Source: Escherichia coli (lineage in GTDB: Bacteria > Pseudomonadota > Gammaproteobacteria > Enterobacterales > Enterobacteriaceae). From it: DNA of 64,000 nt. This document shows positions 1 to 64,000 of the stretch, piece by piece; within the stretch, counting starts at the first letter, position 1, and the number at the start of each line of letters is the position of its first letter. The DNA is taken from NCBI RefSeq assembly GCF_017348835.2, contig NZ_CP071375.1; one strand, given 5' to 3'. The notes under the pieces were generated by a model. The model had not been told where the DNA came from. It searched no databases and saw nothing but the letters and a program-made list of their open reading frames with translations. A program made the translations under genes and the position numbers.

Positions 1-1047
1 CAGATCACCACCATTGGCCGCAGAGTTGATATCATCAATAGTAAAAGGGCCGGGTGGAACAGTAGTCTGATAAACATCGTATCCGTTCTGTTTTACACTC
101 ACTTGTGCGGTGCCACGGGCAATACCATGAATCACCGGAGCGAAACCATGTTGGCTATCGGGCAACATCGCTTCTGTTGAATTTATTTTGAGGCCACGAA
201 AGTTCACACTATCAAAAATATCGCCATCGGTATAACTATCACCTACCGTTAACCGTGAGCGTAAGGGAATAATGTCACGTTCAGCCGACGTATTGATATG
301 CTGCCATTTATTGCTGTCTGATGAATTGCTACTCCCACTGTTATAACTCCACGTTGAGTTATCGCGCAGTCGCCAACTACCAATGTTGATGCCACTCTGT
401 AAATTCAAATATGCATAGTTGGATTTTCCTGCATTATGGTTACTACGATTATTAATAGAATTACCATTAAAACTATAGTTTAGAAGCCCAGCATTTATTC
501 CTTCTTCCCACAGATCAGGAGAAACATAGCCGCGAGCCATTCTGCCAACATAAATTTGCGGAACGGAGAGTGACAAATGTTGCTGACCAACATCAAACTC
601 AGTTGATGCGTCAGCTAAACGATCCTGAAGTGGTGTGCATGCGCTGTTGTCCGGCACATGTTTTTCTGCTGAATGTTCGTTATTGTCTAATAACGCAGAT
701 TTTTTTATGCCAAGACTGACAAGAAGATCTGTACTTAGGCATGGGATGAGATCTGCGTTATTATCATCTGCAATAAAAGTAATATCCCGACTAGTCATAA
801 ATTCGTCGTTCAAATAAATGTCGACCCGATATGTACCAGGTGGTGCCTCGCGTCCCTTAGTAAAGGCGGATAAATCGACAGATTCAGCAAGATCATTGCT
901 TAAAAACCGTGGATTAAAATAATACTCTGCGTCAACGGGAAATACCGCAGTTGCTAAGCTAAGGGCAATGGTAAGCCGTACAAAGCGAGGCAGTAGTAAC
1001 ACCTGATGCATACGATATGCCTTAAATGCGGCACGAAAGGCTGTCAT
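1..1047 (-). CDS. Fimbrial outer-membrane usher, N-terminal ~349 codons; gene continues beyond window start
   Basis: Minus-strand frame from ATG at 1045-1047 is open to position 1 with no stop (absent from ORF track because it runs off the edge). Sits downstream of pilin and chaperone genes in classic chaperone-usher order. Confidence 0.7.
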   Translation of the reverse strand, partial: MTAFRAAFKAYRMHQVLLLPRFVRLTIALSLATAVFPVDAEYYFNPRFLSNDLAESVDLSAFTKGREAPPGTYRVDIYLNDEFMTSRDITFIADDNNADLIPCLSTDLLVSLGIKKSALLDNNEHSAEKHVPDNSACTPLQDRLADASTEFDVGQQHLSLSVPQIYVGRMARGYVSPDLWEEGINAGLLNYSFNGNSINNRSNHNAGKSNYAYLNLQSGINIGSWRLRDNSTWSYNSGSSNSSDSNKWQHINTSAERDIIPLRSRLTVGDSYTDGDIFDSVNFRGLKINSTEAMLPDSQHGFAPVIHGIARGTAQVSVKQNGYDVYQTTVPPGPFTIDDINSAANGGDL

Positions 1048-1088
1048 TATTAATTCCGATTGAGTTTATTATTAATTAGGTCACTGGC

Positions 1089-1808
1089 TTACTGCATGGT
1101 TGCCTTAATACGCGGAGTTAATGCACCGTAATCATTGATCGTCTGAAAACTGATATCCCCGGTTGCAGCATGCGGGATATCCACCGATACTTCACCTTTT
1201 GGCGGCACCATGGTGTTTGGGAGATTGCTATTTCCTGCTTTCATATTTGTTACGGTAATGAAGTAGGGCGTTGGATTAATAAGGGTGAGTTTGCTACCGC
1301 TGCGACGAAACCGAAGCATTGCAGGCGCTTCTTCAGGTGCCATTGCCAGGTTCGTGGGGCGATAAAACATTTTTATGCGGCTAATAATTGCCAGCTGTAA
1401 TGTATTCTCATTCTTCTGGTCTTTTTCCATAGCAGGAATAGCTTTAACATTCACCCAGAACAGGCTTTCACGGTCGCCTGGTAACTGATGATTAGTGGCA
1501 TTGATTATCCGCAGCGTATTCTCTTTTTTACCTTGCATGGAAAAAAGCGGTGGGGTAATGACAAACTGGGTGTCTTTTTGGTCACCTGCATTTTCTATCC
1601 ATGACTGAATGAGATAGACACTGGCAGGATCATTATTCGTGACAGGCAATAAAACCTGTTTCTGGTTTGCCGGATAAATTACCCGCGTCGCACCCAGTGC
1701 GACAGCTGCGTTGGCAACGGTGCTATGGCAAGCAAAGAGCAATAAAAGTAACACTGTCGCCATAAAGGAAATAGAGTAGGGGGTACGCGTAGTTTGCATC
1801 TGATGCAT
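1089..1808 (-). CDS. Periplasmic fimbrial chaperone (FimC/PapD-like)
   Basis: 239-aa ORF with N-terminal signal peptide (hydrophobic run ending in ANA) and chaperone-like sequence; lies between pilin and usher. Confidence 0.8.
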   Translation of the reverse strand: MHQMQTTRTPYSISFMATVLLLLLFACHSTVANAAVALGATRVIYPANQKQVLLPVTNNDPASVYLIQSWIENAGDQKDTQFVITPPLFSMQGKKENTLRIINATNHQLPGDRESLFWVNVKAIPAMEKDQKNENTLQLAIISRIKMFYRPTNLAMAPEEAPAMLRFRRSGSKLTLINPTPYFITVTNMKAGNSNLPNTMVPPKGEVSVDIPHAATGDISFQTINDYGALTPRIKATMQ

Positions 1809-2159
1809 TCTCCATGTGTTAAGAGGATAAGCGGGAAAACCGTTACATCAGACAATCGATAAATGTTGCTAATACATTGGCGAGTCGCCGGGTTTCCAGA
1901 CTTAATGCGTTTGTAATAAATGTTGGTTCTCTTTTAATAGGAAAACCTTGCTACAAAGTAAATATTTTAAATAACAGTAAGTTTAACTACTGTTGTTTAT
2001 TGATAGTTTAGATATTATGTGATTTTTCATAGCGCTCCAAATACAAACCACTCCTCATTAATAATGAGATTCACATTGGTGAATTGCTCGGGTGTGCGTA
2101 GCCATGCCACACACACCCTGTTTCAATTTCAGATGACGTATAGCCACCTTAAGATTGAA

Positions 2160-2723
2160 TTATAGATATTGAACCTTGAAGGTCGCATCTGCGTTTGCAG
2201 TACCAGCTACGGACTGCCCGAGTGCAATATAACGAGCCTGGAACGGCAGTATATTCGTGCCATCAATCAAGTCAGTTTTAGCGCTAAAAGTGGCACCATC
2301 AAGTATTAATACCTCACCCGTACGGTCCAAAATTTGGATACCGACATTTTGGGCAGAGCCTGCCGCTGAACTCTGCAGCGCTAACGTATCGTCATTACTG
2401 GTGACAGTAGTACCCAGGAATGCAACAGCTGCATTACTGGAAACATTGGTATCACAATCATTCAGCTTGATATTGAAGCCAACGGCGGAGCTGAGGTCAC
2501 CCGCTTTAGCCAGGCGAGAAGAACGAACCTGACCCAGCTCAACCGTTTGGTTCATTGATTCTGAATCAATCGCACAAGCGGCATTTACCACTTCACCTTT
2601 AAAATGAATAACACCGCCATTAACAGTGGTCGTTACTGATTCATCACCCTCGCCTGCGCTTACCGCAGCAGACGACATCGCCAACACAGAAACGACAATC
2701 ATACCAACATGTTTGAGTTTCAT
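2160..2723 (-). CDS. Major fimbrial subunit (FimA-like pilin)
   Basis: ORF with signal peptide [23 protein letters not shown], Cys pair and C-terminal FKVQYL pilin motif; GGAG ribosome-binding site upstream of ATG at 2723. Confidence 0.8.
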
Positions 2724-3156
2724 AATTCTCCAAAATTTATATTTAAGTAGCTGAATAAAGAGAGTTAACAATTAAGTCATTCTGTTATTGCTTATAAAAC
2801 AAGAATCATTCTTGATTGGTTGTTGCCCTGAGAATATAGTTTCCAGGATTATTACATTTCACGAAGAACGAGAATATCTTTAAATCACAAGGACACCTAA
2901 TCACAACAAGTTTATTGCTGCACTTGTTGAAGAGAGTATTTGCAAAAATATTTTATGTCGCTAAATAACATAACGATTTCATTATGCATGTTATTTATAA
3001 ACCGTGACTAAACAGAATATTATTGCGAACAAGGGAAGTGTCAGGAAAGGTCAAGGGCTACTAATGGTTTATATGGCTATAAATCATTAGCTATAGTTAA
3101 TGTTTGCCTGGTGTAACTAACACCGAATTGCTCTAAACAGATAAGTGCAGGGTTTA

Positions 3157-3411
3157 TTAAAGCTGACCGACAGACTTTCTTAACCTGGTAATATCTCTCT
3201 TAGGTGACTCTCCAAACATCTGCAAATATTCCCGGCGGAAATGGGATAAGCTTTCGTAACCGACAGCATAGGCTGCTGTGGTGACATCGTAATGTTCATT
3301 CAGCATCGTTCGCCTGACTTCATTGAGACGTAGCCATTTCTGATACCGGAGTGGACTCATTCCCGCAAGCTGCCTGAAGTGTTGATGGAAAGAGGGCGTG
3401 CTCATTTGCAC
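3157..3411 (-). pseudogene. yneL: AraC-family regulator fragment (C-terminal HTH only), yneL-like
   Basis: 84-aa ORF carries only the second AraC helix-turn-helix; the overlapping 3320..3577 ORF in another frame does not look like HTH1, so the gene appears truncated or frameshifted. Confidence 0.45.
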
Positions 3412-4117
3412 GCGGTTTGCCAGCTTGAGTCTTCAACGCTGGGAAGATGCGGCAAACGGCAAATCGGCATACCAGCCAGCCTATATCCGTCATGCACAGG
3501 CCAATTATGAAAGAGGAGAGGCTTAAGTTCTGGAACCCTGAACGAATAACGAGCACCGGAAAATCACTTCGTATCACTCAGATGCTATTTAACATAATAT
3601 ACATTATGCGCACCAATATAAACCAAGGGAGAATCTAGTCGTTGGCGGTCATGATTGTCCTGCTCATTAACAACGACCAAACCCCATATCTTACTCTTAC
3701 TTAATACCGTATTCCCGGCTTAACCGACCGTGCAACCTCAACACATTGGTTTCAACTGCCGTCACCACGTTCTCTGGAAAATCTGTCGGTAATGAAGTCT
3801 TCACGTTATCCAGTGCTGCCGGAATCATTCTGGCAAAGTCACTCAGGATTTCATGCATCTGCACTTCCGGGAATCTCAGCACCTTTGCTGTCGCCAAAAA
3901 ATGTCGCGGATAAATTTTATCGATTGCCGTTTTTTTGCCTTTGGATGCGTTAAGCCCCATTGCCAGTTTGAGATCGCTGATGTGTATTCCCGCGCCACCC
4001 AATACCGGAAATGCTGAAATGATGTCGTAAAATGGCGTGAGTCGATAACTGCCGCCAGCCTGAATAAATACGGAGAAGTTTTTTGCATGGCCATCCGTTG
4101 CGCCAATCAGTTCGCTG

Positions 4118-4547
4118 CATACCGGTCCGACCCCGTACTGCTCACGCAGCTTATCCAGCAGTGGCATTATTTTTTCCAGAGGCGGTCGAACTCCGCCTTC
4201 GCAAAATAAGCGGAAGCCTGGCGAAGGATATCGTTACTGCGGCGCAGTTCACGATTTTCACGTTCCAGCTCTTTCAGACGCTGACGTTCAGCGGTGGTGA
4301 GTCCACCATCACCACTCCCGGTATCCCGCTCATGCTGGCGAACCCAGACACGCAGAGTCTCCGGCGTACAGCCAATCTTTGGGGCAATGGAACAAATTGC
4401 CGCCCACTGTGAGTCATATTCATCCTGACTTTCCAGAACCATACGAATCGCCCGCTGACGGACTTCGGGGGAAAAACGAGTATTTTTAGTCATCCTGTTT
4501 ACCTCTTTCTCAGGGAGTTTAGTCTCCAGGATTTCCGGGGCGGTTCA
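4118..4547 (-). mobile_element. Truncated IS3-family element (IS629/IS1203-like): terminal repeat, complete orfA, first ~20 codons of orfB
   Basis: Bases 4118..4547 match the full copy at 56514..57823 (same end sequence, ending ggggcggttca); identity stops at 4118 inside orfB. Confidence 0.8.
4167..4493 (-). CDS. IS629-like transposase OrfA
   Basis: 108-aa ORF ([19 protein letters not shown]...), identical to the orfA at 57443..57769. Confidence 0.85.
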
Positions 4548-4841
4548 CAACGCTGTCTCGCCCTATTTCTGACAATAAATCAAACGGTTGTCTGGATTTG
4601 GCATGATAACGTTTAACGATCCGGTCACGTACAATCGGGCTATCGGGTAACAAGTTATCGAAGAAGTTAAATACGGCATCAGAGGTGATATTCCCCCTCT
4701 GCAATGGCAGCGAAAGTGACAACGGTCTGGCATAACGGCTGGCTAACCACTCCGGTGCATACTTAAAGGTGTGCGCGCCGTTGGCTAACTTCGTTAACTC
4801 GCCTACCCGCTGGTTGTTCATCCAAGTGACTAGTTTGGGCA

Positions 4842-5108
4842 TTACCACTCCAGATCTTGCTGTTCTGTTGATTCTGGCGAGGCATTTTTCGTGTCGCATA
4901 GCGTCATTGAGAGTTCAAGCGACTGTAAAATCTTAAAAAATGTCGTGAGCGAGGTATTGTCAGGGTTGTTTTCGAAATTGGAAATCGTCGCCTGCTTAAT
5001 GCCGATTTTTTTCGCCAGCTCGCTCTGCGTCCAGCCATTTTGCTGGCGAACCAGTTTCATTGCATTCGCTAATTGCGTTGGGCTATAGATCTTCTGAAAG
5101 CTCATCAT
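4842..5108 (-). CDS. hipB: HipB antitoxin / transcriptional repressor
   Basis: ORF matches HipB (MMSFQKIYSPTQLANAMKLVRQQNGWTQSELAKKIG...); stop overlaps the hipA start by 1 nt as in the known operon. Confidence 0.9.
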   Translation of the reverse strand: MMSFQKIYSPTQLANAMKLVRQQNGWTQSELAKKIGIKQATISNFENNPDNTSLTTFFKILQSLELSMTLCDTKNASPESTEQQDLEW

Positions 5109-5129
5109 GTCATACGTCCACAGCAAATT

Positions 5130-5243
5130 TATCCGCTTAAGGGGATATTATCAGTTTTATCCTTTAGTGAGGATAAAGTCAATCTGGAAACACATCTTAT
5201 CCGCTCTACGGGATAAACGCTGCGATATCCGCGATCGCGGATA
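5130..5243. promoter_or_regulatory. hipBA operator region: four TATCC-N8-GGATA HipB operators
   Basis: TATCC-N8-GGATA palindromes seen at 5130-5147, 5158-5175, 5198-5215 and 5226-5243, directly upstream of hipB. Confidence 0.8.
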
Positions 5244-5318
5244 AAAGGGAGGCTTTAAAAGCCGTTTGAAGTCGGCAATATTAAGCCGCATGCCATCTCG
5301 ACATGCGGCTTATACGGT

Positions 5319-8300
5319 TTACCAGCTATATTTCACTCCCAGCATGCCCTGAGTATCGCTATAGCCTTTATCACCTAGTTGCACACCGACATTCCCCCAC
5401 AGGCTAAGGTTGTTATTTACTTTCGCCTCAACCCCGGTACGTACTTCACCGAGATTACGCGCACCATCACGGCTTACGGTTTGACCATTCATCTTCACGG
5501 CGTAGACTTCGCTATTGTTGATCCAGTTCGCTTCAATGTAAGGCTGGAACTCACGCTGTTTACCATCGTCACGCTGGTGATGGCTATTCAGGTAGGTTTT
5601 CACCCCAAGTCGCGTTTGCACGTTTCCGTCGCCTTCCGTTTCAATGCGCGTTCCGTCTTTCCGGGTATGGTCAGAATCTTTCACACCCATCCAGGTGATT
5701 TGTACCTGTGGCTGGACGTACCAGGTATTCAGCGTCCCTTCGCTGCCACTAAATGTTCCCGCTTCAAAGGTATACCCACCCTCAACAGAGGCCGTCACAC
5801 CGCGAGAATCATAGTCGTCAGCAGAACGGTTATCGGAACTGACACTGTTATCAAACCAGTTATACAGCACCCAACTGTCAACATAAGCGCCGGTCTTATT
5901 CGCATCGTTCTGATACCAGGTCGCGTACAGCCCAGCGCTGTAACCGCTGATGCGCCCATCCGATTTATAACCCACACGATTACTCTGAGTATTACTGTGC
6001 TGATTGGCGTAGCCTGCCATCACGCCAAGATGCCAGCGATCCTGCGCGTTGCTACTCCACTGCGCCAAATCGCCGCCTAGCTGCAATACATAGCGGTTAG
6101 CCTGAGCATTTAGCTGGCCGTCACCGGTCCTGAAACGTTCGTGTCCCCCGACATGACGCATCCACATACTGCTTGCCGAACCCTGAGAAAGCCGTGAATC
6201 TGTATACTGCGGCTCACCCAGACGGTCGTGTAAGCGATGGCTAAACAGCGAGTTGGCTGCGGCAATGTTGCTGATATAGCTTCCGGCCTCCGGGCGATAA
6301 ACTGATGGGCCTTCCGGATCCACAACAGGGGGATTATTGATGGGATCGGGTGTATCCGCTGGCGTTACGCCGTCCCATTTACTGGTCAGATACCAGTTTT
6401 TCTCGTCATTCCCCTTCCCTTTAGCCAGCGTGTAGACGTAAGCCCCAGCTTCGACAGTTCCGGTGGTCAGCGCGAAGTTACCTGCAGAATTACCGCCAAC
6501 CTCAATGAGTTCAATACCGTTGACCGTTTGCGCACCGACGCCGCCAATGTTATCAACCCGAACGCGAGTGTTCCCTTGGGTATCGCCTTTCACGTTCATC
6601 TTATCGGTGGGTGAATTATCGCCGCCCAGCGTCGCGTTGAACGTTATCAGGCCATTGTTTCCGGTATAGTTGCCGTTAACGGTCAGTACATTCCCCGGTT
6701 TTCCTCCTTCACTGTTCATTTGAACCGTGCCGCCATTCTTCAGGTTGCCGCCGATTGTGGTTTTAGCGACACGCAGTGTCCCCCCAGACATAACGTTCAC
6801 ATCACCTGCAGTGGTGACATTTCCCGACATCACACCGCTGTTATGGATATTAATGTGTTGACTTACCGTATTAATGGCAGAGTCGGAACCGAAAGCAATT
6901 TCCCCCCCCCCACGATATCCGTCGTACCCTGATACGCCGAGGAATCGTTGTTAAGAGTCAGGATCCCGGTACCCAGTTTTGTCAAATCACCGCTACCGCT
7001 GATACTGTGCGTCATCGCCCAGCTACGCTCAGTGGAGATGGTGAGCAGGCCATTATTGATAACGGAAGCATCACCCAGGTTTTTCTGCTCGTTGACGCTG
7101 AGCGCGCTGCCTGTATCAATGTTGAATTGCCCCACAAAGCGGCTATTATCGCCATCCAGCTCTACATCTGTCCTGGCGGTTGCGCTCACGATACCCTTCC
7201 CGCTTATGCTATTACGCAGTTCGCCAGTCACGTTTTTTAGCGTTAACAGACCGTCATTGGCAATATTTCCTCTGCCTAACCCCTGCGTATTATCGAGGCT
7301 GACTTCCGCATTTGGGCTAACGCTGGTTAACGCATTGTAGCGTGCATTAAGCCCCTCAATAGCCAGCGTTCCCCCTGTAACATTCAGGTTTCCGCCACCT
7401 GTCAGTTCACCCTGACTGATCCCACCTTTGGACACCGTGGGAACCGTCCTGAACGCCCACCAATGAATATTCTTTGTTATTAATCAGTCCATTATTGGAA
7501 ATATTGACTTTGCCATTACCGAAATATCCATTATAGAGTCTGCGTACCGTGATGACAGAGTCTTGATCCTGCACATTCAGGGTTCCGACACCGGTGGCAT
7601 TGCCACCGATAATCGTATTTTCAGCCGTAATCAGTCCACCCTCGCGAATAGTCGCCTCCCCAGTTCCTTGATTACCAATTTGAAATTCAATTGAGGAATC
7701 GTTATTTTTCATTAGCCACTCGCCACCCTTTTCAACGACAACCTGGCCATTACTGCCCGCCTGATAGCCTAAAATGGCGACGATTGAACTCGTGACGTAA
7801 CCCTTATCCGTAATATTTAATGAGCCTGTACCGTAACTCCCTATTTCGAATAATTCGGTCGTCAAAACCGAGTCCTCTCCCTCAACATTAACCGTCCCGA
7901 CGCCTGCAGCTTGAGTACCTAATCTTAAATAGCCTCCATCGACGTGACCCTTCTGTTTAATATTCAGCGTCCCCGTTCCGGATTGACCCACATTTAAAGG
8001 CCTTGCATTATTTCCGCTATCATACAATCGCCAGGTGCCACCCAAAACATTAACGGTACCCTCCGAATCCTCATTACCGCCAATGACGCTGGTAGTAATA
8101 GTGGTTAAGGAGGCATTACCGCCAGCCAAAATATTAAGCACTCCAGTGCCATACCAGCCAACCAGGTAGGCATCATAAGCAACATCAGTATCAATATTGG
8201 TAATCTGACCATTATCAACTTCCAGACTCGCACCAGACGCTGAACCGCTTAGTGCCAGCAAAACACCCAGCGTCAATCTACTGAATTTCGTTGTCAGTCC

Positions 8301-8414
8301 AGAGGATTTACGCAAATTAACCGTCGATGTTTTACCTGCCCTGCGAGTTAATTCCGAGCAGGCCTGAAATACCTGTAGAGTGCAATTCCATATCACGCGA
8401 TAGATTCTATTCAT
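5319..8414 (-). pseudogene. yneO: AIDA/Ag43-type autotransporter adhesin, frameshifted into three ORFs (yneO-like)
   Basis: ORF 7407..8414 has an extended autotransporter signal peptide (MNRIYRVIWN...), ORF 6863..7435 a Gly/Thr-rich passenger, ORF 5319..6833 a beta-barrel ending in a W terminal residue; all three are in different frames. Confidence 0.8.
6902..6911. repeat. Homopolymeric tract, 10 x C on + strand (G10 on coding strand) at the frame break inside the autotransporter
   Basis: tcccccccccca read directly; both flanking reading frames are open across the tract. Confidence 0.9.
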
Positions 8415-8944
8415 ATAAACGCTCCATATACAAACAATACAGCCACGAAAGAGATGAGTCGTCAGACATTAAAAATGAAACTTATTAAATTGTCAGAGGT
8501 CTGTATTGAGTGTTAGTTGGAGGTGCGAAGGTGTCAATTTGGCTAATTTGCTAATGCTTTCGAATTGATAGATTAAAAATTGCATAGTTCTTATTTTATT
8601 TAAAAATGAACTATGAGTTATTGTTGCTTAATAAGAAAACTGTTTCTTTCAATAGGAAAATTATCATCATCATATTTAACAAAGAATAGCACTAATTGCT
8701 AAAAATCGAAGTTTATTAAACCCCTTTTGCATCCATTAATGTCTTTAGGAATATTCGCTATAAAATAAGGGTTATGCTTAATGCTTTAAGAAAAATAGCA
8801 ATTTTCCCTTGAATATAGTACTGGTGATGGAACGATGAATCTGCAAGCTGGCATTTAACAAGCCAGCTCTAAAAGAAGGGAAATAAGAAAAACTATACTC
8901 AAAAACTAACAGCCACGGTCATCATGATGTGGCTGTCAATGAAA

Positions 8945-10537
8945 CTATAACCCAGGCGCTTTCCATAACGACGTCGTCAGTCCATGATCAACCAGCCCCA
9001 ACTGATCCTGATAAACTGCCTGCCACTTATCGCGTGAATCCTGATAAAGTTCATGCTTTTCCGGGTCTGGTGTGTGCGTCCGTTCCCAGCGAACCAGGCG
9101 TTCTCCGGTTTCTGCCATTGATGAAAAAATTCCGGCACCGACGCCAGCTGCAATGGCACATCCTAATGCAGTGGCTTCTTTGACCACCGGAATATTGACG
9201 GGTAATCCCGAGACATCAGCGAGAATTTGACTCCATAATTTCCCTTTTGAACCTCCGCCAGCAAAAACCAGCGAGGTGGGATGAATATTCGAGAAATCAG
9301 CAATTTGCTGCAAGTTACACGCTGATACAATCGCCGCATTTTCTTCCAGCGCACGGAACAATGTCGCTTTGTTACATTTATCCGGGTCAATGGACAAGTT
9401 AATAAAGGAAGGTGCGGCGTGATACCAGGTTTTAAAGCGCATTCTGTCGGAGAATATCGGCATTACGCCCCACGACCCAGGCGGCACCCGACTGGCCATC
9501 TCTTCCAGCAGCGTATAGGTGTCGATGCCTAAACGTTCGGCAATCAGTTTTTCTTCGGCACAGAAAGCATCGCGGAACCAGCGCATGGTGAATCCGGTAA
9601 AAAAGCTTATAGATTCAGCTTGTACCATGCCAGGAATAACATGAGGATTAACGCGCACGTTCATTTCTGGGTCTGTCACCGGCGCGGCTAAATTTACAAC
9701 TTGCTGCCAGAATGTGCCGCCAAGAACCGCGGTTTGTGCCGGACGCACAACGCCTAACCCCAGGCAACCAAGCTGCACGTCGCCTCCTCCAACGACCACC
9801 GGAGTGCCCACCTTCAGACCGCAGAGTTCCGCCGCTTGTGAACTTACCACGCCCAGCAATGTGCCGGTTTCTTTGACAGGAGAAAGAATATCGGCACGCA
9901 GGCCAGCCATATCCAGCAATGCAGGTTTCCAGTCACGGATGGTTAGATCAAGAAGTCCCGTGGTGCCAGCGTTAGAGGGATCCACCGCAAGTTCGCCGCT
10001 GAGCATATAGGCCAGCCAGTCGCTGATCATGGTGATGGTTGATGCCTGACGGTAAATATCGGAACGATGGTGCGCCAGCCAAAGTAATCTGGGGATGGCA
10101 CTTAAAGCCAGTGTTTGTCCGGTCGCGCGATAAACTTCGTTTTCAAAGGTATTGTTGTGCAGTTCTTTAAGTTCGCTAACTTCACGCGCCGCTCTGGCAT
10201 CCACATTGGCGCAGGCCCAGATCGGTGTTCCTTCATTGTTATATAAAACAATGCCTTCACGCATCGAACATGCCGAAACGGCAGCGATATACTCCGGGGC
10301 TATGCCGGCGTTGTGCAACGCCTGGCGCATACACTCACACGCCAGTTGCCAGTTTTTGTTGAGATCAAATTCCATAGAACCAGGAACGTCCGGTACTGCC
10401 AGATGCCGCCACTCCGCCTGTCCCACTGCTATTTGATTGCCTTCCAGGTCGAATATCACAGCCCGAATACTTCCGGTGCCTGCATCCAGCGCCATCAGGT
10501 AGTACTTTGATTCTGAAGGGGTAAAGAGTCGAACCAT
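8945..10537 (-). CDS. lsrK: Autoinducer-2 kinase
   Basis: 530-aa FGGY carbohydrate kinase ORF; divergent from lsrACDBFG with lsrR between. Confidence 0.9.
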
Positions 10538-10615
10538 TAGATTATCCTCGGCTTATGCGTTCTGTCTGTTCCTCTATACGTTCTCCATCATTCCCGGTAA
10601 TAAGGTCATGCAAAT

Positions 10616-11569
10616 TTAACTACGTAAAATCGCCGCTGCTGTGTCCTGATCGGTAACCAGTGCGTTGATATAACCGCCTTTCATTGCAGCGGCAATTGCT
10701 TCGGCTTTATTTTCTCCCCCTGCCACGCCAACCCGGACGGGTATGGTCTTCAGCGCGCTTAAAGGTAAGCCAATCAGTTCGTTATGTATTTTGATATCCG
10801 TGACAACGTCACCTTTTGCATCAAAAAAGTAGCCTAAAATGTCGCCAACCGCCCCTTTTCGGCCAATCATTAACTGTTCGCCCTGGCTGATATAACCGGA
10901 GCGAATGATTGTCGCGTCGTCTTGTTGACTCACGGCCCCAATGCCGACAATCGCCACATCCGCTGCTTGCGCGGCTAGCAGAACATCTTTGACGCAATTT
11001 TCATTTTTTAGCGTACGGGCAATGTCAGCGGAGGATGCCCGCAACGGAGCCGGAATAATATTCACACTGCACGCCGCGTTAAGCTGCCCGATACCCGTCA
11101 TATAAGAACCGACGCCACCGGAGAGCGTGACCAGGCGAATTTGCTGTGACGAAATAAAACCACTTAAGCGTTGCAGCGTATTCATGGTTGCCTCGCCAAA
11201 ACCAATCGCCAGCATCTGTTGTGGTTGAAGTAAACTCATCAACATATGCGCCGCGCCTATCCCCAGTCGCCCGCCGACATCAGCATCCGCAAGCCCAGGG
11301 ATCACCCGGACATGTTGCAGCGAAAACTGACGACGTAAGTGAGTTTCATATTCCAGACAGCCTTCAAAGCGAGAATTAATCTGTACGCGAATAATGCCGG
11401 ACTGATGCCCTTTCTCCAGTAATCGCGACACTTTCAAACGTGTCAGGCCGAGACGATCGCTGATCTCGCTCTGGGTCAGCCCGTCGTGGTAGTAAAACCA
11501 CGCGATCCGCGCGACCTGTTCTTCTTCACACATTCCCTGTTCTGAAATTGCCGAATCGTTGATTGTCAT
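10616..11569 (-). CDS. lsrR: lsr operon repressor (SorC family)
   Basis: 317-aa ORF with N-terminal HTH and sugar-binding domain; position in lsr locus. Confidence 0.9.
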
Positions 11570-11817
11570 AATTCATTCTTCACTTTGAACATATTTAAAT
11601 CTTTAATGCAATTGTTCAGTTCTTGCGCATTTATATCTGTGATGGCAACCACAGTTTGACTCTACGAGCATGAACAAACGCAACCGTGAAAATCAAAATA
11701 GCATAAATTGTGATCTATTCGTCGGAAATATGTGCAATGCCCACCTAAGGTTATGAACAAATTAAAAGCAGAAATACATTTGTTCAAAACTCACCTGCAA
11801 AACTGAACGGGGGAAAT
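11570..11817. promoter_or_regulatory. Divergent lsrR / lsrA promoter region
   Basis: 248-bp AT-rich intergenic region between divergent lsrR and lsrA; individual binding sites not resolved by eye. Confidence 0.4.
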
Positions 11818-25519: not shown

Positions 25520-25619
25520 CGGGGTATCTCCTTTATGAGTCATGGTATGAAGATACGCAGATTTACTCTTGCTTTAAAATGAATAATATTAAGCCACTTA
25601 TTCACGAATCGAGAATATT

Positions 25620-26501
25620 ATGGATCTGACCCAACTGGAGATGTTCAACGCGGTTGCCGAAGCTGGCAGCATTACGCAGGCTGCAGCAAAAGTGCATCGC
25701 GTGCCGTCGAATCTCACTACCCGTCTACGCCAGCTGGAAACAGAACTGGGGGTAGATCTGTTTATTCGCGAGAATCAGCGTTTACGTCTCTCTCCTGCCG
25801 GGCATAACTTTTTACGCTATAGCCAACAAATTCTCGCGTTAGTGGATGAAGCGCGGAGCGTTGTCGCTGGCGATGAGCCGCAAGGTTTATTTTCTCTGGG
25901 TTCGCTGGAAAGCACCGCAGCAGTTCGCATTCCGGCCACGCTGGCGGAATTCAACCGTCGTTATCCCAAAATTCAGTTTTCACTTTCCACCGGCCCTTCC
26001 GGCACTATGCTGGAAGGTGTGCTGGAGGGAAAACTTAATGCGGCGTTTATTGATGGACCCATTAACCATACTGCCATTGACGGAATACCGGTATACCGCG
26101 AGGAGCTGATGATCGTCACGCCACAAGGTCATGCGCCAGTAATCCGTGCCAGTCAGGTTAATGGCAGTAACATTTATGCCTTCCGCGCCAATTGTTCGTA
26201 TCGTCGCCACTTCGAGAGCTGGTTTCATGCTGACGGTGCCGCTCCGGGAACTATCCATGAGATGGAGTCTTATCACGGAATGTTGGCCTGTGTGATCGCA
26301 GGAGCAGGCATTGCGCTTATTCCGCGCTCTATGCTGGAAAGTATGCCGGGGCATCACCAGGTTGAAGCATGGCCGTTAGCCGAGCAATGGCGTTGGTTAA
26401 CAACCTGGCTGGTCTGGCGTCGTGGTGCGAAAACGCGTCCGCTCGAGGCATTTATTCATCTGCTGGATGTGCCTGACTCGGCAAAACAGGGTTATCAATG
26501 A
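25620..26501 (+). CDS. yneJ: LysR-family transcriptional regulator
   Basis: 293-aa ORF with N-terminal LysR HTH, divergent from sad. Confidence 0.85.
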
Positions 26502-26578
26502 GCTATTTTTGATAGTTCTTGCGGCTAATATGCTCTATATAGTGATGTTCCGATGACTTATGACTATATGGGGCAAAT

Positions 26579-27693
26579 ATGGTTACGCCAGTAAGCATCA
26601 GCAATTACATATCTCTTCCTGAAGATTTTCCCGTACGTAATATTGCACCTCAGGTAAAAGAAGTTTTAAAGGATTTTATTGATGCACTTAGTACAATAAT
26701 ATGTGATGAAGAGTGGCGCACGTCTTTAAACATCAACTCAGCCACAAAAAAGATATTTAATAACCTTGACAACTTATCATATATTCAGAGGACTTCTTTT
26801 CGGGGTAACGACACGCTATACAATGAAAAGGTTCAGTTTAAACTCACTTATCCCGCCAGGAATGGAAGACACAAAGAAAATATTGAATTTCAGGTAGTAA
26901 TAAATTTAAGCCCTATTTATTTAGATAATTTCCGCCATGATGGAGAAATTAATATTTTTTGCGCTCCCAACCCAAAGCCTGTCACTATGGGGCGCGTATT
27001 TCAGACCGGCGTCGAGCGTGTGCTATTTCTGTTTCTGAATGATTTTATTGAACAATTTCCAATGATCAACCTTGGTGTTCCCATCAAAAGAGCGCATACA
27101 CCACATATTGAACCCCTGCCTCCGGATCACCATACCGCTGCAGATTACTTACGCCAGTTTGATTTGCTTGTCCTGAATTTTATCTCTCGCGGTAATTTTG
27201 TCATACTCCCCCGATTATGGAATAACTCTGAGGTTCACAGATGGTTCGTCAATAAAGATCCTAACTTGATCACCGCCATTCTCGACATAGCGGACAGCGA
27301 ATTAAAAGAGGATTTATTGCAAAGCCTGATGGATTCATTAGGTTCTAACAAACATGTACTACCCGAAGTCTGCATCTGCTTTTTATCCCTTTTAGCAGAA
27401 CAAGATTTTCCACATTTTCAGGACTTTTTTTATTTTTCGCCAATATGTTATTGCACTATCACCAATTTATGAATCCCAATGAAAGTGATTTGAATGACGT
27501 GTTAATGCCAGCATCATTAAGTGATGATAAAATTATCAAACATATGGCGCGCAAGACCCTCAAACTTTTTGTAAAAAATGAAACACCGCCAAAAGTTACT
27601 CATGAAGACCTGGTGAAAAACAGGCCTCGCTCCCCTGTCAGACCACCTATACCCGCAACCTCCAAAACGCCAGACATTCCTGATCGTCATTAA
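26579..27693 (+). pseudogene. yneK: yneK-like gene split by a frameshift (ORFs 26579..27472 and 27445..27693)
   Basis: Two consecutive ORFs in different frames (297 + 82 aa); both frames are open across a T-rich stretch at 27381-27436 that includes a T7 run. Confidence 0.55.
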
Positions 27694-27843
27694 ACCGTGA
27701 TGTTTACCATCTCTCTGACGCGTGAAAGAATCAGCGTCAGAGAAACGGAAAACGCGATCCAGATCACAAATGCATTGTATTCACATCATTAACCGTTTTA
27801 AGATCATTTCATCACTTTTTCGCAACTCACCCGATAATCTGTT

Positions 27844-29034
27844 ATGACAACAAACACTGTTTCCCGCAAAGTGGCGTGGCTACGGGTCGTTACGCTGGCA
27901 GTCGCCGCCTTCATCTTCAACACCACCGAATTTGTCCCTGTTGGCCTGCTCTCTGACATTGCGCAAAGTTTTCACATGCAAACCGCTCAGGTCGGCATTA
28001 TGTTGACCATTTACGCATGGGTAGTAGCGCTAATGTCATTGCCTTTTATGTTAATGACCAGTCAGGTTGAACGGCGCAAACTACTGTTCTGCCTGTTTGT
28101 GGTGTTTATTGCCAGCCACGTACTGTCGTTTTTATCGTGGAGCTTTACCGTTCTGGTGATCAGTCGCATTGGTGTGGCTTTTGCACATGCGATTTTCTGG
28201 TCGATTACGGCGTCTCTGGCGATCCGTATGGCTCCGGCCGGGAAGCGAGCACAGGCATTGAGTTTAATTGCCACCGGTACAGCACTGGCAATGGTATTAG
28301 GTTTACCTCTCGGGCGCATTGTGGGGCAGTATTTCGGCTGGCGAATGACCTTCTTCGCGATTGGTATCGGGGCGCTTGTTACCCTTTTGTGCCTGATTAA
28401 GTTACTTCCCTTACTGCCCAGTGAGCATTCCGGTTCATTGAAAAGCCTCCCGCTATTGTTCCGCCGCCCGGCATTGATGAGCATTTATTTGTTAACTGTG
28501 GTGGTTGTCACCGCCCATTACACGGCATACAGCTATATTGAGCCTTTTGTGCAAAACATTGCGGGATTCAGCGCCAACTTTGCCACGGCATTACTGTTAT
28601 TACTCGGTGGTGCGGGCATTATTGGCAGCGTTATTTTCGGTAAACTGGGTAATCAGTATGCGTCTGCGTTGGTAAGTACGGCGATTGCGCTGTTGCTGGT
28701 GTGCCTGGCACTGCTGTTACCTGCGTCGAACAGTGAAATACACCTCGGGGTGCTGAGTATTTTCTGGGGGATCGCGATGATGATCATCGGGCTTGGTATG
28801 CAGGTTAAAGTGCTGTCGCTGGCACCAGATGCTACCGACGTCGCGATGGCGCTATTCTCCGGGATATTTAATATTGGAATCGGGGCGGGTGCGTTGGTAG
28901 GTAATCAGGTGAGTCTGCACTGGTCAATGTCGATGATTGGTTATGTGGGCGCGGTGCCTGCTTTTGCCGCGTTAATATGGTCAATCATTATATTTCGCCG
29001 CTGGCCAGTGACACTCGAAGAACAGACGCAATAG
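27844..29034 (+). CDS. ydeA: MFS L-arabinose/IPTG exporter
   Basis: 396-aa 12-TM MFS ORF. Confidence 0.85.
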
Positions 29035-29037
29035 TTG

Positions 29038-29060
29038 AAAGGCCCATTCGGGCCTTTTTT
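29038..29060. terminator. Bidirectional intrinsic terminator between convergent ydeA and marC
   Basis: aaa-GGCCC-attc-GGGCC-tttttt hairpin with an A-run before and T-run after. Confidence 0.75.
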
Positions 29061-29724
29061 AATGGTACGTTTTAATGATTTCCAGGATGCCGTTAATAAT
29101 AAACTGCACACCCATACATACCAGCAGGAACCCCATCAGGCGGGAGATCGCTTCAATGCCACCCTTGCCCACCAGCCGCATAATTGCGCCAGAGCTGCGT
29201 AGACTTCCCCACAAAATAACCGCCACCAGGAAAAAAATCAGCGGCGGCGCAACCATCAGTACCCAATCAGCAAAGGTTGAACTCTGACGCACTGTGGACG
29301 CCGAGCTAATAATCATCGCTATGGTTCCCGGACCGGCGGTACTTGGCATTGCCAGTGGTACAAAAGCAATATTGGCACTGGGTTCATCTTCCAGCTCTTC
29401 CGACTTGCTTTTCGCCTCCGGTGAATCAATCACTTTCTGTTGCGGAAAGAGCATCCGAAAACCGATAAACGCGACGATTAAGCCGCCTGCAATTCGCAGA
29501 CCGGGAATCGAAATGCCAAATGTATCCATCACCAGTTGCCCGGCGTAATACGCCACCATCATGATGGCAAAGACGTACACCGAGGCCATCAACGACTGAC
29601 GATTACGTTCGGCACTGTTCATGTTGCCTGCCAGGCCAAGAAATAACGCGACAGTTGTTAATGGGTTAGCTAACGGCAGTAACACCACCAGCCCCAGGCC
29701 AATTGCTTTAAACAAATCTAACAT
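29059..29724 (-). CDS. marC: Inner-membrane protein MarC
   Basis: 221-aa membrane ORF divergent from marRAB. Confidence 0.9.
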
Positions 29725-29837
29725 TGGTGGTTGTTATCCTGTGTATCTGGGTTATCAGCGAAAAGTATAAGGGGTAAACAAGGATAAAGTGTCACTCTTT
29801 AGCTAACCTTGCATCGCATTGACCAAAACTTGAACCG

Positions 29838-29935
29838 ATTTAGCAAAACGTGGCATCGGTCAATTCATTCATTTGACTTATACTTGCCTGGGCAATATTA
29901 TCCCCTGCAACTAATTACTTGCCAGGGCAACTAAT
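29838..29935 (+). promoter_or_regulatory. marO: marbox, marRAB promoter (-35 TTGACT 29873-29878, -10 TATTAT 29896-29901) and two MarR operator palindromes
   Basis: Marbox-like gatttagcaaaacgtggcat at 29838-29857; MarR site I TACTTGCCTGGGCAATATTAT over the -10; site II TAATTACTTGCCAGGGCAACTAATG abutting the marR GTG start. Confidence 0.8.
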
Positions 29936-30370
29936 GTGAAAAGTACCAGCGATCTGTTCAATGAAATTATTCCATTGGGTCGCTTAATCCATATGGTTAA
30001 TCAGAAGAAAGATCGTCTGCTTAACGAGTATCTGTCTCCGCTGGATATTACCGCGGCACAGTTTAAGGTGCTCTGCTCTATCCGCTGCGCGGCGTGTATT
30101 ACTCCGGTTGAACTGAAAAAAGTGTTGTCGGTCGACCTGGGAGCACTGACCCGTATGCTGGATCGCCTGGTCTGTAAAGGCTGGGTGGAAAGGTTGCCGA
30201 ACCCGAATGATAAGCGCGGCGTACTGGTAAAACTTACCACCAGCGGCGCGGCAATATGTGAACAATGCCATCAATTAGTTGGCCAGGACCTGCATCAAGA
30301 ATTAACAAAAAACCTGACGGCGGACGAAGTGGCAACACTTGAGCATTTGCTTAATAAAGTCCTGCCGTAA
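29936..30370 (+). CDS. marR: Multiple antibiotic resistance repressor
   Basis: 144-aa ORF starting at GTG; winged-helix MarR sequence. Confidence 0.9.
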   Translation: MKSTSDLFNEIIPLGRLIHMVNQKKDRLLNEYLSPLDITAAQFKVLCSIRCAACITPVELKKVLSVDLGALTRMLDRLVCKGWVERLPNPNDKRGVLVKLTTSGAAICEQCHQLVGQDLHQELTKNLTADEVATLEHLLNKVLP

Positions 30371-30390
30371 ACAAAAAATGAGGTATGACG

Positions 30391-30774
30391 ATGTCCAGAC
30401 GCAATACTGACGCTATTACCATTCATAGCATTTTGGACTGGATCGAGGACAACCTGGAATCGCCACTGTCACTGGAGAAAGTGTCAGAGCGTTCGGGTTA
30501 CTCCAAATGGCACCTGCAACGGATGTTTAAAAAAGAAACCGGTCATTCATTAGGCCAATACATCCGCAGCCGTAAGATGACGGAAATCGCGCAAAAGCTG
30601 AAGGAAAGTAACGAGCCAATACTCTATCTGGCAGAACGATATGGCTTCGAGTCGCAACAAACTCTGACCCGAACCTTCAAAAATTACTTTGATGTTCCGC
30701 CGCATAAATACCGGATGACCAATATGCAGGGCGAATCGCGCTTTTTACATCCATTAAACCATTACAACAGCTAG
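30391..30774 (+). CDS. marA: AraC-family activator of the mar regulon
   Basis: [31 protein letters not shown]... two-HTH AraC protein. Confidence 0.9.
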
Positions 30775-30805
30775 TTGAAAACGTGACAACGTCACTGAGG
30801 CAATT

Positions 30806-31024
30806 ATGAAACCGCTTTTATCCGCAATAGCAGCTGCGCTTATTCTCTTTTCCGCGCAGGGCGTTGCGGAACAAACCCAGCAACCGCTCGTTACTTCCTG
30901 TGGCGATGTGGTGGTTGTTCCCCCATCGCAGGAACAACCACCGTTCGATTTAAATCACATGGGTACAGGCAGTGATAAGTCGGATGCGCTCGGCGTGCCC
31001 TATTATAATCAACACGCTATGTAG
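30806..31024 (+). CDS. marB: Periplasmic protein MarB
   Basis: 72-aa ORF with signal peptide. Confidence 0.85.
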   Translation: MKPLLSAIAAALILFSAQGVAEQTQQPLVTSCGDVVVVPPSQEQPPFDLNHMGTGSDKSDALGVPYYNQHAM

Positions 31025-31031
31025 TTTGTTC

Positions 31032-31055
31032 TGGCCCCGACATCTCGGGGCTTAT
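31032..31055 (+). terminator. Intrinsic terminator after marB
   Basis: GCCCCGA-catc-TCGGGGC hairpin followed by ttatt. Confidence 0.65.
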
Positions 31056-31954
31056 TAACTTCCCACCTTTACCGCTTTACGCCACCGCAAGCCAAATACA
31101 TTGATATACAGCCCGGTCATAATGAGCACCGCACCGAAAAATTGTAGACCCGTTAAGCGTTCATCCAACAATAGTGCCGCACTTGCCAGTCCTACTACGG
31201 GCACCAGTAACGATAACGGTGCAATCCGCCAGGTTTCATAGCGTCCAAGTAGTGTTCCCCAGATCCCATAACCAACAATTGTCGCCACAAACGCCAGATA
31301 CATCAGAGACAAGATGGTGGTCATATCGATAGTAACCAGACTGTGAATCATGGTTGCGGAACCATCGAGAATCAGCGAGGCAACAAAGAAGGGAATGATT
31401 GGGATTAATGCGCTCCAGATTACCAGCGACATCACCGCCGGACGCGTTGAGTGCGACATGATCTTTTTATTGAAGATGTTGCCGCACGCCCAGCTAAATG
31501 CTGCCGCCAGGGTCAACATAAAGCCGAGCATCGCCACATGCTGACCGTTCAGACTATCTTCGATTAACACCAGTACACCAAAAATCGCTAAGGCGATCCC
31601 CGCCAATTGTTTGCCATGCAGTCGCTCACCGAAAGTAAACGCGCCAAGCACGATAGTAAAAAACGCCTGTGCCTGTAACACCAGCGAAGCCAGTCCAGCA
31701 GGCATACCAAAGTTAATGGCGCAGAACAGAAAGGCAAACTGCGCAAAGCTGATGGTTAATCCATACCCCAACAGCAAATTCAGTGGTACTTTCGGTCGTG
31801 CGACAAAAAAGATGGCCGGAAAAGCCACCAGCATAAAGCGCAAACCGGCTAACATCAGCGGTGGCATGTTATGAAGTCCCACTTTGATGACCACAAAATT
31901 TAGCCCCCATACGACCACTACCAGTAGCGCCAACACCCCATCTTTTCGCGACAT
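31055..31954 (-). CDS. eamA: Cysteine/O-acetylserine exporter (DMT family)
   Basis: Polytopic ORF 31055..31975; likely start MSRKDGVLALL. Confidence 0.85.
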   Translation of the reverse strand: MSRKDGVLALLVVVVWGLNFVVIKVGLHNMPPLMLAGLRFMLVAFPAIFFVARPKVPLNLLLGYGLTISFAQFAFLFCAINFGMPAGLASLVLQAQAFFTIVLGAFTFGERLHGKQLAGIALAIFGVLVLIEDSLNGQHVAMLGFMLTLAAAFSWACGNIFNKKIMSHSTRPAVMSLVIWSALIPIIPFFVASLILDGSATMIHSLVTIDMTTILSLMYLAFVATIVGYGIWGTLLGRYETWRIAPLSLLVPVVGLASAALLLDERLTGLQFFGAVLIMTGLYINVFGLRWRKAVKVGS

Positions 31955-32148
31955 TCTACCGCCTCTGAATTTCATCTTTTGTCAGCAATCAACTTAGCTG
32001 AATTTACTTTTCTTTAACAGTTGATTCGTTAGTCGCCGATTACGACGGCATTAATGCGCAAATAAGTCGCTATACTTCGGATTTTTGCCATGCTATTTCT
32101 TTACATCTCTAAAACAAAACATAACGAAACGCACTGCCGGACAGACAA

Positions 32149-33336
32149 ATGAACTTATCCCTACGACACTCTACCAGCGCCCTTCTTGCCTCGTCGTTGT
32201 TATTAACCATCGGACGCGGCGCTACGCTGCCATTTATGACCATTTACTTGAGTCGCCAGTACAGCCTGAGTGTCGATCTAATCGGTTATGCGATGACAAT
32301 TGCGCTCACTATTGGCGTCGTTTTTAGCCTTGGTTTTGGTATCCTGGCGGATAAGTTCGACAAGAAACGCTATATGTTACTGGCAATTACGGCCTTCGCC
32401 AGCGGTTTTATTGCTATTCCCCTGGTGGACAGCGTCACGCTGGTGGTACTTTTTTTCGCACTCATCAACTGCGCCTATTCCGTTTTTGCCACAGTGTTGA
32501 AAGCCTGGTTTGCCGACAATCTTTCATCCACCAGCAAAACGAAGATCTTCTCGATCAACTACACCATGCTCAATATTGGCTGGACCGTCGGCCCGCCACT
32601 CGGCACGCTGTTGGTCATGCAGAGCATCAATCTGCCCTTTTGGCTGGCCGCTATCTGCTCTGCGTTTCCCATGTTTTTCATTCAAATTTGGGTAAAGCGC
32701 AGCGAGAAAATCATCGCCACGGAAACAGGCAGTGTCTGGTCGCCGAAAGTTTTATTACAAGATAAAGCACTGTTGTGGTTTACCTGCTCTGGTTTTCTGG
32801 CTTCCTTTGTTAGCGGCGCATTTGCATCATGCATTTCACAATATGTGATGGTGATTGCTGATGGGGATTTTGCCGAAAAGGTGGTCGCGGTTGTTCTTCC
32901 GGTGAATGCTGCCATGGTGGTTACGTTGCAATATTCCGTGGGCCGCCGACTTAACCCGGCTAACATCCGCGCGCTGATGACAGCAGGCACCCTCTGTTTC
33001 GTCATCGGTCTGGTCGGTTTTATTTTTTCCGGCAACAGCCTGCTATTGTGGGGTATGTCAGCTGCGGTATTTACTGTCGGTGAAATCATTTATGCGCCGG
33101 GCGAGTATATGTTGATTGACCATATTGCGCCGCCAGGAATGAAAGCCAGCTATTTTTCCGCCCAGTCTTTAGGCTGGCTTGGTGCCGCGATTAACCCATT
33201 AGTGAGTGGCGTAGTGCTAACCAGCCTGCCGCCTTCCTCGCTGTTTATCATCTTAGCATTGGTGATCATTGCTGCGTGGGTGCTGATGTTAAAAGGTATT
33301 AACGCCAGACCCCAGAGGCAACCAGCACTCTGTTGA
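32149..33336 (+). CDS. ydeE: MFS transporter
   Basis: 395-aa 12-TM ORF. Confidence 0.85.
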   Translation: MNLSLRHSTSALLASSLLLTIGRGATLPFMTIYLSRQYSLSVDLIGYAMTIALTIGVVFSLGFGILADKFDKKRYMLLAITAFASGFIAIPLVDSVTLVVLFFALINCAYSVFATVLKAWFADNLSSTSKTKIFSINYTMLNIGWTVGPPLGTLLVMQSINLPFWLAAICSAFPMFFIQIWVKRSEKIIATETGSVWSPKVLLQDKALLWFTCSGFLASFVSGAFASCISQYVMVIADGDFAEKVVAVVLPVNAAMVVTLQYSVGRRLNPANIRALMTAGTLCFVIGLVGFIFSGNSLLLWGMSAAVFTVGEIIYAPGEYMLIDHIAPPGMKASYFSAQSLGWLGAAINPLVSGVVLTSLPPSSLFIILALVIIAAWVLMLKGINARPQRQPALC

Positions 33337-33376
33337 CGTTCGTGCCGTTCCACTACTGGCACGGCTTCGCTAATCA

Positions 33377-33772
33377 TTATTCTGAGGCAAAGGCATAGCC
33401 TTCATCTTCCCAGCCGGTTATCCCGCCGAGCATGATTTTAACCGGCTTTCCGAGTCGAGCCAGTTTGAGTGCCGCACGGTCTGCACCGTTACAATGTGGC
33501 CCCGCGCAATACACCACAAATAGCGTATCGTCGGGCCATTCGGCCATTCTTTCTGCGGTCATTTGCTTATGGGGTAAATGGAGAGCGCCTGGGATATGCC
33601 GACGCGCGAAGTCCTCTTCACGTCCAACCACATGAAGTAAAACGAAATCATCGCCAATATAAGCCAGAGAGTCATGAACATCGGCGCAATCTGTTTCGAC
33701 ACTCAAGCGCGCGAGAAAATGCGCCTCAGCAACTTCTGGCTTCGCTGTGGTAAATTCAGTGACATAACGCAT
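33377..33772 (-). CDS. Rhodanese-domain protein (putative sulfurtransferase)
   Basis: 131-aa ORF with a rhodanese active-site Cys loop (VVYCAGPHCNGA). Confidence 0.7.
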   Translation of the reverse strand: MRYVTEFTTAKPEVAEAHFLARLSVETDCADVHDSLAYIGDDFVLLHVVGREEDFARRHIPGALHLPHKQMTAERMAEWPDDTLFVVYCAGPHCNGADRAALKLARLGKPVKIMLGGITGWEDEGYAFASE

Positions 33773-33845
33773 ATTGCTTTGTCCTTTTGGTTTGTTGTGT
33801 TAACAATAATGTAACTAATCTACCTTTCACTGACCGCCTCTCGAT

Positions 33846-34838
33846 ATGCCAGAAATGAGCAAAATGATGACAACGTTACAACGTCCGCTGGTCATTGCAC
33901 TGGCATATGACGGGCTATGTACTTTTGAATTTGGCGTTGCCGTTGAAATATTCGGCCTGCCACGACCGGAACTGGGCGATAATTGGTATCGTTTTGCTGT
34001 TGCTGCGGTAGAACCTGGTGCGCTACAAGCCACCGGGGGGATCCACGTGGTTGCAGATGGTGGACTGGAGTTATTGCCCAACGCCGATATGATTATTATT
34101 CCTGGCTGGCGCGGAATAGATGCCAAAGTGCCGGAGATGCTATGCCAGTCATTGCGCGAGGCACACCAGCGCGGTACTCGCCTGGTATCAATATGCTCTG
34201 GCGTGTTTGTCCTTGCTGCTGCGGGCCTTCTTCATCAGCGAAAAGCAACCACCCACTGGCGCTACACTGAACAACTCCAGCACCGTTACCCTTCAATCAG
34301 CGTAAGTGACAATGTGTTATATCAGGATGAAGGACAAGTGATGACCTCCGCCGGAAGCGCCGCGGGGATCGATCTGTGTTTACATATCGTGCGCAAAGAT
34401 TTTGGTCATGAGATTGCTAATAATGTCGCCCGGCGACTGGTCATTCAGCCACATCGCCAGGGGGATCAACCACAAAATCTGACGCGCCCAATGGCCTCAC
34501 CGCGTGAAAGCCAGACGTTAGGTGCCTTATTCGACTTTTTGCAGCAGAATCTGGCACAAACACATACTGTGTCTTCCCTCGCCGAACGGGTAAATATGAG
34601 TCCGCGCACTTTTTTAAGACGTTTTGAGGCGTTAACTGGCATGACGCCCGCCCGCTGGCTGCTCAATGAGCGCTTAATACGAGTACAGGATTATCTGCAA
34701 AATTCGGTTTTTAACATCGAGAAAATTGCCGAGCTGACGGGTTTTGGCAATTCAGCGTTATTGCGTCATCACTTTCACCAACGTTTTTTATTATCTCCTT
34801 CGCAATATCGCAAAAACAGCCGTTCCCCATCACAATAA
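33846..34838 (+). CDS. GlxA/FtrA-like regulator: DJ-1/PfpI domain fused to AraC HTH
   Basis: 330-aa ORF; N-terminal DJ-1/PfpI-like fold with nucleophile-elbow Cys (ICSGVFVLAAAG), C-terminal AraC double HTH. Divergent from the rhodanese gene. Confidence 0.75.
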   Translation: MPEMSKMMTTLQRPLVIALAYDGLCTFEFGVAVEIFGLPRPELGDNWYRFAVAAVEPGALQATGGIHVVADGGLELLPNADMIIIPGWRGIDAKVPEMLCQSLREAHQRGTRLVSICSGVFVLAAAGLLHQRKATTHWRYTEQLQHRYPSISVSDNVLYQDEGQVMTSAGSAAGIDLCLHIVRKDFGHEIANNVARRLVIQPHRQGDQPQNLTRPMASPRESQTLGALFDFLQQNLAQTHTVSSLAERVNMSPRTFLRRFEALTGMTPARWLLNERLIRVQDYLQNSVFNIEKIAELTGFGNSALLRHHFHQRFLLSPSQYRKNSRSPSQ

Positions 34839-34945
34839 TCGCCTGATTCAGCCTTTGTTTAGATAACCTCTGCTAATATCTTTCTCATTGAGATGAAAAT
34901 TAAGGTAAGCGAGGAAACACACCACACCATAAACGGAGGCAAATA

Positions 34946-35041
34946 ATGCTGGGTAATATGAATGTTTTTATGGCCGTACTGGGAATAATTTTATTTTCTG
35001 GTTTTCTGGCCGCGTATTTCAGCCACAAATGGGATGACTAA
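34946..35041 (+). CDS. mgtS: Small membrane protein MgtS (31 aa)
   Basis: ATG at 34946 after GGAGG; translation MLGNMNVFMAVLGIILFSGFLAAYFSHKWDD; below the ORF-track size cutoff. Confidence 0.85.
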   Translation: MLGNMNVFMAVLGIILFSGFLAAYFSHKWDD

Positions 35042-35068
35042 TGAACGGAGATAATCCCTCACCTAACC

Positions 35069-35107
35069 GGCCCCTTGTTACAGTTGTGTACAAGGGGCCT
35101 GATTTTT
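35069..35107 (+). terminator. Intrinsic terminator after mgtS
   Basis: GGCCCCTTGT-tacagttgtgt-ACAAGGGGCC hairpin followed by tgattttt. Confidence 0.75.
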
Positions 35108-35116
35108 ATGACGGCG

Positions 35117-35218
35117 AAAAAAAACCGCCAGTAAACCGGCGGTGAATGCTTGCATGGATAGATTTGTGTTTTGCTTTTACGCTAACAGGCATTTTCCTGC
35201 ACTGATAACGGATCGTTG
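35117..35218 (-). ncRNA. mgrR: PhoP-dependent small RNA MgrR (approximate ends)
   Basis: Minus-strand terminator (ccgccggtttactggcgg + T8, + coords 35117-35142) about 100 nt downstream of a perfect PhoP box; matches the known mgtS-dgcZ intergenic location of mgrR. 5' end estimated. Confidence 0.55.
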
Positions 35219-35247
35219 ACACAGTAGCATCAGTTTTCTCAATGAAT

Positions 35248-35265
35248 GTTAAACGGAGCTTAAAC
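35248..35265 (-). promoter_or_regulatory. PhoP box (GTTTAA-N5-GTTTAA direct repeat)
   Basis: Minus-strand GTTTAAGCTCCGTTTAAC; overlaps the dgcZ stop codon and lies upstream of the inferred mgrR start. Confidence 0.7.
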
Positions 35266-36150
35266 TCGGTTAATCACATTTTGTTCGTCAATAAACATGC
35301 AGCGATTTCTTCCGGTTTGCTTACCCTCATACATTGCCCGGTCTGCTCTTCCAATGACCACATCCAGAGGCTCTTCAGGAAATGCGCGACTCACACCTGC
35401 TGTCACGGTAATGTTGATATGCCCTTCAGAATGTGTGATGGCATGGTTATCGACTAACTGGCAAATTCTGACACCTGCACGACATGCTTCTTCATCATTA
35501 GCCGCTTTAACAATAATGATAAATTCTTCGCCCCCGTAGCGATAAACCGTTTCGTAATCACGCGTCCAACTGGCTAAGTAAGTTGCCAGGGTGCGTAATA
35601 CTACATCGCCGATTAAATGCCCGTAGGTATCATTAACCAATTTAAATCGGTCAATATCCAACAACATTAAATAAAGATTCAGAGGATCAGTGTTGCGTAA
35701 CTGATGATCAAAGGATTCATCAAGAACCCGACGCCCCGGCAATCCCGTCAAAACATCCATATTGCTACGGATCGTCAGCAAATAAATTTTGTAATCGGTT
35801 AATGCCGCAGTAAAAGAAAGCAACCCCTCCTGAAAGGAGTCGAAATGCGCGTCCTGCCAGTGATTTTCAACAATAGCCAGCATTAATTCCCGACCACAGT
35901 TATGCATATGTTGATGGGCAGAATCCATTAGCCGAACGTAAGGTAATTCATCGTTATCGAGTGGCCCCAGATGATCAATCCACCGACCAAACTGGCACAG
36001 TCCATAAGAATGGTTATCCGTTATTTCTGGCTTACTGGCATCTCTCGCGACCACGCTGTGAAACATACTCACCAGCCACTGGTAGTGGGCATCGATAGCC
36101 TTATTGAGATTTAACAAGATGGCATCAATTTCCGTTGTCTTCTTGATCAT
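35260..36150 (-). CDS. dgcZ: Zinc-sensing diguanylate cyclase
   Basis: ORF with N-terminal CZB domain and C-terminal GGEEF; start MIKKTTEIDAIL. Confidence 0.9.
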   Translation of the reverse strand: MIKKTTEIDAILLNLNKAIDAHYQWLVSMFHSVVARDASKPEITDNHSYGLCQFGRWIDHLGPLDNDELPYVRLMDSAHQHMHNCGRELMLAIVENHWQDAHFDSFQEGLLSFTAALTDYKIYLLTIRSNMDVLTGLPGRRVLDESFDHQLRNTDPLNLYLMLLDIDRFKLVNDTYGHLIGDVVLRTLATYLASWTRDYETVYRYGGEEFIIIVKAANDEEACRAGVRICQLVDNHAITHSEGHINITVTAGVSRAFPEEPLDVVIGRADRAMYEGKQTGRNRCMFIDEQNVINRV

Positions 36151-36404
36151 TGCCACTCCTTTTTCACAGTTCCTTGTGCGCGCTATTCTAACGAGAGAAA
36201 AGCAAAATTACGTCAATATTTTCATAGAAATCCGAAGTTATGAGTCATCTCTGAGATAACATTGTGATTTAAAACAAAATCAGCGGATAAAAAAGTGTTT
36301 AATTCTGTAAATTACCTCTGCATTATCGTAAATAAAAGGATGACAAATAGCATAACCCAATACCCTAATGGCCCAGTAGTTCAGGCCATCAGGCTAATTT
36401 ATTT

Positions 36405-36797
36405 TTATTTCTGCAAATGAGTGACCCGAACGACGGCCGGCGCGCTTTTCTTATCGAGACTGCCGCTAATGTTGATCATCTGGTCCGGCTGAACTTCTCG
36501 TCCATCAAAGACGGCCGCAGGAATCACGACATTAATTTCACCGCTCTTATCGCGAAAAACGTAACGGTCCTCTCCTTTGTGAGAAATCAAATTACCGCGT
36601 AGTGAAACCGAAGCGCCATCGTGCATGGTTTTTGCGAAATCAACGGTCATTTTTTTTGCATCATCGGTTCCGCGATAGCCATCTTCTATTGCATGAGGCG
36701 GCGGTGGCGCTGCATCCTGTTTTAAACCGCCCTGGTCATCTGCCAACGCATAAGGCATGACAAGAAAACTTGCTAATACAATGGCCTGAAATTTCAT
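36405..36797 (-). CDS. ydeI: Periplasmic OB-fold (BOF/YgiW family) stress protein
   Basis: 130-aa ORF with signal peptide. Confidence 0.85.
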
Positions 36798-37072
36798 ACT
36801 GACTCCTTAATTGCGTTTGGTTTGACTTATTAAGTCTGGTTGCTATTTTTATAATTGCCAAATAAGAATACTGCCAATTGTTATAAGGCATTTAAAATCA
36901 GCCAACTAGCTGTCAAATATACAGAGAATTTAACTCACTAAAGTTAAGAAGATTGAAGAGTCTTAAACATATTTTCAGAATAATCGGATTTATAAATTTG
37001 AATATTATTATAATGGAAGAGCATACAGAAAAAGCAAATCACCTTTACATATAATAGCGTGGACAAAAAACA

Positions 37073-37591
37073 GTGAACATTAATAAAGATAAAATTGTAC
37101 AACTCGCAGATACCGACACTATTGAAAACCTGACATCCGCGTTGAGTCAAAGACTTATCGCGGATCAATTACGCTTAACTACCGCCGAATCATGCACCGG
37201 CGGTAAGTTGGCTAGCGCCCTGTGTGCAGCTGAAGATACACCCAAATTTTACGGTGCAGGCTTTGTTACTTTCACCGATCAGGCAAAGATGAAAATCCTC
37301 AGCATAAGCCAGCAATCTCTTGAACGATATTCTGCGGTGAGTGAGAAAGTGGCAGCAGAAATGGCAACCGGTGCCATAGAGCGTGCGGATGCTGATGTCA
37401 GTATTGCCATTACCGGCTACGGCGGACCGGAGGGCGGTGAAGATGGTACGCCAGCGGGCACCGTCTGGTTCGCGTGGCATATTAAAGGCCAGAACTACAC
37501 TGCGGTTATGCATTTTGCTGGCGACTGCGAAACGGTATTAGCTTTAGCGGTGAGGTTTTCCCTCGCCCAGCTGCTGCAATTACTGCTATAA
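37073..37591 (+). CDS. ydeJ: CinA C-terminal-domain / PncC-like protein
   Basis: 172-aa ORF. Confidence 0.8.
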   Translation: MNINKDKIVQLADTDTIENLTSALSQRLIADQLRLTTAESCTGGKLASALCAAEDTPKFYGAGFVTFTDQAKMKILSISQQSLERYSAVSEKVAAEMATGAIERADADVSIAITGYGGPEGGEDGTPAGTVWFAWHIKGQNYTAVMHFAGDCETVLALAVRFSLAQLLQLLL

Positions 37592-37635
37592 CCAGGCTGG
37601 CCTGGCGATATCTCCAGGACAGCCATTGGTGGTGT

Positions 37636-39681
37636 TTATACGTTCAAGCCACGATGTTGCAGCATCGGCATAATCTGAGGTGCCTTACCGCGCCATTGTC
37701 GATACAGGCGTTCCAGATCTTCGCTGTTACCTCTGGAAAGGATCGCCTCGCGAAAACGCAGCCCATTTTCACGCGTTAGTCCGCCCTGCTCAACAAACCA
37801 CTGATAACCATCATCGGCCAACATTTGCGTCCACAGATAAGCGTAATAACCTGCGGCATATCCGCCACCAAAAATATGGGCGAAATAACTGCTGCGATAG
37901 CGTGGCGGTATAGCAGGAAGATCCATATTTTCCGCCACCAGCGCCCGCAATTCGAAATCATCGACATCCTGCATTGCTTCGTTTTCTTCCAGGCAATGCC
38001 AGCGCATATCGAGAAGTGCGGCGCTAAGCAGTTCGCTCATCTCATACCCTTTGTTGAACAGGCTGGCATTACGCATTTTCTGTTGCAGTTCGTCAGGCAT
38101 TGCTGCCCCGCTCTGATAATGCCGGGCGTAGCGAGCGAATACCTGCGGATGCGTTGCCCAGTGTTCGTTGATTTGCGAAGGAAATTCGACAAAATCACGC
38201 GGCGTGTTGGTGCCGGAAAGCGTGGCATAACGCTGGCGGGCAAAAAGGCCGTGCAGCGTATGACCAAATTCATGGAATAAGGTTATGACATCATCCCAGA
38301 GTAACAACGTAGGCTCACCGGCAGCAGGTTTCTGATAATTGCAGACGTTATAAATTACCGGATGCGTTTCATTAAGCGTTGATTGCTCAACAAAATTGCC
38401 CATCCATGCACCGCCGCTTTTTGAATCACGGGCGAAGAAATCACCGTAAAATAACGCCAGCCCCACGCCATTATGATCAAAAATTTCCCACACCCGAACG
38501 TCAGGATGGTAGACAGGAATATCAAAACGTTCGACAAACTTAATACCGAAGAGCTGATTCGCGGTCCAGAATACACCTTCATTCAACACCGTGTTTAATT
38601 CAAAATATGGCTTGAGCTGCGCCTCATCAAGATCAAATTTCTCCCGCCGTACCTGTTCGGCATAAAATGCCCAGTCCCACGGCTGCGCGCTAAACCCGCC
38701 TTGCTGCTTATCGATAACCGCCTGTATGGAGGCTAATTCATCGCTCGCACGTTGACGCGCCGCTGGAACAATTTCCCGCATAAAGTTAAGTGCTGCTTCA
38801 GGTGTTTTTGCCATCTGATCGGCGATTTTCCATGCGGCATAATGAGGAAAACCAAGTAATGTCGCCTGTTGTGCACGGATCTCCACCAGACGTTGAATGA
38901 TAGCGCGGGTATCATTGGCATCATTTTTTTCCGCTCGCGTCCAGCCCGCAATAAACAGTTTTTCACGCGTCGCACGATCGCGCATTTCGGCAAGCGCCGG
39001 TTGTTGGGTGGTATTCAGCAGCGGAATCAGCCATTTGTTATCCAGACCTTTCTCGCGAGCCGCCTCTGCCGCCAGCGCAATCTCTTGCTCACTCATTCCT
39101 GCCAGCTGCGCGATATCGTTCACAACCAGACCGCCGGATTTATTTGCTGCCAGTAATCGCTGGTTAAACTGGCTGGTCAGGGTCGCAGCTTCTGTATTCA
39201 GTACTTTTAATTTTGCTTTATCAGCTTGAGCAAGTTTGGCTCCGGCAAGGACAAAACGTTGATGAATCACCTCCACCAGGCGGATGGATTCACTATCAAG
39301 CCCCAGGGATTCACGGCGCTGCCAGACAGCATCTACCCGCGCGAATAATTCACCGTTCAGATAGATATCATTAGCAAGTTCCGCCAGTTCAGCGGAAAAC
39401 TGTTCATCAAGACGCTGTAATTCATCATTGGTATGCGCCGCAGTCATCGCAAAAAAGACGCTGGTAACGCGGGTAAGTAATTCTCCGCTTTGTTCCAGTG
39501 CCAGAATAGTATTGTTGAAATCAGGCGTTTGCGGGTTAAGCGCGATGGCAGCAATTTCTGCCCGCTTTTGCTGCATTCCCTCATCGAATGCCGGGCGATA
39601 GTGATGATTGGCAATTTGATCAAAATGAGGAGCCAGATACGGCAATGTGCTTTGCACAAGGAAAGGATTCATTGTTGTCAT
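37636..39681 (-). CDS. dcp: Dipeptidyl carboxypeptidase II (M3 family zinc peptidase)
   Basis: ORF 37636..39747 with HEFGH zinc motif; likely start MTTMNPFLVQ. Confidence 0.9.
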   Translation of the reverse strand: MTTMNPFLVQSTLPYLAPHFDQIANHHYRPAFDEGMQQKRAEIAAIALNPQTPDFNNTILALEQSGELLTRVTSVFFAMTAAHTNDELQRLDEQFSAELAELANDIYLNGELFARVDAVWQRRESLGLDSESIRLVEVIHQRFVLAGAKLAQADKAKLKVLNTEAATLTSQFNQRLLAANKSGGLVVNDIAQLAGMSEQEIALAAEAAREKGLDNKWLIPLLNTTQQPALAEMRDRATREKLFIAGWTRAEKNDANDTRAIIQRLVEIRAQQATLLGFPHYAAWKIADQMAKTPEAALNFMREIVPAARQRASDELASIQAVIDKQQGGFSAQPWDWAFYAEQVRREKFDLDEAQLKPYFELNTVLNEGVFWTANQLFGIKFVERFDIPVYHPDVRVWEIFDHNGVGLALFYGDFFARDSKSGGAWMGNFVEQSTLNETHPVIYNVCNYQKPAAGEPTLLLWDDVITLFHEFGHTLHGLFARQRYATLSGTNTPRDFVEFPSQINEHWATHPQVFARYARHYQSGAAMPDELQQKMRNASLFNKGYEMSELLSAALLDMRWHCLEENEAMQDVDDFELRALVAENMDLPAIPPRYRSSYFAHIFGGGYAAGYYAYLWTQMLADDGYQWFVEQGGLTRENGLRFREAILSRGNSEDLERLYRQWRGKAPQIMPMLQHRGLNV

Positions 39682-39817
39682 TTTCTTCTCCTGAACGCGA
39701 GGTGTTCCATAGCGTAGGCTTACTGATAACGGAGTGCAATCTTGCAAACCAGTATTACCCGCTCTTAAGCATCACGTGCTATGTTATTGACACACAAAAG
39801 CGTTGAGGAACAGTGAG

Positions 39818-40564
39818 ATGATCGTTTTAGTAACTGGAGCAACGGCAGGTTTTGGTGAATGCATTACTCGTCGTTTTATTCAACAAGGGCATAAAGTTAT
39901 CGCCACTGGCCGTCGCCAGGAACGGTTGCAGGAGTTAAAAGACGAACTGGGAGATAATCTGTATATCGCCCAACTGGACGTTCGCAACCGCGCCGCTATT
40001 GAAGAGATGCTGGCATCGCTCCCTGCCGAGTGGAGCAATATTGATATCCTGGTAAATAATGCTGGCCTGGCGTTGGGCATGGAGCCTGCGCATAAAGCCA
40101 GCGTTGAAGACTGGGAAACGATGATTGATACCAACAATAAAGGCCTGGTATATATGACGCGCGCCGTCTTACCGGGTATGGTTGAACGTAATCATGGTCA
40201 TATTATTAACATTGGCTCAACGGCAGGTAGCTGGCCGTATGCCGGTGGTAACGTTTACGGTGCGACGAAAGCGTTTGTTCGTCAGTTTAGCCTGAATCTG
40301 CGTACGGATCTGCATGGTACGGCGGTGCGCGTCACCGACATCGAACCGGGTCTGGTGGGTGGCACCGAGTTTTCCAATGTCCGCTTTAAAGGCGATGACG
40401 GTAAAGCGGAAAAAACCTATCAAAATACCGTTGCATTGACGCCGGAAGATGTCAGCGAAGCCGTCTGGTGGGTGTCAACGCTGCCTGCTCACGTCAATAT
40501 CAATACCCTGGAAATGATGCCAGTTACCCAAAGCTATGCCGGGCTGAATGTCCACCGTCAGTAA
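39818..40564 (+). CDS. ydfG: NADP-dependent 3-hydroxy acid dehydrogenase (SDR family)
   Basis: SDR ORF with TGATAGFG Rossmann motif; start MIVLVTGA. Confidence 0.9.
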   Translation: MIVLVTGATAGFGECITRRFIQQGHKVIATGRRQERLQELKDELGDNLYIAQLDVRNRAAIEEMLASLPAEWSNIDILVNNAGLALGMEPAHKASVEDWETMIDTNNKGLVYMTRAVLPGMVERNHGHIINIGSTAGSWPYAGGNVYGATKAFVRQFSLNLRTDLHGTAVRVTDIEPGLVGGTEFSNVRFKGDDGKAEKTYQNTVALTPEDVSEAVWWVSTLPAHVNINTLEMMPVTQSYAGLNVHRQ

Positions 40565-40652
40565 TTTTTATACCCGGCGTAACTGCCGGGTTATTGCTTG
40601 TCATAAAAAAGTGGTAGACTCATGCAGTTAACTCACTCACAAGCAAGAACGA

Positions 40653-41339
40653 ATGACCGTCGAAACGCAACTTAATCCCACACAGCCTGTCAATCAGCAG
40701 ATTTATCGTATCCTTCGTCGCGACATTGTCCATTGCCTGATTGCTCCAGGCACACCGTTGTCGGAAAAAGAAGTTTCTGTTCGTTTCAATGTGTCACGCC
40801 AGCCGGTTCGTGAAGCCTTTATTAAACTGGCGGAAAATGGTCTGATTCAAATTCGTCCGCAGCGTGGCAGCTACGTCAACAAAATTTCCATGGCCCAGGT
40901 GCGCAACGGCAGTTTTATCCGTCAGGCCATTGAGTGCGCGGTGGCGCGTCGGGCGGCGAGCATGATTACCGAAAGCCAGTGCTACCAACTGGAACAAAAT
41001 CTTCACCAGCAACGCATTGCCATTGAGCGCAAGCAACTGGATGATTTTTTTGAACTTGATGACAACTTCCATCAACTCCTGACGCAGATTGCCGACTGTC
41101 AACTGGCGTGGGATACCATTGAGAACCTGAAAGCGACCGTTGATCGCGTGCGCTATATGAGTTTCGACCATGTTTCTCCACCAGAAATGCTGTTACGCCA
41201 GCATCTTGATATTTTCTCTGCCCTGCAAAAACGTGATGGCGATGCGGTAGAACGTGCAATGACGCAACATTTGCAGGAAATCAGCGAATCCGTGCGCCAG
41301 ATCCGCCAGGAAAACAGCGACTGGTTTAGCGAAGAGTAA
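40653..41339 (+). CDS. ydfH: GntR/FadR-family transcriptional regulator
   Basis: 228-aa ORF with N-terminal GntR HTH. Confidence 0.85.
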
Positions 41340-41515
41340 TTCATTTCCTCTCATCCCATCCGGGGTGAGAGTCTTTTCCCCCACCTTATGGCTCATGCAT
41401 GCATCAAAAAAGATGTGAGCTTGATCAAAAACAAAAAATATTTCACTCGACAGGAGTATTTATATTGCGCCCGTTACGTGGGCTTCGACTGTAAATCAGA
41501 AAGGAGAAAACACCT

Positions 41516-41719
41516 ATGACGACCTACGATCGTAACCGTAACGCAATCACCACTGGCAGCCGTGTTATGGTTAGCGGCACCGGTCACACTGGCAAGATCC
41601 TGTCGATTGATACTGAAGGTCTGACCGCTGAGCAAATCCGCCGCGGAAAAACCGTAGTTGTTGAAGGTTGTGAAGAGAAACTGGCACCTCTGGACCTGAT
41701 TCGTCTCGGCATGAACTAA
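41516..41719 (+). CDS. ydfZ: Small protein YdfZ
   Basis: 67-aa ORF with ribosome-binding site. Confidence 0.8.
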
Positions 41720-41726
41720 GCGTGTG

Positions 41727-41757
41727 AATGCCGCCGATGGCGGCATTGCTTTTTTTA
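41727..41757 (+). terminator. Intrinsic terminator after ydfZ
   Basis: AATGCCGCC-gatg-GCGGCATT hairpin followed by gc + T7. Confidence 0.8.
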
Positions 41758-43215
41758 CTTCACGGAATATTTCGCCGCGGTCGCTTTCGCGCCATGCGCT
41801 AATAAAGACAAGTACGCTTCCGTCACTTTTGCAGTAAACAAGCTATTGTCTGGCAAATCATCACCAAAGATTGCCTTAATCGCCAGCAATGACTGGACGC
41901 GCGCTTTACCTTCGGCACTACTTTGTACAGCCTTCTGAATAACAGGTAACAGTGGGTCACTGATTTCAATCGGATTTCCCTGTTCATCAACACCACCGAC
42001 ATAACGCATCCAACCCGCGACGCCCAGCGCCAGCAGATCGAACTTGCTGTCATGCGCCAGATGCCAGCGAACAGAATCCAACATCCGCTGTGGCAATTTC
42101 TGGCTGCCATCCATCGCAATCTGCCAGGTTCGATGGCGTAACGCCGGGTTGCTATAGCGTGCAATTAATCGGTTAGCGTAATCTTGCAAATCAACGCCCT
42201 TCACTTTCAGCGTCGGCGCTTGTTCCTGCAACATCAAGCCATACGCCGCATGACGATAATGTTCATCTTCCATACAGTCATTAATGTGCTGATATCCGCT
42301 AAGATAACCCAGATACGCCAGGAATGAATGACTGCCGTTGAGCATGCGCAACTTCATCTCTTCATAAGGCAGTACATCGCTAACCAGTTCTGCTCCCGCT
42401 TTTTCCCATTCCGGACGTCCGGCAACAAAATTATCTTCTATTACCCACTGGCGGAAAGGTTCACAGGCAACGCCAGCAGGATCGCGCACACCGGTAAGTT
42501 GTTCGATTTTCGCCAGCGTATCCTCTGTCACTGCGGGCACAATACGGTCCACCATTGTTGATGGGAAAGTCACGTTATCTTCGATCCATTGTGCCAGTTT
42601 TACATCAACGGCTTGTGCGTAAGAAGTGACAACGTCACGCGCAACATGACCGTTTTCTGGCATGTTGTCACATGACATGACGGTAAATGCGGGAAGTCCT
42701 GCCGCTTTACGGCGAGCCAGCGCCTCAACAATCACCCCTGTTGCTGTTTTCGGCTGGTGGGGATTTTGCACGTCGGCAGCGACCATCGGGTGATCGAGCA
42801 TTAACTGTCCGGTCGCCGGAGAGTGGAAATACCCTTTTTCGGTGATTGTCAGAGAGACAATCGCGATTTGTGGTTCACACATCGCAGCCAACACGGTTTC
42901 TAAGCCATCTATCTGTACGTGCAAGGCTTTTTTAACGACGCCAACGACGCGAGCCGTCCACGCATCGGCCGACATTTCCGCAACGGTATAAAGATTATCT
43001 TGCTGTTGTAAATCGGCAATTTGCTGTTCGCCACCGATTATGTTGACCTCATAATATCCCCAGTCACTGAAATGTTCTGTAGCAAGAATATCGGCATACA
43101 CGCCCTGATGCGCACGGTGAAATGCACCAAAGCCTAAATGAACAATTCTTGGGGCCAGGTTATTACGATCATAAACAGGGAGCGTCGCTTTTGCTGATAA
43201 CAAATTATTTCCCAT
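41755..43215 (-). CDS. ydfI: Mannitol-dehydrogenase-family oxidoreductase
   Basis: 486-aa ORF. Confidence 0.85.
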
Positions 43216-43304
43216 AACTATTCCTTAAATATAAATATGGCAAGCTACATGTTTTGTTATATGAATAAAAAATCCCCTCTCCGGTAAGAGAAGGGATTGA
43301 GGAT

Positions 43305-44588
43305 TTACAGACTTCTGGAAGGTTGCGCAGCTCTTACAACACGCGGTTGATCTTCCGCGGCGTCTTCCAGCGCACTTAAATCACGGTCTTTCACTTCTGG
43401 CATTTTCAGCGCAGAGATTAAACCAATCACTGAATATGCCATGATCATAATGGCGATCGGATACCAGGATTCCGTCATGGTGCAGAAAATACCCGCCAGG
43501 ATAGGACCAAAACCGGAAGCGATAAGACCACCAATTTCTTTAGAAATAGCCATCCGGGTAAAGCGGTTTTTACAGCCGAACATTTCTGCCATGGTAATGT
43601 TTTCCAGAGCAAATAATCCCAGCACCGCACAGTTATGAATCACAATCAGTGCAACCATAATGGTGCTCGGGGCATAGCTTTTATCTACGATGATAGAAAG
43701 CATTGGCCATGCCAGCACAATCGCAGAGGTATTCATAATAATATACGGGATCCGGCGACCAATTTTATCGGATAACCAACCAAGGAACGGAATGGTCATA
43801 AAGCCGAGAATCGAACTGATCATCAATGCATCTGTTGGAATTGCTTTGTTAAACAATAACGTCTGTACTAAATAGCCTGCAAGGAAAGTCTGAATTAAAC
43901 CGGAGTTACCCGCCTGACCAAAACGCAGCCCTGTTGCCAGCCAGAAGGATTTGCTCTGGAACATGCTACCAGCAGGTGCAGGTTTTGCTGTCGGTTGGTT
44001 GCTGTCGTTAACCTTCTCAAAGACCGGGCTTTCTTTCAGATTCATACGCAACCAGATAGCAAAGACCATCACGACAACGCTCGCCAGGAACGGTATACGC
44101 CATCCCCACGCCAGCAGTTCCTCTTTACTGAGAATGAAGAACATAAAGGCCCAGATTGCCGTTGCGCTTAAGGTTCCGCAGTTAGTTCCCATAGCCACAA
44201 ATGAGGAGATAATTCCGCGCTTACCTTTTGGCGCATATTCCGCCAGCATCGTACCGGCACCGGAAATTTCCGCACCCGCACCCAACCCCTGAATAATACG
44301 CAGCGTCACCAGCAAGATGGGGGCAAAAACACCAATCTGTGCATAGGTCGGTAACACTCCAATTAAGGTGGTACAGATCCCCATCATGGTGATGGTAATA
44401 AAGAGCACTTTTTTACGCCCTATTCTGTCGCCCATTTTGCCGAAAATAAATGCTCCGACAATACGCGCCACATAACCTGCACCGCAGGTTCCCATTGCCA
44501 AAATTAACGCCATTGCCGTTGATGATTCAGGAAAAAATATTTCATGAAACACTAACGCAGCGCCGAGCGAATATAACTGGAAATCCAT
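43305..44588 (-). CDS. ydfJ: MFS metabolite:H+ symporter, probably N-terminally truncated at the prophage junction
   Basis: 427-aa ORF begins inside the first transmembrane region; the conserved GDRIGRK motif is close to the N-terminus. Confidence 0.7.
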   Translation of the reverse strand: MDFQLYSLGAALVFHEIFFPESSTAMALILAMGTCGAGYVARIVGAFIFGKMGDRIGRKKVLFITITMMGICTTLIGVLPTYAQIGVFAPILLVTLRIIQGLGAGAEISGAGTMLAEYAPKGKRGIISSFVAMGTNCGTLSATAIWAFMFFILSKEELLAWGWRIPFLASVVVMVFAIWLRMNLKESPVFEKVNDSNQPTAKPAPAGSMFQSKSFWLATGLRFGQAGNSGLIQTFLAGYLVQTLLFNKAIPTDALMISSILGFMTIPFLGWLSDKIGRRIPYIIMNTSAIVLAWPMLSIIVDKSYAPSTIMVALIVIHNCAVLGLFALENITMAEMFGCKNRFTRMAISKEIGGLIASGFGPILAGIFCTMTESWYPIAIMIMAYSVIGLISALKMPEVKDRDLSALEDAAEDQPRVVRAAQPSRSL

Positions 44589-45192
44589 AATTCACAGGTG
44601 TTTTTTCCCATCCTGTGGTTTCCTTGGCGTTTTCTAGGTTTTTTCAGATAGTTGCATTTTTTAAAAAGCATCCTAAGTTCGATCTCAGTGTCTATCTGGG
44701 GCCTATTTCTGTCCCATATATGCCCCAAAAAAAACTCCCCAACAGATAAGTAGTTTTTTCATGGATTTATGCGTAAAATCAAGAACGGCTGGAAATCATT
44801 CAATACTCACACTATCGAAAAATTTACCAGCCAACCGCAGCACGTTCTTGCATAAGGCGTGTCTGCGGTTTTTCAACTATTCAGATACATCACTCCCATC
44901 ACATTCATTCCTCCGCATCAAAGGCATATAGGCTATATCACCTTGATATTTTTATTTTTCAGATAAAAACTGTTATCTATGTATACTTTTAAACCCAATC
45001 CGTGTAGAGTCTCTGCATAAGATAGTTTGCAGTTGCCGCTTCAGCTTGCGCCATAAATCGCCTGATTTTTGCTGCCACCTGTTAGCATTCCTGTATACCT
45101 GAAACGACAATGTTTATCTACGAACTTTAAGAACACCCAAGATAAAAATTGTCAACTATATCATATATAACACATTACTAATTCGAGGCTAT

Positions 45193-45306
45193 ATGAACAG
45201 CATACTGATAATCACATCTCTCCTTATCATATTCAGCATTTTTAGTCATGCCCTAATAAAATTAGGGATTGGCATATCCAATAACCCAGACAAAACCGAT
45301 GTATAA
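45193..45306 (+). CDS. Hypothetical small hydrophobic protein (37 aa)
   Basis: [37 protein letters not shown]; one predicted TM helix; weak ribosome-binding site. Confidence 0.3.
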
Positions 45307-45374
45307 GTCAACATATCCTGAATCAGACATACAATATCGCAATGAAAATCAATAATATTTTAAGGAATATCTTC

Positions 45375-45608
45375 ATGAAATCAAAAGACACCCTAAAGTG
45401 GTTCCCTGCGCAGCTTCCTGAAGTAAGAATTATCCTAGGGGATGCTGTAGTGGAAGTAGCAAAACAGGGAAGACCTATCAATACCAGAACATTGCTTGAT
45501 TACATTGAAGGAAACATAAAGAAAAAATCATGGCTGGATAACAAAGAATTATTACAAACAGCGATATCAGTTCTTAAAGACAACCAAAATTTAAATGGTA
45601 AAATGTAA
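45375..45608 (+). CDS. ydfK: Prophage cold-shock-associated small protein
   Basis: ORF starting MKSKDTLKWFPAQLPEVRIILGD after AAGGAA. Confidence 0.75.
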   Translation: MKSKDTLKWFPAQLPEVRIILGDAVVEVAKQGRPINTRTLLDYIEGNIKKKSWLDNKELLQTAISVLKDNQNLNGKM

Positions 45609-45924
45609 TATAATAAACTTACTTTTTTATCATTTTTCCACTTTAACAACATTTTGCTCCACTTTTCCACGACCAAACAACTTGAAATCTGGTTAAAATA
45701 ACACGCAACACTATTCTTCTTCCTTGAGTCCGCCCGGAACTCGAAAAACAAACCGAGTTAAAGCCATTTTTCACAAAATCGATTTTGGGTCTCACCAAAA
45801 TTACGGGGTTGCATACGCATTCGTTTATTTTCGAACGTGTACATACAAATATGCACAAAAATAATCAAAATTATTTTCTGAGATGCATTATGATATGAAC
45901 ACCAATTTCGTATAGAGTCTCACT

Positions 45925-46515
45925 ATGTCTCGAATTTTTGCTTACTGTCGGATATCAACGCTGGATCAGACCACCGAAAATCAACGCCGGGAAATCGAAA
46001 GTGCAGGTTTTAAAATCAAACCTCAGCAAATAATCGAAGAACACATTAGCGGCTCAGCAGCAACCAGTGAGCGTCCTGGTTTTAACCGGTTGCTTGCTCG
46101 CCTGAAATGTGGTGATCAATTGATTGTGACAAAACTGGATCGCCTTGGTTGTAATGCAATGGATATCAGGAAAACAGTGGAACAACTGACCGAAACAGGT
46201 ATCAGAGTGCATTGCTTAGCATTGGGGGGCATTGACCTGACCAGTCCAACAGGAAAAATGACGATGCAAGTAATTTCAGCAGTCGCTGAATTTGAACGAG
46301 ACCTTTTACTTGAACGCACTCATTCCGGGATAGTAAGAGCCCGGGGCGCAGGGAAACGTTTTGGTCGACCACCTGTGTTAAATGAAGAACAGAAACAGGT
46401 GGTATTCGAACGAATTAAGTCAGGTGTAAGTATAAGTGCCATTGCCCGGGAATTCAAAACCTCGCGGCAAACCATTTTAAGAGCCAAAGCAAAACTTCAG
46501 ACACCTGACATATAA
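45925..46515 (+). CDS. pinQ: Serine recombinase (DNA invertase/resolvase family)
   Basis: 196-aa ORF with N-terminal catalytic motif YCRISTLDQ and C-terminal HTH. Confidence 0.8.
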
Positions 46516-46612
46516 AAAATAATCTCGGTGTGAGATGCTTTACGTCTTCCAAGCCACCTTCCTTGCCGTAAATGGAAAGATACATCTAATTATAGAATTT
46601 ATATGTTTTACC

Positions 46613-47188
46613 CTACGGCAGTGCTGGCCATTCAATATCCTGTGCAGTTGACGTATCAACACGGTTCAGCAATACCCGATACTTTTTCCATGCTTCCAGC
46701 AACGAGATTTCTTCCTCCGTTGCAATTTCCAGATCTGCAGCATCCTGAAGCGGCGCAATATGCTCACTGGCTACCTGCATCAGGCTGTTTTTTGTTTCTT
46801 CCGCCTCCCGGATCCGGAACAGTTTTTCTGCTTCCGTATCCTTCACCCAGGCTGTGCCGTTCCACTTCTGATATTCCCCTCCCGGCGATAACCAGGTAAC
46901 ATTTTCCGGTAACGGACCGAGTTCAGAAATAAATAACGCGTCGCCGGAAGCCACGTCATAAACCGTTTTACCCCGATGATCTTCAACGAGATGCCACGAT
47001 GCCTCATCACTGTTGAAAACAGCCACGAAGCCTGCCGGAATATCTGGCGGTGCAATATCGATACTGTTTGCTGGCAGACCTGTATGAGGCGGAATATATG
47101 CGTCACCTTCACCAATAAATTCATTAGTTCCGGCCAGCAGATTATAAATTTTTATGGTCCGTGGTTGTTCACTCATTCTGAATGCCAT
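46613..47188 (-). CDS. tfaQ: Tail fibre assembly protein
   Basis: 191-aa Tfa-like ORF directly downstream of the tail-fibre C-terminus. Confidence 0.8.
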
Positions 47189-48741
47189 TATGCAAGCCTC
47201 ACAATATAGTTAAATGCGATGTTTTTGACGGTGTTTTCCGCGTTACCAGCAGCGTTAACGGTGATGGTATGTCCATGTGAACCAATCGCAACGGAGTGCG
47301 TATGAGCACCAATACCGACAGTATGTGCGTGTGCACCTGCGCTTGCAGCAGTACCCGATACAGAGTGCGTATGAGCGCCTGCAGAAGAAGTGTTAACACT
47401 GTATTTAGAGTAATCAGGTGATCCACTTCCCGGAGCACCACTGGAACCACCTGAAACAAATGTCATCGAATGGGTATGTGCACCGGCTGAAGCAGCCGTA
47501 CCGCTAACACTATGGGTATGCGCACCAGTGTTATTCGTGGATTTAGTGCCGTAATCAAACGACGATGTGGTTTTCGTCCCCAAATCCGTACTGGATACGC
47601 TGGCGCTGTGGGTGTGTGATTTAATGCCGTCCTGTTCCTGAGACAATACGGCTCGATCACTGGCGGGCTTGCCCTTAATCGTCCAGCCACGCATATCCCC
47701 TTTCGTTTTCATCCAGTCTTTGACAATCTGCACCCAGGTGGTGAACGGGCTGTACGCTGTCCAGATGTGAAAGGTCACACTGTCAGGTGGCTCAATCTCT
47801 TCACCGGATGACGAAAACCAGAGAATGCCATCACGGGTCCAGATCCCGGTCTTTTCGCAGATATAACGGGCATCAGTAAAGTCCAGCTCCTGCTGGCGGA
47901 TGACGCAGGCATTATGCTCGCAGAGATAAAACACGCTGGAGGGGTCATCCGGCGTCCATTTGAGGCCAAACGGCGTCTCTTTGTCGCCAAATTTAAGATA
48001 CTGCTCCTCCCCGCAGTGCGGGCAGGCAACATGAAAACGCATAAAATGCGGGGATTCACTGGCTGCACGCTCAATCTGGCAGGTGCCTCTCACTTTGGGC
48101 GTGGAGCCACGGATGGACTTTGGCCAGACCGAGCCTTCAATACGTTTGTCGCCAAGGAACGTCGGAGAGCCTTCCTGTTCAATATCCTCATCAAAGGCAG
48201 CAAGTTCATCATAACCCGCCACATCCACCGACTTTTCACGGTAGTTTTTTGCCGCTTTACCGCCCAGGCACCAGAAGCCACGACCATTGGAAAAACGCTT
48301 CATAGTGAGCGTGTTATCCCGGTGCTTTTTGCCATACCACGGAGCCAGCGCCAGCAGCGACGGAATATCGCGGATGGTCGGCTCAACGTGGGTTTTCATA
48401 AAGTTCTCGGCATCACCATCCGTCGGCAACCAGATAAGTGTGTTGCGCTGCTTATGCTCTATAAAGTAGACATAAACACCCAGCAGCATTTTGGAATAAC
48501 CGACACGGGCAGACTTCACCACATTCACCTCACGGATGTAGTCGCTGCCCATCGCATTCATGATGGCCCGCTGAAAGGGCAGTGTTTCCCAGCGCCCTTC
48601 CTGGTATGCGGATTCTTTCGGGAGATAGTAATTAGCATCCGCCCATTCAACGGCGGTCTGTGGCTCCGGCCTGAACAGTGAGCGAAGCCCGGCGCGGACA
48701 AAATGCCGCAGCCTGTTAACCTGACTGTTCGATATATTCAC
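47188..48741 (-). pseudogene. stfQ: In-frame fusion: lambda gpA-like large terminase N-terminal ~350 aa (47694..48741) joined to a side tail fibre C-terminus (47188..47693)
   Basis: ORF starts [23 protein letters not shown]... (lambda A) to ...[10 protein letters not shown], then switches to His-rich tail-fibre sequence ([20 protein letters not shown]...). Confidence 0.8.
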
Positions 48742-49261
48742 TCAGCAACCCCGGTATCAGTTCATCCAGCGCGGCTGCTTTGTTCATGGCTTTGATGATA
48801 TCCCGTTTCAGGAAATCAACATGTCGGTTTTCCAGTTCCGGAAAACGCCGCTGCACCGACAGGGGGATCCCGTCGAGAATACTGGCAATTTCACCTGCGA
48901 TCCGCGACAGCACGAAAGTACAGAATGCGGTTTCCACCACTTCAGCGGAGTCTCTGGCATTTTTCAGTTCCTGTGCGTCGGCCTGCGCACGCGTAAGTCG
49001 ATGGCGTTCGTACTCAATAGTCCCTGGCTGGAGATCTGTCTCGCTGGCCTGCCGCAGTTCTTCAACTTCCCGGCGCAGCTTTTCGTTCTCAATTTCAGCA
49101 TCCCTTTCGGCATACCATCTTATAACGGCGGCAGAGTCATAAAGCACCTCATTACCCTTGCCACCGCCTCGCAGAACGGGCATTCCCTGTTCCTGCCAGT
49201 TCTGAATGGTACGGATACTCGCACCGAAAATGTCAGCCAGCTGCTTTTTGTTGACTTCCAT
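48716..49261 (-). CDS. nohA: Terminase small subunit (lambda Nu1 homologue)
   Basis: 181-aa [45 protein letters not shown]...; overlaps the A start as in lambda. Confidence 0.9.
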
Positions 49262-49450
49262 TGTTCATTCCACGGACAAAAACAGAGAAAGGAAACGACA
49301 GAGGCCAAAAAGCCCGTTTTCAGCACCTGTCGTTTCCTTTCTTTTCAGAGGGTATTTTAAATAAAAACATTAAGTTATGACGAAGAAGAACGGAAACGCC
49401 TTAAACCGGAAAATTTTCATAAATAGCGAAAACCCGCGAGGTCGCCGCCC
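49262..49450 (-). other. Lambda-type cos site: cosN 12-nt cohesive end at 49439..49450, cosB region between cosN and nohA
   Basis: Minus strand reads CCGACAGGTTACG-GGGCGGCGACCT-CGCGGGTTTTCGCTATTTATGAAAATTTTCCGGTTTAAGG, the lambda end junction, then a lambda-like region up to the Nu1 start. Confidence 0.85.
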
Positions 49451-49649
49451 CGTAACCTGTCGGATCACCGGAAAGGACCCGTAAAGTGATAATGATTATC
49501 ATCTACATATCACAACGTGCGTGGAGGCCATCAAACCACGTCAAATAATCAATTATGACGCAGGTATCGTATTAATTGATCTGCATCAACTTAACGTAAA
49601 AACAACTTCAGACAATACAAATCAGCGACACTGAATACAGGGCAACCTC

Positions 49650-49844
49650 ATGTCAACGAAGAACAGAACCCGCAGAACAACAACCCGCAACATCCGCTTT
49701 CCTAACCAAATGATTGAACAAATTAACATCGCTCTTGATCAAAAAGGGTCCGGGAATTTCTCAGCCTGGGTCATTGAAGCCTGCCGCCGGAGACTAACGT
49801 CAGAAAAGAGAGCATATACATCAATCCAGAGTGATGATGGATGA
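49650..49844 (+). CDS. Small prophage protein, YlcI/YnfO-like
   Basis: 64-aa basic ORF immediately beyond cos. Confidence 0.5.
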   Translation: MSTKNRTRRTTTRNIRFPNQMIEQINIALDQKGSGNFSAWVIEACRRRLTSEKRAYTSIQSDDG

Positions 49845-50094
49845 ACATCCCGGTTTCTTTACCTTCCCTCCCTCCCCGCACAGAACTGGCGAGCGTGAGG
49901 GACCAATATGTGAGCCATAAATGCCTTATCTTCAGAAATGCAGTTGGTATCCGAACAGGACGATATTGTAAATTCACCTAAATACGAGGCATTGCTGTAG
50001 TTGAATTGCAGTACTGTATTAGCCTGACAGTGACAGAATACGATATTGACTCTGTCACTTGTGAAATGGTCAGAATGGTTAGCAGTTATGGTGA

Positions 50095-50301
50095 TCAGTC
50101 AACCAACAGGGAATAATCCTTCGTATTCTTATCGTGCTTTACTAACGCGGCCTCAATTGCCCTGAATGCTTCCAGAGATACTTGATGTTCTATACATGCA
50201 ATTACAACATCCGGGTAACCCATCGAAATGGTGCTATTAAGCATAGTTTTTACACGAACCTGCTCCTGGGAGGGGGCATCAATGTATTGATCTTTATGCA
50301 T
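50095..50301 (-). CDS. Hypothetical prophage protein
   Basis: 68-aa ORF; function unknown. Confidence 0.4.
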
Positions 50302-50596
50302 TTTGTCGCTCCATTCGTTTGCTCTTCACTTGCGGCTAAAAATATAACGTCAAATCACTCAGCATGAAAGAGTGAAAGTTTCAGCGCGTTTCCCTTACAT
50401 AATCTGTCGTTTGTATTCTCTTCAGGCATACCGGAAAGACTAGGTATTGTCACACAACCAATACCATCGACAATCGAGATTTATATCTATTCGGTAATGT
50501 TTAAATATAACAAAACCCCGTAAAAACGAGGTTTATGGGTAATTTGTATTGTTGAATAGCATCTGATGAGAAATTGATGCTAATACTATAAACATG

Positions 50597-50770
50597 CTAG
50601 ATTAAATCAATCTTGATATCATAGCTTTCAAGACCAGTCATTTTTTCCCGTGCAGTAAACTGGATACTGGTAACTTCTTTCCCGGTCTTTTTCTTAAGCT
50701 CAATGATTTTTTTTGTTATATATTCAGAAATATCTGCTTCTGTTTTTGTTTTTAACTCTTCAATGTTCAT
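50597..50770 (-). CDS. gnsB: GnsA/GnsB-family protein
   Basis: 57-aa ORF MNIEELKTKTEADISEYITKKIIELKKKTGKEV...ESYDIKIDLI; GAGG ribosome-binding site. Confidence 0.7.
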   Translation of the reverse strand: MNIEELKTKTEADISEYITKKIIELKKKTGKEVTSIQFTAREKMTGLESYDIKIDLI

Positions 50771-50942
50771 CATTTCCTCTTTTAGTCTGTTATGACTGTC
50801 CTGGTACACAGTAGTGTCAATTATATGGAGCAAACGTATAAAAGATAAGATGAAACATCGCAATAATCAACATACGACGGTCTAAATTTCACACAAACAG
50901 ATAAAAATGATTATCATTTATTATCAATGCATTAGAATCAAA

Positions 50943-51173
50943 TCAATTCAAGAGTCTCATTGCTGCTTCCAGAATTTCTTCTGAAGTTACATGTCGATCC
51001 GCTGCTACATAAATGACTTTATGATCTCCGGTCAGAGATGGAAACCCTGCAGCCATTACAGTGAGGTGTGTTGTTTCGCCATTTGGATATTCACGCATGA
51101 TGGTGTTAACTCCGGTCATCACTGGCACTACCATTGCTGGTTCAGAGTTAAAAAAAACTATTATTTTTTTCAT
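50943..51173 (-). CDS. Small prophage protein (YnfN-like); start codon uncertain
   Basis: ORF 50943..51212 with several possible in-frame starts. Confidence 0.4.
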   Translation of the reverse strand: MKKIIVFFNSEPAMVVPVMTGVNTIMREYPNGETTHLTVMAAGFPSLTGDHKVIYVAADRHVTSEEILEAAMRLLN

Positions 51174-51444
51174 AATGTTACCGTAATATGTGAGTATCCA
51201 TCGACTAGACACTAAGCAAAAAAGCTCCCGAAGGAGCCTTCATTTTCACTTTCTTAAATCTAACGACAGATGGCTAACATTTAAGTATTGTGAAATATTA
51301 TCAAATGTAATCATCATTGATTTACAAAAGATACATTTTGCCCCGAAAGGATTTCTGTCAGAAACATCAAAAGATGATGTTCTATACTGAGAACCATGGC
51401 AACACGGGCATCTAAAGTGAATATGGTTTGTAATATTTTCTACC

Positions 51445-51657
51445 TCAAAGTGCCACTACATGAACAGCTGCAGGGCCTTTAGGTCCGTTCTCAATACCAA
51501 ATTCGACTTCCTGATTCTCAGTTAACGTTTTGAAATCGTTGCTCTGAATAGCTGAGAAATGCACAAACACATCTTTGCTACCATCTTTCGGCGTGATGAA
51601 ACCAAAACCTTTTTCAGGGTTAAACCATTTCACTAAACCAGTCATTTTGTTAGACAT
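51445..51657 (-). CDS. cspI: Cold-shock protein
   Basis: 70-aa cold-shock-domain ORF ([21 protein letters not shown]...). Confidence 0.9.
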
Positions 51658-52020
51658 CATTATTACCTTTTGAAGAAGTTAGCCCTTGGGCAGAATGGTC
51701 CGAAAAAAAATATCAGAGAGAAAAACCAACAAGGAAATCTCAAGAGGTACAAATAATAAAATTATAACAATGACTGCTTCAGATAATTTTGTAACAAACC
51801 AGAACACCATTAACGCATGATTAACCAACCATAGCAAGGATTACTTTTGTAAAGAAAAACACACGAATGAAACAATAGCTTTATTTATTAATAAAACGTG
51901 TCATTCTGTCTAATGACCTTTTATCTTACCCTTAAGATTTCAAGGATTTTGACTCATGGAAGAGTCCTTTTTATTTAAATTTCACATTCAGCGCTAAAAA
52001 TAATCCGATTTAATATTAAT

Positions 52021-53050
<1,030 letters not shown>

Positions 53051-53163
53051 GGATATTTATCAGGATTTATCGGCTTCAAATCCCCGGATATGTTAAATCT
53101 TACCTCACCAGTGATGGGCACTGGCGGGAGGAGGATGTCAATCTGATAAACACAGAGGTGACT

Positions 53164-53424
53164 ATGGATTACACAAATCTACCAAAACAAACTTTTGCTG
53201 ATTTAATCGCACTCAGGCAAGCAGTCGTAGCTCTAATCAACTTGTTGCCGGAGAAGGAAAAGGAATTAGTTAAAGCGCTTCTTAACAGAACTGCCGCCGA
53301 TTTTTCATCATATCCACTGACAGATGACCTTGCGGACCTTCCTGAATTAATTGCAGCGTCCGCCATTAAGCTTACTGAAGAGATTTACCCTCCTCAAAAA
53401 TCTTCACAAAATTCCTGCGAGTAA
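53164..53424 (+). CDS. Hypothetical acidic protein on the opposite strand inside the lysis cassette
   Basis: 86-aa ORF from ATG at 53164, preceded by AGAGG at 53153-53157; helical acidic sequence; no homologue recognised. Confidence 0.4.
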   Translation: MDYTNLPKQTFADLIALRQAVVALINLLPEKEKELVKALLNRTAADFSSYPLTDDLADLPELIAASAIKLTEEIYPPQKSSQNSCE

Positions 53425-53923
53425 CTTCAATGCAATAATCGTAAAACGCCGCAAACTGCTCATCGCGGCGTTTTTTTTCATCTTCAGAAGGAATCAGCAC
53501 CGACAATTTTTTATTCAGATCAGCGACGCTGCCCTCCAGTTTTTCAATGGGCGATTCAATATCATCTTTTTCTGACCGCAATGCCGTCGGTGGCGTCTTC
53601 AGAGAACCAGTAATTCTTCCCGGTAGCTTTCCTTTGTAGGTTATCCACACATTCTGCGCCTCTAAAATTATGGGGCGCTTTTCCGGCGACTGCTCATCCC
53701 CTTCACATAACCCGGCAGCAACATCCAGGAAGACCTGTCTGATGCTCATTCTGGCTGCTGCCTCATAAAACTCCAGCGCGGCACCTTCAACACGGTCCAG
53801 CGAGATGTCCAGGTCAAAAATTTCACCGTCAAAGCGTTCTTTGTCCTGTAATGCTAAAGTTACCGTAACTTTATTCTCAAAATTGCGGATCCCTTTCACA
53901 ATCAGTTCATAGTTTTGAGTCAT
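53372..53923 (-). CDS. Prophage protein between holin and endolysin (YdfR-like position)
   Basis: 183-aa ORF; same position as K-12 ydfR, but that gene is recalled as shorter. Confidence 0.5.
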   Translation of the reverse strand: MTQNYELIVKGIRNFENKVTVTLALQDKERFDGEIFDLDISLDRVEGAALEFYEAAARMSIRQVFLDVAAGLCEGDEQSPEKRPIILEAQNVWITYKGKLPGRITGSLKTPPTALRSEKDDIESPIEKLEGSVADLNKKLSVLIPSEDEKKRRDEQFAAFYDYCIEVTRRNFVKIFEEGKSLQ

Positions 53924-53927
53924 TGAA

Positions 53928-54143
53928 TTACTCTCCTCTCGCAGCCTTACGCCTGTCTTCTTTAATCTTGAAATAAAGATTTGTCAGATACGTCAGCAGG
54001 CCAAAAACCAGGCTACCCAGCACACCGATTGCAGCCCACTGTGACGGAGTTACTTTATCGAGTAACTGCAATGCCCAGAAACCAGCATTACCCGCCGATG
54101 TGCCATAGGCAACACCTGTTGTTAACTTATCCATTGATTTCAT
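53928..54143 (-). CDS. essQ: Holin (phage-21 S-type pinholin-like)
   Basis: [71 protein letters not shown]; two TM helices and a charged C-terminus. Confidence 0.85.
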
Positions 54144-54363
54144 ATCCTCACCCCGATGTACACGGATGGTGCAATATGTTTGAAAAGATCGGAGTCTACG
54201 GGGTAGTTTTGACAGCACACGTTGTTCTCAACGGCGCTAAAGAAACATACACATTAAAAATGTGAGTAATTATTTTTTAAAGAAAGTCATATATAAAATA
54301 ATAATACGAGAAATGTTTTCATATTTAGTGTACTGTATACGGCCATTTATACAGGAAAAGCCT

Positions 54364-54534
54364 ATGTCAGAACGTAAAGACTCAAAATCACGCCGTAATT
54401 ATCTCGTTAAATGTTCCTGCCCAAACTGCACCCAAGAGTCAGAACACAGTTTTTCAAGAGTACAAAAAGGTGCCCTTTTGATCTGCCCTCATTGCAACAA
54501 AGTATTCCAGACAAATCTTAAAGCTGTAGCCTGA
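54364..54534 (+). CDS. Small zinc-ribbon protein (56 aa, two CxxC pairs)
   Basis: MSERKDSKSRRNYLVKCSCPNCTQESEHSFSRVQKGALLICPHCNKVFQTNLKAVA; ribosome-binding site AGGAAAAG. Confidence 0.55.
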   Translation: MSERKDSKSRRNYLVKCSCPNCTQESEHSFSRVQKGALLICPHCNKVFQTNLKAVA

Positions 54535-54593
54535 TTGATTTTATTAGTAACAAGTATTTTTTATATTTTAATAATATATTTAAAGCAGATAAT

Positions 54594-54617
54594 AAAAAAC
54601 CCGCCTGAGCGGGTTTG
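54594..54617. terminator. Bidirectional intrinsic terminator
   Basis: A-run + CCCGC-ctga-GCGGG + ttt. Confidence 0.7.
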
Positions 54618-54897
54618 AGATTGTGGTGCTTTTTGTGGGAGTCATCCACTTACGCACTTTGTTTTGCCATGCCAGCAGTTAGCTTCTGCTGTAAAACTAT
54701 TCATGCAGCAAACCTGCACTTCACCACAATGGTTAGCATACTTTTCCTGATTAAGATTTTGCCAAATATGCTGGCCATTGTTTCATGTATTGGACCTCCT
54801 TAATTTTCATTAAAGAGATCCAATATTCACTACTCTGTCCGTATCTCTACTCAGGCATCAGCCTTCTTCGTTATCGTATACAGACGAGCGATGAATT

Positions 54898-55113
54898 TTA
54901 ATCAGTAATGATGACATTTGCTGCTGCAGGACCTTTAGCACCACTCTCTATAGAGAAGGTAACCTTTTGACCTTCAAATAAGGTTCGATAATTATCATTC
55001 TGAATCGCAGAAAAATGCACAAACACATCTTTACTACCATCAACAGGAGAAATAAAGCCGAAACCTTTATCAGCGTTAAACCATTTTACTAAACCAGTCA
55101 TTTTATTTGACAT
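54898..55113 (-). CDS. cspB: Cold-shock protein
   Basis: 71-aa cold-shock-domain ORF. Confidence 0.9.
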
Positions 55114-55411
55114 TCTACATTCCTTAACTTGAGCCTTTCGGCATAAATGGTTTGCATAACAGAAACGACTTCGTACTTAATTGGAGAGACTCAAAGAAGG
55201 AATAAGTGAATAACACCTGAAATGAGAACTGCTTTAGTAAACTACTTCGTATATCGTCTGTTCTTCAAACCGACGCAGTCATTAACTCATAGTTGAACAT
55301 ATGAAGCAATGTTTATTTTAGACATCCAGCCACCTTCAACCCTATCAAAAAAGTAGTTTTCTCCAGGAACGTGTGTATGGTGCACCAGGTTATCAGTATT
55401 AAGGAGTTTTT

Positions 55412-55625
55412 CTGTCCCCTAAAATGACAGGAATTGTCAAAAACTTTGACTACAAAAGCAGCAAAGGTCTTATATTCCCATCCGATGGCGTATCGATGCC
55501 CAGCTTCACGTTTCAGCTCTCAATCTTCGAGATGCAGAAGAAATTACCACAGGATTACGCGTGGAATTTTGCCGGATAAATGGTTCGCGTGGACCTTCAA
55601 CTGCCAATGTTTATCCCGGGATGAG
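55412..55625 (+). pseudogene. cspF: cspF/cspH-like cold-shock gene with a frameshift
   Basis: N-terminal MTGIVKNFD...PSDG is in one frame; the rest ([42 protein letters not shown]) is in another frame that runs on to 55950. Confidence 0.45.
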
Positions 55626-55656
55626 ATTCAATATCTCTATTGCCCCATTTAAAGCA

Positions 55657-55690
55657 CAAAAACCCGCTTATAAGCGGGTTTTCTACTTTT
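55657..55690 (+). terminator. Intrinsic terminator
   Basis: aaaaa-CCCGC-ttataa-GCGGG-tttt. Confidence 0.7.
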
Positions 55691-55788
55691 TTCTAAACGT
55701 CGGATACACAAAGCCCATCGTTGAGAAAATCTTATCCATGTTTTTTGAAAAATGCAAACATCATGTCGCCATCTTCAGCAAAAATCAT

Positions 55789-56513
55789 TTATCTCGTCAC
55801 CTTCCTCAATTGCGCTTCCGCGTATGCTTCTTCCTGCCAGCACTTTGTTACCAGTTTACCAATGACGTCAGCATACCCCTTATACCACTGATAATCGGTC
55901 AGGTCTGGTACCAGCTTCTGGACATGACGTCGTGCCAGCGTGGTCGGTAAACGACTAAACCGGTTTCCATTACAACGCCCACAAATCTTATATACCGGTA
56001 CGCCATGAAACCGGGTTCTTTTTTCATCCAGAACAATCCCTTTACCCTTACACCCTCTGCACGCTGTGCTGACTTCGCCCTTACCATGGCAATGCTGACA
56101 TAGTTCCTTTACCCATTCTTCCTTGATTACAGATTCCCCGCGTCTGTAGTGTTTCACCACTTCGCGCAATACATTATAAAATCCCGTACCTGAACAATGC
56201 TCACAGCGAGCCTTACTTGCCGCAGACCTAGAGTAATCAGCAAAGGCAAAATTCACGAGGTAAGGAATAATCTGTAACCGGATTTCTTCACTCAATTTGT
56301 TCAATGTCGGGTTATCCAGTGCCATCGCGTAATTTAGCAGGCCTTCAATCGCAAACTGAGGGTCCTGAACACCAACTTTTGCCAGAAATAAGGCCAACCC
56401 AAGTGGTGCTTTCGACTGCACCATCCCCTGCGCTGCCATTACATCCGTAATTGTTAAACAACCGGTGCCTGTCGCTGGAGCGTCATCGCTCAATTTTGGA
56501 GATTTTGGGGAGT
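55789..56513 (-). CDS. quuQ: Late-gene antiterminator Q-like protein with four CxxCxGxG zinc motifs; 5' end removed by IS629
   Basis: 234-aa ORF starts at TTG 20 bp from the IS end; frame is open right up to the IS boundary at 56514. Sits upstream of the cold-shock morons and lysis genes. Confidence 0.6.
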
Positions 56514-56555
56514 TGAACCGCCCCGGGTTTCCTGGAGAGTGTTTTATCTGTGAAC

Positions 56556-57443
56556 TCAGGCTGCCAGATCATTATTTCCGATGGAAGCATAATAAGCTTT
56601 TTCTGCTTCTGCCGGAGGAATATGGCCCAGCCTTTCCAGCAATCGTCGATTGTTATACCAGTCCACCCACGTTAGTGTGGCCAGTTCCACTTCTGTCCGG
56701 TTTTTCCAGCTCTTACGGTGTATTACCTCCGCTTTGTAAAGACCATTGATGCTCTCAGCCATCGCGTTGTCATACGAGTCGCCAGTACTCCCTGTTGATG
56801 CCAGTAATCCGGCTTCCTTAAGCCGCTGCGTGTAGGCCAGCGATACATACTGAGAACCTTTATCACTGTGATGGATTGTGCCGGACGGCCGACGGGCCCA
56901 CAACGCCTGCTCCAGTGCATCCAGCACGAATGTTGTTTCCATGGATGATGAGACCTGCCATCCCACGATGTATCCGGCGAACACATCAATGATGAACGCC
57001 ACATAAACGAAGCCCTGCCATGTGCTTACCCAGGTAAAATCAGCCACCCACAACTGGTCTGGACGTTCTGCCACGAACTGACGGTTTACGCGGTCGCATG
57101 CGGCAACGGCTTTCCGGCTGACGGTAGTGCGGACCTTTTTACCCCGGAGAACACCGGCAAGTCCCATAACTGCCATGAGACGTGCCACAGTGCATCTGGC
57201 CACTCTGATACCTTCCCGTAACAACTGACGCCAGACTTTACGCACACCGTATACCTGGTGATTTTCATCGTATACGCGCTGTATCTCTTTCTTCAGCCAG
57301 TCATCGTGCTGCGCACGGGCACTGCGTTTATCCGGATGATGTCGCTGTTGCTGACAATGGTAATACGTTGACGGGGCAATATGCAGTTCGCTGCATACCG
57401 GTCCGACCCCGTACTGCTCACGCAGCTTATCCAGCAGTGGCAT
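56556..57443 (-). CDS. IS629-like transposase OrfB (DDE); expected to be made as an OrfAB fusion by -1 frameshift
   Basis: 295-aa ORF; A-rich slippery stretch (GGAAAAAATAATG) at the orfA/orfB overlap. Confidence 0.9.
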   Translation of the reverse strand: MPLLDKLREQYGVGPVCSELHIAPSTYYHCQQQRHHPDKRSARAQHDDWLKKEIQRVYDENHQVYGVRKVWRQLLREGIRVARCTVARLMAVMGLAGVLRGKKVRTTVSRKAVAACDRVNRQFVAERPDQLWVADFTWVSTWQGFVYVAFIIDVFAGYIVGWQVSSSMETTFVLDALEQALWARRPSGTIHHSDKGSQYVSLAYTQRLKEAGLLASTGSTGDSYDNAMAESINGLYKAEVIHRKSWKNRTEVELATLTWVDWYNNRRLLERLGHIPPAEAEKAYYASIGNNDLAA

Positions 57444-57769
57444 TATTTTTTCCAGAGGCGGTCGAACTCCGCCTTCGCAAAATAAGCGGAAGCCTGGCGA
57501 AGGATATCGTTACTGCGGCGCAGTTCACGATTTTCACGTTCCAGCTCTTTCAGACGCTGACGTTCAGCGGTGGTGAGTCCACCATCACCACTCCCGGTAT
57601 CCCGCTCATGCTGGCGAACCCAGACACGCAGAGTCTCCGGCGTACAGCCAATCTTTGGGGCAATGGAACAAATTGCCGCCCACTGTGAGTCATATTCATC
57701 CTGACTTTCCAGAACCATACGAATCGCCCGCTGACGGACTTCGGGGGAAAAACGAGTATTTTTAGTCAT
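57443..57769 (-). CDS. IS629-like transposase OrfA
   Basis: 108-aa ORF identical to 4167..4493. Confidence 0.9.
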
Positions 57770-57874
57770 CCTGTTTACCTCTTTCTCAGGGAGTTTAGTC
57801 TCCAGGATTTCCGGGGCGGTTCATTAAAGATTTTTTTGTGCATGCCGATAGTGCTTTTTTAAAAGGAGAAATCT

Positions 57875-58207
57875 ATGTCTGTCACAATTCAGGGAAATAC
57901 CTCAACCGTTATTTCAAACAACTCCGCCCCGGAAGGAACATCAGAAATAGCCAAAATCACAAGACAAATTCAGGTGCTGACTGAAAAGCTTGGGAAAATC
58001 TCATCGGAAGAGGGGATGACGACACAGCAGAAAAAAGAAATGGCTGCATTGGTACAGAAGCAAATTGAAAGCCTCAGGGCTCAACTGGAGCAGTTGTTAA
58101 GGCAGCAGGCAGAGAAAAAGAATGAAGACGCGACAGTTCAGCCTGATAAAAAAGAAGAGAAAAAAGACGATACAAATACCGCTGGCACCATTGATATTTA
58201 CGTCTAA
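57875..58207 (+). CDS. flxA: Prophage protein FlxA
   Basis: 110-aa ORF MSVTIQGNTSTVISNNSAPEGTSEIAKITRQIQVLTEKLG... with ribosome-binding site. Confidence 0.7.
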   Translation: MSVTIQGNTSTVISNNSAPEGTSEIAKITRQIQVLTEKLGKISSEEGMTTQQKKEMAALVQKQIESLRAQLEQLLRQQAEKKNEDATVQPDKKEEKKDDTNTAGTIDIYV

Positions 58208-58221
58208 GTGACAGCCGTATT

Positions 58222-58245
58222 GTGGCCCTCATCGGGCCACTTTTC
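58222..58245 (+). terminator. Intrinsic terminator after flxA
   Basis: GTGGCCC-tcatc-GGGCCAC-ttttc. Confidence 0.75.
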
Positions 58246-58643
58246 GCCATCAGCCTTTTCTTTAAAGACATATTATCTTTGTATCATTTCTGATAGTTAA
58301 CATTACAAGATATAAGTAATGGACGCACTCCCAATTAGTCTATTTAAATCGCCACGAGTTTAACTGACAACCCATGATCAATTATGAATTGCAACTATTT
58401 CTGTAGTCACTTTTGTGGGGACAGTCCACAAAACTGCCAACTTCCGCTTCTTGCTCTTAGCGGACATTAGCATAGGCTATTTACCATAACGCCTCATTAC
58501 GCGCACCGCCCAGACTGACTCAGCGCGTTTCTGGCATATCCCCGGTAAAACAAGTAACAAACCACCCGAAAATGAACACCAGAAACGCGACTTAAGAATC
58601 TACCCTATGAATGGATATGCACTCAACCGAATCGATCTTGGTT

Positions 58644-59985
58644 TCAATCTTTTTTATCGGGATCAGGCTTCTTTTTAGGTAACTTCGGGGGCTTAACTTG
58701 CTGATGACTTTGCGTTCGGCGCGTAAGCCAGGGATGGTCAGCTTTAGGTTTAACATAGTATTTTGAGCGTAAATCAATACGGGCATTATCCACTCGTTCA
58801 TGGACACTCTTTTCATCATCCAGTGGTATAGGCTCCGGGCCATCAACATACTTTTCCCAGCCCAGCGCTTTCCCGTCATACAGAACGTTAATTTCACCGT
58901 CAAAGTTCTCGCATACAGTAACAACCGAATGCCTAAGTCGATATCCCCGGCCCTCACTGCGTACCTGAAACGCACTGCTTTTGTACTGGAAAGTGAGATT
59001 TTTAGACAGAACGCGCTTCGCCTGTAGGCTGAAGATATAACCCAGTTCCTCTTCAGAATGGTGCACATCAAGATGAGCATTATCAGTAGTACGAGGCGAC
59101 GTAGCGAACCGGTTGTTATAGGCTTCAATAAAGGTCGGCAACCATGCATTTGCTGTTTCAATATCACTGATATTCTGAAGCCGCATTTCTTTGACCAGCC
59201 TGTCCTGTAGTGTCTGATTGGCGCGCTCTACCCGCCCTTTTGCCTGCGGGCTGTTGGCATGGATTGGCTCGATGCCCAGTGTCTTTATCGCACGAGTGAA
59301 CTGGGTCAGCTCACCTTCCCGCTCTGGGTTATTTACCCTGAATATACTGTGTCTATCAGAGTAGAGAGCGAGCGGTACGCCATGATCATTAAGGTAACCC
59401 CGGAGGGTTTCCATGTAAGCCCGGGTTGTTTCAGCAGGCACAAAACGCAACGCCATCAACGCACTGGTGGCATCATCAATGAAAACGATCAGTGTACATC
59501 TGGGGCCTCGATTTTCAAACCAGTCATGAGGTGAGCCATCAATCTGGATCAGTTCACCGTAAGATGGTCGTCGCATGCGGCGTTGATATATACGGGCAAT
59601 TTTACGACGGCGTTCACGCCATACCCCCCTCTTCTATCATCCACTTTCTGAGAGTTTCAACGGATAAAGATAAACCGTGTATCTCGCGCAATTTTTCGCA
59701 CGCAAACGTAGGTCCAAAATCAGCGTAACGGCCTTTGAGGAGTGAAATTACTGTTGCTCTGAATTCAGTAGAAAAGGAATTATTAGGACGCTTTCCACGT
59801 CGGTGGGAAACCAGACCAGAAGGCCCTTCATTTCTATACCGTTGCACCAGACGTTTAACCTGCCGAATAGAAATGCCAATGCGTGCCGCAGCTTGTTCCT
59901 GAGTAATATGTCGATTAATTGACTCCTGAATAATCTGAAGTCGGTGGAGTTCCTTATGACTCATCGTAACAGTTTCTTTGGTCAT
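58644..59985 (-). pseudogene. HTH + DDE (integrase-core) transposase split into two frames (IS481/ISNCY-like)
   Basis: N-terminal HTH ORF 59614..59985 and DDE ORF 58644..59576 are in different frames; a C7 run sits at the junction (59625-59631). Confidence 0.6.
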
Positions 59986-60319
59986 GAAAAATCCCCCAGA
60001 GAATTGTCTGGGGACATTTTAGAATGGTTCAAAGGGGACATTACAGCTTGGTGTTAACAATAGCCTGCTTCTCCTTGCCTTTCGGCACGTAAGAGGCTAA
60101 CCTACATGTGTCTGGCATGAAATTGGCCTCAGATTAATGTTAAGCGTCTTGCAGGACGCGTAATGTTAACTGGGGCTTTTCTCTACCTGCCGTTGGTGTT
60201 CGTGCCCGAGGCAGATAGCCTCAAGCACCCGCAGTCATTCTACTTAACTAAGATTTCCCCGCAAACCGTTTTTGTCCAGCACAGTAAATATCCAACTAAA
60301 CCAATGGAGTTCGCTGTAT

Positions 60320-60499
60320 TTACCGCCAGTATTCAATGCACATGACCGCCATGAACACCCCTAAAAAAAGGGCATTTATATATCCAAATATTAATATCAA
60401 AACATCAACTTTTTCCATATACCTTGCTGTGAAGATGATGGGCATACATGATGCGAACAACCAGAACGCAACAAACAAAAACTGCAATGCGTTTTTCAT
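60320..60499 (-). CDS. Hypothetical small membrane protein (59 aa, two predicted TM helices)
   Basis: ATG at 60499 four nt after a perfect AGGAGG; MKNALQFLFVAFWLFASCMPIIFTARYMEKVDVLILIFGYINALFLGVFMAVMCIEYWR. Confidence 0.5.
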   Translation of the reverse strand: MKNALQFLFVAFWLFASCMPIIFTARYMEKVDVLILIFGYINALFLGVFMAVMCIEYWR

Positions 60500-61651
60500 T
60501 ATTCCTCCTACAATCAATGTGCAATTACATTTAAACACACCTCAATTTGGCCGGACATATAAATATCTAAACCAGAAAAAATCACTTACATAGCGTTACA
60601 AACTCTTTAGTCTAAAGGTTCATCGTAAAACATTCCCCATACTTATCAGTCCGTTCCGCGCCAGGTAGCTCATTGCCTTATCTGGCAACCTGTAATCAGG
60701 TTTCCGCTTTTTCAGTTGGCTGGTCGTTTAACCGACATAGTTAACCCATTAATCTAGTTGCCGGATGTTGGTGGATTTTCGCGTTTTAGTTGTTCATAAA
60801 AGTGCACAGCTTTAACCAATTCTTCTGATGTAACCGGGACTGGTGAGGCAGTGAATAAGGCCTGAATTTGATAGTTCGGCCTGTCGTTACAATCCTCTTT
60901 TTTCGGTACATATTTCCAGTCACCAGACCACTACTTCCCCTGAAAGTCCGTAACGCCTTTTTTCACGTAGCGATATCGCCATGTCACTGGTTTTGCTTGC
61001 CCCGCCGTTTCATGCCCTTCCTGATAATTAATCTCGCTCATTCATCGCCCCACTCATCACAATATGCTTCGACCGGAGTTTTTCCCGCTTCATAGTCATC
61101 ACGCTAGGATTCGACATCAGCAGCACTTCCACCGCGTAACTCACCATAGTCCATTAATAGTTCATCCCGCTCTTCAAAACTGATGTTATATTTAGCTGAA
61201 CAAAAATCAGCCACTTTGTTCTTCCTCATCGTCTTTTATTTCGTGGTATGAGTAATTGCAGTAGTTAAAGAAAATTTCTTATGCTCCGTCATGAATTTCA
61301 TCAGGTGTTGCGTCATCGTCCACTTCGAATACATCCTCAAAATCTCCACCAGCTATTCCCGTTTCAATAATAATTTTGAACTTTCGCATTTCACTACCGC
61401 CCTTTCGGGCGGCCTCCTGATGTTCTGAGGGTGCAGAAATCCATCCGGTTAAGGATTAAGTTTTATTTACAGAACTGAATTTAATTATTCAGATATACGT
61501 ATCTGTAACCTTACGAATCTACTCACTGGATGCCTCTTTCATAAAAATAATCCAGTGGGTTTTATCGTTTTTTCCCTGTTCGTTGACAGATAACAGGCTT
61601 TCTATCTGTCAGTGCCAGAATCTGGCTTACCGGTATTTGCGTTTCATTCCA

Positions 61652-62008
61652 TTAAAAAATCAGAACGCCGTGCGGCCTCAACACCCGAAAAGCTTCTTTA
61701 AATCTCTGTCGCAAATCATCACGCCAGGCATCTTTATTCAGCCGTCCATATTTCTTTCCCATCCAGGCGTTATCACCAACACGCTCAAGATGCGGAGGGT
61801 CTAATACAACCATCGAAAAAGATGCGTCTGCAAATGATAATGCACGAAAATCTGCGATAATGTCAGGGCTGATAATCAAGCGTCTCCCATTGCGTAATGT
61901 GTATCCTTCTTTTCTGATATCGCTAAATATCGCCCGTTCGTCAGACTTATCGAACCAGAACATGCGGCTGCCACAGCACATATCAAGAATGGTTGCCGGT
62001 GCACTCAC
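61652..62008 (-). pseudogene. DNA methyltransferase fragment (motif I, DPPH motif IV; C-terminus missing)
   Basis: 118-aa ORF from GTG: DMCCGSRMF, VVLDPPHL, RVLRPHGVLIF, then stops abruptly. Confidence 0.5.
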
Positions 62009-62535
62009 TGCGCCACGTCCTGAAAATTACCCTGATAGAAAGCCAGTATGCGCTGCATAACTTCGCTCTTCCGGCACTCGCGACAGATTATGTTTAGGCG
62101 ACTGTCGTAGCGACGTATTTCTCCGTCAGGTGATGACCAGATAAGGTCCGGATCAACCACAGCAGGTTTCTTCACCTTTGCCCTCGAGAGTTTTTTGCGG
62201 GCGTTTTGCCAGTCCTTACGCGCCTGTTCAGAGGGGAATAACCCGTATCTGATATCCCAAAAAATGAAACCGCACCGGAAGCTGAACCATCTGTAGAGCG
62301 TGAGGGGCCGTTCTATTTCCTCTTCGCAGATAAGGACGGAGAAAAATACGGTCGCGCAAACAAACTTTCTGGTCTGGATAAGGCACTGGCTGCTGGCGCC
62401 ACTGAAATCACAAAAGAAGAATATTTTGCCCGAAAAAATGGCACATACACGGGCTTACCGCAAAATGTAGATACCGCTGAAGATTCAGAACAACCAGAGC
62501 CGATAAAAGTTACCGCTGACGAAGTAAACAAAATT

Positions 62536-63615
62536 ATGCAGGCAGCCAATATCAGCCAGCCTGACGCCGATAAGTTGCTTGCTGCATCACGTGGTGAATT
62601 TGTTGAAGGGATTAGTGACCCGAATGATCCGAAATGGGTTAAGGGGATCCAGACCCGCGATTCTGTGAACCAGAACCAGCATGAATCGGAACGGAACTAC
62701 CAAAAAGCGGAACAAAACAGCCCAAATGCGTTACAAAACGAGCCAGAAACGAAACAGCCTGAATCAGTGGCGCAACAGGAAGTGGAAAAAGTCTGCACCG
62801 CCTGCGGTCAGACCGGCGGCGGCAACTGCCCTGATTGTGGCGCGGTGATGGGCGACGCAACATACCAAGAAACATTCGATGAAGAGTATCAGGTTGAAGT
62901 TCAGGAAGATGATCCGGAGGAAATGGAAGGCGCTGAACATCCACACAAGGAGAACGCTGGCGGCAATCAGCATCACGATAGCGATAATGAAACTGGCGAG
63001 ACGGCAGATCACTCAATTAAGGTGAACGGTCATCACGAAATCACATCCACCAGCAGGACGTGTGACCATCTAATGATCGACCTTGAAACCATGGGAAAAA
63101 ATCCTGATGCCCCGATCATCTCAATAGGTGCAATATTTTTCGATCCGCAAACCGGAGATATGGGACCGGAATTTAGTAAGACTATCGATCTGGAAACTGC
63201 TGGCGGAGTCATTGATCGGGACACCATTAAATGGTGGCTTAAGCAATCACGCGAAGCGCAATCGGCCATTATGACCGATGAAATCCCGTTAGATGATGCA
63301 CTGTTACAATTGCGGGAATTTATCGACGAAAACTCCGGTGAATTTTTTGTTCAGGTTTGGGGAAATGGAGCCAACTTCGACAACACGATTTTGCGCCGTT
63401 CATACGAACGGCAGGGGATCCCCTGCCCGTGGCGTTACTACAACGATCGCGATGTACGCACAATCGTTGAGCTGGGGAAAGCCATAGACTTCGATGCCAG
63501 AACGGCTATTCCATTCGAAGGTGAGCGCCATAATGCACTTGATGACGCCCGTTACCAGGCAAAATACGTTTCAGTTATCTGGCAAAAACTGATCCCGAGT
63601 CAGGCTGATTCTTAA
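62536..63615 (+). CDS. Prophage protein with zinc ribbon and C-terminal DEDD (DnaQ-like) 3'-5' exonuclease domain
   Basis: 359-aa [19 protein letters not shown] zinc ribbon; exonuclease motifs [25 protein letters not shown]. The frame is open upstream to 62242 without a start codon. Confidence 0.7.
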
Positions 63616-63687
63616 TGTTCAACTGTCGCCGGTTGTGACTGGTATTCTGCAACCGGCGCTCGTCTGATGTAAGAGATAAAGAAATCG

Positions 63688-63939
63688 ATGAGCGAAGTAA
63701 TCATGATTGTCTCTCCCGGCAAATGGGTATCCGAAGAGCAGTTAATTGCGCTGAAAGGAATAAAAAAAGGTACGTTAAAAAAGGCCCGGGAAAAATCGTT
63801 TATGGAAGGAAGGGAATATAAGCATGTCGCTCATGACGGTATGCCATGGGATAACAGTCCATGCTTTTACAACCTGGAAGAAATTGATCGCTGGATTGAG
63901 CGCCAGGCATCAGCAAGACCAAGACGTCATCTTACTTGA
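63688..63939 (+). CDS. Excisionase-like small DNA-binding protein
   Basis: 83-aa basic ORF immediately upstream of the integrase start. Confidence 0.5.
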   Translation: MSEVIMIVSPGKWVSEEQLIALKGIKKGTLKKAREKSFMEGREYKHVAHDGMPWDNSPCFYNLEEIDRWIERQASARPRRHLT

Positions 63940-63974
63940 CTAAAAGCCACACTAACTAATGAGAGAAGTTGAAA

Positions 63975-64000
63975 TGAAATATCCGACAGGCGTGGAAAAC
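63975..64000 (+). CDS. Start of a tyrosine integrase gene (IntR-like N-terminus MKYPTGVEN...), truncated by window end
   Basis: ATG at 63975 followed by MKYPTGVEN, resembling the N-terminus of Rac-type integrases; only 9 codons are in the window. Confidence 0.4.

What the first reader, a model, noticed from the sequence alone, without database searches (positions are those of the whole stretch)
55412..55950. cspF-like cold-shock gene with a frameshift and a long C-terminal extension
The cold-shock domain is split after ...PSDG. The frame holding the domain C-terminus (…GPSTANVY) has no stop where family members normally end and runs on for about 100 codons, through a strong terminator hairpin.
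Basis: partly seen in the sequence, partly recalled or inferred. Interest (0 to 1): 0.3.

Follow-up and report, generated by a model that had tools for sequence, protein, structure and literature searches.

The report
Broken cspF gene in a prophage
This is an ordinary dead copy of the small prophage gene cspF, broken by a one-base deletion and a 258-base deletion; the same broken copy is found in about 4% of complete E. coli genomes and is already labelled a pseudogene in public annotation.

Summary
Window 55412-55614 is cspF of a Qin/Tritos-like lambdoid prophage, between cspB and the antiterminator gene ydfT/quuQ. It carries two lesions relative to intact alleles. (1) A T is deleted between 55488 and 55489 (GATGGTCGT to GATGGCGT), which shifts the frame after Gly26. 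(2) A 258-bp deletion at 55613|55614 removes the last two codons, the stop codon, the whole small-protein gene ynfS and some spacer. The "C-terminal extension" is not a protein extension. It is a frame left open by the second deletion. It runs through the conserved terminator (55659-55682) and then antisense into ydfT, and ribosomes starting at the cspF start never enter it. Identical DNA is annotated by NCBI PGAP as "cspF, frameshifted; incomplete; missing C-terminus". Both lesions occur in 215 of 5,426 complete E. coli genomes. No genome in that set has the repaired form, so a sequencing error is excluded. The viable phage Tritos of strain LF82 carries the same broken allele. One genome (CP123276.1) has the same haplotype intact. 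There is no slippery site for recoding. Verdict: a known pseudogene allele of low interest.

The parts
55412..55488 (+). cspF pseudogene, 5' segment: codons 1-26 ([26 protein letters not shown]). The start is CTG here and TTG in K-12, with an AAGGAG Shine-Dalgarno at 55402-55407. An in-frame ATG lies at 55424.
   Evidence: PGAP places the pseudogene feature in identical DNA at L001 6163-6365, which equals window 55412-55614.
55488..55489 (+). Site of the 1-bp deletion. The T of codon 26 (GGT) is missing: K-12 GATGGTCGTATC, window GATGGCGTATC. The reading frame shifts after Gly26.
   Evidence: Alignments A1, A3 and A4. The as-is 80-mer occurs in 215 genomes and the repaired 81-mer in none at 99% or more.
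55489..55614 (+). cspF pseudogene, 3' segment: codons 27-68 ([42 protein letters not shown]), out of frame with the 5' segment.
   Evidence: The NCBIfam CspF profile is matched to position 68 of 70.
55613..55614 (+). Junction of the 258-bp deletion (K-12 L002:3368-3625). Lost: the last base of codon 68, codons 69-70 (LS), the stop codon, ynfS (29 aa, [29 protein letters not shown]) and spacer. There is no microhomology at the junction.
   Evidence: ynfS is identified through UniProt YNFS_ECOLI and Pfam PF23697 YnfS on the intact locus. The junction 80-mer occurs in 215 genomes.
55424..55579 (+). The 51-aa ORF actually readable from the cspF ATG: 22 residues of cold-shock domain followed by 29 out-of-frame residues. 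Predicted to be non-functional.
   Evidence: Pfam CSD 15.7 bits against a cut-off of 27. NCBIfam CspF 35.1 bits against 111. Deposited in GenBank as 'hypothetical protein' or 'cold-shock protein'.
55561..55950 (+). It comprises the last 17 CspF residues and then 111 codons of former intergenic DNA, terminator and antisense ydfT.
   Evidence: The extension has no Pfam family. In the protein collection it appears almost only as unnamed automatic gene calls: 1 of 40 members read carries a name.
55659..55692 (.). Intrinsic terminator hairpin (AAAACCCGCTTATAAGCGGGTTTT) with T runs on both strands, lying between the convergent cspF and ydfT. It is conserved in K-12, 2H10 and Tritos.
   Evidence: Folds: -14.5 kcal/mol on the + strand and -21.4 kcal/mol on the - strand, z about -4 for both. 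Alignments A1 and A3.
55789..56513 (-). ydfT/quuQ antiterminator gene, convergent with cspF. Its first 28 nt are cut off by an IS insertion. The 'extension' ORF overlaps its 3' end in antisense (55789-55950).
54882..55274 (-). cspB (CDS 54898-55113) with its cspA-type thermoregulator 5' UTR, divergent from cspF. This is intact neighbouring context.
   Evidence: Rfam RF01766, 158.8 bits..

Best explanation
Window 55412-55614 is a dead copy (pseudogene) of cspF, the cold-shock-domain gene that sits between cspB and the Q-type antiterminator gene ydfT in Qin/Tritos-like lambdoid prophages. Two independent lesions inactivate it. The first is a single-T deletion in codon 26 that shifts the frame. 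The second is a 258-bp illegitimate deletion that removes the 3' end of the gene with its stop codon, and also the neighbouring small-protein gene ynfS. What the sequence shows directly: translation from the native start gives a peptide of 51 aa (from the ATG) or 55 aa (from the CTG), holding only about the first third of the domain plus 29 unrelated residues. What I infer: this peptide cannot form the five-stranded cold-shock barrel, so CspF function is lost. The long open frame after ...NVY is an accidental by-product of the deletion. Transcripts from the cspF side should end at the conserved hairpin at 55659-55692, which lies inside that frame, and beyond the hairpin the frame is antisense to ydfT. 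The allele is old and inherited. It arose once on a divergent cspF haplotype and spread with a Tritos-like temperate phage.
For: The alignment to K-12 and ET979 shows both lesions exactly, with coordinates and the deleted segment confirmed. PGAP annotates identical DNA in NZ_CP031105 as a cspF pseudogene, 'frameshifted; incomplete; missing C-terminus'. Neither real ORF reaches the Pfam or NCBIfam cut-offs, whereas the conceptual repair does: CSD 61.5 bits against 27, CspF 135.4 against 111. In the population, the frameshift 80-mer occurs in 215 of 5,426 genomes (206 identical), the repaired 81-mer has no match at 99% or more, and the deletion junction occurs in 215 genomes. Phage Tritos (OV696610.1) has both lesions and no CDS annotated there. 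Tritos forms plaques and virions (PMC9928086). CP123276.1 has an intact allele with every window-type substitution, the T and the 258-bp segment with ynfS. CspH and all intact CspF proteins end in ...NVYLS, so the shorter state here is the derived one. There is no XXXYYYZ heptamer and no homopolymer at the site. The terminator is supported.
Against: No expression data were examined for this locus, so the claims that the transcript stops at the hairpin and that the truncated peptide is inert are inferences. dN/dS between this haplotype and K-12 is 0.38. That value is neither clearly neutral nor clearly constrained, and the substitutions predate the lesions, so it says nothing about decay after inactivation. 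For up to 9 of the 215 genomes, which are not identical over the 80-mer, I did not check base by base that the T is missing. I infer that the same 215 genomes carry both lesions from the equal counts and from the lack of any repaired match. I did not check this record by record.
Confidence: 0.95

Rival explanations
1. The frameshift is a sequencing or assembly error in the window, and the gene is really intact.
Against: The same 80-mer with the missing T is identical in 206 independently assembled complete genomes and in the separately sequenced phage Tritos. The site is not a homopolymer. Even with the T restored the gene would still lack its stop because of the 258-bp deletion.
Confidence: 0.01
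2. Programmed -1 ribosomal frameshifting or transcriptional slippage joins the two frames and produces a CspF with a new 111-residue tail.
For: A -1 shift is the direction needed to rejoin the frames. The downstream frame is open for 129+ codons.
Against: There is no X XXY YYZ slippery heptamer anywhere in 55424-55579, and no A/T run at the site. The tail matches no protein family, crosses an intrinsic terminator and is antisense to ydfT. Its sequence is simply the former ynfS-ydfT intergenic DNA that is also present in K-12. PGAP calls the locus a pseudogene.
Confidence: 0.01
3. One of the leftover ORFs (the 51/55-aa CSD fragment with a new tail, or the 129-aa ORF with its AGGA-N6-GTG start) has become a new functional small protein. 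Alternatively, loss of cspF and ynfS was selected in the Tritos phage lineage.
For: The allele is common (215 of 5,426 genomes) and almost invariant around the frameshift (206 of 215 identical). It persists in a viable phage. AGGA lies 6 nt upstream of the GTG at 55561.
Against: High identity is expected for a young allele that spreads with a phage. Around the junction, 51 of 215 genomes already differ. There are no family matches. The 129-aa sequence is known almost only from unnamed automatic gene calls. An mRNA that ends at the hairpin would leave the 129-aa frame without a stop codon.
Confidence: 0.03
4. The 258 bp are an insertion in K-12-type genomes rather than a deletion here, and the window shows the ancestral shorter state.
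For: No repeats or microhomology mark the junction, so the junction alone does not show which state came first.
Against: The segment holds the conserved end of the protein (…NVYLS*), which is shared with the paralogue CspH and with CspF from Citrobacter and Salmonella, as well as the ynfS gene. The CspF profile is 70 positions long and the window stops at position 68. The same haplotype exists with the segment present (CP123276). 1,475 records carry the long form.
Confidence: 0.01

Closest known systems
cspF (b1558) of the Qin cryptic prophage, E. coli K-12
   Same: The locus and gene order are the same: essD - ynfU - cspB <> cspF - (ynfS) - ydfT - .... Identity over the flanks is 91%. The repaired protein passes the NCBIfam CspF model. 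The terminator hairpin is the same.
   Different: The window copy lacks one T in codon 26. It also lacks 258 bp, including codons 69-70, the stop and ynfS. It has CTG rather than TTG as the start. It differs at 8 residues: R3P, T11N, G14Y, G17S, T22F, V30A, L58S and A63T.
The cspF pseudogene as annotated by PGAP in RefSeq (for example DUT84_RS24560 in NZ_CP031105.1)
   Same: 100% identical over 551 bp. The annotated feature corresponds to window 55412-55614 and is flagged 'frameshifted; incomplete; missing C-terminus'.
   Different: Nothing within the locus itself. In that genome ydfT is intact, whereas in the window an IS element interrupts it.
The cspB-Q region of Escherichia phage Tritos (prophage 3 of AIEC LF82, OV696610.1)
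   Same: It has the same 1-bp deletion and the same 258-bp deletion junction. The surrounding lysis, cspI and cspB genes are the same.
   Different: There are two SNPs in the compared stretch: G to C at window 55603 and A to C in the hairpin loop. No feature is annotated there. Tritos is a complete, plaque-forming phage (PMC9928086), while the window's prophage has an IS in Q and rearranged DNA beyond it.
Intact cspF of the same haplotype in E. coli CP123276.1 (P0037)
   Same: All window-type nucleotide and amino-acid substitutions are present, including the CTG start.
   Different: It has the T, the 258-bp segment with ynfS and a normal ...NVYLS* end, plus one extra change, R55W. It is rare: a single cluster member on one contig.
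CspH (b0989), paralogue of CspF
   Same: It is a 70-aa divergent cold-shock protein with few aromatic residues and the same C-terminus ANVYLS. PMC6719143 states that its function is unknown.
   Different: Identity to the repaired window protein is 67%, and the NCBIfam CspH score of 106.9 is below that model's cut-off of 141. From my own knowledge, not tested here, K-12 cspH lies at a different chromosomal locus.

Membership tests
CspF subfamily of cold-shock proteins (NCBIfam NF012007; Pfam CSD PF00313) | The sequence scores above the curated cut-off of the family model | tested here: not met
   The real ORFs fail: the 51-aa ORF scores 35.1 bits and the 129-aa ORF 27 bits, against a cut-off of 111, and Pfam CSD gives 15.7 bits against 27. 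Only the conceptual repair passes (135.4 and 61.5 bits). So the DNA descends from the family, but no encoded product is a member.
CspF subfamily of cold-shock proteins (NCBIfam NF012007; Pfam CSD PF00313) | One uninterrupted ORF of about 70 codons covering the whole domain | tested here: not met
   The frame shifts after codon 26.
CspF subfamily of cold-shock proteins (NCBIfam NF012007; Pfam CSD PF00313) | Normal C-terminus (...ANVYLS) followed by a stop codon | tested here: not met
   The profile is matched only to position 68 of 70. Codons 69-70 and the stop lie in the deleted 258 bp.
CspF subfamily of cold-shock proteins (NCBIfam NF012007; Pfam CSD PF00313) | Genomic position between cspB and the Q antiterminator gene in a Qin-like lambdoid prophage | tested here: met
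CspF subfamily of cold-shock proteins (NCBIfam NF012007; Pfam CSD PF00313) | Nucleic-acid binding or chaperone activity of the product | not testable with these tools
   The papers consulted report the function of even intact CspF/CspH as unknown (PMC6719143, PMC11648934).
Disrupted (unitary) bacterial pseudogene | Inactivating lesions relative to intact orthologues at the same locus | tested here: met
   A 1-bp deletion and a 258-bp deletion relative to K-12, ET979, phage 2H10 and CP123276. PGAP flags the locus as a pseudogene.
Disrupted (unitary) bacterial pseudogene | The lesion is real and heritable, not a sequencing error | tested here: met
   215 genomes and one phage genome share it.
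Programmed -1 ribosomal frameshift gene | Slippery heptamer X XXY YYZ at the frame junction | tested here: not met
   No such heptamer in 55424-55579. The sequence at the site is CCGATGGCGTATCG.
Programmed -1 ribosomal frameshift gene | The frameshifted arrangement is the conserved state among homologues | tested here: not met
   All other CspF/CspH homologues found are single-frame proteins of about 70 aa. 1,475 E. coli records carry the unshifted K-12-type gene.

The most novel reading that the evidence does not exclude
The combined loss of cspF and the small-protein gene ynfS is not neutral decay. Instead it would be a selected change in the Tritos-like phage lineage, for example by removing a product that harms the phage or its host, or by creating an expressed 51/55-aa chimeric peptide. 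That would explain why the broken allele is in about 4% of complete E. coli genomes while its intact same-haplotype ancestor is almost never seen.
Probability: 0.04. Interest if true: 0.3.

Novelty: already known. Interest (0 to 1): 0.07.

Why it matters
It matters very little. The result shows that an odd-looking ORF is a routine prophage pseudogene that NCBI's annotation pipeline already flags. Three small points are useful. (1) Automatic gene callers and some GenBank submitters have deposited the 51-aa and 129-aa leftovers as proteins, which is annotation noise. (2) The same allele sits in the viable phage Tritos of the Crohn's-associated strain LF82, so neither cspF nor ynfS is needed for that phage to form plaques. 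This is a modest hint about two genes of unknown function. (3) The allele, with its unique deletion junction, could serve as a marker for tracing Tritos-like prophages.

Tried and rejected
1. I searched for any E. coli complete genome carrying this haplotype with the T restored. None matched at 99% or more.

2. I looked for recoding signals, meaning a slippery heptamer or a homopolymer at the site. There are none.

3. I scanned the 111-residue 'extension' and the whole 129-aa ORF against Pfam. Nothing matched.

4. I ran Rfam over the whole window. No RNA family overlaps 55412-55950. The only nearby match is the cspA thermoregulator on cspB.

5. The sigma-70 promoter scan found no consensus-like cspF promoter in 55275-55412. 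This is uninformative either way.

6. I computed dN/dS to test for decay after inactivation and got omega 0.38. The value says nothing on that question, because the intact CP123276 allele shows that the substitutions predate the lesions.

7. I tried to identify the source genome through the ydfT-IS junction. No complete E. coli genome in the collection has it contiguously.

8. I looked for microhomology at the 258-bp deletion. A CATGAG repeat lies near both ends in K-12, but the junction does not use it.

9. A literature search for cspF pseudogenes found no paper that discusses this allele.

Full report
**1. What is at the coordinates**

The region lies between cspB (54898-55113, minus strand) and a Q-type antiterminator gene (ydfT/quuQ, minus strand, stop at 55789). 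Reading the plus strand from 55412 gives [26 protein letters not shown]. The frame then runs into unrelated residues and stops at 55577-55579. The rest of a cold-shock domain, [42 protein letters not shown], is in the frame one base back. That frame has no stop until 55948-55950, 111 codons after ...NVY. On the way it crosses a hairpin with a 10-bp stem and a T run at 55659-55692. The hairpin folds at -14.5 kcal/mol with z = -4.0.

**2. The lesions, found by comparison**

A 551-bp query matched 1,745 of 5,426 complete E. coli genomes. 212 records matched at 99% or more, and 1,475 matched at 90-95%. K-12 matched in two pieces spanning 810 bp.

The alignment with K-12 and with strain ET979 (A1) shows two lesions in the window:
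- **1-bp deletion.** One T is missing between 55488 and 55489. K-12 reads GATGGTCGTATC and the window reads GATGGCGTATC. This is the third base of codon 26.
- **258-bp deletion.** The segment between 55613 and 55614 is missing. It corresponds to K-12 locus L002:3368-3625.

The lost segment starts at the last base of codon 68. It holds codons 69-70 (Leu-Ser) and the stop codon. It also holds a 29-codon gene ([29 protein letters not shown]) and spacer DNA. The 29-aa product is UniProt YNFS_ECOLI, and it matches Pfam YnfS on an intact locus. YnfS was detected as a tagged protein in K-12 (bioRxiv 10.1101/511675).

The junction uses no microhomology. The haplotype also has CTG where K-12 has the TTG start codon. 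Intact alleles share that feature, so it is not necessarily a defect.

**3. The state here is derived, real and inherited**

- CspH and all intact CspF proteins recovered end in ...NVYLS.
- The NCBIfam CspF profile has 70 positions, and the window matches only to position 68.
- NCBI's PGAP annotates 100%-identical DNA in NZ_CP031105.1 as [quoted passage not shown]. That feature corresponds to window 55412-55614.

Short diagnostic queries gave these counts:

| Query | Result |
|---|---|
| 80-mer around the frameshift, as in the window | 215 genomes, 206 of them identical |
| Same stretch with the T restored | no match at 99% or more; 213 matches at 98.8% |
| 80-mer across the deletion junction | 215 genomes |

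So a sequencing error is excluded. No intermediates with only one lesion are visible in this collection. I infer that the same 215 genomes carry both lesions from the equal counts. I did not check this record by record.

**4. Where the allele travels**

A tblastn search of phage genomes with the repaired protein hit Escherichia phage Tritos in two pieces. Alignment A3 shows that Tritos carries both lesions, whereas phage 2H10 has an intact cspF and ynfS. The Tritos depositors annotated no gene at this spot.

Tritos is prophage 3 of the adherent-invasive strain LF82. It is spontaneously induced, forms plaques on an MG1655 hsdR- derivative and was imaged as a siphovirus. Its neighbouring genes cspI and cspB are expressed 93-fold and 59-fold above the prophage background in the lysogen (PMC9928086). 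The broken cspF therefore rides in a working phage, and neither cspF nor ynfS is needed for that phage to be viable.

**5. The intact ancestor haplotype**

It is encoded in CP123276.1. Alignment A4 shows that this genome carries every window-type substitution, and also the T, the 258-bp segment and ynfS. It has one additional change, R55W.

The eight amino-acid differences from K-12 (R3P, T11N, G14Y, G17S, T22F, V30A, L58S, A63T) therefore predate both lesions. Nei-Gojobori estimates against K-12 are dS 0.197, dN 0.074 and omega 0.38. For the same reason, this value says nothing about decay after inactivation.

**6. What the locus does now**

Neither real ORF passes a family cut-off:

| Sequence | Pfam CSD (cut-off 27 bits) | NCBIfam CspF (cut-off 111 bits) |
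|---|---|---|
| 51-aa ORF | 15.7 | 35.1 |
| 129-aa ORF | no match | 27 |
| Conceptual repair | 61.5 | 135.4 |

The 111-residue tail matches no Pfam family.

Shown directly: translation from the native start ends after 51 aa (from the ATG) or 55 aa (from the CTG), with only about the first third of the domain.

Inferred: such a fragment cannot form the five-stranded cold-shock barrel. Transcripts from the cspF side end at the hairpin, which lies inside the long open frame. The hairpin also folds on the minus strand (-21.4 kcal/mol), so it probably terminates the convergent ydfT as well. Beyond 55789 the long frame is antisense to ydfT.

Recoding is very unlikely. There is no X XXY YYZ heptamer in 55424-55579 and no homopolymer at the site. 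All homologues recovered are single-frame proteins.

**7. Comparison with what is known**

The closest match is K-12 cspF (b1558) of the Qin prophage, with the same neighbours. CspF and CspH form a divergent clade of cold-shock proteins that is poor in aromatic residues and has no known function (PMC6719143). Overexpressed CspF and CspH did not act on the mRNAs that CspA-type or CspD-type proteins act on (PMC11648934).

The window's DNA descends from this family but encodes no member of it. As a pseudogene it meets the usual criteria and is already annotated as one in RefSeq.

**8. Verdict**

This is a real feature, correctly spotted, and ordinary. It is a known cspF pseudogene allele with two lesions. 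Novelty: already known. Interest: low.

**9. Context seen in passing**

- In the window, ydfT is itself interrupted 28 nt from its start by a 1,310-bp IS3-family element. Its inverted repeats are at 56514-56538 and 57799-57823.
- The DNA beyond the IS is flxA rather than the rest of ydfT.
- No complete E. coli genome in the collection has this junction contiguously.
- The prophage in this window is therefore more degraded than Tritos.

Noticed in passing
window 56514-57823: A 1,310-bp IS3-family element is inserted 28 nt inside the 5' end of ydfT/quuQ. It resembles IS629/IS1203: 25-nt inverted repeats, transposase ORFs at 57443-57769 and 56556-57443 on the minus strand, and an ALIL frameshift pseudoknot at 57372-57488. 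No complete E. coli genome in the collection has this junction contiguously.
   Followed up: partly
window 57824-58640: The DNA to the right of the IS is flxA (ORF 57875-58207), not the remaining 28 nt of ydfT followed by ydfU and rem. About 3 kb of the Qin-like prophage therefore seems to be deleted or rearranged next to the IS.
   Followed up: partly
window 55613|55614 (K-12 L002:3432-3521): The 258-bp deletion also removes ynfS, a 29-aa small protein that was detected experimentally in K-12. About 4% of complete E. coli genomes and the viable phage Tritos therefore lack it.
   Followed up: yes
L004 (phage Tritos OV696610.1) 4001-4203: A deposited, plaque-forming phage genome carries the identical doubly broken cspF with no feature annotated there.
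   Followed up: yes
L006 (CP123276.1) 3001-3213: This is the only intact copy found of the window's cspF haplotype (P0037, with an extra R55W). It sits in a 4.64-Mb chromosome. The intact form is far rarer than the broken form.
   Followed up: partly
window 55412-55414: The annotated start codon is CTG in this haplotype, including the intact alleles in ET979 and CP123276, and TTG in K-12. An AAGGAG lies 5 nt upstream. An in-frame ATG four codons downstream is the alternative start.
   Followed up: partly
L003 (strain ET979) 1663-1875: The ET979 cspF is a mosaic. It has window-type upstream DNA and the first substitutions (P3, N11), and then K-12-type sequence from about codon 14 onward. This suggests a recombination breakpoint inside the gene.
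   Followed up: no
window 54882-55274 and 51399-51815 (minus strand): There are two cspA-type thermoregulator 5' UTR matches (Rfam RF01766), on cspB and cspI. Both neighbouring cold-shock genes look intact.
   Followed up: no
window 55424-55579 and 55561-55950: Both leftover ORFs are in public protein collections. The 51-aa ORF is deposited as 'hypothetical protein' or 'cold-shock protein' (for example in E. coli A25922R and MS 69-1). The 129-aa ORF appears almost only as unnamed automatic calls in Logan/ENA assemblies. This is annotation noise.
   Followed up: yes
window 58644-59985 (minus strand): An ISNCY-family transposase is split into two ORFs, 59614-59985 and 58644-59576. It is probably another frameshifted or degraded mobile-element gene.
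   Followed up: no
window 4096-4212, 35035-35248, 46647-46845, 60059-60230: Other Rfam matches in the window: a second ALIL pseudoknot (another IS3-family copy), the sRNA STnc560, IS009, and a sok antitoxin RNA, presumably from the prophage's hok/sok-type locus.
   Followed up: no

Follow-up and report, generated by a model that had tools for sequence, protein, structure and literature searches.

An IS629-like element in place of a 3140-bp interval between Q and flxA in a Qin-type cryptic prophage of Escherichia coli

The IS629-like element and its flanking genes

The 64,000-nt stretch of Escherichia coli DNA analyzed here (the window) contains a cryptic lambdoid prophage of the Qin type: it lies between ydfJ and rspB and follows the order ...cspI–rzpQ–rrrQ–ydfR–essD–cspB–cspF–Q...flxA, as read from the annotation of the collinear genomes F2_81 and PE164 in comparison with K-12. 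The late region of this prophage is already annotated as decayed in relatives. Between Q and flxA sits a complete IS629-like insertion sequence (IS) of the IS3 family (56514..57823, minus strand; 1310 bp), recognized by its termini, its open reading frames (ORFs), and a profile match. The ends read TGAACCGCCCCGG... and ...CCGGGGCGGTTCA and are of the TG...CA type that marks IS3-family termini. Its terminal inverted repeats (IRR, 56514..56538; IRL, 57799..57823) are imperfect: 22 of the first 25 positions agree, TGAACCGCCCCGG at the tips included, giving the layout TGAACCGCCCCGG(GTT/AAA)TCCTGGAGA. Both ORFs are intact and lie on the minus strand: orfA (57443..57769; 108 aa) and orfB (56556..57443; 295 aa) overlap at GGAAAAAATAATG, with its A6 slippery run, and the element has the two ORFs, the −1 frameshift signal, and the DDE transposase of its family. 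OrfB scores 312 bits against the NCBIfam model NF033516 (IS3-family transposase; cut-off, 160). The element is equal in length to an O157:H7 copy annotated as “IS3-like element IS1203 family,” to which it is 95.95% identical (53 mismatches, 0 gaps), and near-identical copies in RefSeq genomes are annotated as “IS3 family transposase, programmed frameshift.” Given the ~96% identity to the IS1203-family copy, “IS629-like” seems a fair name for the element, and “IS629-like isoform” would be the safe one. It is potentially active.

No target site duplication accompanies the element. Its flanks, ...ttttggggagt on the left and ttaaagatt... on the right, match neither over 3 bp (agt versus tta) nor over 4 bp (gagt, 56510..56513, versus ttaa, 57824..57827), which is as expected for an IS copy that later mediated a deletion. 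An initial annotation, made from the letters of the window and without database searches, had described a complete 1310-bp IS629-like copy lacking a duplication, and our reinspection of the flanks, which found no matching repeat, confirms that description. A simple scan found no sigma-70 promoters at either end of the IS, and hence we do not propose that the element drives expression of either flxA or Q.

On its left, the IS adjoins the antiterminator gene Q (quuQ/ydfT; 55789..56513, minus strand), which its ORF, its translation, and its alignment to F2_81 identify as truncated at the 5′ end. The stop codon of the remnant lies at 55789, and the first 28 nt (the ATG and nine codons) and the Shine-Dalgarno sequence are missing relative to F2_81 and K-12. 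In F2_81, ydfT is 753 nt long (positions 16290..17042 of the region compared), with an N terminus of MNLEALPKYYSPKSPKL... and a GGAG seven nt upstream; the alignment between the window and F2_81 stops within the gene, at region position 17014. Beyond the junction at 56513, the Q frame runs through 19 further codons of IS sequence, none of them a start codon, before it reaches a stop, and the first possible internal starts are a TTG at 56493 and an ATG at 56439. By these alignments, Q has lost its translation start and ribosome-binding site, as the initial annotation had proposed from the frame left open into the IS, and the late region of the prophage would now be without its antiterminator.

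On its right, the element is followed by an intact flxA (57875..58207, plus strand; 110 aa), whose ATG at 57875 lies 51 bp past the IS end, close to the 50 bp originally estimated. The FliA (sigma-28) promoter motif of flxA, the 28-mer TAAAGATTTTTTTGTGCATGCCGATAGT (57825..57852, plus strand), begins 2 nt beyond the IS end and is also intact; this exact 28-mer is given as the FliA site of flxA in a ChIP-seq list (PMC4183435). With its sigma-28 promoter kept, flxA is probably still FliA dependent.

The missing interval in related genomes

A search with a 24-kb query around the site led to two very close finished genomes, F2_81 (pig, Australia) and PE164 (NZ_CP114128.1; pig, China). F2_81 has no IS at this locus and carries an uninterrupted Q(ydfT)–ydfU–92-aa ORF–rem–hokD–relE–relB–ydfV–flxA. 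To the left of the IS, window positions 39500..56513 are collinear with positions 1..17014 of the F2_81 region at 99.8% identity, gagt occupying 17011..17014; to its right, collinearity restarts with ttaa at region position 20155 and continues over 57824..64000 (region positions 20155..26331) at 100% identity. The F2_81 positions in between, 17015..20154, are exactly the 3140 bp missing from the window, bounded at the exact termini of the IS. Collinear flanks in the reference orientation, with a gap starting precisely at the IS termini, are the configuration of an IS-mediated deletion, and with both flanks in the reference orientation, an inversion is ruled out. K-12 MG1655 likewise has 3140 bp between the junction points, comprising ydfU, the 92-aa ORF, rem, hokD, relE, relB, and ydfV, and is 100% identical to the window over 70 nt on each side of the junction. 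One endpoint of the deletion is nucleotide 28 of Q, and the other lies 51 bp upstream of flxA.

Within the 64-kb window, no trace of the 3140-bp segment is present elsewhere, and tblastn searches of the whole window with RelE, RelB, HokD, Rem, and YdfV returned chance-level matches only (E = 0.04 to 0.09); relocation of the segment to another part of the genome is unlikely. Judged against F2_81 and K-12, the ancestral order in this lineage was Q–ydfU–(92-aa ORF)–rem–hokD–relE–relB–ydfV–flxA, and relBE (a type II toxin-antitoxin system), hokD (a type I toxin), ydfU, rem, and ydfV have gone from the locus. The initial annotation had placed hokD and relBE between Q and flxA in the Qin prophage of K-12, which holds for MG1655, and had described them as absent here, with the IS where K-12 carries ydfU, rem, hokD, relBE, and ydfV; the presence of these genes in both F2_81 and K-12 attributes their absence to deletion. 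Its argument that the IS is not a simple insertion also stands, given the unmatched flanks and the full gene set without an IS in F2_81. Far from placing Q directly beside flxA with no IS, the near-identical prophage of F2_81 shows the opposite, a full interval.

PE164 is the nearest finished relative of the window genome (4 to 6 mismatches per 17 to 35 kb). The two agree in both the site and the orientation of an IS629 copy in hipA, and hipBA is intact in F2_81; because this insertion is common to the window genome and PE164 and absent from F2_81, the former two are sisters relative to F2_81. PE164 also has a lesion in Qin. As in the window, an IS629-like element without a duplication replaces DNA beside the 5′ end of Q, and the flanks of the two lesions are 99.98 to 100% identical; unlike in the window, the IS is inverted, and the deletion is larger (4427 versus 3140 bp), taking flxA and ydfW as well, with its far end in the remnant of an ISEsa1/ISNCY transposase (window position 59107). 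The left flank of the PE164 element ends in ...ttttggg, 4 bp short of the Q-side junction of the window. Four clustered differences (positions 160, 183, 184, and 244) distinguish the Q-site IS of PE164 from that of the window, and the flanking 4.9 kb is identical. Other IS629 copies of the lineage do carry duplications, with caac flanking the hipA copy of PE164 and ttt the ynfC copy of F2_81.

A second lesion in the window affects hipA, where a 440-bp IS629 remnant (4108..4547, minus strand), corresponding to IS positions 871..1310 and 100% identical to the full copy, separates a 3′ part of the gene (3697..4109) from a 5′ part (4548..4842). At the matching site, PE164 carries a complete IS with the 4-bp duplication caac; the losses relative to PE164 amount to 615 bp in hipA and 869 bp in the IS. 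Unlike at the Qin locus, the break lies within the IS, with a 2-bp microhomology (CA) at the join. A simple IS629 insertion, as in PE164, turned into a deletion of IS plus flank in the window. The initial annotation had hipA broken beside an IS629 copy; the gene is indeed broken, but what adjoins it is a remnant rather than a copy.

The junction survey covered 5426 complete E. coli genomes. Each probe was 92 nt long and joined 70 nt of flank to 22 nt of IS end; the targets were the left and right junctions of the window and the right junction of PE164. Neither window junction occurs in any of these genomes (0/5426), and the right junction of PE164 occurs in no other finished genome among them; apart from the different arrangement in PE164, none has IS629 at either site. 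Similarly, none of the 5426 contains, in one place, a match covering at least 80% of the 3.2-kb region around the element. Five partial matches to this region that we inspected are IS copies at other positions.

Exact-protein look-ups gave a complementary view. The 234-aa, TTG-started version of the Q remnant has no exact match on record, and the YdfU and FlxA alleles are too widespread to single out relatives. The 216-aa version of Q is called in many intact loci, and its look-up also exposed one draft contig with an identical junction: in GCA_019365205.1 (contig JAEOKZ010000034.1), the sequence is 100% identical to window positions 49789..56589, the junction of Q and IS included. This contig stops 76 nt into the IS, and the far side of the element is not visible. 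The same junction of Q and IS thus recurs in an independent draft and is not confined to a single assembly.

Origin of the deletion

We consider it highly probable that an ancestrally present interval of 3140 bp was deleted in an IS629-dependent manner, by one of two routes. Since the IS is exact at both ends and its flanks are unmatched, the event would have depended on the IS, through either transposase or homology, rather than on random illegitimate recombination. In the first of these routes, one IS629 copy would have inserted, with the 5′ end of Q as the most likely site; the transposase would then have linked one end of the element to a site close by in the same DNA molecule, and the stretch beside the IS would have been removed, with the IS staying in place (an adjacent deletion). 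Our reason for favoring the Q site is the IS629 junction of PE164, which lies just 4 bp away. There is precedent for such events: IS3 makes adjacent deletions in which the IS is retained, in a transposase-dependent manner (PMC8860574), and with the IS-excision enhancer, deletions of a few nucleotides to >40 kb arise beside IS629 (PMC9943667; also bioRxiv 10.1101/2023.06.07.543989). As the specific route, adjacent deletion by a single copy stands at about an even chance.

The same end product could have come from two like-oriented IS629 copies, the first in the 5′ end of Q (duplicating agt or gagt) and the second upstream of flxA (duplicating tta), between which RecA-dependent recombination would delete the interval and leave one hybrid IS flanked by half of each duplication. 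Recombination of this kind is the textbook cause of an IS without a duplication, and it accounts for exact ends and unmatched flanks alike. IS629 is, furthermore, multicopy in the relatives (30 to 35 matching places per record, with other parts of the 24-kb query included in the count), and the differences among IS copies of the lineage are patchy, falling at positions 160 to 244 in comparison with the Q copy of PE164 and at 794 to 1170 in comparison with the ynfC copy of F2_81, a pattern that fits exchange. However, this route requires two independent insertions within 3.1 kb followed by recombination, and the surviving IS has no chimera signal that can be assigned to two parents; we rank it only slightly behind adjacent deletion. 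A parental state, whether a simple insertion with its duplication or two flanking copies, was found in none of the 5426 complete genomes, which counts against adjacent deletion and two-copy recombination alike, and with no parental genome found, both the succession of steps and any preference for one route are inferred. The sequence fits either route equally well, and our slight lean toward adjacent deletion after insertion at Q derives from the sister strains, whose Q-side endpoints are near identical and whose far endpoints differ, as would be expected if an anchored IS shed its neighbors. In its simple form, a shared ancestral insertion at Q followed by separate adjacent deletions does not fit the PE164 element, which is inverted, offset by 4 bp, and different at four positions. 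Both sister elements could nonetheless descend from one ancestral insertion if strand transfer 4 bp outside the resident end flipped the element and deleted neighboring DNA, a reaction undescribed for the IS3 family. The Q-side offset between the window and PE164 equals the 4-bp length of the duplication made at hipA (caac), a coincidence that hints at transposase chemistry at the resident end; still, we see this as a long shot, together with its weaker variant, by which IS629 lesions were selected to remove relE, hokD, and hipA in the pig-associated lineage.

Explanations that dispense with an IS-dependent deletion fare worse. Repeats such as IS copies are the classic cause of assembly collapse, and two real IS629 copies around the 3.1-kb segment could in principle have been merged into one with the segment dropped, all the more as the draft contig JAEOKZ010000034.1 ends 76 nt inside the IS; but the window crosses two further IS-type repeats without a break and is elsewhere collinear with two finished genomes, and PE164, itself finished, shows that IS629-bounded deletions in this region are real in the lineage, making an artefact very improbable. 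Least credible of all is that this prophage lineage never had the interval from ydfU to ydfV and that an IS merely inserted between Q and flxA. The region upstream of flxA is indeed mosaic across E. coli: VE-F10 and others have no hokD–relBE at the locus and yet no IS, and several genomes have unrelated genes there. Against this, F2_81 carries the full interval within flanks that match the window up to both junctions, the truncation of Q falls within the gene itself, and simple insertion would have produced a duplication.

Selection could have acted on top of either mechanism if the loss of RelE, HokD, and HipA was advantageous and fixed both the Qin deletion and the disruption of hipA, with IS629 as the instrument and not the cause. 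Both IS629-associated lesions in the 64-kb window affect toxin genes, which is suggestive, and in PE164 another IS629-bounded deletion has independently eliminated these Qin toxins, and hipA is interrupted as well. The cases are just two, however, and came to attention post hoc; the hipA insertion, common by descent with PE164, is not independent; the Qin deletions also take many nontoxin genes; and IS629 is biased toward prophages generally, with 62% of its O157 sites in them (PMC3271280). A purge of toxins by selection is therefore improbable, and a specific role of IS629 in purging toxins is not established by two post hoc cases. The initial annotation was right that toxin loci in the window are missing or broken, but its view that they were to be expected is centered on K-12: the upstream flank of flxA is present in only 1198 of the 5426 complete genomes, and VE-F10 lacks hokD–relBE and an IS alike.

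Significance and comparison with known systems

The locus is an ordinary IS629 deletion scar in a Qin-like cryptic prophage, and the phenomenon behind it is a textbook form of prophage decay through IS elements. It adds one more step to the decay and immobilization of a cryptic prophage by IS elements, with little import beyond the strain, and explains why the Qin locus of this genome has no relBE or hokD and a dead Q. In annotation, Q should be labeled a pseudogene; the lack of relBE and hokD here reflects deletion and not a gap in the assembly. The series of three genomes (the intact F2_81, the window, and PE164) shows active IS629 in a pig-associated E. coli lineage, and the near-coincident junctions of the two sister strains pose a small puzzle for studies of IS3-family mechanism.

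In its cspB–cspF–Q...flxA order, the prophage is the same as Qin of K-12 MG1655, which differs in retaining ydfU, rem, hokD, relE, relB, and ydfV along with an intact Q. Relative to K-12 Qin, the lineage of the window also has a truncated cspF, and in its right arm, ISEsa1/ISNCY remnants, xis, and int replace the dic region.

The closest parallels are the deletions adjacent to IS629 and other IS3-family elements in E. coli O157, where IS629-associated deletions and small structural polymorphisms are described in work that PMC9943667 cites (Ooka 2009; Kusumoto 2011), together with the experimental IS3 system of PMC8860574. What sets the present case apart is the particular deletion, with endpoints at nucleotide 28 of Q and 51 bp before flxA, which is found in 0/5426 complete genomes. 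In other respects the likeness is close: the element belongs to the same IS group, has the same 1310-bp length, is 96% identical to an O157 copy, and lies in a prophage; and, as in O157, the IS is kept with exact ends and without a duplication, and several kb beside it are lost. IS629 makes duplications of 3 to 4 bp, and in four O157:H7 genomes, matching ones were present at 21 of 47 sites and absent from 26; 62% of the IS629 copies in O157:H7 genomes sit in prophages (PMC3271280). By both measures, an IS629 copy that lies in a prophage and has no duplication, such as the one described here, is the majority case.

Lesions at hipA and the lsr/autotransporter block

The hipA gene of the window (3697..4842) is internally deleted: 615 bp are gone, a 440-bp IS629 remnant (4108..4547) stands in their place, and the join between hipA and the remnant carries a 2-bp microhomology (CA). 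In the finished sister strain PE164 (NZ_CP114128.1), the hipA site holds a complete IS629 flanked by a 4-bp duplication (caac), with a 1-bp deletion in the transposase gene of this copy, and in F2_81, a closely related finished pig strain, hipBA is intact. Going by these sequences, the hipA site across F2_81, PE164, and the window is a clean series, in which insertion was followed by deletion.

The window and PE164 also have in common a 10.67-kb block (window 5538..16208) that is absent from F2_81, where the site holds no more than a piece of lsrB joined to part of an autotransporter gene. According to the annotation of PE164, the block contains lsrK, lsrR, lsrACDB, and fragments of an autotransporter pseudogene.

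Junctions of the IS629-like elements at Q and flxA

PE164 carries an inverted IS629-like copy in its Qin region (L008, 17011..18320), whose flanks correspond to window positions 56510 and 59107. The Q-side IS629 junctions of PE164 and the window are 4 bp apart (an offset of the same length as the duplication at hipA), and the far junction in PE164 falls within the ISEsa1 remnant; therefore, flxA and ydfW are also deleted in this strain.

Q genes, which encode the antiterminator, appear to be either recurrent IS targets or tolerated sites. A human gut metagenome contig (L014, 1..130) has a different element inside the same Q gene, approximately 55 nt deeper into the gene, the end of which we take to resemble the terminal sequence of IS3. 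In O157:H7 strain F3113 (L028), a prophage Q gene is truncated by a copy of IS1203.

On the flxA side, the FliA (sigma-28) binding motif published for flxA lies at window 57825..57852, starting 2 nt past the end of the IS. The end of the deletion therefore all but matches the promoter's upstream edge, which may be coincidence or constraint. Several other E. coli genomes (loci L030, L032, L034, and L037) carry markedly different genes immediately upstream of an identical flxA, including those for GmrSD-type, SMC/AAA-type, and GIY-YIG (LEM-3-like) proteins, and have no relBE-hokD there. Because differing genes sit upstream of an identical flxA, this arrangement suggests that a variable hotspot, possibly defense related, adjoins flxA.

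cspF and the right arm relative to K-12 Qin

Downstream of flxA, the minus strand carries remnants of an ISNCY/ISEsa1-type transposase (58644..59985; ORFs of 310 and 123 aa), and the C-terminal end of this remnant corresponds to the K-12 ORF named "ydfW". The cspF gene, annotated as a pseudogene in both F2_81 and PE164, is truncated or frameshifted in the window (55424..55579; 51-aa ORF). Compared with K-12 Qin, the window lacks approximately 260 bp between cspF and Q (at about 55614), including a small ynfS-like ORF, and whereas K-12 Qin has the dic region, the right arm in the window's lineage is without dic and ends in xis and int.

Follow-up and report, generated by a model that had tools for sequence, protein, structure and literature searches.

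A lambdoid-phage accessory gene in a Qin-type prophage of Escherichia coli is very probably a pseudogene with three lesions

We analyzed an interrupted reading frame on the minus strand of a 64,000-nucleotide stretch of Escherichia coli DNA (contig NZ_CP071375.1; the window, for short). The frame is very probably the non-functional remnant of a small accessory gene of lambdoid phages, a member of the phrog_660 family lying in the nin-type region of a Qin-type prophage. The whole pseudogene occupies 60620-61041 (minus strand), an extent given both by PGAP and by the alignment of its repaired translation to the intact relative P0038. In the window the gene is disabled three times, by two amber codons and a 4-nt deletion, and the most that could be made from it would be a 36-residue fragment that ends inside an N-terminal beta module.

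The interrupted frame and its lesions

From the ATG at 61039-61041, a start shared with intact homologues (MSEINYQEGHE...), the minus strand encodes 36 sense codons (MSEINYQEGHETAGQAKPVTWRYRYVKKGVTDFQGK) followed by a TAG at 60931-60933, an amber at codon 37 (hereafter TAG1). In the program-made list of open reading frames (ORFs), this 36-codon piece alone is listed as an ORF. Past TAG1 a further 58 sense codons are read in the same frame (WSGDWKY...ENPPTSGN) up to a second TAG at 60754-60756 (hereafter TAG2). An earlier sequence-only reading had reported the frame from 61041 to 60754, and its coordinates, strand and translation are exact. Its description of a single in-frame TAG is correct inside 60754-61041; the whole gene, down to 60620, has two further lesions. 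One of them is TAG2, which had been taken for the natural stop and is a second premature amber: the codon is CAG in strain AST205, which reads through this position as ...NQINGLTMPVKRP, and both P0038 and the 171-aa form of the protein have Q there.

The other is a 4-nt deletion with its junction at 60722-60723 (minus strand), where a DNA alignment shows TGGT in the intact 171-aa allele L016. The deletion is a net -1 frameshift, because of which frame 0 ends at a TGA at 60712-60714. Frame-1 translation of 60620-60721 (minus strand) yields what is left of the conserved C-terminal module, now out of frame: SQLKKRKPDYRLPDKAMSYLARNGLISMGNVLR followed by a stop. This remnant can be aligned with the C-termini of both P0038 and L016, hits phrog_924 and phrog_8171 at their C-terminal ends, and stops at the TGA at 60620-60622, which is the ancestral gene end according to the intact 141-aa and 171-aa relatives. 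The C-terminal module is still present in the window, as two damaged pieces. With the three lesions masked, the translation aligns to all 141 residues of P0038 with no gap (77% identity, E = 8e-83), and the ancestral product, as judged from these alignments, was probably about 141 aa long. Such a product would have consisted of an N-terminal beta module (AWRYRYVKKGVTD...W.GDWKYVPTKEDCNDRP.YEIQALF) and helical modules after it. In strains IAI1, PE164, CREC-629 and AST240, PGAP annotates a pseudogene corresponding to window 60620-61041 with the note 'hypothetical protein; frameshifted; internal stop'; it covers exactly this interval, and the feature is therefore already annotated.

Intact relatives

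The joined 95-aa sequence matches phrog_660 over residues 2-93 with E = 5.2e-28, and intact P0038 matches the same family with E = 3.8e-52. The first of these matches runs in one stretch across TAG1. The comparisons that had been proposed point the same way: tblastn of the joined sequence against phage genomes gives one-piece alignments over the stop in several phages, and intact relatives among prophages have a sense codon at TAG1. Homologues cross the TAG and both halves are conserved, and the reading of this locus as a nonsense-inactivated phage gene therefore stands. Intact homologues are 104, 119, 128, 138, 141, 155 or 171 aa long, with Q, P or L in place of TAG1. Examples are the 119-aa protein of vB_EcoS-689R5 (URC08893.1), which reads ...DFQGKQWVGDWKY... 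at the stop position, the 119-aa protein of vB_Apl-pPE4 and the 155-aa protein of mEp460_4F5, both with P, and the 128-aa protein of Av-05 with L.

The codon at 60931-60933 was also read directly from a DNA alignment of 17 copies. It is CAG in 689R5 and strain 131, CCG in pPE4, mEp460 and strain 190693, CTG in strain RIVM_C037166 and Av-05, and TTG in strain AST205; every copy at least 95% identical to the window has TAG. A separate comparison shows TGG at this codon in Shigella dysenteriae. The 171-aa protein WP_163510520.1 of strain 190693 continues after ENPP with an optional module, VETGAWKDAVDWVLREACCAAILGKADNPP, and then with ASGNQVSELTMWVKRLVSQLKKAQPDCKLPEKAIDYLKRNGLISVEDVLR. This optional 32-aa module (VETGAWKDAVDWVL...) is absent from the window copy and from intact P0038 too. 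We regard its absence as a natural variant and not as a lesion, because the intact 141-aa protein also does without it.

The gene belongs to a cassette whose order, a DUF7167 gene, a 58-aa gene of the phrog_519 family and then the phrog_660-family gene, is kept across phages and prophages (640R1, 689R5, pPE4, CFT073, strains 190693 and 131, and S. dysenteriae). The phrog_660-family gene always comes after the other two, and the cassette is placed in the nin-type region in some cases and among ea22 and eaA genes in others.

Protein family and predicted structure

An exhaustive HMMER search recovered 458 cluster representatives at E <= 0.001. The protein is a mosaic of three separable modules (approximately residues 15-64, 60-115 and 108-171) that recur in proteins of many lengths, in some relatives fused to Ead/Ea22-like or DUF551 domains. 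Neither the joined sequence nor the intact homologues have a match in Pfam (six intact homologues searched) or NCBIfam, a sequence search of the PDB returned designed proteins and noise only, and all matching PHROGs families are labelled 'unknown function'. The 171-aa intact form was modelled with AlphaFold2 from a 60-sequence alignment, and the model is of only moderate overall quality (mean pLDDT 73, pTM 0.37). Residues 20-62 form a small beta module predicted with confidence, after which come helices. The pLDDT is 88-94 at residues 20-60. TAG1 falls inside this N-terminal module and would cut the predicted fold after its first hairpin. We infer that the intact gene is a dispensable, 'moron-like' accessory gene of lambdoid phages.

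The prophage around the locus

According to the annotation of close relatives, the locus lies in the Qin-type cryptic prophage of E. coli between ydfJ and rspB, a prophage rich in pseudogenes and IS elements. The Qin gene set at this place comprises ydfK, pinQ, tfaQ, nohA, cspI, cspB, cspF, essD and ydfT (annotation of strain PE164). Across the 87% of window 44000-64000 that aligns, strain PE164 is 100% identical to the window, and 514 complete E. coli records contain a 1001-base stretch around the pseudogene at no less than 99% identity; the identity is 100% in many, among them IAI1, which has the same prophage with relBE, hokD, dicA and dicB.

The pseudogene has the same strand as the rightward early operon. 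Replication-region genes (DUF977/LygF and a SAM methyltransferase) lie upstream of it, and hok/sok, ydfU and the Q-like antiterminator ydfT lie downstream. This places it in the nin-type region, and it can be called delayed early in the sense of this location between the replication genes and ydfT. IAI1 still has the immunity and replication genes dicA, dicC, a ydaT-like gene and an O-like gene, together with dicB; all five are deleted in the window and in PE164. The stretch holding the methyltransferase and DUF977/LygF genes (61652-62175, minus strand) is decayed: the SAM-dependent methyltransferase is a pseudogene with a frameshift plus an internal stop, and of DUF977/LygF only the last 56 codons (62005-62175) are left. 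This remnant abuts a 5'-truncated fragment of a 3'-5' exonuclease on the opposite strand; the region that goes with the exonuclease fragment spans 62536-63615 (plus strand). The early promoter of the operon has presumably been lost too, since the immunity and replication region of the prophage is gone.

The start codon of the pseudogene and the TGA that ends the 58-aa gene before it are merged in an ATGA. Such an overlap is an arrangement typical of translational coupling. The upstream gene of this 58-aa type (phrog_519 family, 61038-61229, minus strand) has an in-frame TAG at 61104-61106, a codon that is TGG (W) in CFT073 and in phage 640R1. Upstream of it, the DUF7167 gene (61207-61389, minus strand) carries a TAA at 61279-61281, which is AAA (K) in CFT073, and PGAP notes an 'internal stop'. 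Because the DUF7167 gene is ochre-cut as well, three consecutive small genes each have a nonsense mutation. In the window the pseudogene is probably not expressed at all, and the amber in the translationally coupled gene upstream is a further ground for expecting this.

On the other side of the pseudogene, a sok antitoxin RNA (RF01794) is found at 60059-60230 (minus strand) as a full-length Rfam match (99.8 bits, E = 2e-22). It directly adjoins an ISEsa1-like IS at 58644-59985, and the hok/sok module looks as if it is disrupted or flanked by the IS. An ORF at 60320-60538 (minus strand; 59 or 72 codons) encodes a strongly hydrophobic sequence, MKNALQFLFVAFWLFASCMPIIFTARYMEKVDVLILIFGYINALFLGVFMAVMCIEYWR, which is conserved in phage 640R1 apart from one change; this ORF has no PHROG match and no PGAP annotation. 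Two phage records annotate instead an 85-aa ORF on the opposite strand, one of them as 'hornerin', which looks spurious. A terminator-like hairpin lies at 60687-60712 (plus strand; AACCTGTAATCAGGTT then TCCGCTTTTT), antisense to the 3' part of the pseudogene. Terminator-like sites in the region number 6, versus 1.9 expected from shuffles, and a promoter scan was at background (4 found versus 3.7 expected).

Spread and origin of the first amber

TAG1 is old and widespread: a 55-mer centered on its T, for which every 28-base seed must include that T, hits 1158 of the 5426 complete E. coli genomes. Some homologue of the 461-base locus occurs in 1918 complete E. coli genomes, so the amber allele makes up about 60% of the genomes with any homologue (1158/1918). 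In CFT073, TAG1 is found in a largely intact Qin-like prophage at a different integration site, next to potC, and it is also found in the phage genome records vB_EcoS-640R1, vB_EcoS-813R8 and PhiR42_1. A plasmid collection contained a few incidental copies only. The broken allele would have spread by vertical descent of Qin combined with recombination or movement among Qin-like prophages, presumably because the gene is dispensable. Neutral hitch-hiking of this kind would explain how common the amber allele is.

CAG, TTG and TGG are each one substitution away from TAG. The first amber may have arisen from CAG by a single C to T change, and TTG or TGG are also possible precursors. The TGG of S. 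dysenteriae was considered as a guide to the ancestral codon and set aside, since this allele bears a derived AA insertion; for the same reason its TGG may be a back-mutation. In this S. dysenteriae copy (CP026836.1; L020, 1501-1959), TGG replaces the amber and the AA frameshift insertion is kept. Because of this combination, gene callers report a 152-aa 'bacteriophage protein' from an out-of-frame internal ATG (MAISLRE...), which is an annotation artefact on a partly reverted pseudogene.

Mode of evolution

By a Nei-Gojobori count over codons 17-91, pN/pS is 1.02 among 7 TAG1 copies versus 0.25 among 7 intact copies, values computed from non-independent pairs and without a tree. This contrast, from a small sample of sequences, is what a pseudogene predicts. 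Over codons 1-92, the TAG1 lineage shows 12 nonsynonymous against 3 synonymous substitutions, without an excess at third positions. Further damage has accumulated in TAG1 sub-lineages: AA has been inserted into the A-run at codon 26-27 in CFT073, 640R1 and 98218, strain 2018-10-1CC has 1-nt deletions, and a 57-nt deletion and IS truncations also occur. A +1 frame ORF of 45 aa at 60786-60923, which falls within an 85-aa annotation in 640R1, was examined as a possible product and rejected: it is basic and of low complexity and is created by the AA insertion only.

Alternative explanations

The abundance of the amber allele raises the question of whether inactivation was selected, that is, whether the intact product harms the lysogen (for example by being toxic if leaky) and its knockout was favored, not merely tolerated. 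Most carriers of the locus indeed have TAG1, two different integration sites and sequenced phage genomes harbor it, and nonsense mutations are also present in three adjacent small genes and in the methyltransferase gene. We nevertheless consider selected inactivation unlikely. Intact alleles are common too and under purifying selection, so the protein is not generally harmful; vertical inheritance of Qin within large E. coli clades is alone enough to yield high counts; and 4-5 stops per approximately 1.4 kb of a dead region that has diverged by about 5% are, by an informal estimate, not clearly above neutral decay. It is distinctly unlikely that the spread of the amber allele reflects either selection against the intact protein in lysogens or trace-level UAG readthrough, the latter of which may concern a highly variable loop position in alleles without later lesions.

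Two further readings would leave the gene with a product. The 36-codon ORF at 61041-60931 could be a working micro-protein to which the downstream part is irrelevant; it retains its start codon, and gene callers list it as a 36-aa hypothetical protein in several genomes, E. coli W/KO11 among them. Against this, all 6 of the 6 amber-lineage changes in codons 1-36 are nonsynonymous (I4V, H10Y, G14E, P18T, T20A and G35E), the 2-nt insertion of CFT073, 640R1 and 98218 and the 1-nt deletions of 2018-10 lie inside the ORF, the product would stop within the predicted beta module, after one hairpin, and the translationally coupled gene upstream itself ends early in the window; we therefore hold a functional short gene to be very unlikely. 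Recoding, in which UAG readthrough or a suppressor tRNA would give full-length protein at a low, regulated level, could draw on the conservation of the TAG in more than 1000 genomes and on the high variability of its position among intact homologues (Q, P, L, M, R, S, A and W), because of which almost any inserted residue should be tolerated. It is largely refuted by the downstream lesions, namely a second in-frame TAG and a 4-nt frameshift later in the same gene; evolution past TAG1 is neutral, with extra frameshifts in sub-lineages; and the site has neither an RNA family nor notable structure. ARAGORN found no tRNA gene in the 64-kb window, and Rfam searched over 58000-64000 with E up to 1 gave nothing over the gene, the sok RNA outside the gene being the sole match. 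We regard recoding as extremely improbable. That the interruption is a sequencing or assembly error, or the frame a chance non-coding one, has a negligible probability: the identical sequence in hundreds of independently sequenced complete genomes excludes an artefact, and strong protein homology is found on both sides of the stop.

Comparison with known systems

The value of this analysis is a correct annotation of the locus: its true extent of 60620-61041, its three lesions and the premature nature of the supposed natural stop. It also shows one broken phage accessory allele to be common to more than 1000 E. coli genomes and to sequenced phage genomes, and provides a small, clean example of how a pseudogene travels with and between lambdoid prophages.

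The same locus is a PGAP pseudogene in IAI1 (ECIAI1_RS25525), PE164 (LZG51_RS12760) and CREC-629 (CU080_RS28245). Identity to the window over the 461 bases of 60600-61060 is 100% for IAI1 and PE164 and 99.1% for CREC-629. These RefSeq/PGAP entries give neither the lesion sites nor the intact form, both of which are added here. The intact form is represented by the phrog_660 members URC08893.1 (119 aa), WP_163510520.1 (171 aa) and P0038 (141 aa). They share with the window copy the MSEINYQEGHE start, AWRYRYVKKGVTD, W.GDWKYVP.KEDCNDRP.Y.IQALF and LVKAV.FYEQ.KRENPP, as well as the same place after the DUF7167 gene and the 58-aa phrog_519 gene; the window copy differs from them by its two ambers and its 4-nt deletion. 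Ead/Ea22-like (PF13935) and DUF551 (PF04448) proteins, which are neighbors and fusion partners in relatives, are a different family, and the window sequence and the intact unfused homologues match neither model.

Gene decay in Qin, Rac, e14 and other cryptic prophages of E. coli has been reviewed (PMC6379469, PMC3105296). The setting is the same, a lambdoid prophage that is defective and whose dispensable genes have been hit by IS insertions, deletions and nonsense or frameshift mutations, and there is no difference in kind: the window locus is one more example, an ordinary pseudogene of a decaying prophage that RefSeq had already flagged.

Follow-up and report, generated by a model that had tools for sequence, protein, structure and literature searches.

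What do two perfect inverted repeats mean in a prophage that has lost its switch region? The window, by which we mean the whole stretch of 64,000 nucleotides of Escherichia coli DNA analyzed here, contains a six-pair G/C hairpin and, a short way off, a 9-bp palindrome overlapping a TTGACA hexamer. A sequence-only reading placed both in a gene-poor early region and suggested that they might be leftovers of operators or RNA structures from the lost immunity region. The window represents a Qin-like prophage: in BLAST and annotation comparisons, positions 61000-62100 are identical (100%) to the E. coli IAI1 prophage of Qin type, and they match the complete genome record of phage PhiR42_1 at 99.1% identity. 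The immunity region has indeed been lost. Relative to IAI1, a 5.2-kb deletion has removed half of DUF977, the O-like gene, ydaT, dicC, dicA, ydfA-C, dicB, ydfD and the 5' part of the exonuclease gene, and the immunity and replication region is truly deleted from this prophage. The description of the region as gene-poor, by contrast, does not survive annotation, as pseudogenes and IS remnants fill the stretch: DUF977 cut by the deletion, a methyltransferase gene with a premature stop, a DUF7167 gene with an internal stop, a frameshifted hypothetical gene and an IS remnant. This part of the Qin-like prophage is decaying and has no promoter. The features discussed below are the following, in window coordinates:

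61207..61389, minus strand: remnant of the DUF7167 gene, in which codon 36 is followed by an in-frame stop (61279-61281)
61387-61389 and 61390-61396, minus strand: AUG of DUF7167 and the unpaired 7-nt spacer UAGUGAA that precedes it (sequence, annotation)
61390..61492, minus strand: entire conserved intergenic leader cassette, about 105 nt including the start codon (covariance-model match of 133.6 bits, E = 2e-23)
61397..61412, minus strand: GNRA hairpin CCGCCC-GAAA-GGGCGG, as read on the sense strand (sequence, folding, 79 distinct copies)
61413..61418, minus strand: Shine-Dalgarno sequence (SD) AGGAGG, abutting the 5' foot of the hairpin (GGAG in 78 of 79 distinct copies)
61427..61445, minus strand: second small hairpin, GAGGG-N9-CCCUC in the family, GAUGG in the window (one mismatch)
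61475..61492, minus strand: 5' end of the cassette, CTGAATAATTAAATTCAG, with stops in three frames (TGA, TAA, TAA) and a 6-bp A/T-rich hairpin
61519..62008, minus strand: remnant of a class I SAM-dependent methyltransferase gene (homologue alignment)
61584..61611, no strand assigned: perfect 9-bp inverted repeat TGACAGATA-N10-TATCTGTCA, inside the 3' part of the methyltransferase frame (sequence)
62245..62247, no strand assigned: junction of the 5.2-kb deletion, at about 62245 (comparison with the IAI1 annotation)

The undeleted relatives fix the original location of both motifs. All genes of the region in IAI1 and PhiR42_1 lie on the strand corresponding to the minus strand of the window and form the distal pR-side operon, in the order dicC (cro), ydaT, O-like gene, DUF977/LygF, SAM methyltransferase and DUF7167, followed further on by rem/ydfU and Q. 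The region of the hairpin and the palindrome is collinear with both relatives and 99-100% identical to them. The two motifs are found 650-850 bases from the deletion junction, past the replication genes, where the remnants of the DUF977, methyltransferase and DUF7167 genes lie. The methyltransferase ORF (61652-62008) encodes 118 aa, compared with 157 aa in intact homologues: a lysine codon AAA has become TAA at 61652-61654, which ends the ORF, and further downstream the frame has acquired a 1-G insertion near 61574-61576 and lost its stop codon. In RefSeq the IAI1 gene is marked as a pseudogene, and ETEC1739 has it as a 118-aa protein. Intact DUF7167 homologues are 60 aa long, and an intact copy matches Pfam PF23768 with E = 8e-15.

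The palindrome was located exactly in the sequence-only reading, with the TTGACA hexamer at 61583-61588. In the methyltransferase frame its codons read L-T-D-R-K-P-V-I-(G/C)-Q, with C at the variable position in the window. A single repeat of this kind is unremarkable, since a scan of the window for perfect 9-bp inverted repeats (spacers 0-20) gives 34 matches with nested ones counted, where about 7 are expected; about 20 of the matches are distinct. Close relatives of the window carry the arms TGACAGACA and TATCTGTCA, the intact methyltransferase gene carries TGACCGACA and TATCGGTCA, and both pairs are complementary at 8 of 9 positions. The 9/9 form is restricted to the window's own lineage, that is, to 5 of the 298 loci fetched; one-sided intermediates, with TGACAGACA as one arm and TATCGGTCA as the other, are common, and methyltransferase homologues at 82-90% protein identity lack the repeat altogether at the corresponding site. 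The double change from C:G to A:T seemed compensatory and raised the possibility of a selected hairpin in the methyltransferase mRNA, but the frequent one-sided intermediates and the diverged homologues lacking the repeat led us to reject it.

An operator for a lambda-like repressor or Cro is rejected as well. The palindrome resembles the DicA/DicC operators of Qin insofar as both are inverted repeats from the same type of prophage, but they share no common half-site, and whereas the operators of the undeleted prophage (TTGTTAGTCATAACTAACAA) lie between dicA and dicC, the palindrome is in a gene that undeleted relatives carry about 2.5 kb from there. Its half-site is not repeated elsewhere in the window, where only the two arms are found. 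The coding location, the lack of conservation and the unrepeated half-site all speak against an operator, and the comparison with the DicA/DicC operators, a check of the kind proposed together with the operator interpretation, reveals no resemblance. A sigma-70 promoter at TTGACA 61583-61588 is likewise rejected: the hexamer at 17-nt spacing is CTGTCA, no usable -10 hexamer is present 16-18 nt past TTGACA, and the promoter scan has no entry there. The alignments thus point to the palindrome being a chance by-product of codon choice and drift in a truncated, dead methyltransferase gene, devoid of regulatory meaning and unrelated to the hairpin.

The hairpin is real, although it sits one base to the left of the position first given (61397-61412 in place of 61398-61413). 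On the plus strand the sequence reads ACTA CCGCCC TTTC GGGCGG CCTCCTG, and on the minus strand cAGGAGG-CCGCCC-GAAA-GGGCGG-UAGUGAA-AUG. The GNRA loop ascribed to it is therefore found as GAAA on the minus strand only, which is the sense strand here, and not on the plus strand, where the loop is TTTC. A seventh pair is possible in the form of a G.U between 61413, the last G of AGGAGG, and 61396. All-G/C hairpins with a 6-bp stem and a 4-nt loop occur once in the 64-kb window, compared with 0.27 expected from first-order Markov simulations of the window. Folded alone, the hairpin reaches -12.4 kcal/mol, and its 46-nt context has a z of -3.6 against shuffles. The earlier judgement that it is not a typical terminator is upheld: no U-tract or T-run follows the hairpin on either strand (UAGUGAAAUG sense, CCUCCUGAUG antisense), and the terminator scan of the window does not list it. 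An intrinsic (Rho-independent) terminator is ruled out for this G/C hairpin.

The hairpin is the last part of a larger conserved element. On the sense strand this cassette is composed, in order, of CTGAATAATTAAATTCAG, an AT-rich stretch, AAUCCUUAACC, the second small hairpin, CAUC, AGGAGG, the GNRA hairpin, the spacer and AUG. In phage ArgO145 the upstream coding sequence terminates within the 5' motif of the cassette. The small hairpin is weak evidence of structure, as its 3' arm was fixed by the search pattern; in the window copy it is also mismatched. A minimal form, stop-TGTC-AGGAGG-hairpin-spacer-ATG, accounts for 19 of 183 copies among the matches listed, and its existence identifies the SD with the hairpin as the core unit. 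There are also split forms, in which a gene is inserted in the middle of the cassette and the first GGAGG serves as its SD. We tried several further roles for the leader upstream of the core. A leader peptide starting from AUU inside the cassette was rejected on inspection, because frames and stops are inconsistent between variants. RNAalifold proposed sequestration of the SD by an upstream UCCU, or a switch involving the anti-SD-like CCCUC, in columns that were fixed by the search pattern; the opening energy of the SD is unchanged without the leader, which the minimal form lacks altogether, and we rejected sequestration by the upstream leader. According to the folding model, sequestration by the upstream UCCU seems unimportant. 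In the AT-rich half of the cassette the best sigma-70 match scores 8-9 of 12 with a poor -35, and the promoter scan lists no promoter there. A weak promoter may be present in this half or at TTGACA.

To describe the variation of the hairpin, we searched viral contigs with a pattern anchored upstream only (AATCCTTAACCGG...CACYCTCA), leaving the hairpin unconstrained, which returned at least 128 copies, at least 79 of them distinct; a second search was anchored on AGGAG and the hairpin, and viral contigs hold more than 240 copies overall. In the 79 distinct copies, 96.8% of the helix cells are paired. One-sided changes have been kept as wobble pairs in 29 cells (27 U.G and 2 G.U), 15 cells are broken, and double changes are found in 2 of 474 helix cells (G-C to A-U and C-G to A-U); diversity is low, and cells in these counts represent related sequences and not independent events. 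The substitutions are asymmetric between the arms of the stem, with C>T in 27 cells over 5 columns of the 5' arm and G>A in 2 cells over 5 columns of the 3' arm. This bias is missing from the flanking unconstrained columns, of which 11 have G>A in a total of 35 cells and 4 have C>T in a total of 9. Hairpins with wobble pairs retain -7 to -10 kcal/mol on the sense strand, compared with -0.3 to -8 kcal/mol on the antisense strand. This substitution pattern gives moderate support to pairing of the hairpin in sense-strand RNA, and similarly moderate support to its maintenance by selection across relatives. Of the two motifs of the window, then, it is the hairpin that is conserved in related prophages, and the palindrome that is not.

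The position of the hairpin in the cassette suggests what it might do. In linear sequence, AGGAGG and AUG are separated by 23 nt in the window and by 22-25 nt over the family, and more than about 15 nt counts as too far for an SD to function; looping out of the hairpin would restore the normal range of 6-9 nt. AUG follows the stem after 6, 7, 8 or 9 nt in nearly all copies, whether the gene belongs to DUF4014, DUF7167, the Ead/Ea22-like group, the 43-aa ORF or an unnamed family, and after 7 nt in the window. DUF4014 provides a natural control: genes without the cassette have AAGGAG-6 nt-ATG, and genes with the cassette have AGGAGG-hairpin-6 nt-ATG. The computed duplex of the SD with the 16S 3' end has an energy of -10.3 kcal/mol, while opening the SD is predicted to cost about 3.4 kcal/mol, whether or not the upstream leader is included, and opening the AUG about 1 kcal/mol. 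The spacers UAGUGAA, UAAUGAAAA and UAAGAA contain no SD; the 3' arm GGGCGG could pair with the anti-SD at -6.7 kcal/mol if the stem were melted. We consider it somewhat better than an even chance that a portable leader of about 105 nt, with the hairpin as its 3' module, is used by lambda-like E. coli phages as a split ribosome-binding site. The cassette would be read on the minus strand within the pR-side early transcript. Its three-frame stop codons would end translation of any upstream gene, and the very stable hairpin would loop out 16 nt between SD and AUG, so that once it is folded the spacing would fall from 22-25 nt to effectively 6-9 nt and initiation could proceed. By geometry and precedent, a role in translation is the most likely one for the cassette. 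Copies in front of the antiterminator gene Q carry a second, conventional GGAG after the hairpin, 11 nt before AUG, and a few copies have no start codon nearby; these cases indicate that the hairpin can persist without serving the AUG in question.

The same cassette may have a second role as a junction. BLAST matches show that the segment 61389-61492 moves independently of both of its neighbours: some loci combine the methyltransferase gene and the cassette with another downstream gene, others combine the cassette and DUF7167 without the methyltransferase gene. In ArgO145, vB_EcoS-666R9, mEp460 and Rac-SA53 the cassette is intergenic and in sense orientation, with 0-2 nt between its end and the next gene in the first three and IS1 following in Rac-SA53. 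The genes that begin directly after the hairpin belong to at least six unrelated families (DUF7167, Ead/Ea22-like with DUF551, DUF4014, the 43-aa ORF, an unnamed MQEIK... family and antiterminator Q), and 22 upstream contexts are combined freely with more than 10 downstream families. Its location between freely reassorting gene pairs makes the cassette a mosaic junction as well, in which one sequence shared by many gene pairs would supply the homology for recombination that shuffles accessory genes.

The cassette is common and has no annotation: its 71-nt core occurs at 4106 places, spread over 2603 of the 5426 complete E. coli genomes with up to 6 copies in one genome, and none of these places carries an annotation for it. 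Among GTDB species representatives, with one genome per species, we found a single match, in Citrobacter braakii, which adds no diversity for covariation. Judging from these matches, the family is narrow and centred on Escherichia; it is young. The high conservation across the whole 100 nt might reflect recent spread and not selection.

Several other explanations have to be set against a split ribosome-binding site. The hairpin could be inhibitory, masking the weak SD-like 3' arm GGGCGG or throttling initiation, with AGGAGG as a standby site and the accessory genes kept at low expression. The 3' arm does end 6-9 nt from AUG, a position from which its pairing with the 16S 3' end at -6.7 kcal/mol could count, the last G of AGGAGG can enter the stem as a seventh pair, and hairpins near ribosome-binding sites usually act negatively (a general view cited in PMC7297116). 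Against this, a perfect AGGAGG with a duplex energy of -10.3 kcal/mol is kept at the foot of the stem, GGAG being retained in 78 of 79 copies; SD and AUG are both predicted to be accessible; and cassette-free DUF4014 genes have a strong SD with the same unpaired 6 nt before AUG, which argues that the strong SD of the cassette is the functional one. We regard an inhibitory hairpin as unlikely, and an equally low probability is given to a cassette that serves mainly as a linker for recombination, or that is a selfish intergenic repeat of recent spread, with a hairpin that has no RNA function of its own. The free reassortment of flanking genes, the split forms with a gene in mid-cassette, the very high sequence identity, the narrow range, with only Citrobacter braakii matching among GTDB species representatives, and the analogy with the PeSL cassettes of T4-type phages (PMC2839356) all fit a linker. 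The strand-asymmetric, wobble-preserving substitutions of the stem, which are not seen in the flanks, and the fixed distance from stem to AUG across unrelated genes do not, and the role of a linker is in any case compatible with the split-site explanation and part of it.

Binding of a protein would be another way to account for a conserved stem, for instance a boxB-like site for an arginine-rich antiterminator peptide; alternatively, the hairpin could be an element of mRNA processing or stability past an RNase E-prone AU-rich stretch. The lambda boxB hairpin has a GNRA-like fold. The cassette shares with the boxB of lambda-like nut sites a short G/C stem with a GNRA-type loop in an early phage transcript, and its 5' half is AU-rich. 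It differs in having a tetraloop in place of a pentaloop, and in occurring in many copies per genome at gene junctions, whereas boxB is found once per early operon near pL/pR. No boxA-like element was seen in the leader by eye against the consensus, and the copies, up to six per genome, are distributed over both early operons far from pL/pR, unlike nut sites. A nut site composed of boxA and boxB is rejected on these grounds, and we hold a protein-binding or processing element in general to be quite improbable. The original proposal, that hairpin and palindrome are what is left of operators or RNA structures of the immunity region, is very improbable. It draws on a true deletion of the immunity region nearby and on a perfect palindrome overlapping TTGACA, and it was right in so far as the hairpin seems to be a structure at the level of RNA. 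The location refutes the rest, as both motifs lie beyond the replication genes, in sequence collinear with that of undeleted relatives, and the origin of the hairpin is the distal pR operon. The palindrome is not an operator: it lies in coding sequence, is 8/9 in close relatives and absent in diverged homologues, has one-sided intermediates and is unlike the DicA/DicC operators, and its TTGACA lacks a -10 hexamer.

For the split ribosome-binding site, the nearest precedents come from T4, in which the distance from SD to AUG is cut from 22 to 5 nt in gene 38 and from 27 to 11 nt in gene 25, the intervening hairpin being required for efficient initiation (PMC3014915; PMC7297116). These split sites have been described by Gold 1988, Nivinskas et al. 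1999 and Malys & Nivinskas 2009, and reviewed in PMC3014915. The likeness is close: a strong SD at 22-27 nt, a hairpin of about 16-17 nt and 5-11 unpaired nt in T4 correspond to 22-25, 16 and 6-9 nt in the cassette. In T4, however, the arrangement is inherited with one gene, whereas in temperate lambda-like phages one cassette is shared by six or more unrelated genes; the cassette also adds upstream stop codons and a further conserved leader, and its function is proposed here by inference.

For the mosaic junction, the closest described analogue is the promoter-early stem-loop (PeSL) cassettes of the T4-type phages RB49 and phi1, which begin with stop codons in an AT-rich region, continue with a promoter and a stem-loop, end in an SD and start codon, and mediate modular shuffling (Arbiol et al. 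2010, PMC2839356). Both are repeated intergenic cassettes that extend from upstream stop codons through AT-rich sequence and a G/C stem-loop to the SD and start of a variable accessory gene, and both are shuffling points. PeSL has a consensus sigma-70 promoter, whereas the best match in our cassette is 8-9 of 12; and the PeSL stem-loop is a terminator, whereas that of the cassette lacks a U-tract and lies between SD and AUG. Published prophage sRNAs (anti-sRNAs and Pas sRNAs) belong to the PR'/late region and were rejected as descriptions of this cassette. Full-text searches of a literature library with the hairpin and leader sequences gave no match, and in the literature on split ribosome-binding sites and Ea22 intergenic stem-loops only the T4 and PeSL papers were relevant.

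On the split-site reading, the hairpin would be a further example of such a site, previously unannotated and packaged in a portable junction cassette of lambda-like phages. A broader version would have lambda-like coliphages carry an undescribed gene-junction cassette, combining an all-frame stop, a hairpin-bridged restart and homology for swapping DUF7167, DUF4014, Ea22-like and Q genes, with the GNRA hairpin perhaps also acting as a common handle by which a phage or host RNA-binding regulator co-controls the linked genes; we offer this version tentatively and think it will probably prove too wide. To our knowledge, split ribosome-binding sites are known from only a handful of genes, T4 genes 38 and 25, thrS and rpmE being examples. 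If the split-site reading is correct, the cassette represents a naturally portable split site in about half of sequenced E. coli genomes, including Stx-converting phages. It would also explain small prophage accessory genes that seem to have no SD at the normal distance, with consequences for start-codon calling and the prediction of expression. As a concrete sequence, the cassette lends itself to tests of mosaic exchange in lambda-like phages, in parallel to the T4-type PeSL. The cassette has some interest for phage biologists and for the annotation of start sites; the window locus itself is a case of ordinary decay. The window copy is a relic and unlikely to be active, because the pR/dicC promoter region has been deleted and DUF7167 carries a nonsense codon.

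One more observation concerns RNA families already described in this part of the prophage. Rfam gives no match at 61200-61700 even at E <= 10. Over the wider interval 60000-62600 the only significant match is sok, at 60059-60230 with E = 9e-23, and two chance-level snoRNA matches overlap it.

Two further inverted repeats lie near the end of the decayed methyltransferase remnant and the leader cassette that follows it:

61521-61560: 11-nt inverted repeat, arms ACTCACTGGAT / ATCCAGTGGGT, 91% complementary and 18 nt apart
61490-61505: small palindrome CAGATA-TACG-TATCTG, directly upstream of the cassette in the sense direction

The 11-nt repeat is kept both in the window and in the locus of the 157-aa methyltransferase homologue, its span includes the position of the stop codon of intact methyltransferase genes, and no U-run follows it. 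The small palindrome is specific to cassettes located after the methyltransferase. It has CAGATA/TATCTG in common with the 9-bp palindrome inside the methyltransferase frame, an overlap that is probably coincidental.

Cassettes also occur in split form, as in phage ArgO145 (L005) and in two other loci, L168 and L172:

L005, 1209-1320: first half of the split cassette
L005, 1422-1528: second half of the split cassette

The first half ends in GGAGG and would directly drive a small inserted gene. The second half, carrying AGGAGG and the hairpin, stands after the inserted gene and before the DUF7167 gene. These split forms suggest that gene insertion within the cassette is possible.

The surrounding prophage carries a deletion and an insertion sequence remnant, the latter bordered by a sok-like RNA:

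62245-62247: deletion junction, with 5.2 kb missing by comparison with E. coli IAI1 and phage PhiR42_1
58644-59985, minus strand: two ORFs of an ISNCY / IS1202-like (ISEsa1 family) transposase
60059-60230, minus strand: strong match to the sok antitoxin RNA (Rfam RF01794, 99.8 bits, E = 9e-23)

The deletion leaves a truncated DUF977 gene fused midway into a RecE-like exonuclease gene and takes out dicA, dicC, dicB/dicF, ydaT and an O-like gene. The transposase ORFs, annotated in IAI1 as an incomplete pseudogene, break up the prophage, with ydfW on one side of them and the sok-like remnant on the other. The sok match directly borders the IS remnant, and therefore may represent a truncated second hok/sok locus. 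No intact Hok-like ORF adjoins it, the IAI1 record has no sok annotation at the matching place, and the annotated hokD lies ~3.5 kb away.

The E. coli lambda-like segment is also present, at 92-94% identity, in PP818812.1, a record named 'Actinobacillus phage vB_Apl-pPE4', the host attribution of which looks doubtful.

Follow-up and report, generated by a model that had tools for sequence, protein, structure and literature searches.

The window, the 64,000-nucleotide stretch of Escherichia coli DNA analyzed here, carries at its right-hand end a Qin-like cryptic prophage located beside rspB. On the minus strand are a SAM-dependent methyltransferase gene with a 118-aa ORF (61652-62008) and, at 62005-62247, a 3′ fragment comprising the last 81 of the 140 codons of a DUF977/Ren-like (LygF) gene, whose 5′ end was lost at a junction described below. 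On the plus strand, a TAA stop codon at 62239-62241 is followed by the same frame left open until the stop at 63613-63615, and this stretch contains a 359-aa exonuclease ORF (62536-63615). Further to the right are an intact excisionase gene (63688-63939, plus strand), found as an ORF and annotated as excisionase in strains PE164 and F2_81 and in phages, and the start of an integrase gene (63975-64000, plus strand), which runs past the end of the window with rspB beyond, on the Qin attachment side.

None of the 98 codons between 62242 and 62535 is ATG, GTG or TTG. Under the rule used to list ORFs, the start is the first of these three codons following a stop, and the listed ORF accordingly begins with the ATG at 62536. 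The initial annotation had described a frame open from 62242 to 62536 without an in-frame start and with a TAA at 62239-62241, which the sequence and the ORF listing confirm. It had also judged the translation upstream of 62536 to be protein-like. This translation corresponds to residues 368-464 of the 823-aa exonuclease of Escherichia phage PhiR42_1, the first codon excepted, as it was created by the junction; the start-less stretch is therefore real coding sequence. The 359-aa ORF is a mechanical product of the listing that begins at Met465 of the full-length protein, codon 465 being an internal ATG of the intact gene. The intact PhiR42_1 gene is also devoid of ATG, GTG and TTG from codon 364 to codon 465. 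The lack of starts is thus inherent to the gene and is uninformative on truncation.

Megablast comparison of 61600-63700 with phage genomes revealed matches of 99.2-99.4% to Escherichia phages HannyBb, Tritos and PhiR42_1, every one of which starts at 62245. In all three the gene is a 2,472-bp CDS encoding 823 aa, labelled 'exonuclease' or 'exodeoxyribonuclease VIII', and excisionase and integrase genes come after it, as in the window. Positions 62245-63615 of the window match positions 6001-7371 of the compared phage sequences (L002, from PhiR42_1, and L001), inside a CDS at 4900-7371. Since the match enters the CDS after 1,101 nt (that is, from nt 1,102), the window retains codons 368-823 of the 823-aa gene, with the stop, at approximately 99.3% DNA identity. 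Its translation differs from the PhiR42_1 protein by five substitutions and the junction-created first codon and is otherwise identical. The window and the three phages share this DNA, the C-terminal Rv2179c-like domain and the downstream xis-int pair, whereas codons 1-367, the native start and the GAGG ribosome-binding site are absent from the window.

The longer ancestral gene that had been postulated in the initial annotation is therefore represented by the 823-aa gene of PhiR42_1, HannyBb and Tritos. An alignment to homologues had been suggested there to see whether full-length proteins extend across the TAA; homologues of 813-823 aa (PhiR42_1, HannyBb, vB_EcoS-640R1) do span that position and the breakpoint. 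Near-identity to vB_EcoS-640R1 and its relatives begins only at window position 62504, and this phage was considered as a homologue starting near 62536. It was ruled out, as the start of its 813-aa CDS lies 1.3 kb before the point where the match begins, the 5′ half of the gene being more diverged. No homologue starting at the equivalent of 62536 was found among the phage relatives compared.

The retained part of the gene encodes an intact Rv2179c-like DEDDh 3′-5′ exonuclease domain at 63067-63582 (plus strand; residues 276-447 of the frame from 62242). Its match to Pfam PF16473 (E 9.8e-68; 227.8 bits against a cut-off of 27) covers profile positions 2-177 of 177, so the exonuclease domain named in the initial annotation is present at full length. 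The DEDDh motifs DxE, second D and H-x4-D were all located in the translation, and their residues are predicted to be catalytic, as in DEDDh nucleases generally. The amino acid sequence of the domain is identical to that in PhiR42_1. As an intact domain with the same sequence as in the functional phage, it shows no sign of decay of its own, which counts against reading the remnant as a pseudogene.

A Pfam scan of the 823-aa protein returned Rv2179c-like and RNase_T matches alone and no RecE-type C-terminal nuclease domain. Similarity to recE is limited to the central linker, where window positions 62596-62999 are approximately 85% identical in DNA sequence to about codons 482-609 of the 1,048-codon recE of Rac-SA53. 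The same linker holds a CxxC...CxxC motif. RecE (exodeoxyribonuclease VIII of the Rac prophage) resembles the gene in the window in being a large nuclease of the early-left operon with a long non-catalytic N-terminal part. However, its catalytic domain is a 5′-3′ PD-(D/E)XK nuclease, whereas here it is an Rv2179c-like DEDDh 3′-5′ exonuclease. Because the catalytic domains differ, the label 'exodeoxyribonuclease VIII' in phage records is a naming carry-over, and the relation between the exonuclease gene and recE is mosaic, which probably explains the presence of that label on DEDDh proteins.

Homology to the exonuclease gene ends at 62245, four bases downstream of the TAA. Window positions 61478-62247 instead correspond, at 99.1% identity, to L002:1-770 of PhiR42_1, where the methyltransferase gene and the 3′ portion of the DUF977 gene lie on the minus strand. 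The 118-aa ORF of the window gives weak matches to Pfam Methyltransf_11/25 and is approximately 99% identical to L002:175-531, which is annotated as a methyltransferase and lies downstream of the DUF977 gene on the minus strand. The intact DUF977 gene (L002:528-950) matches Pfam DUF977 with an E value of 5e-29 and is labelled LygF or 'Ren-like exclusion protein' in phages; in PE164 and F2_81 RefSeq describes the fragment as 'DUF977 family protein, missing N-terminus'. In the methyltransferase region as a whole (61519-62008, minus strand), the window has an intact 118-aa ORF, corresponding to the VG48B2 protein WP_001310834.1. For the identical region of PE164 and F2_81, RefSeq records 'frameshifted; internal stop' over a longer span. 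Either this mismatch is an annotation inconsistency or the ORF is the remnant of a longer methyltransferase.

An intact relative has its early-left genes (ydfA, ydfB, ydfC, dicF, dicB, ydfD, the exonuclease gene, xis and int) oriented rightward, along what is the plus strand of the window, and its early-right genes (cro/dicC, cII, O, DUF977/Ren-like and methyltransferase) oriented leftward, along the minus strand, with the cI/dicA immunity region at the point of divergence. The DUF977 and methyltransferase genes of the intact phage are thus oriented oppositely to the exonuclease gene, lie approximately 5.2 kb from the sequence that they adjoin in the window, on the other side of the immunity and replication region, and are separated from the gene by O, cII, cro, cI and the small early-left genes. 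What precedes the exonuclease remnant in the window derives from elsewhere in the same element and not from an adjoining part of it.

Relative to PhiR42_1, 5,233 bp are missing, with the window from 62245 onward matching L002 from 6001 onward. We are confident that the feature is a deletion junction in the Qin-like cryptic prophage, which left a 5′-truncated exonuclease pseudogene in the course of ordinary decay. The DNA-level comparisons were decisive for this verdict. The deletion took out the control region of the prophage in full: O, cII, cro, cI and the small early-left genes were lost, together with the first 59 codons of the DUF977 gene and codons 1-367 of the exonuclease gene, and two truncated genes were left head to head. 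The exonuclease frame on the plus strand therefore runs open to the junction and one codon into the antisense of DUF977 before meeting a TAA that is there by chance.

Comparison with strain VG48B2 (L004) suggested how the junction could have formed. The junction at 62245-62249 is a GTATC microhomology common to both flanks when this strain is the reference: the left flank matches VG48B2 up to 62249 and the right flank matches it from 62245. Against PhiR42_1, the flanks share GTA alone (62245-62247). The VG48B2 allele, also present in ML35, shares with the window its left flank, its chromosomal context and its head-to-head fusion of DUF977 and exonuclease sequence. It differs in that the DUF977 fragment meets the exonuclease gene 613 bp further upstream, so that this allele keeps 613 bp more of the gene (from approximately codon 164), and in its junction sequence, which is GTATCCGGAG as compared with GTATCTGAT in the window. 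In the intact phage the parental sites of the VG48B2 junction are GTAGCCGGAG in the DUF977 gene and GTATCCGGAG in the exonuclease gene, a 9/10 microhomology with its copies 4,620 bp apart. Exactly 613 bp are gone from the window relative to VG48B2, between GTATC copies at L004:8200-8204 and L004:8813-8817, and 4,620 and 613 bp add up to 5,233 bp. Apart from this gap and small indels near 59907-59924, window positions 57823-64000 are collinear with VG48B2 at approximately 99.1-99.8% identity, with the ISNCY remnant and the upstream pseudogenes common to both.

Among 5,426 complete E. coli genomes, over which all genome counts were taken, the VG48B2-type junction is present in 91 (VG48B2 and ML35 among them). 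The exact window junction occurs in only two, PE164 (pig, China) and F2_81 (pig, Australia), with 100% identity over 400 bp. The 91 carriers of the VG48B2-type junction (GTATCCGGAG, L004:8200-8209) come from humans, pigs, poultry, wild animals and the environment. In about half of those listed, a 'hypothetical protein' rather than an exonuclease fragment adjoins the junction.

Two nested microhomology deletions are most likely, this being the most economical history, with the order of the two deduced from the comparison. In the first step, 4,620 bp would have been deleted between the imperfect 10-bp repeats GTAGCCGGAG and GTATCCGGAG; in the second, a further 613 bp would have been lost between two GTATC copies, one of them inside the junction left by the first. 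Microhomology-mediated slippage or illegitimate recombination may have been responsible.

A single 5,233-bp deletion of an intact Qin-like prophage via the 3-bp GTA, independent of the allele found in 91 genomes, is compatible with the junction and would yield the same sequence. We nevertheless regard it as unlikely. The left breakpoint of such a deletion would have to fall at exactly the same base as in the common VG48B2-type allele, and possession of the same upstream ISNCY remnant and pseudogenes would need either chance sharing or later recombination. The nested deletions, on the other hand, require just one further event of 613 bp at a longer, 5-bp, microhomology.

The region to the left of the junction contains IS sequences. 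The ISNCY (ISEsa1-like) transposase remnant occupies 58644-59985 on the minus strand as two ORFs, a 123-aa HTH part and a 310-aa catalytic part; it is frameshifted or incomplete in the annotation of PE164, F2_81 and VG48B2 and is common to all deletion-allele carriers examined. Directly after the ydfT (Q antiterminator) gene there is a 1.3-kb IS3-family element (56513-57823), where ydfU, rem, hokD, relE, relB and ydfV are absent as compared with VG48B2 and, for most of these genes, with K-12. PE164 has the same element inverted, and another 1.3 kb, corresponding to window 57823-59107 with flxA, ydfW and part of the ISNCY remnant, is missing from it. The pattern points to deletion and inversion mediated by the IS. 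A 441-bp stretch at 4108-4548 is identical to one end of the IS3-family element.

We then considered the expression of the remnant. The initial annotation had allowed that the exonuclease domain may still be expressed from the internal ATG, a proposal for which we found no support in either a Shine-Dalgarno sequence or an upstream promoter-like site. Anti-Shine-Dalgarno pairing at the ATG at 62536 amounts to -0.6 kcal/mol, as compared with -6.3 kcal/mol at the native start; it is weaker than at 58% of ATG triplets on the plus strand of the window and thus below the window median. A simple consensus scan detected no promoter-like site on the plus strand between 61862 and 62536, with hits overall at chance level. 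Both truncated genes have lost their native 5′ ends, and the cI/cro region is deleted. In lambda-like phages the early promoters lie in the cI/cro region, and by analogy the early promoters of the prophage would have been lost along with it. The remnant lacks a start codon at its 5′ end (62242-62535), a ribosome-binding site for the internal ATG and a promoter match upstream, and is thus a pseudogene; RefSeq treats it as such in PE164 and F2_81 ('incomplete; missing N-terminus'). We infer that it is not expressed, although read-through or a non-consensus promoter is possible. A terminator-like hairpin match at 62293-62316 (plus strand) lies within the start-less part of the remnant; four such matches were found in the region against 3.0 expected, and this one is probably meaningless.

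The 359-aa ORF could alternatively be a functional, domesticated short exonuclease made from the internal ATG at 62536. The ORF is uninterrupted, the Rv2179c-like domain is complete and without amino acid changes, and the nuclease activity of RecE tolerates loss of the N-terminal half of that protein, all of which would agree with such a role. Against it stand the missing Shine-Dalgarno sequence and promoter-like site, the occurrence of the allele in only 2 of 5,426 genomes, the pseudogene status given by RefSeq, and the disruption of the same remnant by IS elements in sister lineages. Decay has taken another course there, as in ML35, where insertions of IS600 and IS30 have further split the remnant. 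Of the differences from VG48B2, 5 are non-synonymous and 3 synonymous, a ratio that is compatible with relaxed constraint, the numbers being small; the 8-11 differences from relatives are too few to reveal selection. Domestication is therefore improbable. In a fuller form of this proposal, read-through or a non-consensus promoter would provide the transcript, translation would begin at the internal ATG, and a pig-associated lineage would have retained the ORF as a stand-alone 3′-5′ exonuclease beneficial to the host; this is likewise improbable. Searches of the literature on ydfE with Qin and on Rv2179c-like phage exonucleases yielded, by title or abstract, nothing on the function of the gene.

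The initial annotation suggested that a nonsense mutation had cut the gene, and the TAA would then be a point mutation in a gene continuous across 62239-62241. In favour of this, the frame is open to either side of the TAA, and the ancestral gene was indeed longer. However, the frame before the TAA has just 34 open codons, bounded by another TAA at 62134-62136, and these codons are antisense to the DUF977 gene and 99% identical to the copy of the intact phage, in which the TAA is already there. Being on the antisense strand of that gene, they are open by chance. The TAA context, GGGGAATAACCCGTA, is unchanged in the DUF977 region of the intact phage, whereas intact phages have ...GTGGAAACTGAGGTATCTG at the corresponding point of their exonuclease gene, with GAAACTGAG in the intact gene where the window has GGGAATAAC. 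No sense codon of the exonuclease gene has been replaced by the stop, and homology does not continue upstream of it. The intact phage has this TAA in the same position, so it did not arise by mutation. The alignment rules out the nonsense reading, to which we attach a negligible probability. The TAA is a stop that occurs by chance on the strand antisense to the DUF977 fragment, placed beside the exonuclease remnant by the 5,233-bp deletion, and not a mutated exonuclease codon.

An assembly or sequencing artefact, for which no evidence was found, is extremely unlikely, because the identical junction is carried by two independently sequenced genomes, PE164 and F2_81, from different continents, and the window is a third near-identical sequence that is structurally distinct, its IS arrangement differing from that of PE164.

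The deletion junction can also be viewed against the Qin prophage of K-12. K-12 MG1655 positions 1647357-1650844 match PhiR42_1 L002:2179-5666 at 99.9%, including the first 767 nt of the exonuclease gene, and PhiR42_1 is an essentially intact Qin. The ydfE pseudogene of MG1655 (b1577) belongs to the same gene, the same prophage family and the same site beside rspB, and it is a truncated remnant too. It consists of those first 767 nt, the 3′ exonuclease domain, xis and part of intQ having been lost at an IS2E remnant. K-12 thus retains the 5′ end and the dicA/dicC immunity region, whereas the window retains the 3′ end, xis and int and has lost the 5′ end and the immunity region, probably by microhomology deletions. 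K-12 and the window therefore carry complementary remnants of the same gene at the Qin locus. Alignment with K-12 places dicC, dicA, ydfA, ydfB, ydfC, dicF, dicB and ydfD in the deleted interval. The joint loss of the repressor gene and of the toxic early-left genes under its control (dicB, dicF and ydfD) would make the deletion tolerable.

Overall, 62536-63615 is best annotated as a 5′-truncated pseudogene and not as an intact 359-aa exonuclease gene or a nonsense mutant. RefSeq already gives it pseudogene status in PE164 and F2_81, and the significance of the finding beyond correct annotation is small. The locus provides a clean example of stepwise prophage decay, and its two nested junctions, carried by 91 and 2 of 5,426 genomes, may serve as lineage markers.
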